NCBI GenBank assembly: GCA_964234715.1
Contig: OZ174278.1
Length of the DNA stretch: 64,000 nucleotides
Source: Podarcis melisellensis
Taxonomy: Eukaryota
Reading direction: 5' to 3' (one strand)
In this document: one piece after another, positions 1 through 64,000 of the stretch
Layout: every line of letters starts with the position of its first letter
Position numbering within the stretch: the first letter of the stretch is position 1
Notes under the pieces: model-generated
What the model saw: only the letters and a program-made list of their open reading frames with translations
Told to the model about the DNA's origin: nothing
Database searches by the model: none
Translations under genes and position numbers: made by a program

Positions 1-568
1 TTTGGGGTAGCCGAATGCAAAAATCCTGAGGATCCATGTGGATCCATGCAACAGTGGGTGCGTGATTTTTTTGGTGCAAGCTGTAGCCATGGACATGCTA
101 TGTGATCTGATGGTGAATTTGGGGTGACCCAGTGCAAAAATCCTGAGGATCCATGTGGATCTGTGCTTTGTAACCATGTTTTAAGTGGGGAGGGAAGGGA
201 AAGCACTCAAGGGACAAGGAACACGCATGGGGTGGGTGGAGAAGGATGCTGTTAATAATGCAGAAGAGGGGTATAAGAGGACAAGGCTCCTCTCCTCTCC
301 CGCTTTGCTCCTTTAAAGCAAGCAGGCTCTCTGTCCCTCTCTCCTCCCCACTCAGCGGCTCTTCTCCCGCTTTGCTGTTTCAAAGCAAGCCACGGAGGAG
401 GGAAGGAAGGGGAACCATGGATCCTCTGCTCACAACTGCAGCAAATCCCCCTGCCATCTGTAGGCATTCGCTCCATCCATCTGTAGGCATTCGCTCCATA
501 ACACGCACAGACATTTCCCCTTACTTTCTAGGAGGAAAAAAGTGAGTGTTATGGTGCAAAAAATACGG
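1..568. mobile_element. Right part of a TA-flanked Tc1/mariner-superfamily non-autonomous element (CCGTA termini)
   Basis: Ends ...ttatggtgcaaaaaatacgg|ta, the same terminus type as 40243-40821. Internal ~117-bp tandem duplication (copies at 1 and ~118). Confidence 0.65.
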
Positions 569-1023
569 TATGTTGTGACTGTTATTCCAGTAACTGTTGT
601 TTTTAACTGCTTTCTGCTGCTTATCTTTCTCTGTGTAAGGAGAATGGCTGCTGAGAGAGGTTTTTCAGGATACTGCTGAGGACAGTGTTGTGTCAGTGTG
701 ATCTGTCTGAAGTGAAACAGACAGAGGAAGATCCCTAAATGTTAATAAGGAGAAACCTGTGCAGGAACTCTCTGAAAGGAGCAAAGAGAATACTGCTGAA
801 AGTGAAAGTAAAAATAACAACCCCAAACCCTTCATAAGAAACTGTAAGGCCTGAGTGAGGTAAAACTCTGGTGCAATTCTCAACAGTTTTGTTTATAAGT
901 CTAAGTAAAAAGACTTCAATCTACAATTCAAGTGAGAACATACCCATGTTTGAATAAGCATGAGACTGTAAATATATTCTTCTCAGTTATATGTTTATGA
1001 AAGTGAAGTTCTTTTGAATATGA

Positions 1024-1274
1024 AGTCTGTACCTTTGAAGTCTAACAGAATCTGTTTCGGAAGTCCATTCGACTTCCAAAATGTTTTGAAACCAAAGTGC
1101 GGCTTCTGATTGGCTGCAGAAAGCTCCTGCAGCCAATCGGAAGCTGTGGAAGCCCTGTCGGATGTTCGGCTTCCAAAAGAACGTTCGTAAACCGGAACAC
1201 TCACTTCTGGGTTTCGATCATTCGGGAGCCAATTTGTTCAGGAGCCAAGGTGTTTGAGACCCAAGGTACGACTA
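1024..1274 (+). mobile_element. Tc1/mariner-type MITE, family B (degraded)
   Basis: Shares the gattggctgcag...ctgcagccaatc palindrome and ccaaggtacgact end with the copies at 29942, 53877 and 61420. Confidence 0.75.
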
Positions 1275-1384
1275 TATAGTCTTTACAAAGAATCTATCAA
1301 TCACCTAGAAGAGTTATTTAGCTTCCTAGCTGTAAGCTACTCTGCTCCTTTGCATATCATCAAAATTTTATTTATACACACAAC

Positions 1385-1690
1385 AGGAATCTGCCTTAAG
1401 TCAGACCATTAGTCTATCTAGCTCAGGATTATTTGCACTCACTGTCTGTGTCTCTCTAGGATTTGACTCAACCCTACTTGAGATGCTAGGCGCAGGCATC
1501 TCCAACCTGGGGCCCTCCAGATGTTTTGGCCTACAACTTCCATGATCCCTAGCTAACAGGACCAGTGGTCAGGGATGGTGGGAATTGTAGTCCAAAACAT
1601 CTGGAGGGCCCCAGGTTGGGGAAGCCTGTGCTAGGGATTGACTCTGGGACCTTCGGCACTCAAAACAAACACACTACCACTGAGGTATGT
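1385..1690 (-). mobile_element. tRNA-derived SINE remnant interrupted by a palindromic hAT-type MITE (1493-1628)
   Basis: Flanks resemble the reverse complement of the repeats at 4355-4515 and 55700-55885. The insert has caggc...gcctg termini and an approximate (t)gctagg duplication. Confidence 0.6.
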
Positions 1691-1993
1691 GGCGAGCCCT
1701 ACAGGAGTAGAGTAGTCTTTCCACTACAAACTTTCGCCTCCCGACTCATGGAGGATGGTGGAGAACAAGCGCCTTTGCCCATGCTTCCTTCTCTGTGTTA
1801 ATCGCGGCGAGAAACAAATGCCCAAAGCAGGCTTATGTTCAGATGAATACCATCTGGGCGTAGACAGTCATTATCCTGGCAGATATGTAACAAAATCTTC
1901 CTTGTGTTCCAGACCTGCTTTGTTTTCTTTAAACAGCATATGTGCCTCTCCTCCCAACGTTTGGATGTCCACATTATCTTTATAAAATATTCT

Positions 1994-1998
<5 letters not shown>

Positions 1999-2037
<39 letters not shown>
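1999..2037. repeat. (TA)n microsatellite
   Basis: About 19 TA units. Confidence 0.95.
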
Positions 2038-2040
<3 letters not shown>

Positions 2041-2053
2041 TTCTAGAACTTAC

Positions 2054-2120
2054 CACACTGATGGCAGCAAGGAGCAAAAAGCATCTGAAAGTCATGTTCG
2101 CAATATTTCCTTCCTTCAAA
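2054..2120 (-). CDS. LIMS1: LIMS1 common coding exon (67 nt): FEGRKYCEHDFQMLFAPCCHQC(G), end of LIM1 and start of LIM2
   Basis: Minus strand reads cttttctag|TTTGAAGGAAGG...CAGTGTG|gtaagt. In frame (phase 0) with the upstream exon; not captured in-frame by the ORF track. Confidence 0.97.
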
Positions 2121-3004
2121 CTAGAAAAAGTAAGACATAGAGGAATTAAGAGGAATATGGAAAAGTATAGCACTTCATGTTTCATACATATAAATGGCCA
2201 TACAATTTCCGAGTTCTTTCAATCAGGATCCAGCCTGATTTTATGGCAGAAAGGAACTGAAGCTCTGCTAATCCATCGGATTGTTTAACAAGTTCTGCTT
2301 GTATATTATTATGCCACAGGGAATGATTTGCACAAGAAATCTGGCAGGCTGTGGTGGAGTTTATGTTAGATGGCTGGATTCTGACAGGATGCTAAAAAAA
2401 TCTGGGCACGGAATCAGCTCGTAGTCACATTTGCTTTACTGGATCAAAATAATAAACACCTGTGCTGGTATTGAGAACAGGAAGCACTTTCTGCTGGCTC
2501 ATTAGATCCTTTCTGTCCTCTACATTTCCTGAAACCGCACTCTACTGTATTGCAGGAAACACGTCTGTAAAGACGTGAATATTCATACCACCAACCATCT
2601 CTATAAATGGGCATACAAATCATGATTCTAGAGATTGCAACCCGCACTTCCAATGTACAATGTACTTATTATGTCAATCGGATTAACTTCCAAGTATGTG
2701 CGTGGGGTGGGCAGGTATCCATGCGGCAGACTGCAATGTTTATTACAGAAATTTAAATATTTCAGGTTTCTCTCTGTGACAAAACTGCAGCCAGATCAGG
2801 AGCCTGGGTGGATCTGGATCCTGCTCCCAGGGAAAGAGAAGGTTAAAGCACTAAACAACTTAGTACTGTAGACCCAGGTGGACCTGCAAAGGTGACAGGA
2901 TTAAGAAAGGAGATGGTAAAAATGTTTTAGGAGATGCAGAAGAGTGTGCAAAGTTTACCAGGTGGTCACAGACAACCCCCTGGTATCACAAAAACAACAA
3001 CATA

Positions 3005-3405
3005 TAGTAGTAGTAGTAATAGTAATAATAATAATAATAATTTATTTGTACCCCAACCATCTGGCTGGGTTTCCCCAGCCACTCTGGGCGGCTTCCAACA
3101 CAGATTAAAAATACATTAAAATGTCACACATTAAAAAACTTCCCTGAACAGAGCTGCCTTCAGATGTCTTCTAAATGTTAGGTAGTTGTTTATCTCTTTG
3201 ACATCTGGTGGGAGGGCGTTCCACAGGGCGGGCCCTACTACCGAGAAGGCTCTCTGCCTGGTTCCCTGTAGCTTTGCTTCTCACAGTGAGGGAACCTCCA
3301 GAAGGCCCTCGGCGCTGGACCTCAGTGCCCACGCAGAACGATGGGGGTAGAGATGCTCCTTCAGGTATACTGGGCCGAGGCCGTTTAGGGCTTCAAAGGT
3401 CAGGT
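3005..3405 (-). mobile_element. L2 LINE 3' fragment with (TAA/TAG)n tail
   Basis: Highly similar to 36058-36507, whose translation is L2 ORF2 C-terminal. Confidence 0.8.
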
Positions 3406-6187
3406 GACCTCCTTTTGTTTGCATGGGCAATCAATGGACTCACATAGCTCCATATGCAAACTCCATGAGGCCCAAAGGTGTCTTCAGCTAACCAATACCT
3501 GACATCATACATAACACCAAGTGTAAGGCAAGTGAGTGTGGATTGCCCAAAATGAACAGGGACCCCTGGTTTGCTTAATTTGGCCCACAGGCTGAAATTT
3601 CTCCATGCCTGCCATATACTATTAATCTAGTCTGGGATCATAGGAGTTCCTCCAATCAGGAGTCTAAATATTATGCTGGGCCCTGCAGATCCGTAGCACC
3701 ATGTGACACAAGACACTGAACAAGTTCATCCAGCTGCTCAATGGCAAAAAGAGCCCAGTTATTCTCAATAACTTTTATAATTACATTCTAGTTTTTCTGG
3801 CTCATTATGCCTGATTTTCTGGCCAAGTCTACTTTCATCTTCCTCTTGATCTATCGGTGAAAGCTTCAAAGACCTGTAACAAATCCATACTTTGAAGTGA
3901 AGTTTATTTGACGGTGACGTATGCCTAAGTTCCTAGTATTAAAGGCTTCCATGGGGAATTTTTGTCTCAAGTGGCCCGTAAGCTAGTTACTAATCTCTAT
4001 GCATTTTGCTAACTTTTTGGAAATTCCCACCCTCCCTGGCTGAATGTGTTGAACGATTCCTTGGGGGCATCTTGGGGACTATTATTCCAACAGATAAAAC
4101 AAGTACACTGACAGTATTCATAGAAGCAGCAAATAATTACACCCTACCAAGATTTGCTCAGAAGCAAGTCCAATGGATTTTAGCAGAATTTACTTCCTGG
4201 TAAGAGCGTTTAGGATTGAGATCTTGGTTTGCTAAAGTCGAACACAAAATAAATATGGGTTCTGGCATAAAGCGAGCTCTCTTGGTTCTTCAGTCTCATG
4301 GATGAGAAAGGAGATCAAAATAGTACAAAACGACAGATAATGGCATTCATCGAAAATGTAATAGAGCACCTGGTTTGCATGTAGAAACTTCCAGGTTAAA
4401 TCACCAGGGCCTCAGATAGTGCTGTGAATGTCCCCTTGGAGAGTCGATGCCTCTGTGTAGACAGTACTAAGCTCGATGGACCAATAGTTGAACTAAGAAA
4501 TATGGTAGCTTCCTACAGTGAAATAGGCAGCCTTTCAAATTATAATGTGTTGGGGTATCAAGATAAGATAGTAATGGTACTTTAGGGCTGAGGAGGAGTA
4601 AGTCAAAAGAAAGATGCCATTCAACCAAACCCAGATTCAAAATCATTGCTTCAGCCTTAGAAAAATGAGCTGTAAAATCCCCAAGGATTGAACCCACAAT
4701 GGAGGTAGCCAATATGGTGCCCTACAGATGCTCCTAAACTACAACTCCCATCATTCCCAACTGTCGGCTGTGCTAACTGGGATTGATGGAAGTTAGAAGA
4801 CCAACAAGCTCTGGAGGGTGCTAGAACACTGCTTTAAGGAAAGTTGTGATCCGTGCTATTTTTCTAGAAAAAGAGGTGATAGAACTCTCCATGAACGCTT
4901 CCCTTGTTCTCCTATAACGGCAATGGCGCCCATCTGAGAGGTGCCAGAACTGAGTTATTTGCAAAGCAGGTACTTTGTGAATGCACCACTAAAGCAATGA
5001 CTTCATAGAGGACAGATGCACGCAAAGTTGATACACTTCTTTAAAAAGTGTGCCCCCTTATTAAAAATATCTACTGTCCTGCATATGTCTTCCAGATTGC
5101 TAACTTCACCCATCATCACCTCACTGTTCTCTTGCAGGCCAAAGTTTTCTGATCATTTAACTATGCAGCACCTCTGGTAGTAAAGCCCATCACAAATTTG
5201 ACCAGTGTGGTCAGCTCCCTGCCTTAAATCTAATTATGATGACGGGCATCTCTTAAACATGTGCCAACATTTCTGTGGACTTCCTCATTTACATCTAGCA
5301 AATACGTATTTGGTTTCATTACTCCTCTGGACATCTTGGCACTGGCACTCCTAATTTTAGCAAGATCTTAGGAGTGTTGCTAACTCTCTGTGTTGCAGCA
5401 CGCTATGGCAAACAGCTGGAAGCTACAGGTGACTGAGTTCTAAGCCCAAGCAGGTAAGATTGCCAAACATGGGCCTTGTAGACCATGAGTTCTGGTCCCT
5501 ACTCAGCCACGAACCCTCACCGAGTCAGTCACAATCTCTCGGTCTAATTGAACTCAAAGGGTTGCTAACAAGGTTAAACAGAGAGGCAACATTTAGCTCT
5601 TTGGAGAAAGCATAGGGCAAAACTCTCGTTCATAAATAAAACAGAAAGTTAAAACCATAGATAGGTAAGTCATCACTCCACAGATGGACATCTTTATTTA
5701 CCCGACACACTGTTGCTTTTTAAAGTTGAATTCTGTTGCCTGGTGCTTAATGTCTAAACATGTATGTTAGGGCTGATTGAAAAGCTTTGTTTTCTAATAA
5801 CTCCTGTATTGGATCAGCTTGTGGTTATGCTGTAGGGCAGCTGTGGCCCTCCAGATGTTGAGGAACTACAGCTCCCATCAGCCTCAGCAAGCGTGGCCTA
5901 CTGTGGAGTCTGTAGATATGCTGAACTCTGCGGGTGCTCAAAATATGCTCTCTTCTGCATTTTCATTTCAAATGTGCTGGAGGTAGGTCCTGGCACTTAA
6001 AAAACAGGTTAAAGGAGAGAAGTTGATCCCAAGTCTAGCACTGCAGTGGCCTGGAATCAGTCGTAAATAAAAATGACCCTGCGTTAACTGCCTCCCAAAC
6101 GACACCGCAGGAAAGGGAACAATTGACCAACATACACAACCTGGCGCAGTACGGGTTTGGGAATAGTTAACAGAAAAGTGAACCAAC

Positions 6188-6347
6188 CTCATAAAAAAGC
6201 CCTTCGGGGAACTGCTGGAAGCACTGGGCACACACGAAACACTGTTCGTGATACAGCTCGCCATTGCTGTTCACAATCTTCTCCGCAGGTGCGAAACCTC
6301 CCCGGCAGCGCTCACACATGGCATTGGCCAGAGCGCTGGCCATGTTG
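6188..6347 (-). CDS. LIMS1: LIMS1 common exon (160 nt): [53 protein letters not shown] (LIM1, ILK-binding); core ATG at 6343
   Basis: Acceptor gttacag|CAACATGG and donor GAG|gttggt. Zinc ligands CxxC, HxxC, CxxC present. Contained in ORF 6167..6514. Confidence 0.98.
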
Positions 6348-7471
6348 CTGTAACGATAACAAAGAGCAAAGGGGTTAAGCACACAAATAAGGTAGCTTTG
6401 CTGACCGTGCTTCTTTTTTAATAGGCAGCTGTTCCAATTCAGGAGGAAAACACACAACTTTTTCCTACTTACTTTACTGCCTTCCTGGCCCTTCTGTTCA
6501 GGGACCAGTGGCAAATGCAGCTCCCACTTCCGGAATGTTGTTATTGATTTAATTTATATCCCATCTTTCCTCCAAGGAGCTTGCCCCTCACTTTCATTTT
6601 ATCCTCACAACAACCCTGTGAGGTGGGTTAGATTGAGAAAGAGAGAGCAGGAAATATCACCCCTGTCAATCAAGCCTGTTTCCTATTGTGGGAAGTTTCT
6701 GGGATGAGGTGGAAGAGGAAAAGTGAAAGGAATAGCAGTGGCAACAGTGGATAAGATCTGCCACAATCATCTTCCAAGCAGGTGAAGAGATACTTTGCTT
6801 CCAGTAAGGGACTCTGTCTGAAGGGAAGCTTCCCCTTCTCTAAAGAGACCCTTGGGGGTTGTGTGGTTTATTGCTGGCGACCCAACTTCCCAGTTTTTCT
6901 TTATGAGTAGCTTGGGGGAGGCAGAGGGGTCGCCAGCAAGGATGCTACTCTCGCCTCAGGGCCCAGGCAAATGTCTCTCAGAAGAGAGACCACCCAAAGC
7001 ACCTCTGTCCACTCTGCTATTGGGCATCCTCCATCTTTGTGGAGCCTTCCAGATATTGCTGGACTCCCAACTCCAAGGGTCATGGTGTGGCTGAGGCTGA
7101 TGGGAGCTGGAGCAACAACATTTGGAAGGCCATAGGTTCCCCATCCCAGATGCATTTATTTCAATGTGAGGTGTGAGACGCTGGCCTGGTTCACATCATC
7201 CCATAACACGTAAGACTCTGAAGGCAGGAGGATGCAACAGAATGCTGGGAGGTCATGTGACCACATGCCCCTTTTCCTCTTATGGAACATCACAGTAAAC
7301 CTGGCAAGAGAGCAACTGATCTCTTCTGAGGTGAAAACAGGGCTGAATTTATGACCTGCACACCTACAACTTTTGTACATTTGGTGGGTGGGTAGGGGTG
7401 TAGAAGTGAATGAACAAGCCTGAAACATTCTCACACTCCACTATATGTAGGACCCAGACTTCCGCAGAGTA

Positions 7472-7712
7472 CAGTGGCATGTCGGGTTACAGACGCTTCA
7501 GGTTACAGACACTTCAGGTTAGAGACTCCGCTAACCCAGAAAGAGTACCTTGGGTTAAGAACTTTGCTTCAGGATGAGAACAGCAATCGTGCGGCTGTGG
7601 CACAGCGGCAGCAGGAGGCCCCATTAGCTAAAGTGGTACCTCAGGTTAAAAACAGTTTCAGGTTAAGAACGGACCTCCAGAACGATTAAGTTCTTAACCT
7701 GAAGTACCACTG
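7472..7712 (+). mobile_element. Tc1/mariner-type MITE, family A
   Basis: TA-flanked, CAGTGG...CCACTG TIRs, subterminal cttcaggtta repeats. Confidence 0.9.
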
Positions 7713-9133
7713 TATATGAATCAGCCAAAAAACGGTAAGAGGAGTGTCAAATTTGAAGTAGCCCGAAGTCTCCTTTAATTCTAGGCAATTTAGAGAGGGA
7801 AAGCCACATCAGTCCATTGCAACAGCAATCCTATGTCACTTTGAAGCCTAACACATTGATTTGAGCACAAGCTTTCATGGGTTAGAGCACGTGTTGTCAG
7901 ATTCAATTTCAGTGTCTCGCATGAAGCAGCTCCTCATTTGCTTTGGATTGTGCTGAGTAGCTCCCAAAATAGCTCCCAATATAACTCCAGTTCCCCCAGG
8001 AGACAATTGTATGAGTATCTCTTAGCAGTTCAGAATTAAGAGGCAGAATCCTCTGCCTCACCACTTTCCACCCGGTCATACAAAGCGTACAAGGCCAGAC
8101 AGTTCAAGTGACCTTTCTCCTTAATCTTGTTCTGTTCACATGGGCCTCATTCCAAAGTAACGGTTCTGCTTGCAAGACGAACACAGCCGCAGACAACATT
8201 CTGCAATGGGACACAGACATCCACTCCCCTCAGGCTACGCTCTTCTGAGCAGCTGCAAACCCATGAAAGGTATCTTACAAGAGAAGTAAGGGATTACCGC
8301 CATGATACTATACAGAAAGGAGCCAGGTCTCTTTCACCCCCCCCCCCCAAATCCTGCAAATCCAAAGAAATGTGCCAACAACCACCAAGATGCACCCTGC
8401 AACCAAGTCACTTGTTATTGCAACAGAAAAGTCTTAAAATCAAGCTCTGAACGCTATAAGAGCAATCCTATCTATTTTTACTCAAGTAAGTCCCACTATG
8501 TTAAATGTGTTCAAGATTGCAGTTTAAAGCTACAGGTATATATATACACACTTGGAAGTCCTACTGAATTAAACATGACTTTTTTTTTTAATAGCTATGT
8601 ACAGGATAATGCTGTTGGGATGCAAGCCTATGTACAATTACTTGGAAGTAAGCCCAACTGAAATCTTTGGGACTTACGTATGGGTAAGCATGGATGTGTG
8701 GCTGCCTACATCAGAATTCCAGCTGAGATATCAGCTAATAAAATGAAAAATGTCTCCAAGCTTATATTGATGGAACTTAAGAAAAGTAATTTTTAAATGT
8801 CTTCTGCATGGCAAACAAGCATTTCATATCAATATGTGAAACGGAGGTGTTGCCTTTTATACTTAGGTACCGCAAAGTATTGGAAGAATGTGGAATCCAC
8901 GGTCAGAAATCCCGCAAAGCATTTATTGTGCTCTAGAACCAGAAAATAATGCATACATTAACTAACACATGCACACATTCCATGATTAAAATGCAGTTAA
9001 CTACAAAGCATCCTGTTATTGTGCAGATCATAATAAATTGCAGGGTCCCCAGTCATGAGAACAGCAAGCAAGATTGTGTTAGAGTAAGGCAAGCAGACCA
9101 AGTAACAAACCGACTCCGGCGGAGTGAACTTAC

Positions 9134-9312
9134 AATCTTGCATAAAAGTCACATATTTCTTTGTATACTTTAACGTCACTGTGCCTGCGTTGCAATTTTG
9201 ACACGGCTCTCTCGCCTTCATTTTCAGGGTCGCTGTGCACGTTCTGATGGGTGTGCGAGATTTCTTCGTTCTCTGGAATGGCATAGGAGTGCCCCCTGCT
9301 TTGGAATTCCAT
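9134..9312 (-). CDS. LIMS1: LIMS1 alternative first coding exon (proximal): MEFQSRGHSYAIPENEEISHTHQNVHSDPENEGERAVSKLQRRHSDVKVYKEICDFYAR(F)
   Basis: 179 nt ending TT|gtaagt (phase 2; TT+C = Phe). IPENEEI and ERAVSKLQRRHSDVKVYKE.CDFYA match the long mammalian LIMS1/LIMS3 N-terminus as I recall it. Confidence 0.93.
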
Positions 9313-9504
9313 TATATATATATATATATATGAACACAACAACCCAGCAGCAGCGACAGAACGCTCCAGGGAGTAGCAGTAAGGAGAGAAAAAACAATCT
9401 GCAATCTGCACGCTGGGTAAGGAGCTTCCAAGTTTAAAAGCGTCAGCCACAGAGCAGCTTGAATGTCAGAGCGAGGTTGGGAGAGATTCACTGGAAGCAA
9501 AGCA

Positions 9505-10204
9505 ACACATTCCACAGCAAGGTGGTAACGCCAACTTGGGTGGAACATGCGATCTCTGCTATCTGCTGTCCTTAGCAAGAGTTCCACTGAAGCCGTGTTC
9601 TCTTAGATAAATGTAAGCTAGGGCAGGCTAGCTGTCACAAGGGGATTAATATGGAAAGACTTACTGTGCCATGTGTGTGTGTGTGTATAAAACAACACGT
9701 TAACGCCTTTGCAAGGATAACAAGGAAATACCCTGTTGGGAACATCTTGTTCACACAAAAAACCAAACTGTAAAAATAGTAAGAATGCCCTTTTACAAAT
9801 AATGCTCCCAATTTGTTTCCTATGTCATGGAATTTGGAGCGGCTGATGAGCACGCACACACTCACGAATGGACACTTCCATAGCTGACTAGGCTGTTCTG
9901 TCTTTTGCTGCAAAGCACCAGTGACAATACTGCTTGGCAAAACCAGTCGGCACAACGGAATGCCTTAAGTTGCCATTTTTGGGACCGGCAGCTCAAAAGT
10001 CATACTTTCCCAATGCAACTTTTTGATTCCTGGAATTCATTTTGATTGTGCGGATAAAATATAACAGATCAAATTTAAAAGGGTGTGTTGCTAAATGTGT
10101 GAAAACAGTCCAGATCCCCAGGCATGTACCTCCAGATGGTGGACACGTCAGGTGCCGTCCTGGAACCTGGGCATCTTCACTTGGTCGCAAGTGGCCTATA
10201 AAGG
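9505..10204. promoter_or_regulatory. Putative internal promoter motifs upstream of the proximal alternative exon (TEAD/MCAT and CArG)
   Basis: CATTCCA at ~9508, GGAATG at 9957-9962, CCATTTTTGG at 9973-9982, CCTATAAAGG at 10195-10204. Motif matches only. Confidence 0.35.
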
Positions 10205-10551
10205 TCAAGGTACCCCTGATCTTTAGGTCCAGTTGCGGACGACTCTGGGGTTGCGGCGCTCATCTTGCTTTACTCGCCGAGGGAGCCGGCGTACAGCTTC
10301 GGGGTCATGTGGCCAGCATGACTAAGCCGCTTCTGGCGAAACCAGAGCAGCACACGGTAACGCCGTTTACCTTCCTGCCGGAGTGGTGCCTATTTATCTA
10401 CTTGCACTTTGACGTGCTTTTGAATTGCTAGGTTGGCAGGAGCTGAGACCGAACAACGGGAGCTCATCCCGTCGCAGGGATTCGAACTGCCGACCTTCCG
10501 ATTGGCAATCCCGAGGCTCAGTGGTTTAGACCACAGCGCCACCCGTGTCCC
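10201..10551 (-). mobile_element. Sauria SINE
   Basis: tRNA-like head GGGAC.CGGGTGGCGCTGTGG, B-box GGTTCGAATCC, ACCTTT-type tail; imperfect TSD agtggcc(t/a)ata. Confidence 0.93.
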
Positions 10552-12075
10552 TCCGAGTGGCCAATAGCCAGGTGCAAAATGTGCCTGGCAAATTTTGAAC
10601 GCTGATGCAATGGGGGCGTATGTACATAAAGCAGGTTCTCCTCTACAGATGTCCTCTGTACAGTGGAGAGGGGGACCACAGTTTGCATAAAAGGGCCAGC
10701 AGGATTAAGGTCTCTCTCCCTTTCGTGTGCCTGGTAATCGGGTGCCCAAATAGGGCTCTAGAGCAATGCAAATCCCCACCCAAATTCAAATGTCTTCATG
10801 GTACTTCACATAATCTACAGCTTCTTATACACCGAACCCCAGACTCTGGGGAATAGAGAAGGCTCTTGCTCCCAAAGGAGCTCTGCAGGCTTCTTAAAAT
10901 CTCCTTATACAGAAGGAGCTGCTGTTTGAAACTATGCTGTGGAATTCAATTACACGTATTCAAGTGAATCATTTTCAGTGGAACATCTTGCTTTGCTCTC
11001 AAGGCACGTCCACAGGTCCTAGGAGGAAGGAAACTCACAGCAAATCCCAGCGCTAGCCTGCAAACCAATATGGACAATGCATTCCCTAATTCTGACAGTG
11101 TTTCCTTCCCATAGGGAACACTAGATGCACACTCACATGGATTGAGGCCAATACATTTAGATATGAAGTGAAAATCACATCACCCAGAAGAAAGGCAAAC
11201 AACATGTTAAAATCCTGGATTTGTTTTTATTTTAAAAAAATCTATTTGCTGTTGCCCAAAGAATGGGCATTCGAGCCCCTTCTCATGCATAGGAAATGCC
11301 TTCTCAACACACTGTTACTAGCATAAAGGTATCTTTCCACAGATAAAGCAAAGCTGGCATGATTGTTTGTGCCAGGGATATTTCAAAACTTGAAAAGAGA
11401 AATGAGAGATGTGACTAGATGATGTTGACAGATGTTTCTTTTCATCGGCAAGCACAAGATGTACTCCACTGCCTTGATCCACGTCCCATATTTAAACTTT
11501 GCTTGCAATCAGGAGCATCTTACCCATAGAGGCTAGTGGCACAGGGCACCAGAGCGCCAAGTTCTGGAGGGCACCAGGGAAGAGTCGGAGGCTGGACGCG
11601 GCGCCTCCCGGCATCAGCTCGCCACTCTTGCCTGCCTCCGCCATGCTGTGCCAAAGCAGTGCCGCGCCCGGAGCCTCTGTTTGCCGTGGCCACCGCGGCA
11701 CGAAGTGGCCAGCTGAGCCGGGAGGCACCACACCCAGCCTCCTCCTCTTGCCCGCCAGAGGAGCCGCCCTCCAGCAGCTGCCCCCCTCCTCCAGCCCTGC
11801 CAGCAGCGTCGCTCTCCCTAAAAAACTCTGGGAAATGGGGGAGACATGCTGCCGGCGGAGGGAGCTTCGCACCATGGCGCCGGATATGCTTAAGACAGCC
11901 CTTCTTGCAATAGTTATTTATTCAGCCGAATGCCTAACGGCACAAATTGTGTACAGGGCCCTGGGTGTCACCACCACCACCGCCATACCATGGTACTTCG
12001 CTTCTCCACTCCTGAACTTCAGTGTGAACGCCCAAAGGGAGCATGTGCAGAGATTGCTTAGAAGATCCCCTAGAC

Positions 12076-12213
12076 CAGCCTTTCTCAACCTGTGGGTCCC
12101 CAGATGTTGTTGAACTACAACTCCCATCACCCCTAGCTAGCAAGGCCAGAGCTCAGGGATAATGGTATTTGTAGTCCAACAACAACTGGGGACCCAAAGG
12201 TTGAGAACCGCTG
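12076..12213. mobile_element. Palindromic hAT-type MITE
   Basis: Long imperfect inverted arms (cagatgttgttgaactacaa / ttgtagtccaacaacaactg). Related copies at 1493 and 47896, degraded ones near 4710, 5840, 7060, 13790, 33590 and 38430. Confidence 0.75.
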
Positions 12214-12609
12214 CTAGACCTTCACTCTAAATGCATGGAAGTTGGCACAGTGGAGGGGGTGGTATGATGTCCCCAAACACAATTTGTGCACTCACTCACA
12301 CATTTGGCTGAATGCCCAAACAGGGGTTTATGCATTTGTTTTTACATCTGCTACACTGAGGGCCAAGCAACACATGATGTTAATAAGCACGCTAGTTGAA
12401 AATGTGATTTGGGTTCTCCACATTTAAGCAAAGGCAGCCACACTGTGGGATGAATCTGAATTAGGATTGTGGTGCAAGGGTGAGTCAATTCAACCCATAC
12501 CCTGGAACCTTTTTCCTATTCCCTGCAAATCTCCAACCACATTGGCCGCAGACAGATTTCCAGGCTCAATTCAAAGTGTTCGTTTTGATCTAGAAAGCTT
12601 TACACAGCT

Positions 12610-12850
12610 TGGGACTCAACTACATCCGGGACTGCCTCTACCCCTATGAACCTACCCACACCCTACAATTATCATCAAAAGCCCTTTTTTCCTTCTCTGA
12701 AGGAAGTGGGGAGAGAGGCAAAGAAACACATATTTTTCAGTGGCGACTTCCTAACTGTGGAACTCCCTGCTGAGGGAAACTTGCCTGGTGCCAACACGAT
12801 CAACATTCAGGTGCCAGACAAAGACATTTCTGTTTACTCAGGCTTTTCAT
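12610..12850 (+). mobile_element. Degraded L2 3' fragment
   Basis: tttcagtggcg...ctgtggaactccctg resembles the L2 FSVAAP.LWNSLP region. Confidence 0.5.
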
Positions 12851-13232
12851 CTTAGTGTAGATTACAGTGTGATTTATAGCTTGTTTCAGTGTTCATTTTT
12901 AGTGGACTTGGGGGCAGAGTTCACCCTTTTCATTCTTGTTCGTAGGTGAACACTTTTAATGTGTTTACGTGATGTGTGTATTCCATGGCATTTTGGATTT
13001 TAAATATCTGATATGTTGTACCGTATTTTAAAATATTTTGTAAGTTGCTTTCAGATGTTTTGTAGAAAGCGATGGGACAAATACTGTATACAATAACACT
13101 ATTGACAGGGGGAAACTGCATTTTCAAGGTGATTGTCAGCAGGGAAAAAGACATTGGGGGTGTGGAGAGGGTTAATTCCCTTCCTTCTATCCCAATCAGG
13201 CTCTCCCCTCTTTTGCTTTTGTTAAGGTAAGT

Positions 13233-13628
13233 TGTTGTTTAGTCGTGTCCGACTCTTCGTGATCACATGGACCAGAGCACGCCAGGCACTCCTGTCTTCC
13301 ACTGCCTCCCACAGTTTGGTCAAACTCATGCTGGTAGCTTCGAGAACACTGTCCAACCATCTTGTCCTCTGTCGTCCCCTTCTCCTTCTGCCCTCAATCT
13401 TTCCCAACATCGGGGTCTTTTCCAGGGAGTCTTCTATTCTCATGAGGTGGCCAAAGTATTGGAGCCTTGGCTTCAAGATCTGCCCTTCCAGTGAGAACTC
13501 AGGGCTGATTTCCTTAAGAATGGAGAGGTTTGATCTTCTTGGGATTCTCAAGAGTCTCCTCCAACACCATAATTCAAAAGCATCAATTCTTTGGCGATCA
13601 GCCTTCTTTATGGTCCAGCTCTCACTTC
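13233..13628 (-). mobile_element. 5'-truncated Bov-B/RTE LINE
   Basis: Translation SILKEISPEFSLEGQILK.RLQYFGHLMR.EDSLEKT.MLGKIEGRRRRGRQRTRWLD is the RTE/Bov-B C-terminus. (CAA)n tail; TSD ttaaggtaagt on both sides. Confidence 0.93.
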
Positions 13629-15105
13629 TTAAGGTAAGTAGCAGGCCCTAATCATATTGTTAAGTAGCTAACATAATATGCAGTTCAGTCATGAACTTTG
13701 TGAGTCCACTGAAAGGTCTTGGGATGTTCAATATTGCAGCACCGCTGAAGCTTTATAAGGTAGAAGAAGTCTCAAAGAGAGATTACTGGCCATCCAGATG
13801 TTGCTGAACTATAAATCCCATCAGCCCCAGCCATAATGGCCAATGGCCGGGGAACATGGGAGTTGTAGTTCTGCCATAACCAGAGGGCCAAACGTTCCTC
13901 ACATCTAAATATACTTCCCACACTAGCTGTAATAACGGTTTGTTCATAAACATGAAGAAACTGTAGAAGTGAATCTGCTTCATCTGACTATATTAACTTT
14001 TCATTATTACTTTAAGACAATGAGCCGAGCAGTAGCTATAATTAATACCCTGACCAGACCAAACCAAACATCCAGACTGCCACGAAAGACTTCTCGTATG
14101 TTCATGAAGTTCCTTATACGGTTAGGGTAACTGTCAACAGCAGACTTTCTGGCTCGAAACAACATTCTTATTATAGTAACGACTCCATCACAGATACCAC
14201 ACTGAAGACTGACCTTCAGCTAAGGTGGCGGAACTGGTGTGGATTTCTTTGCTAGGCAGCATGTCAGTCCCACAGAGTTCCATTCTCAAGTAAACAAAGA
14301 GGTTCGCATTTATATTAACAGGATTAAAGACTGAGATTTATCTGAATTTAGCACATTTTTAATGACACGGAGACAGGGAGCAGAGCACTACTTCCATCTT
14401 ATTGCAATTTTAGACTTTTCCTTTCTTCAAAAAATAAAAATTGCACAACCCTGCTGGTAAAATTAGATTTGAAAGGCTTCATCATTAAAAAGTAGTCTTA
14501 GGAGAATGGACGGTTGAAGACTCTTTTTCTGAGACACAGTGCCCATCTCTGCACCAAAATTCAAGATAAAAAACTCTTCATATATATGAGTAGCAAGGGT
14601 GACGATGCACAAGTGCTTGGTCCCTGTAATGAATGCATATTATGTATGTACCTTTTCTGTTTCAGAGGTGCCATGTGATGCAGCTTCTTTCTGCATTCAG
14701 TATGGATGGGACAGCCCCTTTAGCCATTGCCCCTAGTAGAAAGATAAACCCTGAGTAGGTTCATTTATCGATTCTAGTCAAATCTGCAGCAAATTTACAA
14801 AATCACCAGATTTCAGTTTATGGGTTGCATTCCATTTAAGAATATATAAATGTTCAGTATGTAAAAACGTCCCGTATATAGAAAACAATCAGACCAAAGG
14901 CTTCATCTTACTCTTGATGTGCTAAATTACTGCTTGCAGAGCTTTTTTTTTTATAATGTAAGCATTTTTTAAAATGTCAGCCCCACTCACACACAATACT
15001 GGAAATCTGCTGAACCATGATCACAAGCTGCAGGTCTACCCTTGTACTGCTGGCACAAAATTTCAAAATGAAGACACTGAAATACATTCACCCAATAACA
15101 GAATT

Positions 15106-15350
15106 TAGTAGTACCTCAGGTTACATACGCTTCAGGTTACAGACGCTTCAGGTTACAGACTCCGCTAACCCAGAAATAGTACCTCAGGTTAAGAACTTTG
15201 CTTCAGGATGAGAACAGAAATCATGCTCCGGTGGTGTGGCAGCAGCAGCGGGAGGCCCTATTAGCTAAAGTGGTGCTTCAGGTTAAGAACAGTTTCAGGT
15301 TAAGAACGGACCTCCAGAATGAATTAAGTTAATAATCCGAGATACCACTG
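15106..15350 (+). mobile_element. Tc1/mariner-type MITE, family A
   Basis: Same internal sequence as 7472; right TIR ccactg|ta. Confidence 0.9.
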
Positions 15351-15499
15351 TAGTTGTTATGTCAGTGCACCATGTATTCTTCATCATGACAGACTAAGGC
15401 TGCAATCCGAACCATGTCTAGTCAGAGGTAAATTCCGCTGAACACAATGTAGCTTACTCGCAGGTAAATGGGATTAGGATTGTTACCCAAAAGATTAGC

Positions 15500-15970
15500 T
15501 ATATATAGCAGGAGTAATTATAATAAAAAAAGTTATTTAGGGGATTTGAATTTAATTCTAAATTATATACCGGAAACGTGGGAGATTACAAGGGGTCAAA
15601 AAAATTGGATGTACCGTGCCATATTAGAAGCAAAAAAACTTGTTTTGTTGAATTGGAAGAGCCGCAAAAAGATCCCATTGAGCACATGGATTGACAATAT
15701 GGACAGACTAGTTACATATGAACGAATTGCACATCGACGCAGATTAAGAATGGATAAATATGAAGAAATATGGAAGGATTGCTTAAGAGATAAGGCAGAA
15801 AGTGGTGGGAAGTAGGGGGAGGAGAGGTGGGGAAATATTGTTAAAAAGGTGTAGTTATAGGTATATGAGTACTCAAATCTGAATTGTTAAATTGTGTTAT
15901 TAGTGTTATTGTGGTTTTTGTTGTATGTGTTTTTTGTGGTTGCTGTTTGTAAATAAAAAAAATTTAAAAA
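15500..15970 (+). mobile_element. 5'-truncated L1/Tx1-clade LINE: ORF2 C-terminus, 3' UTR and A-tail
   Basis: AKKLVLLNWKS...PLSTWID...YERI...MDKYEEIWKD resembles a non-mammalian L1 ORF2 tail. GT-rich UTR, aataaa plus A-run, and agattagc duplicated at both ends. Confidence 0.75.
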
Positions 15971-17918
15971 CAGATTAGCCTCTGCACCTGCAAAAAATAA
16001 CAAACGAATTTGCATTGTACTTTTAACATCATGTCAACTACTGAAATAAGAGTGGAGATGCCCCATTGATCAGGCTGAAATAAATGGGGAAACTCAACTG
16101 TTTACAGGAACAAGATGTAAAGAGGCCTGTTGAGAACTATTCTTATCAGATACAGATGACAGATAACAGGTTAAACTCTTTCAAGGACAGTGGGAACAGC
16201 AAGAGACTTGTTCTCTGGGAGGGATAAAGATACAGAGAGATGTTAATGGGCAAGCCCTTATTTCCTTTCTAAAAAAAAATAGCAGTGCTGGTCTAAATAT
16301 GTTGAGCTCCTGCCAGTGAGATTTTGTCTGTGATATATAGAACTCAAAACCAGAATCTGGCACAGAGTTGCTTCTATGGGAAGCAATACTCGAACAATTA
16401 TGTAAGTCGTTGCCAGGCAGGTATGTATGTACTTATTCCTACCCTGTACTGAAAAGTTGTCTTTGGCTAGATCTACCTGTCACTCTTTGCTCTCCGCATG
16501 GAATGTACTAGCCAGATGTAACAGAAGAGATAAGCAGGTTCCAATCAAATGGTTATTGCCACACATTTACTTATATGCTCTCACATCTGCAATAAAAAAG
16601 TGAGTTATTGCCTGCTTACGTTCCCCCATTAAGCGTGGCCAAACAAAACACAAGCCAGAGAATCTGTTGCCGGTACACAGCAGCGCCCGTAGCCAGAGTT
16701 TGTAATGCCTGTTGCACATTCCCATCCAGTAATTCTGCACTCTAGGGCTAGTGAGTAAATCAAAAGGCATTTCTTGAAGGATGATTAAGCAACACGCAGG
16801 CCAAAAAAAAGCGTTAAGGGTAAAGGCGAGGGCAATGGGAGAGAGAGGGCAGGGTGTGTCGTGCTCAAGATATTCAAAGCTTTGAGCAATGGAAATATCC
16901 CGCATCTTATGCAATATCACAGTTCGACAAAATGTGAGTAATAGTTTCCTAATAAAATAAGAGGTGGCAATTATTCCACGCGGCCCCCCCCCCCCGAAAT
17001 GGAGAGGAAGAAAGATCCACAACAGGAGTAACTATCTACGCAGAATCTTTTTCGAACATATACAATCTAAAATGGAGGCGCCTTGGCTGGGGCCCCGAAG
17101 GCACTGCTATAATTCAAAGAATAATAACAGGGTGAAGCTACATTAAAACTGTCTTAACTTTGAACTCCAGAGCTAGTGGCAACTCGTATTGGAACTTCAA
17201 AAAGGGATCGTTCAATTTGCAGCACAGCAACATTATTGAGGGGGGCGGGAAATGAGATCTAATGCCTTCATGTTGTGCCATAAATGTATGTCAGAATGGG
17301 AGGTACAGGAGTTCTTCTTATGAGATAAGAGGAGATATGTAATATTAAAGATCTCATTAAAGCTTTCTCTTTTTTTAAAAAAAGAAGAATCGGAACAAAA
17401 CCAGCGATTTACTGAAACCCAGGCCCAAAGCTATTAGTGAGACTACTTTGAAACTGAAGCGTTTGAGGACGATGCACCAACAGATCCATTTTAGAGACTG
17501 TTACTTCAAAGAGTCTAGGGTGCAGAGATGGTGACTTCCAAGTGCTGCCTGGAAGAGCAGCAACAAGGCATGGGATGATGCACCAAAGCAGCTGTCCCTG
17601 TTGGTACTATTGAGCTACATAGACCCACTGCAATGCACAGCTGCTCAAAAGCTTTCTGGACAAAGCCAGAATGACTGCAGAACGTATGTTGGCCGGAGAT
17701 GGGTGGTGGCATTTTGACAGCTGTCATCTATGAAGCATCATCTTGAAGATCTTTTAGCTTAAGAGAGATAGTTGCCTCATGTCATTGGCACCCCCAACGG
17801 CATTCTTTTAAAAAAGCAGCCTAAATTAAATAAGTGGCATTCCTATAATAATGCCCCAAATCCATCCCTTGAAGCTCTTCCTCATGGAGCTTCCCCCTTG
17901 AAGCTCTTCCTTCTAAAT

Positions 17919-18170
17919 CAGGGGTAGGCAACCTAAGACCTGTGGGCCGGATGCGGCCCAATTGCCTTCTCAATCCGGCCCACGAACAGTCCGGGAATCA
18001 GTGTGGTTTTACATGAGTAGAATGTGTGCTTTTATTTAAAATGCATCTCTGGGTTATTTGTGGGGCATAGGAATTTGTTCATTCCCTCCCCCCTAAAATA
18101 TAGTCCGGCCCCCCACATGGTCTGAGGGATGGCGAATCAGCCCATGGATGAAAAAGGTTGCTGACCCCTG
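17919..18170 (+). mobile_element. hAT non-autonomous DNA transposon
   Basis: TIR caggggtaggcaacct / aggttgctgacccctg; perfect 8-bp TSD ttctaaat. Confidence 0.92.
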
Positions 18171-19305
18171 TTCTAAATAATCCATTAGAGGTTGTTGGAT
18201 TGACCCAACAGAGCCATGCTTTTTACCTGGAGATGTTTTGAACTGAGCCTTTAACTTCTCAGGAAGCTGCTCAGCTTGCTAGTTATAGGTTTCTTCCCCA
18301 CTCTTTGAACACAGATATGTAGTATCAGCATGCAAAGCTGCAATCCAAAACTCTTGTGCAGAGCAATCCCATGCAAGTCCTACTAAGTTGAGTGGGACTT
18401 AAAGCAGAGTCTGTGCAGGATTGAAGCCCCAGTCTTATATGGAAAGCATTTTGCCCAACAAGACCTAGGTCCAAACAAATCTATTTATGGACAAGGATGT
18501 AAGAAATCTGAAAGCACACAGGCTACCTGGATTAGAAACTGAACTTAGACCTTTAAACAGTGGAAAGGGTAAGGTGAATACCTCGTCCAGTACTGACTTT
18601 CAACTTTCTTTGAGCTTTTACCTATAATGCAAAGCGAAGAGAGCTTGGAAAGGCAGTCCCAAAGTAATAAAAATCTTGCCAATATGACTAGAGACGACTC
18701 CCAAGATGCACCAGGAATGGGAACTCTTAAATATCACCAGCAACTGAGAGTTTTGATTAGCAGTCAGAAATTATAGTTTGCTTTTCGCCCACCTTCTACA
18801 CGTTTTCTTTATTGATGCCAAGGGTCACCTGCCTGTTGGCACATTTTCAAGCTAGAGAAGCTGTCATGGGCACCCCCACTCACTGCAACGAACCACACAC
18901 CGCAACCTGTTCTATTGGCTCCAATGACATCTTTCTTCCAAGCCTTGATTTCAGCGGGGAGAAGGGAATCTGCGTGCACCAGGGGTAATCTTCTGTGGGC
19001 GCACCCATACCTTGGGGGTGCCATGTCTTGGCGGCCCCTGATTTAAGTAGTTACTATTTTATTTTATCCCATGTCCCACTAAAGAACCTGGGGCCGCACA
19101 GTTTTATCCTAATACTCCTAAAGCAAGGGTAGGTTGGGTAGGCTGAGAAGGAGTGATGGCCTCAAAGTCACTTTGTGAGCTTCACAGCTGAGTGGCAATT
19201 TGAATTCTGGTTGGTGCAGCACTCTTGACAACTGCATTATGCTGGCTGTAAACATATACAAGTCCTGAGCTTCATTCCCCCCCCCCATAGGATGGCATGA
19301 CATTA

Positions 19306-19556
19306 AAGGGGACCCCTGACCATTAGGTCCAGTTGTGACCAACTCTGGGGTTGCGGCGCTCATCTCGCTTTATTGGCCGAGGGAGCTTCCGGGTCATGTG
19401 GCCGGCATGACTAAGCTGCTTCTGGCGAACCAGAGCAGCGCACGGAAACGCCGTTTACCTTCCCGCCGGAGCGGTACCTATTTATCTACTTGCACTTTGA
19501 CGTGCTTTGGAACTGCTAGATTGGCAGGAGCAGGGACCGAGCTCCACCCGCGTCCC
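19306..19556 (-). mobile_element. Sauria SINE with internal deletions
   Basis: 12-bp TSD ggcatgacatta; lacks ~80 bp of the head and an 11-bp internal segment relative to other copies. Confidence 0.9.
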
Positions 19557-21228
19557 GGCATGACATTAGGATGGTATTATCAGAAATGGGAAAGCAAAGC
19601 GGTCTCATGGTAATTTCTTTAGAGGTTAGCTATACAAGCTTGAAAGGATCAGGGATTTTGGTCACTGTTCTACCAAATTTTCAGCAACAACACTGGGTCA
19701 ATGGACCATTAAGTTAACAGGTGAGGTCCATTGCTTTAACAGAGGAAATGACTATTGCCCTCTTCTTGAGCAAACCAGGAATTATGAAGAATACAGAGCA
19801 AGACTTCACTGGTAGCAAACTGTTCTTTTCTACCCTTTATCTGAATTGGCAGGGGCCCTTTTTTCATAGAGAGTATGCTTTGTTTTCAAAGGGTGTTGAC
19901 TGTTCCAGCGCAGAGGTGGGCAGGCTTGCAAGATTTCTCCTTGGTTTCTTTTTTAACTGAAAGCCAGACTCTGCTGCCAAAAAGATACACACTTATGAAT
20001 TTTAAGTATTCTGAGCCAGGAATCAAGTTTCTGAAAATCAGAACTGAACATAGCTCACAGTCCTTACAAACAAAAATATGCTCCTGGTTTACTACTACCC
20101 CACTTTCAGGGAGAAGAGACATTTTGCTGGTGCTATTGTTAAACAATTGAGAAGTCCTTGCCCATCTACTACAGATTATCCAAAGATCTGCCCAGAGATC
20201 CAGATACCCAGGGGCAGGCATGCTTATTTCTGCTCTCTTATTTCTGAGATTCTTATCCAGCCGCACCAGCTAACAAGGAACCCAGAGATCCACAGGAGGT
20301 TTACATTGTTATGTTAAAACAGCTAGTCATTCACTAGTCATAGCATGACAGGAAACTCTTCCCCTTCACTAACACTTTTGACATTTGCTCAGGGATTTTT
20401 TTTTTCAACAGTTCTGTACAAAAATGCGATTTTTCGCAGCAAGTTATTCCTTGCCAGATCTACATTAATCACTATTATCATTACACCATTCTGTTTCAAA
20501 AAGTTGAGTTCCTTTTTTGAAAAGCAACACGAAATCTTCTACTGACCTGCACTTTTATAAAATCAATATTTTAAAAGGAGCTCAACTTTTGGAAACTAAC
20601 CAGTGTCATTCATGTTTAAGATTTTTCTTTGGTTACTTTCCCTTCGTAAGGTCATATAAAGTGGTTCTACTGCATTCTTTTGTTGCAAGGCATTTCAATA
20701 ATAATAAGTAGAAATCTATGGGGGGTGGGGAATAAATCAAGATCTGACAAGTCTCACATCACAACCTTTTTGTTTTTAAATGAAAAGAAAAACCCAATAG
20801 AACAGCCCAGGACTCCTATAGGGTTCTCTTTGAGTGCAAGTGTGCTGAAAACTAAAACTTATTTTTAAGATGTAATCTGGAGATTGATTAGTTCTGGGGG
20901 AAATTAAGCAGTGATCAAAAATATTGGGGAAGGGGAATTATTGACACTTCTTACAGTCACTCTTTGTGCTACTACAGCATTTAGGATATTAAGTCAAACA
21001 TGTGAGAAATGAAGTAAATGGAAAACAGCTGCTTCCTCTCAACTCCTCCTAGATTATCCTGGCAACTCTGGACTATTTCCAATTGGGCACATTTTATAAT
21101 TAGCGTTATTACAATTCCACCACCCTGCATTCTGTTTCTGCAACTGATTCTGTCAGTCGTCAGTGTTAAACTCAAAAGACACCCAGAGCTGTCTTAAGTT
21201 AACCATTAATTTCCTCACCACCACTCAC

Positions 21229-21335
21229 CTCAGCTTCTGCTCAGGTAACCCTTGAAGACCCAGGCTATCTGGACGGTCCCGTCGCCTCCTATACAGACCT
21301 GAATGCGATAATTCTTTCAGCTGTAACGCAGTCAT
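21229..21335 (-). CDS. LIMS1: LIMS1 alternative first coding exon (middle): MTALQLKELSHSGLYRRRRDRPDSLGLQGLPEQKL(S)
   Basis: aaaATG start, 107 nt ending AG|gtgagt (phase 2; AG+C = Ser). Near-identical to the recalled mammalian MTALQLKELSHSGLYRRRRDRPDSL isoform. Too short for the ORF track. Confidence 0.93.
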
Positions 21336-22366
21336 TTTTGCTCTACCCACAACAGTTGCTCCCCTCCCAGAGCACACAAGAGCTCCTGTTGAACAGCACA
21401 ACTGCCAAGATGCTCGGAGGGAAGACGTCTCTCAGAGAGACTGCACACCTGCGCTGATCTGAATTGCAAGTCTCTCTCCTCACAGGCAGTTTGCTGCTCT
21501 GCTTCCTGTTTCAGATAGGTACACACCCTCCAGAACGGACGGCACTGTGTTTCCTTTAGCGAGTTAAGCCTCCTACCTAAGGGATGCTTCTGTGAGAAGC
21601 TAGGGCTTCAGCTGTTTCGGCACCCAGAAGCAAATGGAACCACTCACTGTGCACCAAAACTGCCACAAACAACAACAAGAAACCTCTTCCTGCCAGTTTC
21701 AAGAAGCTGAAAATCTTCAGCTAAGGATCAACTAAACGGTTACACCACCATGAAGTCTAACAAAAGCAAAACCTATTAGCACTTCATTGATGAGGGAAGG
21801 AAGGCCTGTGGTTTTCTACCTAAGAATTAATTCGGTGTTTAAGGTGGTTTTATATATATATATCTAAAAAATGAAAAGTAGTGAAAGACAGTAAGACAGG
21901 AAAAATACACGAAAGTTTCCCTTAACTTTGAAATACAATGCTGTAGGAGGACTTAAGTTCACGAGCAAAAATAGAAAAGTCCAAAATTGTGAGTATTTTT
22001 CTGTCCAGGTTGCAAACACCAAAGGCTACGTCATTCATCACTCATCACTTTTCCAATGTGCTTTGGGACAAGGTCCACTGGAAACTAGGGAAACAAGGAG
22101 GGTATATAAAAGGCTTTCCTGCAAAAGAGGAAGCTGGCAAACCGGAGATTTCTAAGTCATGCATGCCTCATTTAACCTTGTGATAAAAGCCTAGTGTGAT
22201 TTGCATTAGGCATAATAAAATGATTCGCATTATAACAAAAAAAACGATCACGTATCATGCCACCCACAGGAATTAAAATGTGAAGAAACAACAAAATGAA
22301 CACATATATGACACAAAGAAAATGTGTCTGTGATGGTTGATCTTTTTGTTTAGAAGTATCTTAGTT

Positions 22367-22552
22367 GAGAGCCGGTGTGATGTAGTGGGAAGGCTGTTGG
22401 ACGAGGACCTGGGAGACCAGAGTTCAAGACCCCACTCGGCTATGAAGCTCAATTGGGTGATCTTGGGCCAATAGCTCTCTCTCTTTCTCCATCTAACCAA
22501 CCTCACAGGTTGTTGTGAAGATAAAACTGTGGTAACCACCTTGAGCTCCAAG
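22367..22552 (+). mobile_element. tRNA-derived squamate SINE (second family)
   Basis: A/B-box-like head (gtgtgatgtagtgg...gagttcaagacccc) and cctcacaggttgttgtgaagataaaa body. Related remnants at ~5400-5640 (+), ~6540-6650 (-) and ~19060-19230 (-). Confidence 0.65.
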
Positions 22553-22558
22553 GAGATA

Positions 22559-22784
22559 CAGTGGTACCTCGGGTTACAGACGCTTCAGGTTACAGACTCC
22601 GCTAACCCAGAAATATTACCTCGGGTTAAGAACTTTGCTTCAGGATGAGAACACAAATTGTGCTCTGGTGGCGCGGCAGCAGTGGGAGGCCCCATTAGCT
22701 AAAGTGGTGCTTCAGGTTAAGAACAGCTTCAGGTTAAGAACGGACCTCTGGAACGAATTAAGTTCTTAACTAGAGGTACCACTG
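22559..22784 (+). mobile_element. Tc1/mariner-type MITE, family A
   Basis: ta|cagtggtacctc...gaggtaccactg|ta. Confidence 0.93.
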
Positions 22785-22999
22785 TAATTGTACTAAATGA
22801 TAATAAGACAACTGTATCCGTAATGCTCATATGCTTTGTGAAGAACATCCCATTAAGAATAGCATTAAGAACAGAACAGTAGTCCTGTGGAATCAAAGCA
22901 AAGTTCTGCCTAATTTGGGATCAGGTTTCCTTCCAGTGGCCAGCTAGCTGTTTCTAGGAAGCCCACGGCACAACAACAACTGCTCCCTCCACTTTTTCA

Positions 23000-23220
23000 C
23001 ATGAACACAAGAGTCTGCTGGAACGGGCCACTGGCCCATCTAGTCCAGCATTCTGTTCTCACAGTAGCCAACCAAGATGCCTAGGGGAAACGAACGAGCA
23101 AAATCAAGACACAAGAGCATTATGCCCTCTTGCAGTTTCCAGCAGTGGGTGCTGAGAAGTACTACTGCCTCCCACCACAGAGGCAGAGCGTAGCCACCAT
23201 AACTACTAGTAGCCACCACC
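23000..23220 (-). mobile_element. CR1-like 3' fragment
   Basis: ggcccatctagtccagcattctgttctcacagtagccaacca is typical of antisense CR1-type 3' ends. Confidence 0.5.
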
Positions 23221-23372
23221 AATAGCTACCCAACTGGTACGCAAGAGATACACAGTGGCGGAACATGGAGGTTCGATTCAGCAATCCAGGTTAAGGAGAA
23301 TTGATCCAGAATAATTCCAACTATGCCTATTTAGAAATCCTATTGAATTAAATAAGAGCAAATCCCAGGTAA

Positions 23373-23705
23373 GGGACGCAGGTGGCGCTGTGGGTTAAAC
23401 CACAGAGCCTAGGGCTTGCCGAAGGTCAGAGGTTCGAATCCCTGCGACAGGGTGAGCTCCCGTTGCTTGGTCCCTGCTCCTGCCAACCTAGCAGTTCGAA
23501 AGCACATCAAAGTGCAAGTAGATAAATAGGTACCGCTCAGGCGGGAAAGTAAACGGTGTTTCCTTGCACTGCTCTGGTTCGCCAGAAGCGGCTTAGTCAT
23601 GCTGGCCACATGTACGCCGGCTCCCTCAGCCAATAAAGTGAGATGAGCGCCGCAACCCGAGAGTCAGCCACGACTGGACCTAATGGTCAGGGGTCCCTTT
23701 ACCTT
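23373..23705 (+). mobile_element. Sauria SINE
   Basis: Head to ccctttacctt tail; TSD aatcccaggtaag. Confidence 0.94.
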
Positions 23706-25350
23706 AATCCCAGGTAAGTGGGGCTATGGTTGCAGCCTTATTCTTGGTAAATGCTTGGGTGATGGGAGTTTCCCTGCTCCCCTCCCCTATGTTCCATTGC
23801 ACAAGTAGAAATCTTTAAGCTCATGGAAGACTGAATGCAACCCCATGATATAGACATGCGTTTAAGAATGTTTTCATACAATTTGCAAAGAGATGAGGCA
23901 CGATCCTTTTGTTGGATCCTTTCATTACGGAGGTCAGGTTCACAGCTACCGGGAGTGCATCACTGCTGGTCTCTACTGTCTTTGTTAAACAGAAGGCCTT
24001 GTATGCTTACCCAAAGGTGGAACATACCAGCCTGCACTATAACCAGCAACCAAGACACTATGCATTGTTAAGGCCTCTTCAAACCACCCAATCCTTCCCC
24101 CTTTCTCAGTTTCCAGTAAGTAGGTTATGTCTTCTTGGACCCAGCCATGAAGAATCCGCTTCTGCTAAGAAGATTGCATGTGATGGGGCTGATTCGCTGA
24201 ACATGTGGAGAGCTGCTTGTCCTGCGTCCAATTGCTGTGTGCTGACAAACCCACGTATTGCCCAAGCATGGCTCCCACTGTGCTTGAGGAACCAATTTTC
24301 TACACAGTGTGTCCTTGCACACCTGCTTGGAAGGGGCAGGATTTTGTTCACACCCACTTTAAGAAGTAGAGACAAATTCCAAATCAGCCCTCATTTAGAA
24401 TGCACATCTGGAGAGTAAGAAATTTGGGGTGGGGGGCGAGAGGAAGATCCTGATATTTGCCTAAACATGCAACATTCCATTTTTCAAGTGGGAGAGCTTC
24501 AGCTAACTCTCCCAACATGCAGCAGGTGAAAAATAAGGAAGCAACAGCTTCCTAAAATCTTTCATTAGCGGTTTTTAAGAGGCAATTAGTACTCTCTCAC
24601 AGTTAACAATTCATGTGGCAGGGCTGTTGGGTTTTGTTATGTTCTTAAAGAAATCAGCAGGAGTAACTCTTACAAGAACATAATTGGTACACGTGTCAGC
24701 ATTGCCATTTCTGTCATAGGAAAAAAGTGAACGCACAGGAGATATTTATTAAAGAGAAAACTAGGGCAACATTTGAAAGTTGTGGGTGTAACGGGAGAAA
24801 CAGAGAGGTTTTGCTCAAATAGAGTTGTTTGCAGTTATCCTTCGATGTTTGCTATTTAAAACTAATAAGGCAAAATCCAAACAAGAGAAATGCTACCACA
24901 CACCCTTTCTGTTGCAAATGAGAGCGTATTTTGCTAGCTCCAAAGTACATCATGTGAACCTACAGCTTGTTTGCATGAATGGCTGCCAAATGGAGGTCAG
25001 CAGATGTTTGTGTAGCCATATCTGCCCCAATCTAGCACGGCTTCTTCCAAGGTCAAAATCCTGGTTGCAATGCACTTGTAGAAAAATTCACAAACAGATC
25101 CAGGCATGAACTTCTTTGAAGCCTAATCTTCTGATGACAATCAACATGGCACAATCTCATTTTGCCATAACACCATACATTTTGTACGGTTTCTGAAGCC
25201 GTTCCACCCATTCAGCCATCTTTTCAGTGGCTTTATTTTAACAACTAAATTTACGAAGTCTTAAATGGAACTGGGAAAGGATTTCCCAATCAGAGATAAG
25301 TGAAATGCTAGTAGCTTTTCTTGCAGGGGCGGGAAATCTATTCTGTGTAC

Positions 25351-25352
<2 letters not shown>

Positions 25353-25427
<75 letters not shown>
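25353..25427. repeat. Compound (TC)n(CA)n microsatellite
   Basis: Direct observation. Confidence 0.95.
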
Positions 25428-25430
<3 letters not shown>

Positions 25431-28080
25431 GACTTAGGGTGCAATCCTATACTCTTCTGATAGTACGCCTCAGTGAAATCAACTGGACTTACTCCTGAGT
25501 ATAGATGTATAGTATCGCGCCATCAGTAGCAGTAATATTGCTGAGGTACAAGCATCTTGGGTTCCCACCCCACAAATTCAATATGCAGTAATGGCCTCTC
25601 ACCCTTTTTCGAACACCCTCCCTTGTGGAGTGTTCCCTCAGCCTCCTCTCCTCTTCTTTCCACTCCCCATGGGGGTCCTCTGGGCAGTTGCTGCTTCCGC
25701 CCCTGATCTCTGAGCTGCACACCACCCTCGCCCCAAAGAGAGGTGCTCCCCAGAGGCAGAGTGGAGCTTATAGCCAGGGATGCTGCGACGAACAGCTGTG
25801 CAAGCCTTCAGGAATTAGAGACACAAGAGGGCATCAGAGGAGGGAGGGGAGGGAAGGAAAGAGGGACAGAGGCCAGTGTTGCACACCTGACCATCACTCA
25901 AGGTGCCCCAGGGTGCCACAGCACACTGGTGGAAAGCCACTGCCTTAGCCTGCTGCCTCTTCAGGCCCCAGCCAATTTTTTTTCTAGGCCCCTGCTCTTT
26001 AATTTCTTGTCTCATAGGTTCTTCTCTTCTGTAGCATCTCAACAACAGCCAGAAAACCATAAGACTGTCTCTCACCTGTGGGGCAGGTCAGCTAGTCACA
26101 GGCAGAAGTTACAACTGAAGGAAGATTTATTTATCATACAGCAACATTGGTTTGGAAAACTAAAACAATGAAATAACGTAGGCCAGAAATGCACACTTGA
26201 GGAGCCGGCAGGGGGAGAGGGAGCACAACGCTTCACAGAATATTTAGTTACTTCCAAGGTAAGTTTTGCAATATGTTCTTCAATTTAGAACCCTGGAATA
26301 AATAGGTTGCTCTTTACGTCTAAATTCTGCAGCTTTGTAATTCTCTGCAAAAGGTTTTCCTCTCCTTTCCTGTAACACCTAACTGTAGGTGAATAAGCCT
26401 CTTAACCCTTGGCTTGTTTATATAAACTAGGGACCTGAGGCTATTTAGTCAGGCTTGTTCTCCTGAGCCAACAGTCCTTGTAAACACAGACAGGAAATCT
26501 CATTATTTTTAAGCTCTCTTGCACATAGTCTCAGCTAGTTCTTTGCTTGTGCCCACCTCTGCATATCCAGAAGATGATGATTGTGCTATTGTTTAAATGG
26601 CCATTTATTCTGAAATGATAGAGAAATGATCCCTAGCCGCTTAATTACATAAGGGGGAGATTTGCTGACTTTCATTTCACTTCAGCCTCGGGATTCACCA
26701 CCTCTTAAGTGTGTAAACAAGACAGAGACTGAAGTGAGGGTGTTATTATAAAAATTACTGGTTGTGTAAATGAGCATTTCGTACAAACCATCTTTAGCAG
26801 ACTTGTAGTGGTTCAGCTACCTTATTTTGTTTATAGAAGTATATACCACCCTCTCGCAAAACATCAGGGCAACGCACACCAACAAATAAACATTTAAAAG
26901 CAATACGAAACAATCACTAAAACGACTGGCCACTTTGTCAAGCAGTTTCAAAATAAACATGATGAACAGATCAAGATTTCTTCGCCCTGGATGAAAATCC
27001 TCAACGCTTGCTCGATTTGTGAGAAATTCTGGGTATCAGGCAACACTTACATGGCAGTAATATTTAACTTGTCCTTTCCCTAGTCAGCTTTCAATGAACT
27101 TCAACCTAATGCCTGAAATGTATAGATAGACATGGATAACACATTATCTGCGTCTGCACATTTCAATCACTACACAGAAGTATAGCTAGAACTTTTCAGA
27201 GCCAGCCCAAATGTTTTTTACAGCCAGCTTGGTGTGTACAGGATTCGGCAGTAGGCAAGTTTAGCATCCAGGTGAGAAGGGCAATGTTCAACAGAAGGAA
27301 ATATAATCCAGAACAGACTGCTTTCCTTGGCTTCAGGGAAAGACTTGCTAGCTTAGCATCAACTACCAAATCAGATATGAAAGCAGCTGGGTTCTTGTTA
27401 TGAGACACTGGGGCACGACCAGAAACCCTGGCTTAGCCAGCATTCATAATGCACTAGCATCTTTGCTAAACATAATGCCCCTCCCTGTCACCATCTTAGA
27501 AATTTCTCCAGGTGACCCAAACACTTGTCCTTCTGCTTTTGGGGTGACTCATGAATGGGGACTAAGTAGAATCTCCACGGACAACACCCAGTTACTTTCT
27601 TGACATCCAAGCAGAAAGAGGCTCTTCAAGCTGGAATAAATAAAAAGGTGGCTTTTCAAACTACCATTCACTTTTCCTAAGCATTCAAATTGTATGTTTA
27701 AGTAGCTAGAATCTGTTGTGGAGCTAAGCAAAAGCTTCTGAGCATCCAGTGACAGAGCCATTCAACAAAAGTGAAGACTCGCTTTGGAGACCTTAAACAT
27801 AATTCTTGTAAACAAAAACAAAGTGAAAATGGTAGTCTGTGCATCATGTGCTCTCCCCTTTTGATACAAAATGTTCCTGTAGTTAAAACAGAATCTTGAT
27901 TCCCCTCCGCCTTTTAAGTCACTCTGTCTCAACTATGATACTACCTACTCCATCACCAAAAAGAGAACAAGTCATGTCCAAGGAATTTCCTTCCTGTACA
28001 CAAAATTATGGTTCAAATTGGGTCTGTTTCTGGCCAAACTAGAAGGCTTCCTAATAATACTTCCCTATCCTCAGAGTATA

Positions 28081-28427
28081 GGGACGTGAGTGGCGCTGTG
28101 GGTTGTGCTTACAACAGGGTTAAAAACCACACAGCCTAGGGGTTCGAATCCGCATGACGGGGTGAACTCCCATTGCTCGGTCCCTGCTCCTGCCCACCTA
28201 GCAGTTTGAAAGCACGTCAAAGTGCAAGTAGATAAACAGGTACTGCTCCGACGGGAAGGTAAATGGCATTTCCATGCACTGCTCTGGTTCCCCAGAAGCG
28301 GCTTAGTCATGCTGGCCACATGACCTGGAAGCTGTACGCCAGCTCCCTGGGCCAGTAAAGAAAGGTGAGCTCCGCAACCTCAGAGTCGTCCGCAACTGGA
28401 CCTAACGGTCAGGGGTACCTTTACCTT
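28081..28427 (+). mobile_element. Sauria SINE (altered head)
   Basis: TSD tatcctcagagta; small insertion and deletion in the head. Confidence 0.93.
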
Positions 28428-29571
28428 TATCCTCAGAGTAATTTCTGCATCTCTTAAGCTGCAGAAGGGAGTGACATGCAAAGAGTTGCTAGGCAGTTAA
28501 TGAATTTAAGAAGGACATGCCTTTCAGCTTGTTTACCATGCAGGGAAGAGGTGGGAGCAAATACTCATTTGTTGTAACTAAGATTTTACCTAGGTCTGTG
28601 CTGGAAAACAAGAGTTACTTCTCTCCCTCTGCAAGGCAAAACAAACAAACAAAACAAAGCACAAAACGTGTACCACTTGGCTGTGCCCAAGGAAATAGTG
28701 ATTCAGCAAACAAATTAGCCTAGCACACCTAGTCAGTGTAGGCTACTTCCCTATTTATAGAAAACACTGTATGATCACACGTCAGCATATAATTTTAATA
28801 AAAGGCACCGGCAGGATGCAGTGGTCAGTAAATATTTTTTTTTACCACAAAGCTAGGAAAGCAGGTAGGAGGGAAAAAAGAGAAGGAAACTCCCAGTGCT
28901 TGAATGAAGATTTATTTCAGGCCTGACACATTTTAGAACAATCCCTCTAAGGGGGGGGGGTACTATAAAAATACAAATAATACATATGTAAACAAGAAAT
29001 TGCAGTAGTGAAATAGGTTCTCATTGACTCATACTGGATGAATCTGAAACGGAATTGTCAAATTACTTAAAAGAATCCCTCCCCCCCCCGCCCACAAAAA
29101 AACCCAACAACTTAGAATACATTTTAAGAAAGCAAGGCAAGTACAAGCAGAAGCATGTGAGAAGTAGAATGGCAGCAGCACCCTCCTGCCAGTACCGTGT
29201 TTGAGATTGGAGGAGGAACAGGTTGGCAGTAGCATCCTGATGGGCTGCAGCCACCAACCCAGGGCTCCCCCAGCTTCACCCCACCACCACTGAAGTGCCA
29301 CTGCCACTCTGTCCTCCTCATGTGCCACACCTGGCAAGGATTACATCTCCAAGTGGCCTACTGGAAAGACCAGTTGACACAGACCTTAGTCCACCTTCTC
29401 TCCTCTTGTTACCCTGGGTAAAGAACTCAGGAGCCCAGAGGCCTCTAATAACTTCCATCTATTGTCCGATCTCCCATTTGACCCAAATTAAATCACCATT
29501 GGGAAGGGCTCAGATATGTCCAATGTGGTGGGTATGGGAAGGAAGAAATGTGTCCCGTTGAAATTATTTTA

Positions 29572-29797
29572 CAGTGGTACCTGGGGTTACAGACACTTCA
29601 GGTTACAGAGTCTGCTAACCCAGAAATAGTACCTCGGGTTAAGAACTTTGCTTCAGGATGAGAACAGAAATTGCACGGCGGCAGTGCAGTGGCAGCTAGA
29701 GGCCCCATTAGCTAAAGTGGTGCTTCAGGTTAAGAACAATTTCAGGTTAAGAATGGACCTCCAGAACGAATTAAGTTCTTAACCCGAGGTACCACTG
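29572..29797 (+). mobile_element. Tc1/mariner-type MITE, family A
   Basis: TA-flanked CAGTGGTACC TIRs. Confidence 0.93.
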
Positions 29798-29941
29798 TAC
29801 TACCATTAGCCAAATCTCTAGAGATGACAGCATTGGTGTGTGGCAAAACAAACAAAAACAAAACAATACAAAACAAAACAAAAAAAACATCCCAGGGTAA
29901 AAACAGTAACTACAGAATACCCTGTCATAGTTTTCATTGTA

Positions 29942-30177
29942 CAGTCGTACTTCAGAAGTCAAACGGAATCCGTTCCGGAAGTCCATTCGACTTCCAAAGC
30001 ATTCAACCTCCAAATCGCAGCTTCCGATTGGCTGCAGGCAATTGGAAGCTGCAGAAAGCCCGTCAGATGTTCGGCTTCCAAAAAAAGTTTGAAAACTGGA
30101 AGAGTCACTTCCGGTTTTCAATCGTTTGGGAGCCAAGACGTCTGAGTTCCAGGGTGTTGGACAACCAAGGTACAACT
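29942..30177 (+). mobile_element. Tc1/mariner-type MITE, family B
   Basis: ta|cagtcgtac start; family-B interior. Confidence 0.85.
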
Positions 30178-30471
30178 TATGCTCCAGCGTAGCCTAATCT
30201 GAAAGACCCAACCTTTTGTCCTTATCTGGCTCTCATATTCAGGACAGTTAGAGAATACACACTAGAGATATATTTCCACCCTTGCACGTCAACTGTTGTA
30301 TTAGGACACTATCCTGGCTGTAAACAGGGACTTTCCCTCCAGGTAACGTAGGAATTTATTTTTAAAAAGATTTATAGACCGCTTAATAATAAAACTCTCC
30401 AAGCAGCATAGACAATATCATTAATAATTTTTAAAAAAGCAAAAATACACAGAATGGTCCAAACACAAGTA

Positions 30472-30713
30472 CAGTGGTACCTTGGGTTACATACGCTTCA
30501 GGTTACATACGCTTCAGGTTACATACTCCGCTAACCCAGAAACAGTGCTTCAGGTTAAGAACTTTGCTTCAGGATGAGAACAGAAATCGTGCTCTGGCGG
30601 CGCGGCAGCAGCAGGAGGCCCCATTAGCTAAAGTGGTGCTTCAGGTTAAGAACAGTTTCAGGTTAAGAACGGACCTCCGGAACGAATTAAGTACTTAACC
30701 TGAGCTACCACTG
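30472..30713 (+). mobile_element. Tc1/mariner-type MITE, family A
   Basis: TA-flanked TIRs; family-A interior. Confidence 0.93.
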
Positions 30714-31200
30714 TATAGATAAGGTAATTATTAATAAAACACAACAACAAAATCAGCAAAAGGCTTCAAAACAAAGATTAACTAAATTTGGTTCTCATAT
30801 TGGAGATTTCTCATTTCAAGCTGCTGTATTTCTTCCTTACGGTTGTAGACTAACAGGCTACCTGCATGTTATACTCTAACATATGTTATAATGCCCTGGC
30901 ATAGTGTCTATGGTTGTTTTTTTTTAACCCAGTCTCTTTTGGAAAGAGAAATATAGAGCAGGGCGTGGTGAGAGAGGGGAATTTAGAGCAGAGATGTCCG
31001 TAGGGTGTGGTGAAACTGAACCATTTCCCCACTCCAAATCACCCTCTCATATGACTTCCTCTCCCTTGCGTGGTTCAAAAACCCATGTTTGCCAAAAGAC
31101 TACTGGAAATTCTACTTCCCTTATAGCAGTGCACATAAATTCTCCCATGTGACTTCTACGCTAGAACTATAACTGAATAGGATTTTACCACTGCATAAAG

Positions 31201-31521
31201 CGTGGGTAAGCAAACTAAGGCCCAGGGGCCGAATCCGGCCCAATCGCCTTCTAAATCTGGCCTGCAGATGGTCCGGGAATCAGCCTGTTTTTACATGAGT
31301 AGAATGTGTCCTTTTATTTAAAATGCATCTCTGGGTTATTTGTGGGGCCTGCCTGGTGTTTGTACATGAGTAGAATGTGTGCTTTTATTTAAAACGCATC
31401 TCTGGGTTTTTTGTGGGGCATAGGAATTTGTTCATACCCCACCCCATAATATAGCCCGCCCCCCCAAAAGGTCTGAGGGACAGTGGACTGGCCCCCTACT
31501 GAAAAACTTTGCTGACCCCTG
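31201..31521 (+). mobile_element. hAT non-autonomous element (same family as 17919) with internal ~60-bp duplication
   Basis: 8-bp TSD gcataaag; tacatgagtagaatgtgt...tgtgggg present twice. Confidence 0.9.
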
Positions 31522-32271
31522 GCATAAAGGTTGGACACAGATGCGGACACCAGCCCACCAAGGTTTGTTTTACTTGAAATAAAAGCTCATACTGTTACCT
31601 ATCAGGCAATCAGTTTTGCAACATCTCCCTCTGCTGATAGACTGCCTAATGTGCTGTCTTTCTATGTCAACGTTGTATATACTGTATCCTCTGGTTATTC
31701 AACACATTCGTCCAATTTGCTTCCTTTCTTATTCTCACCAGCCTGTATAAAACCTTGCATGTTGGTCATCTTTGAATAAAGTTTTATTTCATGTGTACAT
31801 TTAGGAACTGGCCAGCAGAGACCTTCCCTATTTCTACTGCTCTTTTTATAAAGATAATGTTGTTTAGTATTAGACAACCTTAATTTTAACTCTGACAGGT
31901 TGAGGGAAGGAGGAATACGGACTAACTAAGAGATTCACTCGCTCACAGAACTACTATTTCTGCATACCAGGGAACAAGGGAAGATGTAAGCCATTTCCCT
32001 CCTCAAATTAAAATTTGCTGACTTTCTTTCTAGCTTAGATCTGCATGCGAGCCCTGCCAGGGACAGATACATTTATAAATTAATAGCTATCTATAAGATA
32101 TCTTACACACTTTAAAGTCCCAGGAAGGGTGGCAGCAATATAAGCAGACCATTTTTATTGCACTTAGTGCAATTTTATATGCAGAACACACCTCCTTGCT
32201 GTATTTTTTAAAATGAAAATACAGTTTATAAATATTTGCATAAACAAAATAAAAACAAGAAAAAGAGTTTA

Positions 32272-33507
32272 CAGTGGTGCCTCGCAAGACGAAATTAATT
32301 CGTTCCGCAAGTCTCTTCGTCTTGCGGTTTTTTCGTCTTGCGATGCACGGTTTCCCATAGGAATGCATTGAAAATCAATTAATGCGTTCCTAGGGAAACC
32401 GCCTTCAGACCAGGTCCGGGGACAGTCTGTCCCCGGACCTCTTCTGAAGGCTGGGGGGCGCGGGCTTCGCAGCAGCGCTACGAAGCCCGGCGGCTGGGGC
32501 AGGTGTTCCCGCCCCCCCCTGCTTCGGAGCAGCGTTCCGAAGCGGGGTGGCTGGGGCAGGTGTTCCCGCCCCCCGCCCGGCTTCGCAGCAGCGCTACGAA
32601 GCCCAGCGGCTGGGGCAGGTGTCCGGGATCTCTTTTGAAGCAAGCGGCTGCGGAGAGAAGCGATCTCCCCGCAGCCGCTTGCTTCAAAAGAGGTCCGGGA
32701 TCTCTTTTGAAGCAAGCGGCTGCGGAGAGACGCGATCTCCCCGCAGCCGCTTGCTTCAAAAGAGGTCCGGGATCTCTTTTGAAGCAAGCGGCTGCGAAGA
32801 GACGCGATCTCCCGCAGCCGCTTGCTTCAAAAGAGGTCCGGGATCTCTTTTGAAGCAAGCGGCTGCGGAGAGAAGCGATCTCCCCGCAGCCGCTTGCTTC
32901 AAAAGAGGTCCGGGATCTCTTTTGAAGCAAGCGGCTGCGAAGAGACGCGATCTCCCGCAGCCGCTTGCTTCAAAAGAGGTCCGGGATCTCTTTTGAAGCA
33001 AGCGGCTGCGGAGAGAAGCGATCTCCCCGCAGCCGCTTGCTTCAAAAGAGGTCCGGGATCTCTTTTGAAGCAAGCGGCTGCGGAGAGAAGCGATCTCCCC
33101 GCAGCCGCTTGCTTCAAAAGAGGTCCGGGATCTCTTTTGAAGCAAGCGGCTGCGGAGAGACGCGATCTCCCCGCAGCCGCTTGCTTCAAAAGAGGTCCGG
33201 GATCTCTTTTGAAGCAAGCGGCTGCGAAGAGACGCGATCTCCCCGCAGCCGCTTGCTTCAAAAGAGGTCCGGGGGCAGCGGGAAGAGCTGCCCCCGGACC
33301 TCTTTTGAAGCAAGGGGCGGTGGGGAGAAGCGATCTCCCCGCCGCCTCTTGCTTCAAAAGAGAAGACCCGCTGTCCCCGGGGCAAGCTTCGTTTTGCGAA
33401 GCAAGCCCATAGGGAAATTCGTCTTGCGAGACAACTCGAAAACGAAAAAACCTTTCGTTTTGCGAGTTTTTCGTCTCGCGAGGCGTTCGTCTTGCGGGGT
33501 ACCACTG
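32272..33507. mobile_element. Young CpG-rich Tc1/mariner-type non-autonomous element carrying a hairpin minisatellite
   Basis: ta|cagtggtgcctcgcaagacgaa ... ttcgtcttgcggggtaccactg|ta (22-bp imperfect TIR, TA TSD). Confidence 0.92.
32620..33361. repeat. Tandem array of nine 71-72-bp palindromic units plus one diverged unit
   Basis: Unit: ggtccgggatc-tcttttgaagcaagcggctgcg-[loop]-cgcagccgcttgcttcaaaaga. Starts at 32620, 32692, 32764, 32835, 32907, 32978, 33050, 33122 and 33194; diverged hairpin at 33301-33361. Confidence 0.97.
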
Positions 33508-34851
33508 TATATACAATTATAAAAAAACAAGTTTAACATATACAAGCAAGAACAATACAGTAGAGATTAAACAAATTAATCTCCCATCATCCCTGACCAT
33601 TGGGCATGCTGGCTGGGGCTGCTGGGGGGAGTTGCAGTCCTGCCACATTTTCTAGGTGGCCACAGGTTCTCATCCCTGATCCAAAAGGCTCCTGCACTAA
33701 CAAAGGGAGACTTTTCGCACTGTTATAATGATTTACGTTTGCAGTACCGAGGGGCAGAGAGGCTGCTTTGTTGGTCTACGTTTACTCATCTCCCCAAGAG
33801 TAAATTTGAGAGAAAGACTGGTCTATTTTGTTTAATGTAAACAACATTCTCTATCCCTTTGGGTGAAATGGGGAGCGATTCTTCCTAGGACAGATGAGGG
33901 GCCTGGGAAGGTTATAGCAGGAAAGTCAAAAGGACACTACTCAGCTGTAAATCCAAAGCAGAGGGCAGCAGTGGAGGAGCTCTTGGAAACCCAAAATTGT
34001 CTCTTTGGTAGGGCTCTGTTCCTTACTGCTCAATTTAGGACAAGACCTAAGAGAAGTTTTATAAAATATTCACAAGCAAGGACAACACCCTTCTTGCAAT
34101 AGATGAAAAGTGTAGATGTGTGGTTTGTTTGAAAAAGTCATTGTAAGCAACAACTGCCTAGCAAAAAAGGATTAAAACAGTAACACAGAGCCAAGGGTGG
34201 AAGAAAGTTATTTTCAACAGCACGGAAAAGCCATTTTTTTTTATTCTCATAAAAATAAGAATTTATGCCCTTTTGCAATTGCTCCAGGAAAGGACTTTCT
34301 TCCACTTCACAAGCTGCTGCCTGTGAGAATTTATCTTAGCGGTAAGTCCCTACTGTCCTGAATCTGCTGTGTCCTCAAAGTCACAAGGAAATTACACTAA
34401 ACTTACACTAAAAGTTCCACCGAAGTTACAGTGACTTAAACACACGTATCTGTGGGCACAAGATTATTTCAAGCAGTACGAGAGAAAAGCCCAAACTGGC
34501 TTCCTAGAAGAAGCAACCCACGCTGCTGAAATAATCATGCATATATGGCATGACTCAGAAGCTTAGAGTGGACAGTGACTCAGATGCCCAGGGTGGGTAG
34601 CACATCCCCAATGCCTGCAGTAGTTTTGAATATGGTTTTTTTTAAAAAAATAATTAAAATAACTTCGGAAGTACATGGGGGAGAAAAGCATGTGTCCATA
34701 TATCAGCGCATGCAGCCCTTAAAAAAAAAGAACTACACCGAAAAGCAGTGCATAGATACTTCTCCAAATCCCGCTCTGTGAAAAACAGCCAGTTTTAGTT
34801 TTCTTTATTATTGAAACTGAATAAACTTGTGCGGGACTAGAAAGGGCTGTA

Positions 34852-35050
34852 CAGTGGTACCTCAGGTTACAGACTCTGCTAACCCAGAAATAGTACCTCA
34901 GGTTAAGAACTTTACCTCAGGATGAGAACAGAAATTGCGCGGAGGGAGCAGGAGGCCCCATTAGCTAAAGTGGTACCTCAGGTTAAGAACAGTTTCAGGT
35001 TAAGAACGGACCTCCAGAACGAATTAAGTTCTTAACATGAGGTACCACTT
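34852..35050 (+). mobile_element. Tc1/mariner-type MITE, family A (shorter)
   Basis: ta|cagtggtacctcaggtta...gaggtaccact. Confidence 0.92.
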
Positions 35051-36057
35051 TACACAGAACTTAATGCTACCCTAACAGCATCTTCTGTTCCCCCAACTCC
35101 CAATTGCATTTGTAGTTATCAACACACCACTGGCTGAATGGAAGCCCATGGCCAGCATGGTGTGGAAGGGAATGTAAATACCATTGCTCTTCAGAAGTGA
35201 AGGCCTATGGGCAGCCCAAGTAATCCCAACCCCCCAAGTTATGCTGCAAACTGAATAATATTCCTAAGCGACACAAGATCCAACAAAAGCAGTTCAACAG
35301 CTCCCTTTCCAGTCCCCAAAGGGCTTAACGGCAGCAAGTCTCTCAAATGGGACATTATTCAGCTAGTCTCACTTCTCTCTAGAACTGTGTGCCTGTGTAG
35401 CCGCATTAATGGTTATTTCTGAAATTACTAAACGACACCCCAGCCATGCAAACCAATTTAGCTTACAAGTACAGAGTTTGCAAGCAAACTGATGGCACCC
35501 CTGAATGAAAAGAAATAATTAAAATGCGACAATACTCACGCTGTCGCTCTGCCAGCAGCACAATATCTGTTGAATGGACCAATGCCACATATAGTTTCGT
35601 GCCGAATATTCTGTGTTCCACAGCTTCTCTGTGGTCATTACTGGCAGTGGTGATAAAAGGCAGCATGACTTGACAAACCACTTCCTTTTTTTTTTTTTTA
35701 AACGTGGATATGCATTGAAAGCTTCTTTACTTAAAAGAAAGATGCAAAATATGTCTATTGTAGTATTGGAAACGTTTGAAACTTTAGTTTCAAACCCCGT
35801 GTCCAGAGCAAAAGAAAGTCTCCTCCTCCACGAAAATGGGCCTTTTGTTTCTCTCTACACTCAAAAAAAAACCTCCCCCACCAACCAAAATTATATTTTA
35901 AAACACACCAAATGGAAATTGCAGAATGCACAAAAATGTCTTAATTTCCTACAAAAGCGACACAAAATTTTTGGTGCCAAAGCTATCCAATCATTAGAAG
36001 CGCTGGGAAAGGCAGCAATATTTTTTCTATCACAGGGTTTTATGGGCTTTTCCTTTC

Positions 36058-36067
36058 AGTAATAATA

Positions 36068-36118
<51 letters not shown>

Positions 36119-36507
36119 TTATTTATATCCCACCCATCTGACTGGATTTCCTCAGCCACTCTGGGTGGCTCCCAACAGAATATTAAAAACACAATAAAAC
36201 ATCAACCATTAAAAACATTAAACAGGGCTGCCTTCAGATGTCTGCTAAAAGTCAGATATTTGTTTATTTCCTTGACATCTGATGGAAGGGAGTTTCACAG
36301 GGTGGGCGCCACTACTGAGAAGGCCCTTTGCCTGGTTCCCTGTAACCTCACGTCTTGCAGGGAGGGAACCGCCAGAAGGCCCTCGGAGCTGGACGTCAGT
36401 GTCTGGGCTGAACGATGGGGGTGGAAACGCTCCTTCGGGTATACTGGGCCAAGGCCGTTTAGGGCTTTAAAGGTCAGCACCAACACTGTGAATTGTGCTT
36501 GGAAACG
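36058..36507 (-). mobile_element. L2 LINE 3' fragment with long (AAT)n tail
   Basis: Translation AQFTVLVLTFKALNGLGPVY.KER...SSSEGLLAVP...RAFSVVAPTL is the L2-clade ORF2 C-terminus. Confidence 0.88.
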
Positions 36508-39110
36508 TTTGCCTCCTTCTTCATATTCTTGCTTGGAGATCCACATCTTGTACATAAGAACTTCATGTACAGCAGCCACTCTAAGTTCCTTGAAGATGTT
36601 GTTACGTAAAATAAACAGTGACAAAAGGACCCCCTGGACCTGAAGTGGTAGTGGCTTCTGTAATATGGCAGAAGGAACCAAAGCCCCAAAGGGGGGGGGA
36701 GCCAAGGTCAGATCCACTGAAGCCACATGTGACCCAGAAGCCCCAAACGTAGGTCTGGGTGGATGTTCTCATATCTTAAGTCCCCTACATCTTTTGCAAT
36801 GAAGGGGGCACATTTCCTTTGACTATGCATTGCAGCTGAGTGACACGGCATTTTTTTTTTAGTCCACTCCTCAGAATATCCCATCAAGACTAATTTTTGA
36901 GATTGACCAAGTGGAGGAAACCAATATCCACAAGGCTATTTTCTATCAGATATTTCATTATGAGAAGATCCCAAAGACAACTTTCTACAGGTGAGAGCTG
37001 GTGGTTATACATCAAATATATGACCTATAGTTTGATGGTGATTTTGAAGGGATCCCTTGTAAGAATTATGACAATTCAGAAGGATCCATCAGTTTCTTCC
37101 CCTCTTATCTCCCTCCCCAGTGACTCTGTTTTCCTTCCTCTAGTCTCCCAGATAACCCCTCTCTCCCTCTCTTTCTCCACTCTTGGTTATTCTGCTTTCT
37201 GCTCAGGTGCAGATATGAGTCTTGAAAACCACAGAGCTGAAAGAGGATATGGAAAAGAGCAACAGTCTTCCCACTTCCTCTTCCAGCTCTATGTTATTTT
37301 CAAGGAGAGGGGGAGAGAGGGTAACAACAGTCTTGAAAAAGGCAGCAGTGGCTGGAGAGCATTCGAGGCATCTGGGAAAGTCCCTGCACTACTGCAAGCA
37401 TAGGACCATGTTGGCAACACCAAAACACAACAATTATAGTGTCACTCCTCCGTAAGGTCCTTCATAGATCATGCTTCTGCTGGATTTCACAGCAGAAATG
37501 TCATTTTTAAAATTTAAGATTATGAGGTGCTTTAAAGGGTTAGGGGGTTTTTTTTAGGTGGAGGAAGCAGGGAATGTGTTTATTTGTTAAATTAGTTAAA
37601 AAGCTTGCTTTTTGAATTGCATTGCTCTTCTACCCTCAGAATACTGTAACAAAGTTAACTGAATATAAATTAAATAGGGACTTGAACAGTCCCTCAATGA
37701 AAACACTCAATACTTTTAAAATCTTTGGGCATGATGCAGCTTTTAAAAACATATCATATAATCCTATTAGTTTTCATGAGATAATTAATTATATGCTTTT
37801 CACTTTTGATATCAGCAAGACTAAAAGCAGCCTTACTTTGGTCGCATTCCCCACATAATTCATAAGATGCAATTTTACAAACATGCTACCTATTAAAAGC
37901 CTATTCCTTTAAAATACAAAGTTCTGTTGTGCCTAAACTTCATAAGCCAGCCCCATTCTCATTGTTTCAACAGAAGCAGGCAGAAAAGACAGGATGTTGC
38001 TTCACGATGACACTAAAAAAAATTGTGGTTTCAAGGAAAATGAAGGCAAACTTACACTGCAAGGCAACTAGGGCACCAGTGCCGTTAAATTTTATTTATT
38101 ATTAATTTTTACCCACCCTGTCTGGAGCAAGTTCTGCAAAGCTTCATAGGTGGCAGCCTTCAAGCCATTTGCTTTGGAGTCACCCTTAAAGCCAGTGGAA
38201 TAATCAGTAAGAAGTTCAAGGATCACAGTGCTGATTATGTAGACTAACAAAGTCAAGCTCTCCGAGACTGGTTTTGCCATATGAGACAGGAAAGGGCAAA
38301 TATTTAGCCTGGTAAGACAGTACAAAGTCCGGCTGCCTCAACTCTGTCTCAGAATATCTCTTTGCCAAAAATGCACGAATGAAGCAGCTTGCACAGGGCA
38401 TATTGGCATTGCTATGTTGGCTTAAGGCAGGTGTGGGAAACCTTTAGCCCTGCAGATGTTGCTGAACTACAATTCCCATAATCCACGGCCTGTCATGATG
38501 CCTGTGGTGGTTGGAAAAGAACTCCCCAAGTTTTCTCAACGGAAAGGCATTAACCTTGGACACAGATGCATTAAACACCTGTGCTTGCTTTTGTCTAAGC
38601 TACTTGCTCACTCAAAAGATGCCAGAGGTCCAGCCTTGGAAATTGCCTGCCCCCCACCACATGAGTTCCAGCATCAGACCAGAACACAGCATAGCCTGAA
38701 GCAGAACCCAAAGGAGAACTCTAGCAACTTGTGGTTTTCACCTCAGGAGTTCCCTCTGCTGAAGAGACAAGCCACCAATCAACTGAAAAAGCAGCTTGTT
38801 TCTTCTGCAGCAAGGCCTTATGCAGCAAACACGGGCTCTCACTCGCGTCTCTTTTCCTTATAACAGGAGTCTATCAAAACATCGTTCTGAGAACTGGAAA
38901 GAGCCGTATTTCGCAACACCATCCCTCAATTATATGCTTGGCTACGCTAGCATATTTCTTCTCGGTAAAGACATCGTCCTCTTACTCAACCTATGCAGGA
39001 AATTTTCTTTGCCTTAAGGACATGAATTCCTGTCCTTATCACCCAGAGAAGGGTGAGGCCACATAGTTAGCCACCACTTGAATAAAAATGGTTTGCTTTA
39101 TTTTAACGAC

Positions 39111-39471
39111 GGGACACAGATGGCGCTGTGGGTTAAAGCCTCAGCGCCTAGGACTTGCTGATCGAAAGGTCGGCGGTTCGAATCCCTGCTGCGGGGTGCG
39201 CTCCCGCTGCTCGGTCCCAGCGCCTGCCAACCTAGCAGTTCGAAAGCACCTCCGGGTGCAAGTAGATAAATAGGGACCGCTTACCAGCGGGAAGGTAAAC
39301 GGCGTTTCCGTGTGCAGCTCTGGCTCGCCAGAGCAGCGATGTCACACTGGCCATGTGACCCAGAAGTGTCTCCGGACAGCGCTGGCCCCTGGCCTCTTAA
39401 GTGAGATGGGCGCACAACCCCAGAGTCTGTCAAGACTGGCCCGTACGGGCAGGGGTACCTTTACCTTTACC
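39111..39471 (+). mobile_element. Sauria SINE, divergent subfamily
   Basis: Same head and (ACCTTT)n tail with a distinct 3' body; ttattttaac duplicated at the flanks. Confidence 0.92.
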
Positions 39472-40242
39472 TTATTTTAACACTCTTTCGGAGCGCTGTA
39501 CTGCTGAAATACTTTTAAGCCATCCAAAATGTCACCTGCAAGAGCTGTGCTGAGGATGCAAACTGGTGTGGTGGTAGAGATTTAGACACACAAAGTCATG
39601 CGTCTCATTTGGGTGCCATGATGTGGCTGGCAGGGGAATGCTTGACAAAGCTCCGCTACTACCACTACAATATACATTTCAGCATGAGGAATCTCACATC
39701 AACTGCATACTTTTGATTGTGTGGCCAGCCCAGTCTGTGCTATCTTCTGCACATTTGCTGAAGAGCTCTGAGTATGTAGGTTATAAGGATTGCCCTACTA
39801 TAGAACTTCCTCTTTGTTATGAAATATAGCATCTTTTACAGCCCATAAACACATGCAGATGATGAGCAGATAGCGCTCAGAGGTCAACAGGAAAAAGATT
39901 TGTACAGAATCTTGGGAGAAAGCCACTTGTCTGGCAAGATAGGCAAGGGCCAATTCTTACTTTACTTTTCGTAAAAAATAAAATTCAGATGTGAAAGGCA
40001 CTCCTCCCTTTTAAAAGCTTCCCTTGGAAGCAATAGCCTGATCCTTTCTCAGAAGTTACTCCTGAGTTTCTAAAAGAGATACGTGGCCAATTCTAACACA
40101 GATTTCCCCTCCCAATATATTTGAATATTTTGTACTACTGAGGTACATACGCCCAAGAATGAAAGGGAAAGTGAGAATCACCCGGAGGTATGGTAAGACA
40201 TGGCTGCAACAAAGCTCTCTTTCCACAGGTACAGGTAAAATA

Positions 40243-40821
40243 CCGTATTTTTCACCCTATAGGACACACTCCCCCCCCCCCAAAAATGAAGGGGAAATGT
40301 GTGTGCGTCCTATGGGGCGAATGCAGGCTTTCGCTGAAGTCTGGAGAGCGAGACCCGACCCCTCTCGCTCTCCAGGCTTCAGGGAGCTATCCGCAAGCCT
40401 TAGGAGCCCGTGGGAGTTCCCGCCAGGCTCCCTAGGCCTGTGGATAGCAGCCTGCATCCCGAAGCCTGGGGCACACTGAACTCAGTGCGCCCCAGGCTTC
40501 GCGCAGCTCTCTGCAAGCCGTGGGAGCCCTGCGCAAAGATCTCCCACGGCTTGCAGAGAGCTGCCTGCATCCCGAAGCCTGGGGCACACTGAGCTCAGCG
40601 CGCCCCAGGCTTTGGGCAGATATCCGCAAGCCTGGGGAGACCGGCGCGACTTCCCACCAGGCTCCCTAGGCTTGCGGATAGCAGCCTGTTCTGGGGGCTG
40701 GGGTCGGGGGAAGCTCGGGCTTCCCCCGCCCCAGTCCAGTGCCTGGGGGAAAAATAATAATTTCACCCCCTTTATTTCCCCCCCAAAAAACTAGGTGCGC
40801 CCTATGGGGTGAAAAATATGG
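40243..40821. mobile_element. TA-flanked Tc1/mariner-superfamily MITE (CCGTA termini) with internal GC-rich tandem hairpins
   Basis: ta|ccgtatttttcaccctatagg ... cctatggggtgaaaaatatgg|ta; about 2.5 copies of a ~115-bp unit. Confidence 0.85.
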
Positions 40822-42395
40822 TAATCTGTGATGCCAGATAGATCCACTTTTACTGTAGCTTCCACAATCCTGCCACTGGGTGCCATCACAGCAGAAGCTA
40901 TGAAAAGGAATGCAACGGAAACAGACCTGACTGAGAATGTCACAGGTCTCTGATGGCATCTTAAGGTCTGGTGAATCAACAAGCATAATATGTGTTCCTC
41001 AGATCATGGCCTAGTCAATTCCATGCCACACAAATGCTATCTGTTTATCATATATCAACAACAGCTCTCTGAGGCAGATTAAAGCCTTGGTATTTCGTAA
41101 TGAACCAGCTGCATTCAGAAACACGGCTGAAGTCTACAAGAACTTAGAAATCTTATCTACTTCCTGTGTATATTTCTAAATTCCCTTTGAAACTGTGTTA
41201 CGAGGCACAAAGCTGTAGATCGCTTATTTGCACTTTTGCAAATGTAGAGGATAAAACAAAAGACTCATACATTCAAAAAGCATTATGTTCAGGGACATAC
41301 TTCCTGTTATCACCTTTTAGTTCTAGTCTAAAAGGAAAATACTGTAAACGCTTTCAAAAGATGCAAATGTAAATTAAAGCTGACTAACCTTACAAAATAC
41401 AAAGAGCAATGAATCTAGACATCAAACTGTATGGAATGAATTAAATGCTAATTGATTAAGACACTACCTGCATTGACTGCAACTATATGCATTTGTTGAA
41501 TAGCCAAGTTTTGCATGTGGCTCAGAATTAGCATCTCTTCTATAGGCCTGGGAATTTTAAGATTATAACCTTGCTAAATGGGAAGCAAGCATAATGAATG
41601 TCATGCTAGTTTGTAATATCTGTCAATAACATGTGTGTCGTAAGCGCTAAATGTATATTATAACAGATATACATTAATAACTTGTATATTCCGTAATGAT
41701 GAGTGGTATCTGCAACCATCTTCCTGTTCTGCCTTAACGATTCGAAAGGTTGCAGAATCTATCTGTTACAAAGAGACGTTAGCCAGGCCAAAGACACTGT
41801 CTTACCTGTTGTGTGAAGAATGCGTATCATATTGGCCTCATTGCTAAAGTCTGGTCAGGCTCAATTTCCCCTTTTTAATTGCCATCCCTGGAAAGTGGCA
41901 ATTTCCAGGCAGTTTATACATTCCATTCTTTTGTCGAATCCTATTTTGCTCAGGTCAGAAATAAGATATCGTTCATGACTTATTCAGAGCATGTTCAATC
42001 CATAACCAGCTGCCCAGTGGTGCCAAATTCTGATGCTGGGCCTGAGGTTACAGTTGGCTTTCTTACATGCGAGTATCTGTGTAGAAAATTGTTATGTGTG
42101 AGTAGCAATGAGCTTCTCTGAGGTCAAACGGGGCAGCAGATCTCTACATCAAAACAAGGAAAACCTATTACTTCTTGCTAGCACTTCTCTCTCCAGCAGA
42201 TGGAACCAGAGGTCTATCATATCTGTTGCCTTTATACTATTTCAGAAATTTAGTCTGCAATCTTAAACACACTTGCTAGAGTGTAAATCTCACTGAATGG
42301 GGCTTGCTTCTGAATTTACATGCTTAAGATCATGCTATCTAATAATCTGATTCTCAAATCTGGGTCCCTTTTTTATTTTCGCCTTGCAGTTCTTC

Positions 42396-42763
42396 AAGGT
42401 AAAGGTAAAGGTAAAGGTAAAGGGACCCTTGACCATTAGGTCCAGTTGTGACCGACTCTGGGGTTGCGGCGCTCATCTCGCTTTATTGGCCGAGGGAGGT
42501 GGCGTACAGCTTCCGGGTCATGTGGCCAGCATGACTAAGCCGCTTCTGGCGAACCAGAGCAGCGCACAGAAACGTTGTTTACCTTCCCACTGGAGTGGTA
42601 CCTATTTATCTACTTGCACTTTGACGTGCTTTCGAACTGCTAGGTTGACAGGAGCTGGGACTGAGCAACGGGAGCTCACCCCGTCATGGGGATTCGAACC
42701 GCCGACCTTCCAATCGGCAAGCCCTAGGCTCTGTGGTTTAATCCACAGTGCCACCCGCGTCCC
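42396..42763 (-). mobile_element. Sauria SINE
   Basis: (AAAGGT)4 tail on the plus strand, full body and head. Confidence 0.94.
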
Positions 42764-43634
42764 TTCTTTAAAGTAGTGTGGGCAAATTACGCAAGAGTTT
42801 CAACATGGGGAGAAAGGGGATTTCAGAAGATGTAGCTTGTCATATTTTTTTCTAGCTGATCGACCTATTTTAGGAACAATAATACGTGCACGCCTTAAGG
42901 CAAAGCACGTTTGCTCAGCAGACACCAACTCAACTGGAAGTCTAGACACCCATATAACAAAGCAAAATTAAATTACGTCACCATCATCTTTCCAGAAGCA
43001 ATTTTTTAGGAAAACCATTGAGTCACTGACAGAATTATAGCAGAAAGGAGAAGTGTTGCCAGTCTAGGATGACTATATATCCCACCACAGACAGCATCAC
43101 TTCTTTTCAACATTCAATAGGAAGTTTAAAATGCACTGAATTTTCTAGCAAGTTTTATTTAAGCTACAAAAACTGGGAGCTTTATATAGTGTGTGGTTTA
43201 TATAGTTTGATGTTAAACTCCTTCTCCCCAGCTCTTGTGCAGTTTCTCTTTCTAAATAAAAAGGAAGCCTCTCATTAGAACAACACTTTGCAGAATCCCT
43301 GCTTTTCCTAATGACAGAAATGAGGGCAATTATTTACCCAGTTAAAGGGGAATAAAGGGACCCAATACAACAAGTTAACCCCTTCCTCCTCCACCACAGA
43401 CATGACCAAAACCACAGATCCCAACCTCCCTGCTAATGGATGTGTGCACTGGCACAAATGGGAGATTCCCTTCCAGGGCCAACAGCAGCTACAGGAGGGT
43501 GATTTTTGTCAGGGCAACAGCAGGGCAGGGGTTAACTTCCCTGGAATACTTTGTCCCCCACAGATGGGTTTGCAGCACTGGCAAAGTGCTCCCTCTCTCC
43601 TAGTTCTAGTTCTTCCCCATCCAAGCTTATATAA

Positions 43635-43750
43635 TAACAACAGCAGCAGCAGCAACAATAATTTATTATCTGTACCTTGCCTATCCGGCTGGGTTGCCCC
43701 AGCCACTCTGGGCAGCTTCCAGCATTTATAAAAACATTAAACCTTAAAAA
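43635..43750 (-). mobile_element. Short L2 3' end
   Basis: ggctgggttgccccagccactctgggcagcttcca matches the L2 ends at ~3060 and ~36140. Confidence 0.7.
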
Positions 43751-44624
43751 GCTTCACCTTATGGAAGACAATAATAATCCTCTTTGCCCCTTTTCCTTAC
43801 TGTCATGCCAAGAGCAGATTAGTTGGTTCACTAGAGGCTTTCCTTCCTTATGCCCAAAAGCTTCCTGGCTGGACTCCCAGAGCCCAGAGACACAGCCTCC
43901 TAGTCCAACGCTCTTCCCACTAGCTTGGCAGCCTACACTCTCCCAATTTCTTTATCTCCCGACTACTTCTCCTGAAGCTGCTTCACTGCAGCTCTGGCCA
44001 ATATCTGGGCCATCAAAGCCTCTCACAGCCTCTGTCAGGGTAGGGGAGAGACCCTGCAGCTGAGGTATAGCATGGGATGCTCTCCGTTCGTTCTCACAAA
44101 CTTAGAACAAGAAAGGAGATTCTGAGTATTTATTTTATATTCTTCCCTTCCTCTCAGAGTGGTTCGCACCCTGGCAAATTGTTAAACCAAAACTACAAAA
44201 CAATAACACACCCCCACACCTCACTCACAGACACGATTGAAAAGCTGTAGGATATGAATCAGCCCAGGGCCTGGTGGAAAAGGAAGGTTTTCGCCTGGTG
44301 CCTAATATATATATAATGAAGGCACCAGGCAAAGCTCTCTGGGGAAAGCATTCCACAAACGGGGAGCCACTAAACATCAGGGAGAACTTTCTGGCAGTTA
44401 GTGTGGTTTGACATGCGTGACATGCGCGTGACATCATGCAGCTGTCAAATGCATGGGATGTCACGCATGCAGCACATGTGTGTCATTGGGAAGAGGCTGA
44501 GCATGGGGCCCAGCATGTCTGGCGGCTCCTCGTCTCTTGCACTCAGGAGGAGCCGGCCGCTGAAGCCACACTGCACTCAGTTGGATGCCCAGCCTCCTTC
44601 TAAACATCAGCAAGGACTTTCTGG

Positions 44625-44790
44625 TGGCAAGAGCTGTTCAGCAGTGGAATGGCCTCCCTTGGAAGATGGTTTCTAAGCAGAGGCTGGATGGTCATCTGTC
44701 ATGGATGCTTTAGGAGAGATTCCTGCATTACAGGAAGTTGGACTAGATGGCCCTCAGGGTCCCTTTCAACTTTACAATTCTGTGATATTA
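44625..44790 (+). mobile_element. CR1 3' fragment
   Basis: cagtggaatggcctccct...aagcagaggctggatggtcatctgtc...ggactagatggcc...tcaactttacaattctgtgat. Confidence 0.65.
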
Positions 44791-45232
44791 GGACTGTCCC
44801 ATTTCCTACTCTTGAGGGATATTGCAGTTAAAAGGATTTGCTAAAGCCTAGAACTCAAGAGTATGTGCTCTCTGAAGGTCCAGTCTCAGGATCTGGCAGC
44901 CTCTCAGCTGTCCACCACTGCCATCAGGTAAGGTATATGGAAGACATGAAGGTGTCAAATGATGTACGGGGGGGGGGGGGGCACCAAGTGTCGTTTTGCT
45001 GAGGACCCCCTCTGCCCAGGAGTCAGCATTTTTTTCTGTGCAAAGTTATACCTGTAGCTCTGACAAAGTTACCCTGATTGCGTCCTGTGCATAACAATAT
45101 TCTGTTATCGAGTCAGTCTTCACTCTGGTTACCTGCCTAGTATTTACAGAAGAAGTGGCTTCATACAATATACCACCAAAAAAAAAAGAAACAAGGAACA
45201 CTTTCCTTGCCTTGTGCATCTATAAAGCCAGA

Positions 45233-45600
45233 AAAGGAAAAGGTAAAGGGACCCCTGACAGTTAGGTCCCGTCGTGGGTGACTCTGGGGTTGTGGCGCTC
45301 ATCTCGCTCTATAGGCCGAGGGAGCCGGTGTTTGTCTGCAGACAGCTTCTGGGTCATGTGGCCAGCATGACTAATCCACTTTCTGGTGAACCAGAGCAGC
45401 GCACAGAAATGCCGTTTACCTTCCCGCTGGAGCGGTACCTATTTATCTACTTGCACTTTGACGTGCTTTCGAACTGCTAGGTTGGCAGGAGCAGGGACCG
45501 AGCAACGGGAGCTCACCCTGTCGCGGGAATTCGAACCGCTGACCTTCTGATCGGCAAGCCCTAGGCTCTGTGGTTTAACCCACAGCGCCACCCACGTCCC
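45233..45600 (-). mobile_element. Sauria SINE
   Basis: TSD tataaagc(c/g)agaaa; full length. Confidence 0.94.
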
Positions 45601-46714
45601 TATAAAGCGAGAAACTCTCTCCCAAATAACCTTTCGTGCAGAACTATTTTGTAGGACAAAAGTGTTATGTGAGATTTAATTGATCAATTGGTTATAACTT
45701 AGAAATGAAGAGTTATTTCGCAGACTGTAAACCCTAGCAATCTCCTTTTTAAAACGCCACAGTGCTGGTAAAGGCTTATTTTCCATAGAAAAGAGGCGAA
45801 CCCATAGCCGTCTGCCCATAACAGATTTGTAATGAGCAACTATAACTTCCACGGTATGACTCAATGATTCTTGAAAACTTGCTTCTATTATACTGCTGCT
45901 ACCCAAACCCTTCTCACTTTACAATGTCAAAACAAAATAGATTTAGTTCTTTAATATGAGTAAATGCTCTCTTAGTCATGCCGGCTATAACATATTTCAT
46001 CCTTAATCACACCCATTTATTCTAATATTCCTAACAAATGCATTTCCACATCAGTTTTTTTTTTATCCCTTTATGGGAAGCTGTTTCCTGTGCACTGAAA
46101 GCTAATTGCAAAAAGGAAAGGAAAGTTAATTACTACAGGAAATATAATCTGCAAAGCATTTCTCTCTCTGTGAACATAGCTCATTTAACTACCAATACTA
46201 CCCAAAAATAAAAAATAAAAGCAGGGGAGAAAGGTTTTATTTGCACACTTCTGACTCTTTATGCAATCATAAATCCAAGCAGAAAACACAACCACATTTA
46301 CTCCAATCCACAAAATGCATAAGAGTGTTTTGGGGACTCCAGGAGCATAGGGAAGGCAATGACAGGCTGGTGGTTTTCTTCAGCCAAACATGCAATTTCA
46401 CTGAAGTTCCCACTCAAGTAGCAGTGTGGTATCATAACAGCAGAACAGCTATGCCAGCAACATGCCAGCTTGGCAGAAAAACTCCCTAAGCACAAAGAAG
46501 GTGGGGCAAAGGCTTTTAAAGAGTGCGTTCTCAGTGCAGATCCTGCCACTCTTCATTTGTTACAACTTGCAATCCTGCTTCTGAGCTATTGAGATGCCCA
46601 TGATGAAAAATGCTGAATGGCTCCAAGTGCACACAATGCTGTTATAGCTAAGCTGATGTCAGAGTGCTTGGGAGCATCATTTAAGCTCCCAGAGTAATCC
46701 CCAGAGTAACACAG

Positions 46715-47050
46715 CACCTTTGAAGAGACTTCAGAAACTACAACTGATCCAGAATGCAGGAGCAAGACTGATGGACACTTCCTTATGAAATCATATCACA
46801 CCTGTCCTGCAAGGGTTACACTTGGTACCAGCTTGCTTCTGGGCATCATTGAAGGTGTTGATGAAGACCTTTTCAAGGCCTAAAAGCCTTAGGTTCAGGA
46901 TAGTTTAGGGACCACCACCTGTCCATATCTGGAGATTCATGGAGAAGACTTTCTCTGTTTCTCATCTACGATGGAGGCTCAGTTGCCAGGGAACAGAGAA
47001 ACATTGCCCCTGTAGCTGCACCTAAATTGTGGGGCTCTACCCTGGGAAGT
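46715..47050 (+). mobile_element. Degraded L2 ORF2 fragment
   Basis: Encodes remnants LQKLQLIQNAGARL and HITPVLQGLHLVP, typical of L2 ORF2. Confidence 0.7.
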
Positions 47051-47895
47051 CAAGTTGGCTTCCTCTTTTATGGTGTGTTGCGGAATGGCAAGACCCTTCC
47101 TGTTTGGGAAGGTGCTTGTTTTAATAGATTTATAGGTTTTCATCCAATGCTTTCAATCTGCTATACACTCCTATATCACACTGTACTGTATGTTATAGCT
47201 GAGCGGTATGCAAGCAACAGGCAGGACAGGATATACAGTTTTACGTAGATAAAATTAATTAATCAAGATTGCATGTTAGACTATTTCAGGGTTTGGAATT
47301 AATTGTGTTTATAATGTACAGAGAAGAAACCCAAATGTTGAGAAACGCAGTGATTTCAGAAATACGAAATCTTATGCAAGAAGTATTGAATTGAGCTGGA
47401 GTTGTATAAGTACCCGAGAGGGGAAGATTAAGTTGGAATAAATGACTTGCCCCAGCATCACACAGAGTGCCTAGGAAGCTATAAGGTCAATGGTGTGTCA
47501 CCAGAGTCTCATACACACTGTTGCAATGCCAACATACAACCTAGTGCTGTGTTATTTGTTAACTAGCTGGTGGACAGAACCGTGTTATAGCAGTAGAGTG
47601 TTATCATGTCAGTGGAAAGGAAGCAGCATTGTTCCTATGAAAGCACATGCACAACGATTTTAATTTTTTAAAAAGATGCAATATGATTACACTACCTGCA
47701 ATGACATCTGGTAGTACATCACTTCTTCTGATCATAAAACGGGTGTGTTAGGTGTAGAGCCTCAAACTGCAAGGAGGGCAGGTTGCAGGATATATGTGGG
47801 CATTTACTAGGGCTAGGAGGCTAAAGAAAAGCAAAACATTTGCCCCTTGTTTCCTTTCAACCTTGGGTCCTTGAGAATAGAAACTGGGTCTAGAG

Positions 47896-48033
47896 CAGTG
47901 TTTCCCTAACTTGGGTCTCCAGCTGGTTTTGGACTACAACGCCCATCATCCCTAGCTAGCAAGACCAGTGGTGAGGGGTGATGGGAATTGTAGTCTGAAA
48001 AAACAACTGGAAACCCAAGCTTGGGAAACACTG
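47896..48033. mobile_element. Palindromic hAT-type MITE
   Basis: cagtgtttccc...gggaaacactg TIRs and a palindromic body like 1493 and 12076. Confidence 0.8.
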
Positions 48034-48123
48034 GCCCAATCCCCAAGCTCAAGATCAGTCACAATTTAAAAGAAGTTTGGGTAGGGAATTAGCTTTGGAG
48101 GCCACATTTCCTCCTAGGCCACT

Positions 48124-48126
<3 letters not shown>

Positions 48127-48168
<42 letters not shown>
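48127..48168. repeat. (CA)n microsatellite
   Basis: Direct observation. Confidence 0.95.
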
Positions 48169-48170
<2 letters not shown>

Positions 48171-48921
48171 GTTATACAGATATAGATTTTAAATATTTAA
48201 TATATGAAAACACCATGTACAAAAGGCAAGGTCTCTCATGGTGTCTTTGCAGCATCTACTAGATCGTTCTGTAACCTTAATCAACCTTTCAAGAAAACCC
48301 TAAAACCACTGAAGTTCCTACCTACTGTGTCTCCATTAAAATATGGTTTTCGAAAGAATATCCTTTATAATGCTGCATTACACAGCACTGCAAACATCGA
48401 TGCAGAGGACCAATTCCTTCTGCACTCTTCAGCCATCAGCTCCAGCAAGAGAAATCACGAAAGCTTTCCAAAGCTGAGGCCTGCACTGCCACCAAGTAGC
48501 AAAAATATGGACAACAAAGCAACCGATCAAAAGAAAGAGAACAGGATAAAGCTTGAAAAGGAAGGGAATTAACAAACAGATTTGAAATGGGCATAGATGC
48601 AGGAGACATCTTCGGCAGCTGCTACAAAAATGCAAGAAATGTTTTACAGTGGTTAACCTCCTAAGAAGATACCACCTCTTTTGCGGTCAGTGTGTCTTTG
48701 TACTTCCAAGATAGGCAGGTAGAGATTTAATAAAACATGGCAGTAACCCAAGCAGCAATTTAGTAGCTTGGATTTCTTTCAAATTATATTTAACTGACAG
48801 TGCACATTTGCCTAAAAGCAGTAAAGTAGTCTGACGCTCTGGATTGCAACTTTCCTGGTTGGGAGATGAAGAGAAGGAGCTGTCAGCATCTGTTTCTAAA
48901 AAAGGGGAGTGATGAAGGGAT

Positions 48922-49277
48922 AAAGGTAAAGGTAAAGGGAGCCCTGACCATTAGGTCCAGTCACGGATGACTCTGGGGTTGCAGTGCTCATCTCGCTTTA
49001 TTGGCCGAGGGAGCCGGCGTACAGCTTCTGGGTCATGTGGCCAGCATGACTAAGCCGCTTCTGGCGAACCAGAGCAGCACACAGATACACAGTTTACCTT
49101 CCCGCCGGAGCGGTACCTATTTATCTACTTGCACTTTGACGTGCTTTCAAACTGCTAGGTTGGCAGGAGCAGGGACCGAGCAACGGGAGCTCACTCATCG
49201 CGGGGATTCGAACCGCCGACCTTCTGATCGGCAAGTCCTAGGCTCTGTGGTTTAACCCACAGCGCCACCCGCATCCC
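48922..49277 (-). mobile_element. Sauria SINE
   Basis: TSD tgaagggata; full length. Confidence 0.94.
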
Positions 49278-52119
49278 TGAAGGGATACTTAAGCCAAAAC
49301 TACCTTTCCCAGCTTCGTCATGCAAACTAACATTCTTTTTGTCAAAATCAAAAGATGACTTGTTTTCAAAGTGACGTGGCACCTCTGGGCAGTGGAGAAG
49401 GGCTATGAAGACATCTGGAAGAATTGCAAAGTGTCTTCCAAAGAGATAATCCTTAAGATGAGCTGCAGGCAGATAAATCAGGCCTGCAGACTTGCAACCT
49501 GCCAGGTCAAATGCAAACTATCCCCAGAGTATTATGATATTATACCAGCTGCTTTTCGCAGCCCTAGGCAGACAGTATAAACAGGAAATACCCTGGTGGG
49601 CTGCCATATTTTGCTGGCGGGCTGGTACATTGTGCAGGCCCAAGATAAATGGATGAAATGAAAACTTAGGTTCATCCAAATGGAATCCCCCCTGTCCCGC
49701 AACAATGCAGGATGAAAACATGAGTGTTAGGCTTTTTGCTCAGATACAGGATCTTGTCTGCTTTCAGGGTGTGCATGCAATGAGGCTAAGCTTATTAGCA
49801 ACTCTGAGCTTCATCTCGCAAGCCCCTGAGAGGTCCAGTTTCTGTGGAATGATGCTATCACAAAAGGCCAAGAATTAGAATTTTCACAGCAAGTAATTCT
49901 GGGGAGCCTTGTGCAAAAACTACAATGCCATATGGCTTCATGTGATTTATTTCTTTTAAAAGAGAAGCACCTGACACCCACACCTGACGCCGAATAGCAG
50001 CAGCAAACAAAATCTGTTTCTATCATTATCACATAGTCTGGAATTTGGAAATTAAAGCCAGCCAGCCATGAGTCTGTTTGCTCCTACTAGCATGGCCCAT
50101 GATCAGTTTCAGGACAGCAATGTGTTTCAGAAGGCAGCCAGGGCTGTAGGCACTGTATAAAAATCACTTCTACTACTGGAAGAGAAAAAACCCCATTCCT
50201 GAAGGGAACACCCACTCTGGAATTTGCTGAAGAGGAATACTTAAGAACAACCAACAGAAAAAGGAAGGAGTGGTCCTATTTTGTTGCTCCCTTCTTTTTG
50301 GCATTGTATTAGCAGCAGCCCCTGGACAGTAGCAATGGAAGGAATTCTTGAATGAAGAGGGTGGAGAAAGACAACATGTTCTTAGAATCCTTATATTTAA
50401 ATATGAAACAGCTTTCCTCGCAGTCAGAAGACAGAATGTCCCCAATAAAAGTAGAGTTAAGCAGCAACTAACACCACACCGGTGGCAAAAGCCATTTTGG
50501 AGAGCAGGAGATCAAAACATAGTTTCCAGCTTCATGTGCTGCAAACTCTCTAGTTCTTAAGGCTAGGCATATTCCCCAAACCTCTCTCCAGCTTGGTTTT
50601 CCTCAAGGTGAAGATGTATCTGGGCCATACCACTTCAGGCAAGAGTTCACATTGACTGAGCGCACATTCAAAAATGGAAAATCTTCCAGAGAAAACTAGG
50701 TGTTAGGAAGAAGAGCTCTAGCTTAGCTTTCGCTGTGTGCAATTCTTATTGCACGGAGAAGCATTCAAGCAGGCTGAAGTGGTATAGTCTTGACACAGGG
50801 CTACCACTTCAGCTGTGAAACAGGTTAAGCAATAACAAAAAGATATTGCCTCTTACTTATCACTAAGTAAGCATAACTCATTCCTGCACTAATGGGTTCT
50901 AGGGCAGAGAATGTTTCTTGTACTTCCCCTTTTAAAACATAAAAACACTGAAGACCCATAGCAACTAGCACCACCCTAGAAAAGGACAGATCTACTTCCA
51001 AAACGAAGTCTGCAAGAGGTCCGCCATCACCTCGCCCCCATTAGTCACAAGCCAGGCCATGCTGAGATGCTGCCACATCAACTATTTGCATGAGGTTTAA
51101 GAGCTGAAAATGAGCAAGGCCTGCAGCTAAGAAGTTCCTGTTTTGTTGCTGCGTGTTTGGGCGATAGGAGGAATCGCAGCGGACTAGAAAGGAACACGTT
51201 TTGCACAGCGACTCATGAACACCGAGTTAAATTTTCAAGAGGAAGTTCTTTATGACTACCTAGCTTTTCAATATATCTTAAGAACAATTTGCATTTTCTT
51301 AGAAGGCTATAGCCATAAAAAAACCCCCACAACCTATTGATCCACTACTGTAATGGCCAGCACAGGAACACAATGGCTAATCTTTTAATTCTGAATAAGA
51401 AACCGGAAGCAAGACACTGGAGTTGTCTGTGTCCTCCCCGCAGTCTGTCCCCTTACCGGAGTGAATTCACTGTTCCTACCTTAGCTACAGTTAAGCAGCA
51501 CATCAGTTCTTACATTAGCTGTGATCTGGTTAAAACTAACCAGGCTTCACACTTAACAAACTGGTAAAAAGGATCCTGGAAACGGTCCTGAACATAGATT
51601 AAGTGCATCTGAGTACTGTACACAGTTAAATCTTGAATACAAGAGGCAAACATGCTGGAATGAACTGGAGTGAATTGTTCCAACTCTACAGATTGGCACT
51701 AAAATCACAAACTGTTTAACATGAGTTAAAGAAGGAGGTTTCTCGGCAACGTTTTCTCACACAGTACTCAGCACTCTTCTGACAATATACTCTACAAACT
51801 TTAGAGCTCATGGGGGGGGGGAGCGGGTAAGGCTAACAGAAATAAAAATTTTAAAAGCATCTTAGAAAAACATCACCATGCAGCTTGAGCCTTGAACAAA
51901 GTACTGTTCTTCCCGGATCTCAGCTTAGCTTTAAGTGTATGGTAATGTGTCTGCGTGAACGGCAAAAGTGTTCCCAAGAGCACCACAAACACAAAGGGGA
52001 GGCTCTCAGCCACAATGTTTATGCATCTTCTGAGTGGTAACAACAATATATTGATCTCCCCAACACCCTTGTGCAAGTACAATTCAATTAAAATGGAGGT
52101 AACATTGTATTCCTGCGTA

Positions 52120-52361
52120 CAGTGGTACCTCAGGTTACGTACGCTTCAGGTTACATACGCTTCAGGTTACAGACTCCGCTAACCCAGAAATATTACCTCA
52201 GGTTAAGAACTTTGCTTCAGGTTGAGGACAGAAATCGTGCTCCGGTGGCGTGGCAGCAGCGGGAGGCCCCATTAGCTAAAGTGGTGCTTCAGGTTAAGAA
52301 CAGTTTCAGGTTAAGAATGGACCTCTGGAACGAATTAAGTACTTAAACCAAGGTACCACTG
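52120..52361 (+). mobile_element. Tc1/mariner-type MITE, family A
   Basis: TA-flanked TIRs; family-A interior. Confidence 0.93.
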
Positions 52362-53876
52362 TATAGCTAAACTGTTGTTCAAGGGGGCAAGCAAGCGGCA
52401 AGCCTGGTCTTACAGATGTAAAGGCTGAATCTATTTCTTTCCCCTTTCCTCAAACTGACTTCCAACAAGCTGGGAGCGCAGTATGGGAACATCCCATTCA
52501 GTTGCTATTTTCAACTTACATGAAGGGAGATAGATCCCTGCCCCAAGGAGTTTACAATCCAGAGATCATCAGTCAGGGAAACAGCAAAGAGAGAAGCAAG
52601 ACTAACAAGGGATGAGCGCATACAATCTCTGCCCACCAGCTGTGTGCAACACACCCACCCACACCCCCCCTCAGTAGACTGCAAACAAGTCTTGCAACTG
52701 CTTTCCAATAGTCACCATAAATGGTGTAAACCAGACAAGCATGAGGTAATCAAGAAACGAAGCACAAGCACATAAAGAATGAAAGTGCTGTTTTAAAACG
52801 AATTCCTCTGCAAATGCCAGGTTGCAGAGATCCAATCTCAGCTAACGCTTCACTACTCACAAATCCTTTTTCAAGCCCAAAATAAAGAACTTCCACTTCA
52901 TCATTTAAAACAATAGTGGCTGCAGCTAACTATCAGGAAGACTTCAGTGTTAATATTTGCTCTTCTAACATGCAGGAATATCCTTCTCAACTGCTCTGGA
53001 AGTTTCTCTTACTTTGGTGTCCTTCCAACACAATAGCTATATTGGCTGAGGCACAGCAATTCTTCATATATTTACTACACAATAGATCCATACAAAATGC
53101 TTAGCGATCTTCCATACTGAGGAAAATGGAGTCTCAATTATCTACTATAGGTCCAATCTAGCTGTGCATCAGAACTGGAAAACTCTCAAGTATGTGGGTG
53201 CCATGTGTTACCAATTAGACTGTTTTATTACTGGCTTCCTTTTGGCTACGTCTAACCTCAAATCCATTATTTACCTATTCTCCAGTGCTGCATACCACAA
53301 CTCAGCAATGATGAGCTAGCCTTTGTATTTGACTTACAGTTCTAGATTTTTCGATTTTGGGACGTCTCAGGGTTAGAGTTTCTGATCGAGACTCCATATT
53401 TCATCCTTCCAATTAGGCAATGTAGTAACACTGCCTTTAAGAAAAGTGCAATGTTTTTTTGCAGGGAAGGTTTTAAGCAACAGTCGGTTCCCGGGAGCAA
53501 GCAATGAAACATGGGCATCGGACTTCACCATCTCCAACACGCATGTTAGGATTGCAAGTGCGAAGGCACTGCACATTAAAATCTCTTTGTGTGCATGAAC
53601 TTAGGCCACCAAGGTAGAAAAGCTTTCGGTCCAGCTTTCTCCTTTGATGTGCTAACCTCACCCATTCAGGAAGATGCATTCAAATATGCTATCCCACAGA
53701 CATTATTAACTGACTTGGTTCACTGCCATGGGGATTCTTCGTCAATAAGCAACATTTGAATCAGTGTTAAGGTTCTCCATGCCTAGGAAATACTATCTGG
53801 TATCTTCCGTGTTCATCTATAAATATCTCAATGATAACAGATCAAAAACATGTAAGTTTAGAGTCTAATCAAAGTA

Positions 53877-54038
53877 CAGTGGTATCTCAGAAGTTGAACA
53901 GAGTCTGTTCTGGGAGTCCGTTCGACTTCCAAAATGTTCGGAAACCATGGTACGGCTTCCGATTGGCTGCAGGAAGCTCCTGAAGCCAATCGGAAGCCGC
54001 GTCGGACATTCAGCTTCCAAAGATCCAAGGTATGACTG
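53877..54038 (+). mobile_element. Tc1/mariner-type MITE, family B (internally deleted)
   Basis: ta|cagtggtatctc...ccaaggtatgactg|ta. Confidence 0.85.
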
Positions 54039-54967
54039 TAATTCATAACAACAAACAAGATCCATTGAGGGGCAGGGGACGACAACACATGAGTGTTGAA
54101 ACTATGACAGGAAAATCGCAATATATGTGTTATTCATGAAGATTCTATAGAACTCATTATTTTGGAATGTTATCTTCTTGCCTTCACCCTATATGCACTG
54201 ATTTGGATAGGAGAACTGCATACTATATTTAAAGGTCTATATGTTGCCTCGGGGCCAGGATAGCCAAAGTTGTGATAGCGGCTTCAGATGCCACCCACTC
54301 AGGTAAATTACCATGTAAATTGGCCATACCATCTCATATCCAAACATAGAACTGCCAACTCCCAGGTGTTGCCATCTGAACTGGCCAGGAACTACGGCTC
54401 TGTGAAGGCAATTCCATAGGAGATATTATTCCTAGCTCCATTCTTCAAAAATAAAATAAAATCACAGCTTCTATTTTTTCCAGTAAATGGACAACAGCTC
54501 TCCCACTCATATTGACTGAATTCACAGCCACTGTATTCATGAGGACTGGCCTGTTCTCCAATTGGGGAGGGGAGTGGGGGATAAATGTTTAGTTCCAACA
54601 TCAGTGACAAGGAATCCCCACCCCCTTTACGTTCATTCTCACGGTCCCAACATGACCCTGGTGGATTGAAGCTGGCTGCACACTTTGAGGCATCCTCCGC
54701 TGCCCCCAACTTTCAATTCAAGTGAAACAAACAACCGACAAAGGACTGAGGTGAAAGGCTTGGCTACTGGCAAACATACATGCAATTCCTGTTAACTGCA
54801 TGTTAGAGAAGGCGGCACGCAATCTCCCTTCTTTGAGATATCTTTATTATAGCCTGTTCTGAGTGTTTACCAAAGAACATTTTTGCACAGGATTCTGAAC
54901 ACACCACACGCAACCGGTCTGCACAAGTGAAGCTCATCCTCTGAAATTCTACAGACAGAATATGACT

Positions 54968-55115
54968 TAGAATCATAGAGGAACTGTAAGGTTGGGAGGT
55001 ACCTCAAGGATCATCTAGTCCAACCCCCTGCAATGAAGGAATCCTGCCCACAGGCATCCCTGGTTGGGCTTGAACCTTCTGGTTAACAGCAAGATGTACT
55101 GACCCACTGTGCCGA
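54968..55115 (-). mobile_element. SINE with CR1-like tail
   Basis: agaatcatag...gatcatctagtccaaccccctgcaatg followed by an antisense tRNA-like head. Confidence 0.55.
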
Positions 55116-55699
55116 GGGGCATGTGACTTTGCGTAGAAACTCGCCTCCTGTACAAAGATACAATTCACCCACTTTTTCCCCTGGATTTGGCATGTGGCCC
55201 CTGTAAGGCTGCCCAGAGGGCAATGTGGCCCTCTGGCTGAAATTGGTTTCCCCACCCCTGCTTTACCAGGTGAGCCACACAAAGCTAGTGTGTTTAGCTT
55301 ATTGGGCCACAGAACTCCTATAGGTTTGTTTGGGCTACAGTCTCTCTACCCACCCCCCATATGAGTTGATCTAACTTTAAACAGAGAGAAACAGAAGTGA
55401 GCCTGGACTCGACTGGACAGTTCAAGGGACAGTGATTTCTAAACAAATCAATTCACATTCAAAACATGTGCATAGTACCCGTACGCCAGATTTTTCTCCC
55501 CACAAGAAAGCAAGCTTCTACCAGTAGTGAAGGATGCAATTTAGAATGCTGCTGGAGAATATGAATGAATCACTGTGTCCCCGGCTTTGGCTCATTAACC
55601 TTTACTATTATCACTTTATAGGAATGCTTACACAGCGCCGGTATAGCACCATTGTACTCACACTTGCAGAAATGCAATTCCACCAGGAATTACAGGGAT

Positions 55700-56052
55700 A
55701 TGACTATAGATTAGTAATATAAAGCATCTACTGGCATGCAGAAGGCCCCCAGATTCAATGGTCAACATCTCCAGGTAAGGGGTCTGGGGGAGCCTGCTGT
55801 CCGAAACCCTGGAGAGCAGCTGCCAGTCAGTACTGACAACATTGAGCAAGATGGACCAGTGGTGTGACTCCATATAAGGTGGCTAAGATGGCTAGGATAG
55901 TTCAGTTCGTACATAATGAGACTCTTCGGGTTGTGTGTTTGAGCCCCGCGTTGGGCAAAATAATCCTGCGTTGTAGGAGTTTGGGCAGCTGGGTGATCCT
56001 AGTGGTCCCTTCCAACTCTAGAGTTATGTGAATCCAAGGCAGCTCCCTATGT
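55700..56052 (+). mobile_element. tRNA-derived SINE apparently interrupted near its 3' end by a CR1-tailed SINE (~55888-56033)
   Basis: The body (ctgccagtcagt...gatggaccagtggtgtgactccatataagg) resumes as aaggcagctccctatg after the insert. Confidence 0.5.
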
Positions 56053-58498
56053 TAGAGGACCAAAAAGCAATCTAGCTTACTCATCCCGGTACATCCAAGA
56101 TGTTGGATCAGTCACCAACAGATCAATCAGAGCAAAATAAAATTGCTATGGTAGATGTGCTATGCAATAGCAGGAGTAATGAAAGAAGCTCCCATGTCCA
56201 GAGTAAGCAATTTGACTAGGATGGAAATGTCTTGCCAATACCAAATGCAGTGGTCATTCACACTCTGAAAATGAACCAAGTTAGTCCACCAATATTTCCC
56301 AAGGACAATATTTGGGAAGATCCTGTCTTTCTCCTTTCAGTAAATGTTTTGATTCCACAGCAAGCTTCTGGGGTTACAAAACTGAGATTATTGCCCCTGG
56401 AGTCAGCGTCTCCCATTCAGTAGGCTATTACCAAAATAACAAGGGCAGTATTTTGACCAGTTAAGAGATCAAGAGGCGGCTATGGAATTGCATACCGTAC
56501 TCCCCACCCCTGTCTCCTCCACAGCGGAACTCCCCGTTATGCACCTGAACCACGCAGCATTACAAGAGCAAGGGGTTAATGTGTCAGGTGGTCACTGGGT
56601 CTTGCAGAGCACTTTTCAAGGGGCTTCATATAACCGAAGCATCAGCTGATCATTGGTGCTTTGAGGGGCATTCCTTTGCCACACAGTTTGAGTTCAACCT
56701 CAGCAAGCAACAGGAAAAGGATCACCTGACAATATAGTTAACATAATGTATTTGAGTGAAACGGAATTGAGTTGAATTGGGGTTACTGATGCAATATTAA
56801 TTTGAAGGTATAAGTTAATTTAAGTTAACTATATCTGAAGAGTAATGAATGGGGATAACTGAAGGACAACTGATTTGGAGTAAGATCTGTTAGGAAATGA
56901 ACTGATTTCATTACTGATTTGGGCTGACCTGTGGTAGGTTGCAAACTAATTTAACAATTGAACCGTACTGATTTGGATTGGAAATTGATTGGCTTGCCTC
57001 CTTTGACATTTAAATTCTAACTCTGCATCTATAGGTAGATATTTGCACATGCAAATATTACGCAATTATGTGTTAATGGACTGATTCCCGATCTTTTAAG
57101 ACTTATTGGTGTCCCTGATTATAGTCCCTAGGGGAGGAGGGCAAAGCTGTTTAGAATTTGGTAGGATACAAGACTTAGAATCTTGGATTATGCCCTAAAG
57201 GCCAGAACCAAGACAGAATGCAATTTGTAATAATCTGTACCGGCAACAACCCAGTTAGTGTGTTAATCCCAGAGCATGTGTGTAGGGCAATGGCAAAACT
57301 GGCAATTGAAAACTTCCGGCTACTTTTCACATCCTATCCATGCAGTCTAGAGGTTCCTCACGCACCACAAGCAGCTGTGGTTATTATTATTATTATTATT
57401 ACAGGAACAGATGTTATGGGAAAGTATCCTGACCAGATGACATCTGCAGAAGAGGACATGCTGTTACTTAGGATCCTGGGAACTTTGGAATCCAGAAATG
57501 CACAAAGTATGCAATCCTTTCAGCTTCTTCCAGAAGTGTAAACTTTGTGAGGAAAGGGAGACGGGTCATACACATTTTCACGATGGAAAACTATTAAGAC
57601 AAGACAACCTGGGTACCAGGTGCTTAGGAGACCTGATTAGGCCACAACATACAAATGTTTTAAGAACATACAGTGGGCATTTGCAGCAGGGAGCACCAAT
57701 GTTTCTCACAGTGCAAACTGCAAACATGAGCGCTACACAAAATGTGAAGCAGCGGAATGGGAACCAATTGTCAGAAGTCTCTGTCTGCTGGGTGAGGATG
57801 ACCTTATTTTAAAGAGCAACTGAGCCATGAACTTTCCCACAAGTTCCAACAGACCCCACTTGTTTCAAAACATTTCAAGGAATAGATGCCACAGTTCCAC
57901 AAGAAAGCCCTTTGTGAAACTCTCCACTTCTTAGCAGCAACATGCAGAAAAACAGGCTTGTAAATAGTCACTTGCCTGAAAAGGAGCTGCCTCCACACTA
58001 ACTGGAAAGCAGGGAAAGTTTTATGTCCATTTTTGCAAGTGTTTTTGGCTGTTTACTTGTATTTTATTGTCTAGATAAACAGCCAATGAAATTTGGCAGG
58101 ATGGGTAACATTTAATGTAACAAATAAAATAAAAATATTAGAAGTAGATTATCTATGAGGGAGGTGCACACTATTTGAGGCACCCTTCAAGGCTAGGTGT
58201 ACACCTAAGCAGTTGGGACCTCTTTCAATGTCACAAATGTGCATTTGGAAAAATATATGTATCATTTAAGGTAAATGTGTGAAGCACCAAGATAAGCTAT
58301 GAGTATGCAGTTGTTCACCAACCCTAATCTTAAGGTCTGTGATGGAATGTCCTCACTTCAGATGTCCTCCTTTCTTCCTTTGCTCCAAGTCTAATCACTT
58401 GAGAAGCCAACCATCATCACCCAGCTTAGGTGAGCAGATAAAAAGTTCTGCAGGCTAGTCCTTGTTTTAAGGGAGTTGCTTGCAAGGCTGCCTTCAAT

Positions 58499-58784
58499 TA
58501 TTATTATTTTTCCAAAAAAATTTTTATTGGTTTTCACAACATTATAAACAAACGCATAAGACAAGCAAACATAAATCATAGCCTTATTGAAAATTACACT
58601 TGTTAACATTGTTAAGTGACTTCCTCGCTTCCCCTTGGTTGAATTTCCATGCATGTCCTTTTAACGGTTTTCCAAATCACAGTTCTTACAAAATTTAACT
58701 TACACATTAACATCCTTAGATCTTCACATTATCAAATTAAACATATTAATTCGACACTTAACATAGATAAAATCCTGAGCCAAT
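58499..58784 (-). mobile_element. Short retrotransposed fragment (L1-like 3' UTR)
   Basis: 15-bp perfect TSD aaggctgccttcaat (58484-58498 and 58785-58799); AT-rich tail with minus-strand aataaa. Confidence 0.7.
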
Positions 58785-58849
58785 AAGGCTGCCTTCAATG
58801 ATGTCGCCTTGCAATCCGTGCAAAATTGGGAGAGGGAAGAACATGCCCA

Positions 58850-60180
58850 GAAACGCCTCGCCTCACTTCCCAGGATAAGGCTACCTTAACCGAACTGCTT
58901 TTCAACTTTAGAAAGTCCCCGCTCCACCCTATGCGATCGACGGGAGGCTCCTTCTTCGAATGCAAAAGCGTCCGCCCCCCCCCCCCTCGCCTGCAACTGC
59001 GGCGCGGAAAAGTCCTGCCAGCCCCGCTTTGCAACATCCCGCCATTCCTCCATGATCCCTTGCGCCCAGAAACAAAACAGAACTCTCTTCCCTGCTCCCT
59101 TCCCGATGCGCTGAAGTCCAGGCGGCTTCTTTCCCAGGCAGCCCCTCTTCTCCACCCCACCCCACCCTGCATCTCTTCCCGCGTGGCTCCCCCCCCCCCC
59201 CTCGACCAGTTCCCGTCCCTTAAATCGCGCCCGCCAGCCCGCCGCCACCGCAACCTCGGCGCGCCCTCTGGAGAGAGCGCACGGTCCCGCTGCTGCAGGA
59301 GGGCGCGGCGGGCTCATCCTCGGCTTCCTGCCTGCGGGGATGCCTTTTGCCCGCCTGCGGGGAAGTTGTTCGGGGAGAGGAGGCAGAGCGGGAAGGAGAC
59401 TGGGCAGGGCGGCGCACGGAGCCCCCCAGCCGAGTCCCTTTGCAGCAATGAATGGGGAACGAGCTCGCTGGCTGTCAGCGGCGGCTTACCTGTTCGTCAC
59501 GCCGGCCGCCACCCCCAACATCGCGGCGGCAGGGGAGTCCCCGAGCGAGCCCCGCAGAAAGCGCGCCGCGTCTCCTCTCCACTCCTTGCCTCCTTCTCGC
59601 AGGCGAGTTCCGCGCAGCAGCAGCAGCTGCAGGCGGGGCCGCCCCCGCAAGGCAGCACAGGAAGGCCACGCGGGGGGAAAGGGAGGGAGCCAGAGAGCCA
59701 GGCGGCGGCGGCAATGGCGCGTCACCGGCCCAAGCACCCTTTGCTCCAGCCCCCTCCGCCGCCGCCGCCGCTTCCTCCCGCGGGGAAGGAGAGGGAGAGG
59801 TGCGCGCCGGGGGTGGCTCGCTCGCCCCACTTCCCGGGGCTTCCGGCTCTCCAGGGACTCCCGATTCCAAAAGCCCCGTTTGTTTTGCAACGTGACCCCT
59901 CTTTTTAGCAGTGTGCTTTTTTAATATATATAAAGCGCACAGCCCAATGGGCAACAGCTGGAAGTCGCCGTGTGGTCCAGAAGTTTTTAGAAACGGGGGA
60001 GGTGAATGGCTTTGGGCCGGCCCAATACATTTGGGCACCTGAGGCGGACCTCAGAATGGCTCCCTGCCGGGGAAGAAAAGGTGAGGGGAAATTGAAATCA
60101 GAAACAAAGCGCGCGGGGGAGGGGGCGATATCTACATGGGCATCACGCTGCCCCTGTCTCCCCCCCCCCCCGCGTCATAG
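58850..60180. promoter_or_regulatory. CpG island / main LIMS1 promoter and 5' UTR
   Basis: Very GC- and CpG-rich with GC boxes and CCG runs, surrounding the distal first exon. CCAAT-like motifs near 59943 and 60021 and an AT-rich TATA-like patch at ~59915-59934. TSS not determinable from sequence. Confidence 0.88.
59490..59521 (-). CDS. LIMS1: LIMS1 distal first exon, coding part: MLGVAAGVTN(S)
   Basis: gcgATG start, 32 nt ending AG|gtaagc (phase 2), inside the CpG island. Matches the recalled mammalian MLGVAAGMTHS-NM isoform. Confidence 0.92.
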
Positions 60181-60306
60181 CTTGGTTGGTCCTAATCTCC
60201 CCCACTCCCTACTTTTTTCTCAGGACCCTCGCTTCAAGAGCACTCTTTCCTCAACTGCTTGACCCCTGTTCTGTAGCCTCCCCTTGTGACCATCAATTCT
60301 CTAGTC

Positions 60307-60799
60307 CAGTGTTACCCAAAGTGGGCAGTACCATCTCTTGTGGGGGGTGGGATAACCTAGGAGGGGGGCAAGGCAGGGGGGCGCTGGAGATGTAAATGAC
60401 TACCAAATTTTGAAAAGCTGGTATCACTAGACAGCTCATCAGTTTTGTTGACTTAATTAAACCAGTGCTTTTGTCTGGGGGGGACGCATACCCCTAAACA
60501 TTTTGTGAGTCTTTGTACTTTTGTCCATTTACTGTATTTTTCCCGATTTGAACTATAAAATGGTGGTTTTCTCGAGTCAAAATGAGAGTACCCCTAAACT
60601 TTTTTTTAAAGAAAAAAGCACCAAATTAAACTAAATCGTTTTAAGTGGATTTTGAGAATGCAATTATTCATTGTTATTATTTTGAGTTTTATTCTGTTGT
60701 TATCTTCCTTAGTGGGTCATGCAAACCGCTACTCTGAATAATGCATTTTATAGGGTTTATGGAACCAGGGGGGCAGTGGCCCGAAAAAGGGAACCACTG
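60307..60799. mobile_element. hAT non-autonomous element containing a nested hAT-like MITE (60463-60623)
   Basis: Outer 8-bp TSD ctctagtc with cagtg...cactg ends; inner 8-bp TSD aattaaac with cagtgctttt...aaaagcac ends. Confidence 0.82.
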
Positions 60800-61419
60800 C
60801 TCTAGTCCTTGGAGAATGACCCCCCCACTGCTTTTACAGTTCACATTTCCTACCTCTTAGCTGTGTTTCAAAGACAGCAGATGTTCTGGCAGTTGCTTGC
60901 CCAGATTATTCACACATTCATTCTGGACTCTGTTTGCGTTTTGGACCTGTTAACTGTGACAGGCTTGACCCCAGTGGAGGCTGGATTCCTGAGCTCCAGC
61001 CCACCTTCTGAAAACGTAATGCAGTTTTAAAAAATTGTTCACAAAATCTCAAAGCCACGTGCTCTTTCCTGTCCCCTCCACATTTTATGCTTGGATTTAC
61101 AGAAGACTTTTTGTCAGTCTCGTCCGGCGAAATGGCTCTCTGCACCACTCAGCCAGTCCTAATCTAAATGTGTAGCTACAGCAAAGAGATCCCCCTTGTG
61201 TGTCCTACCCAAAAAACCATGTGACTAATTGGAATGCCAGAATGTCAGCCCTAGGAGGAAATCTCTTACTCCATCTGTTGTTAAGAAGTCTGACTAGCAT
61301 ATAACAGATGTGGGAGGAGTCAAGACTGCTTCCAAAGCATCCCTATGTGGTAGCATTAGCCTGCATTGGTTCAGAACATGCACAGAGCTGTTTCCTGAAG
61401 GCCAAGGAGCAACAAGGTA

Positions 61420-61628
61420 CAGTGGTACCTCGGAAGTCAAACGGAATCTGTTCCGGAAGTCGGTTCGACTTCCAAAACATTCGGAAACCAAGGCGCAGCT
61501 TCCGATTGGCTGCAGGAAGCTCAGGTTCCAAAGAACATTTGCAAACCGGAACACTCACTTCTGGGCTTGCAGCGTTCAGGAGCCAAAATGTTCAACTCGC
61601 AAGGCGTTTGGGGTCCAAGGTACAACTC
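61420..61628 (+). mobile_element. Tc1/mariner-type MITE, family B
   Basis: ta|cagtggtacctcggaagtc start; family-B interior. Confidence 0.85.
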
Positions 61629-63187
61629 TTATTTGTTTTGTGACTTTGCTAAGAATGATATTGCAAAACAGTGTAAGCAAGAAACAGTGGGTCTCATATT
61701 ATTTTTTTACATAATCATTTTTGCATTTTTTAAAATATTGGGAGGATAAAGTGGATGGCCTGTGTATGTTTTGCGACTAGTAGTGCAGCAATAAAATTGC
61801 TGTACATTTGCAAAGCTAAGCAGGGACTAATATGGTTTCAAATTGAATGGGGAACCACTTGTTGAAATTCCCGCATGTTTTATTCATTTGTAATCCCATA
61901 TTAAAACTTGGACCTGAACTGTGTAGTGTTCTGGTAAATGCTCACATTTTTACTGAAAATGAAGCTTTTAGCAAGATTAATATAAAATACGCAGCGCTGA
62001 TTGCAGAGCCTGAAAACTTCCTGGCACAATTTGGAAAGTCAGACGCCCTGTCAAAAAATGCTGAAAGATATCTGGTCAGGGAGTTGAATCACTCATCACT
62101 CTAATCACATGCTAATGTCAAATGGATATGCATGACTCCTGCAACAAAATGTTTTGTTTTTCCCCCTTCATTTAGTACATTAAATTGTTGGTGGTAGGAT
62201 ACAGAAATATAAAAACATAAAATCCATACTTAAACCACATCAAAACAAGAACAATATTTTAAAAATTAAAAAACAAGAACAATCCAATCCAGCAGCAGCT
62301 GGAAAGAATCCAGATCACTATAAGATGCTTACTGCATAGAAATTGCAACGATAATGAATTTGCTCTCTGGAGGAAGAATTGCATTTTCCCAGAACACAAA
62401 ACAAATTTGCATTTCTTAGTTTGGGGATACTGTAAATGCATTCACAGCTTCCTAAACCAGCCTTTGCAATGGTTTAGGGAGTTTGCTTGTCAGAATCCGT
62501 AATGCTTTTTTTGCTGTGTAAACAAGGCCTAGGGTTGGGAAGTAGGAGATACAAGTTCCAGTCTCAAGGGAAAAGGAGGAAATGGCCTCTTTCACCTTTT
62601 GCATGCCTGCCCAAAAAACAGCCATGTGACAAGGAGGAGAGAGGAAGCATCCAGGACTCAAACCCACACGGCATATACTATACAGAGCAATTCCCTATCC
62701 ACTCAGCCACAACAACAGACGGGAAACAGGCAGCATGGAGTATTTTGAGAGTATTTTGTGTTCTCCCAAGTTGCAACCCAGCAAGCCTTCCTGCATCATG
62801 CGCTCCCCACTTTGGCCATCCCATTGACACATTTTCACCAACACAGCAGATGCACCAACAGTGGTGTCCCACCAGCAAGCACATTAGGGATTCCACCATA
62901 TCCCATAGCCAGGACGTCTCCTTAATAGTGCTATGAATTCTTTATTTCGTAAATGGTCAAATTTAGCTAATATTTGGGGCAATAAGAGGAGATGCCAGGC
63001 AAAGTATAAAGATACAGGCTGTCACCAGTTCTGTTCAGGAGAACAGATGATGGAGATGGCATCACAGAACAAAGATGGGTGGTGGCAGGGTCAAAATGTG
63101 AGACATTCAGCATAAGGCGAGGAGGGTGAAGTTCTTCCCCCTCCCAACCTTTCTTTCCCCTCTACTGGGTTTTGCACCTATTCGCCT

Positions 63188-63539
63188 AAAGGTAAAGGGA
63201 CCCCTGACCATTAGGTCCAGTCGTGGCCGACTCGGGTTGCGGCGCTCATCTCGCTTTATTGGCCGAGGGAACCGGTGTACAGCTTCCGGGTCATGGACGC
63301 GGGTGGCGCTGTGGGTTAAACCACAGAGCCTAGGACTTGCCGATCAGAAGGTCGGCGGTTCAAATTCCCGCGACGGGGTGAGCTCCCGTTGCTCGGTCCC
63401 TGCTCCTGTCAACCTAGCAGTTCGAAAGCACATCAAAGTGCAAGTAGATAAATAGGTACCGCTCCGGTGGGAAGGTAAACGGCGTTTCCGTGCGCTGCTC
63501 TGGTTCGCCAGAAGCGGCTTAGTCATGCTGGCCACATGA
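63188..63539. mobile_element. Sauria SINE with inverted 5' part
   Basis: 63188-63294 is the 3' part on the minus strand; 63295-63539 is the head to ...gctggccacatga on the plus strand. Confidence 0.92.
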
Positions 63540-64000
63540 ACTTGTTAATCTTTAAAATAGGACCAGCATATTAGATAGAAGGTTTCGCTTTCCTCTGTGC
63601 AAACACACAAAAGGCTCCTGTGTGCATTATTTACAAGTTAAAACTTTTGTACCCTCCGTGTGCATGCAGAGACTGCTACACAAACAACAGGACCCCAAGG
63701 GCTATTTCCCACCAGCCTCTGGGAGCTGCACCACACATGGAGTTTCCCTGCTGCACCAGAAGCGTGCCAATTGCATGCCTGTGCGATGGGTGGTGCAATG
63801 AAAGCCTTCTGTGCCTCCTAGTAGGGCATGCACAGGCTAGGCTAGGCCTGAGATCTTGGCTCACTCATGCTTAGCGTTTATGCAAGGTTCAGCTGAAACC
63901 AAGCCACTCGTCCGCTAAGGGAGCTATACCGGGAGAGGCTGATGGCACAACTTATTTATTTTTGTTTTTATTACTATTTATTAAATTTGTATACCGCTCT

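Follow-up and report, generated by a model that had tools for sequence, protein, structure and literature searches.

A probable Tigger-like non-autonomous transposon with a tandem array of palindromes in a LIMS1 intron of Podarcis melisellensis

Tigger elements generate TA duplications and bear TIRs of ~20 bp; among reptiles they have been reported from 20 species, in some of which intact copies persist (PMC9219625). Tigger-like MITEs include the MITE_109 cluster of Rhodnius prolixus, which begins with TA + CAGTGGTACCTCGGTTTTCGAA (PMC4678618), while in Anolis the TcMar-N9, N11, and N16 families begin with CAGTGYYCCCTCRCT, N11 being described as Tigger3-like at its ends (PMC3014272). MITEs that carry tandem repeats have likewise been described, namely DTC84 of Donax trunculus and the oyster elements pearl and CvA, and palindromes have been proposed as hotspots at which array length changes (PMC3879986). 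In humans, the palindromes of Made1 MITEs gave rise to the miRNA genes of the mir-548 family (PMC1784062).

The locus described here lies in a 64,000-nt stretch of one strand of the Podarcis melisellensis genome (assembly GCA_964234715.1, contig OZ174278.1), referred to below as the window, which contains 0 N bases. At positions 32272-33507 it holds an element of 1,236 bp with a GC content of 59.7%. Our preferred reading, to which we assign a probability of about 0.82, is that of a young non-autonomous Tigger-like transposon, a cut-and-paste DNA element of the Tigger/pogo branch within the Tc1/mariner group, with a passenger palindromic minisatellite that was expanded by slippage and block duplication. 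This kind of element, a Tigger-like non-autonomous transposon with tandem repeats, is already known, and the present one is an ordinary member of it.

Ends, relatives, and host intron

The element is TA-flanked and TIR-bounded, as an earlier reading made from the letters of the window (the sequence-only reading) had stated. The two TIRs agree at 20 of 22 positions; their pattern is unique in the window, absent from 100 shuffles, and has 0 occurrences expected by chance, and in local alignment the inverted similarity between the two ends ceases beyond 22 bp. Compared with MITE_109, the left end is identical at 14 of 15 positions over the TA and the first 13 bases, and both TIRs close with CGAA. 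Both a TA duplication and a ~20-bp TIR with a Tigger-like terminus, as expected of the Tigger/pogo group, are thus present, and the probable assignment to Tigger is one made by the ends only. A TA match of 2 bp in AT-rich DNA is weak evidence when taken alone; the insertion lies at a TA, and the intron around it is AT-rich.

The element has no coding capacity. The longest ORF through its array (249 aa) is spurious, and it found no relative in a word search. Both strands of the element are free of polyadenylation signals and of strong donor motifs, and a scan for bacterial-type promoters and terminators, signals not relevant to an animal genome, returned nothing above chance. Exact scans with the stem word of the array and with a degenerate TIR gave 0 matches in metagenome contigs, and the degenerate TIR gave 0 in viral contigs. 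The term MITE, which had been applied to the element, strictly denotes elements of < ~800 bp in high copy number; a length of 1,236 bp (~560 bp if both tandem arrays are cut to one unit) makes the term loose, and "non-autonomous Tigger-like element" is more exact.

With 114 CpG dinucleotides, the element has a CpG observed/expected ratio of 1.04, compared to 0.30 in 10 kb of flanking sequence and 0.39 in the whole window. It looks young by this measure, congruent with the little CpG decay reported earlier, although the high CpG content could alternatively mean that the element was kept unmethylated rather than that it is young. The claim that it adds a CpG-dense patch to the intron also holds, as there are only two such patches in the window, the element itself and, near 59 kb, the island of the distal LIMS1 promoter.

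The ends are not solitary. TA followed by CAGTGGTACCTC, with at most 2 mismatches, marks ~20 ends in the window versus 0.31 expected, and five of these ends pair into complete elements of 199-242 bp, all of them TA/TA-flanked. The five small relatives are older, with CpG observed/expected ratios of 0.39-0.70, and 85-92% alike. In their abundant family, with members of 199-246 bp, the 16-bp terminal repeat GGTTACAGACGCTTCA is present one to three times depending on the copy; at one end of both the large element and the ~230-bp relatives, the terminal unit is repeated at a 16-bp period. The left end of the element aligns gap-free over 72 columns with the right ends of the small elements and of a third family (61418, 53875). 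What they share is an end scaffold composed of the terminus, a motif X, a conserved TTAATTCGTTCYG segment, and the reverse complement of X. In the element, an 11-bp motif, TTCGTYTYGCG, has 8 copies in the window, all in the element's ends, versus 0.04 expected. These subterminal copies are presumed to be transposase-binding sites.

Motif X differs among the three families, the third having the same scaffold with yet another motif. Six of the 11 pairs between X, next to the terminus, and its inverted copy ~25 bp further in (alignment columns 12-22 with 45-55) have changed on both sides, with the intervening segment conserved, and 86.9% of the X/inverted-X cells are paired, versus 24-46% in controls slid by 1-3 columns. 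Since only three families are compared, this co-variation amounts to about three independent events. It suggests either co-evolution of the binding sites with different transposases or a role for a terminal hairpin. With the shared end scaffold and a motif of its own, the element stands for a separate family, larger and younger in appearance, within a superfamily abundant in this genome; of this exact family, the window has one copy only.

LIMS1 lies on the minus strand. Its ORF at 6553-6170 (minus) matches PINCH/LIMS1 LIM1 structures (PDB 1g47, E 1.8e-29), with LIMS2 as a weaker match; this protein match covers a single exon only. A proximal ATG is found at 6343, with a ttacag acceptor before it. 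Exons further upstream were sought in the minus-strand frames with short motifs that we take to be those of the human isoform N-termini, and the reading frame was carried across the intron by base counting. The distal exon so located, 59521-59490 (minus), has its ATG at 59521, an exact 7-residue match, an AG/GTAAGC donor after 59490, and an in-frame phase. This exon (MLGVAAGVTN...) resides within a CpG island at 59-60 kb (GC 0.67, observed/expected 0.81). The placement of the distal and Met1 exons on either side puts the element inside the ~53.1-kb intron of the distal-promoter transcript, where the sequence-only reading had located it, and ~23-26 kb upstream of the proximal LIMS1 starts. A second alternative LIMS1 first exon appears at ~9330-9150 (minus), ends in ...RRHSDVKVYKEICDFYAR, and is ~2.8 kb upstream of the Met1 exon.

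Interior of the element

The features of the element, its relatives, and the host intron are collected in Table 1.

Table 1. Coordinates in the window of the element's parts, its relatives, and the host intron
Feature	Position	Strand	Basis
TA target-site duplication, left copy	32270..32271	.	Read from sequence
Left TIR, 22 bp; final 11 bases are copy 1 of the subterminal motif	32272..32293	+	Exact pattern match and alignment with CAGTGGTACCTC superfamily ends
Left subterminal region: 11-bp motif once, then two inverted copies (32316, 32332)	32283..32342	+	Motif count and co-variation
Imperfect 52-nt palindrome	32349..32400	.	Sequence; paired in minimum-energy fold
Hairpin module H1: 13-bp GC-rich stem within a 9-bp outer stem	32401..32451	.	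Fold -43.9 kcal/mol, z -6.4
Second tandem array, 57 bp x 2.7; unit is a 7-bp-stem hairpin plus a G/C-rich tail	32463..32622	.	Tandem Repeats Finder
Main array, nine units of 71/72 bp, variants A-B-C-A-C-A-A-B-C'	32621..33266	.	Tandem Repeats Finder, unit splitting, folding
Hairpin module H1': 13-bp stem, 7-nt loop	33267..33299	.	Unit splitting and local alignment
Diverged tenth unit, outside the homogeneous array	33300..33362	.	Stem-word arms with 3 + 2 mismatches; fold -58.1 kcal/mol
Right subterminal region: five direct 11-bp motif copies, last three 16 bp apart	33388..33496	+	Motif count
Right TIR, 22 bp, 2 mismatches to left TIR	33486..33507	-	Pattern match
TA target-site duplication, right copy	33508..33509	.	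Read from sequence
Small CAGTGGTACCTC MITEs, 199-246 bp	22557-22786, 29570-29799, 30470-30715, 34850-35052, 52118-52363		End search
Further CAGTGGTACCTC MITE matches	7629-7714; single ends 15352, 53875, 61418		End search
LIMS1 intron, ~53.1 kb, from distal first exon to the exon encoding Met1-Glu52 of PINCH-1 (6347-6188)	6348..59489	-	ORF match and exon motifs

The dominant interior feature is the main array, reported by Tandem Repeats Finder over 32621-33273 with a period of 72, 9.1 copies, 97% matches, and a score of 1243. Splitting it yields units of 72/72/71/72/71/72/72/72/72 bp, in exactly the variant order that had been read from the letters. A 22-nt stem word occurs in 18 mismatch-free copies, 9 per strand, where 0 are expected by chance. 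Each stem has a perfect Watson-Crick core of 23-24 bp and extends to ~32 pairs, longer than the perfect stem of at least 22 bp claimed at the outset.

Variation among the units is restricted to positions 33 and 39 and to a C-run at 47-50, all within the 17 nt that separate the perfect arms, in keeping with the earlier remark that only the loop varies; by our own count, which takes the sites as random over 72 positions, the chance of all three variable sites falling there is ~0.01. The variants form a single-step series: A to B is an A/C change at unit position 39, B to C' is a G/A change at position 33, and in the step from C' to C one C has been lost, which formerly paired with position 33. 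An A-type loop is found in the tenth unit, and variant A is therefore probably ancestral. Units 1-2 are identical to units 7-8, and units 3-4 to units 5-6. Such identical two-unit blocks imply that block duplication contributed to growth of the array, and the multi-unit duplications suggested earlier are in this sense at least part of its history.

Folded as RNA, single units reach -57 to -63 kcal/mol on either strand, with z ~ -12 relative to shuffles. The unit fold, in which ~32 pairs enclose a 5-nt loop, has an energy of -62.6 kcal/mol for the plus strand and -61.9 kcal/mol for the minus strand, so the prediction that the hairpins fold on both strands is matched by the computed energies. 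A second register, shifted by half a unit and spanning the unit junctions, folds at -58.6 kcal/mol with a 3-nt loop; with DNA parameters, the two registers come to -38.9 and -36.8 kcal/mol. Because each unit folds in two registers, the array is better described as 18 alternating inverted arms with two short spacers than as nine separate hairpins. In the minimum-energy fold of the whole element, units pair with distant units, creating one long duplex.

The rest of the interior is also palindromic. Module H1 is homologous to 33258-33312 by local alignment, and the 9-nt spacer between the array units looks like a collapsed copy of H1'. The 57-bp array scores 250 with 83% matches in Tandem Repeats Finder. 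Two further hairpins that had been quoted from the element were located, one being H1 and the other recurring in each 57-bp unit. Between 57-bp units 1 and 2 (32463-32576), the 7-bp stem is kept but shifted, with an outer G-C lost and an inner G-C gained, a small case of hairpin-preserving change within the element. Outside the element, ~850 bp away, a 71-bp unit is repeated 1.9 times with 93% matches at window positions 31286-31419; this repeat is AT-rich and unrelated to the element in sequence.

Growth of the array and competing readings

In the mechanism that we propose, a Tigger-type transposase acting in trans would move the element, recognizing its terminus (CAGTGGTRCCYC, 12-14 bp) and, probably, the 11-bp motif as well. 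The interior is a chain of GC-rich palindromic modules, one of which was amplified to nine tandem 72-bp copies; the amplified module looks like the tenth unit together with a collapsed neighboring hairpin. As the units are palindromic in two registers, single strands exposed at replication or repair would fold back, and on general grounds such fold-back may promote slippage, unequal exchange, and block duplication. The exact two-unit blocks, each occurring twice, fit this mode of growth. Template switching within hairpins, the classical model of quasi-palindrome correction, would keep the stems perfect, leaving the loops to drift from A through B and C' to C. For LIMS1, the by-products would be an added CpG-rich patch and, in pre-mRNA from the distal promoter, a stretch of strong double-strandedness. 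Most likely, the array is itself a passenger by-product, not a device working for the host.

Placement of the element in another superfamily (hAT, PIF/Harbinger, or piggyBac), or its dismissal as an immobile local palindromic duplication, is hardly credible, even though lizard hAT elements likewise start with CAGTGG (PMC3014272) and a single copy of the exact family was seen. Many TA/TA-flanked elements of the window can be aligned with its ends, and its terminus matches a published Tigger-like one. The flanks have only TA in common: the outer 8 bases on the left and right (AGAGTTTA vs. TATATACA) do not match, which excludes hAT, and neither the 3-bp (TWA) duplication of PIF/Harbinger nor the TTAA of piggyBac is present. 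Foldback elements have very long, subrepeat-built TIRs that form most of the element. Here, the end similarity stops at 22 bp, for which reason a Foldback identity was rejected, and the array consists of palindromes repeated directly in tandem within the interior. Assembly is difficult for palindromic tandem repeats, and one might ask whether the unit number, or the array itself, was created by expansion or collapse during assembly. Such an artefact is highly improbable given the ordered, non-periodic mix of four variants, the presence of both 71- and 72-bp units, the sharp boundaries with the unique modules that adjoin the array left and right, and a window without N.

It is also conceivable, if unlikely, that the array is a working source of dsRNA in the LIMS1 pre-mRNA, edited by ADAR or cut by Dicer or Drosha into small RNAs with LIMS1 or further family copies as their regulatory targets. 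The location inside the distal-promoter intron, unit folds of about -62 kcal/mol on both strands with z ~ -12, the ability of the whole array to form one long duplex, and the Made1 precedent all lean this way. Against it stand the Rfam comparisons, in which every miRNA family remained below its gathering score (best 43.1 bits vs. 85) and the matches were scattered across many unrelated hairpin families; at a permissive threshold, the element yielded only sub-threshold, generic hairpin matches. The element is also too young for selection to have acted. A primary miRNA is recognized by its imperfect stem of ~35 bp, an apical loop of at least ~10 nt, and single-stranded basal flanks. The hairpins of the array have instead perfect stems of up to ~32 bp and loops of 5 and 3 nt, and they lack single-stranded flanks because neighboring arms pair together; with no curated family match in addition, they depart from a canonical miRNA precursor on both counts. 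The tiny loops, perfect duplexes, and paired flanks of the folding models accordingly weaken the idea of Microprocessor cleavage, while the stems and the long inter-unit duplex could possibly serve as substrates of ADAR or Dicer if transcribed.

Significance and comparison with described systems

Under the preferred reading of a Tigger-like transposon with a passenger minisatellite, the element offers a clear case, with well-defined boundaries, of a non-autonomous transposon that carries repeats within a vertebrate gene, and it illustrates how a palindromic module within mobile DNA can grow into a minisatellite. Its related families further exemplify an end architecture that is kept as the repeated 11-bp motif changes. 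The importance of such arrays would be greater if they turned out to vary in length and serve as markers, to be fragile, or to release edited or diced RNA from the introns of their hosts. A more far-reaching proposal, which we consider quite unlikely, is that Tigger-like elements of the lizard lineage are vehicles that spread self-perfecting palindromic minisatellites through genes, to the benefit of the element, the host, or both. If this were true, the folded interior would bring the ends together, so that an element of 1.2 kb would retain the mobility of one of 230 bp, and for the host the intronic dsRNA would feed ADAR or Dicer, seeding small-RNA loci and CpG islands.

Among described systems, the Tigger-like MITEs (MITE_109 and Anolis TcMar-N9/N11/N16) resemble the element in their TA, short TIR, non-coding nature, and abundance of small relatives in the same genome. 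It differs in being five times longer than its small relatives in the window, in its 11-bp subterminal motif, and in an interior of GC-rich palindromes with two tandem arrays. Membership in the pearl/DTC84 type was rejected: the element does have a central array, but neither end of that array bears a microsatellite and the duplication is TA, so that the resemblance is one of design only. In DTC84, pearl, and CvA, too, TIR-bearing flanks serve as a cassette that encloses a central core-repeat array, with ordered repeat variants. DTC84 itself has an AA duplication and no more than five core repeats, each ~160 bp long, with a microsatellite bordering the array on one side (PMC3879986), whereas the element combines a TA duplication and Tigger-like ends with nine units, each a near-perfect two-register palindrome. 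Made1 provides the third comparison, being likewise a MITE of the Tc1/mariner group whose palindrome gives a hairpin when transcribed within host transcripts (PMC1784062). In Made1, the hairpin is built from the element's own TIRs and its miRNA processing is documented, whereas in the Podarcis element it is the internal tandem units that are predicted to fold, and to do so with tiny loops.
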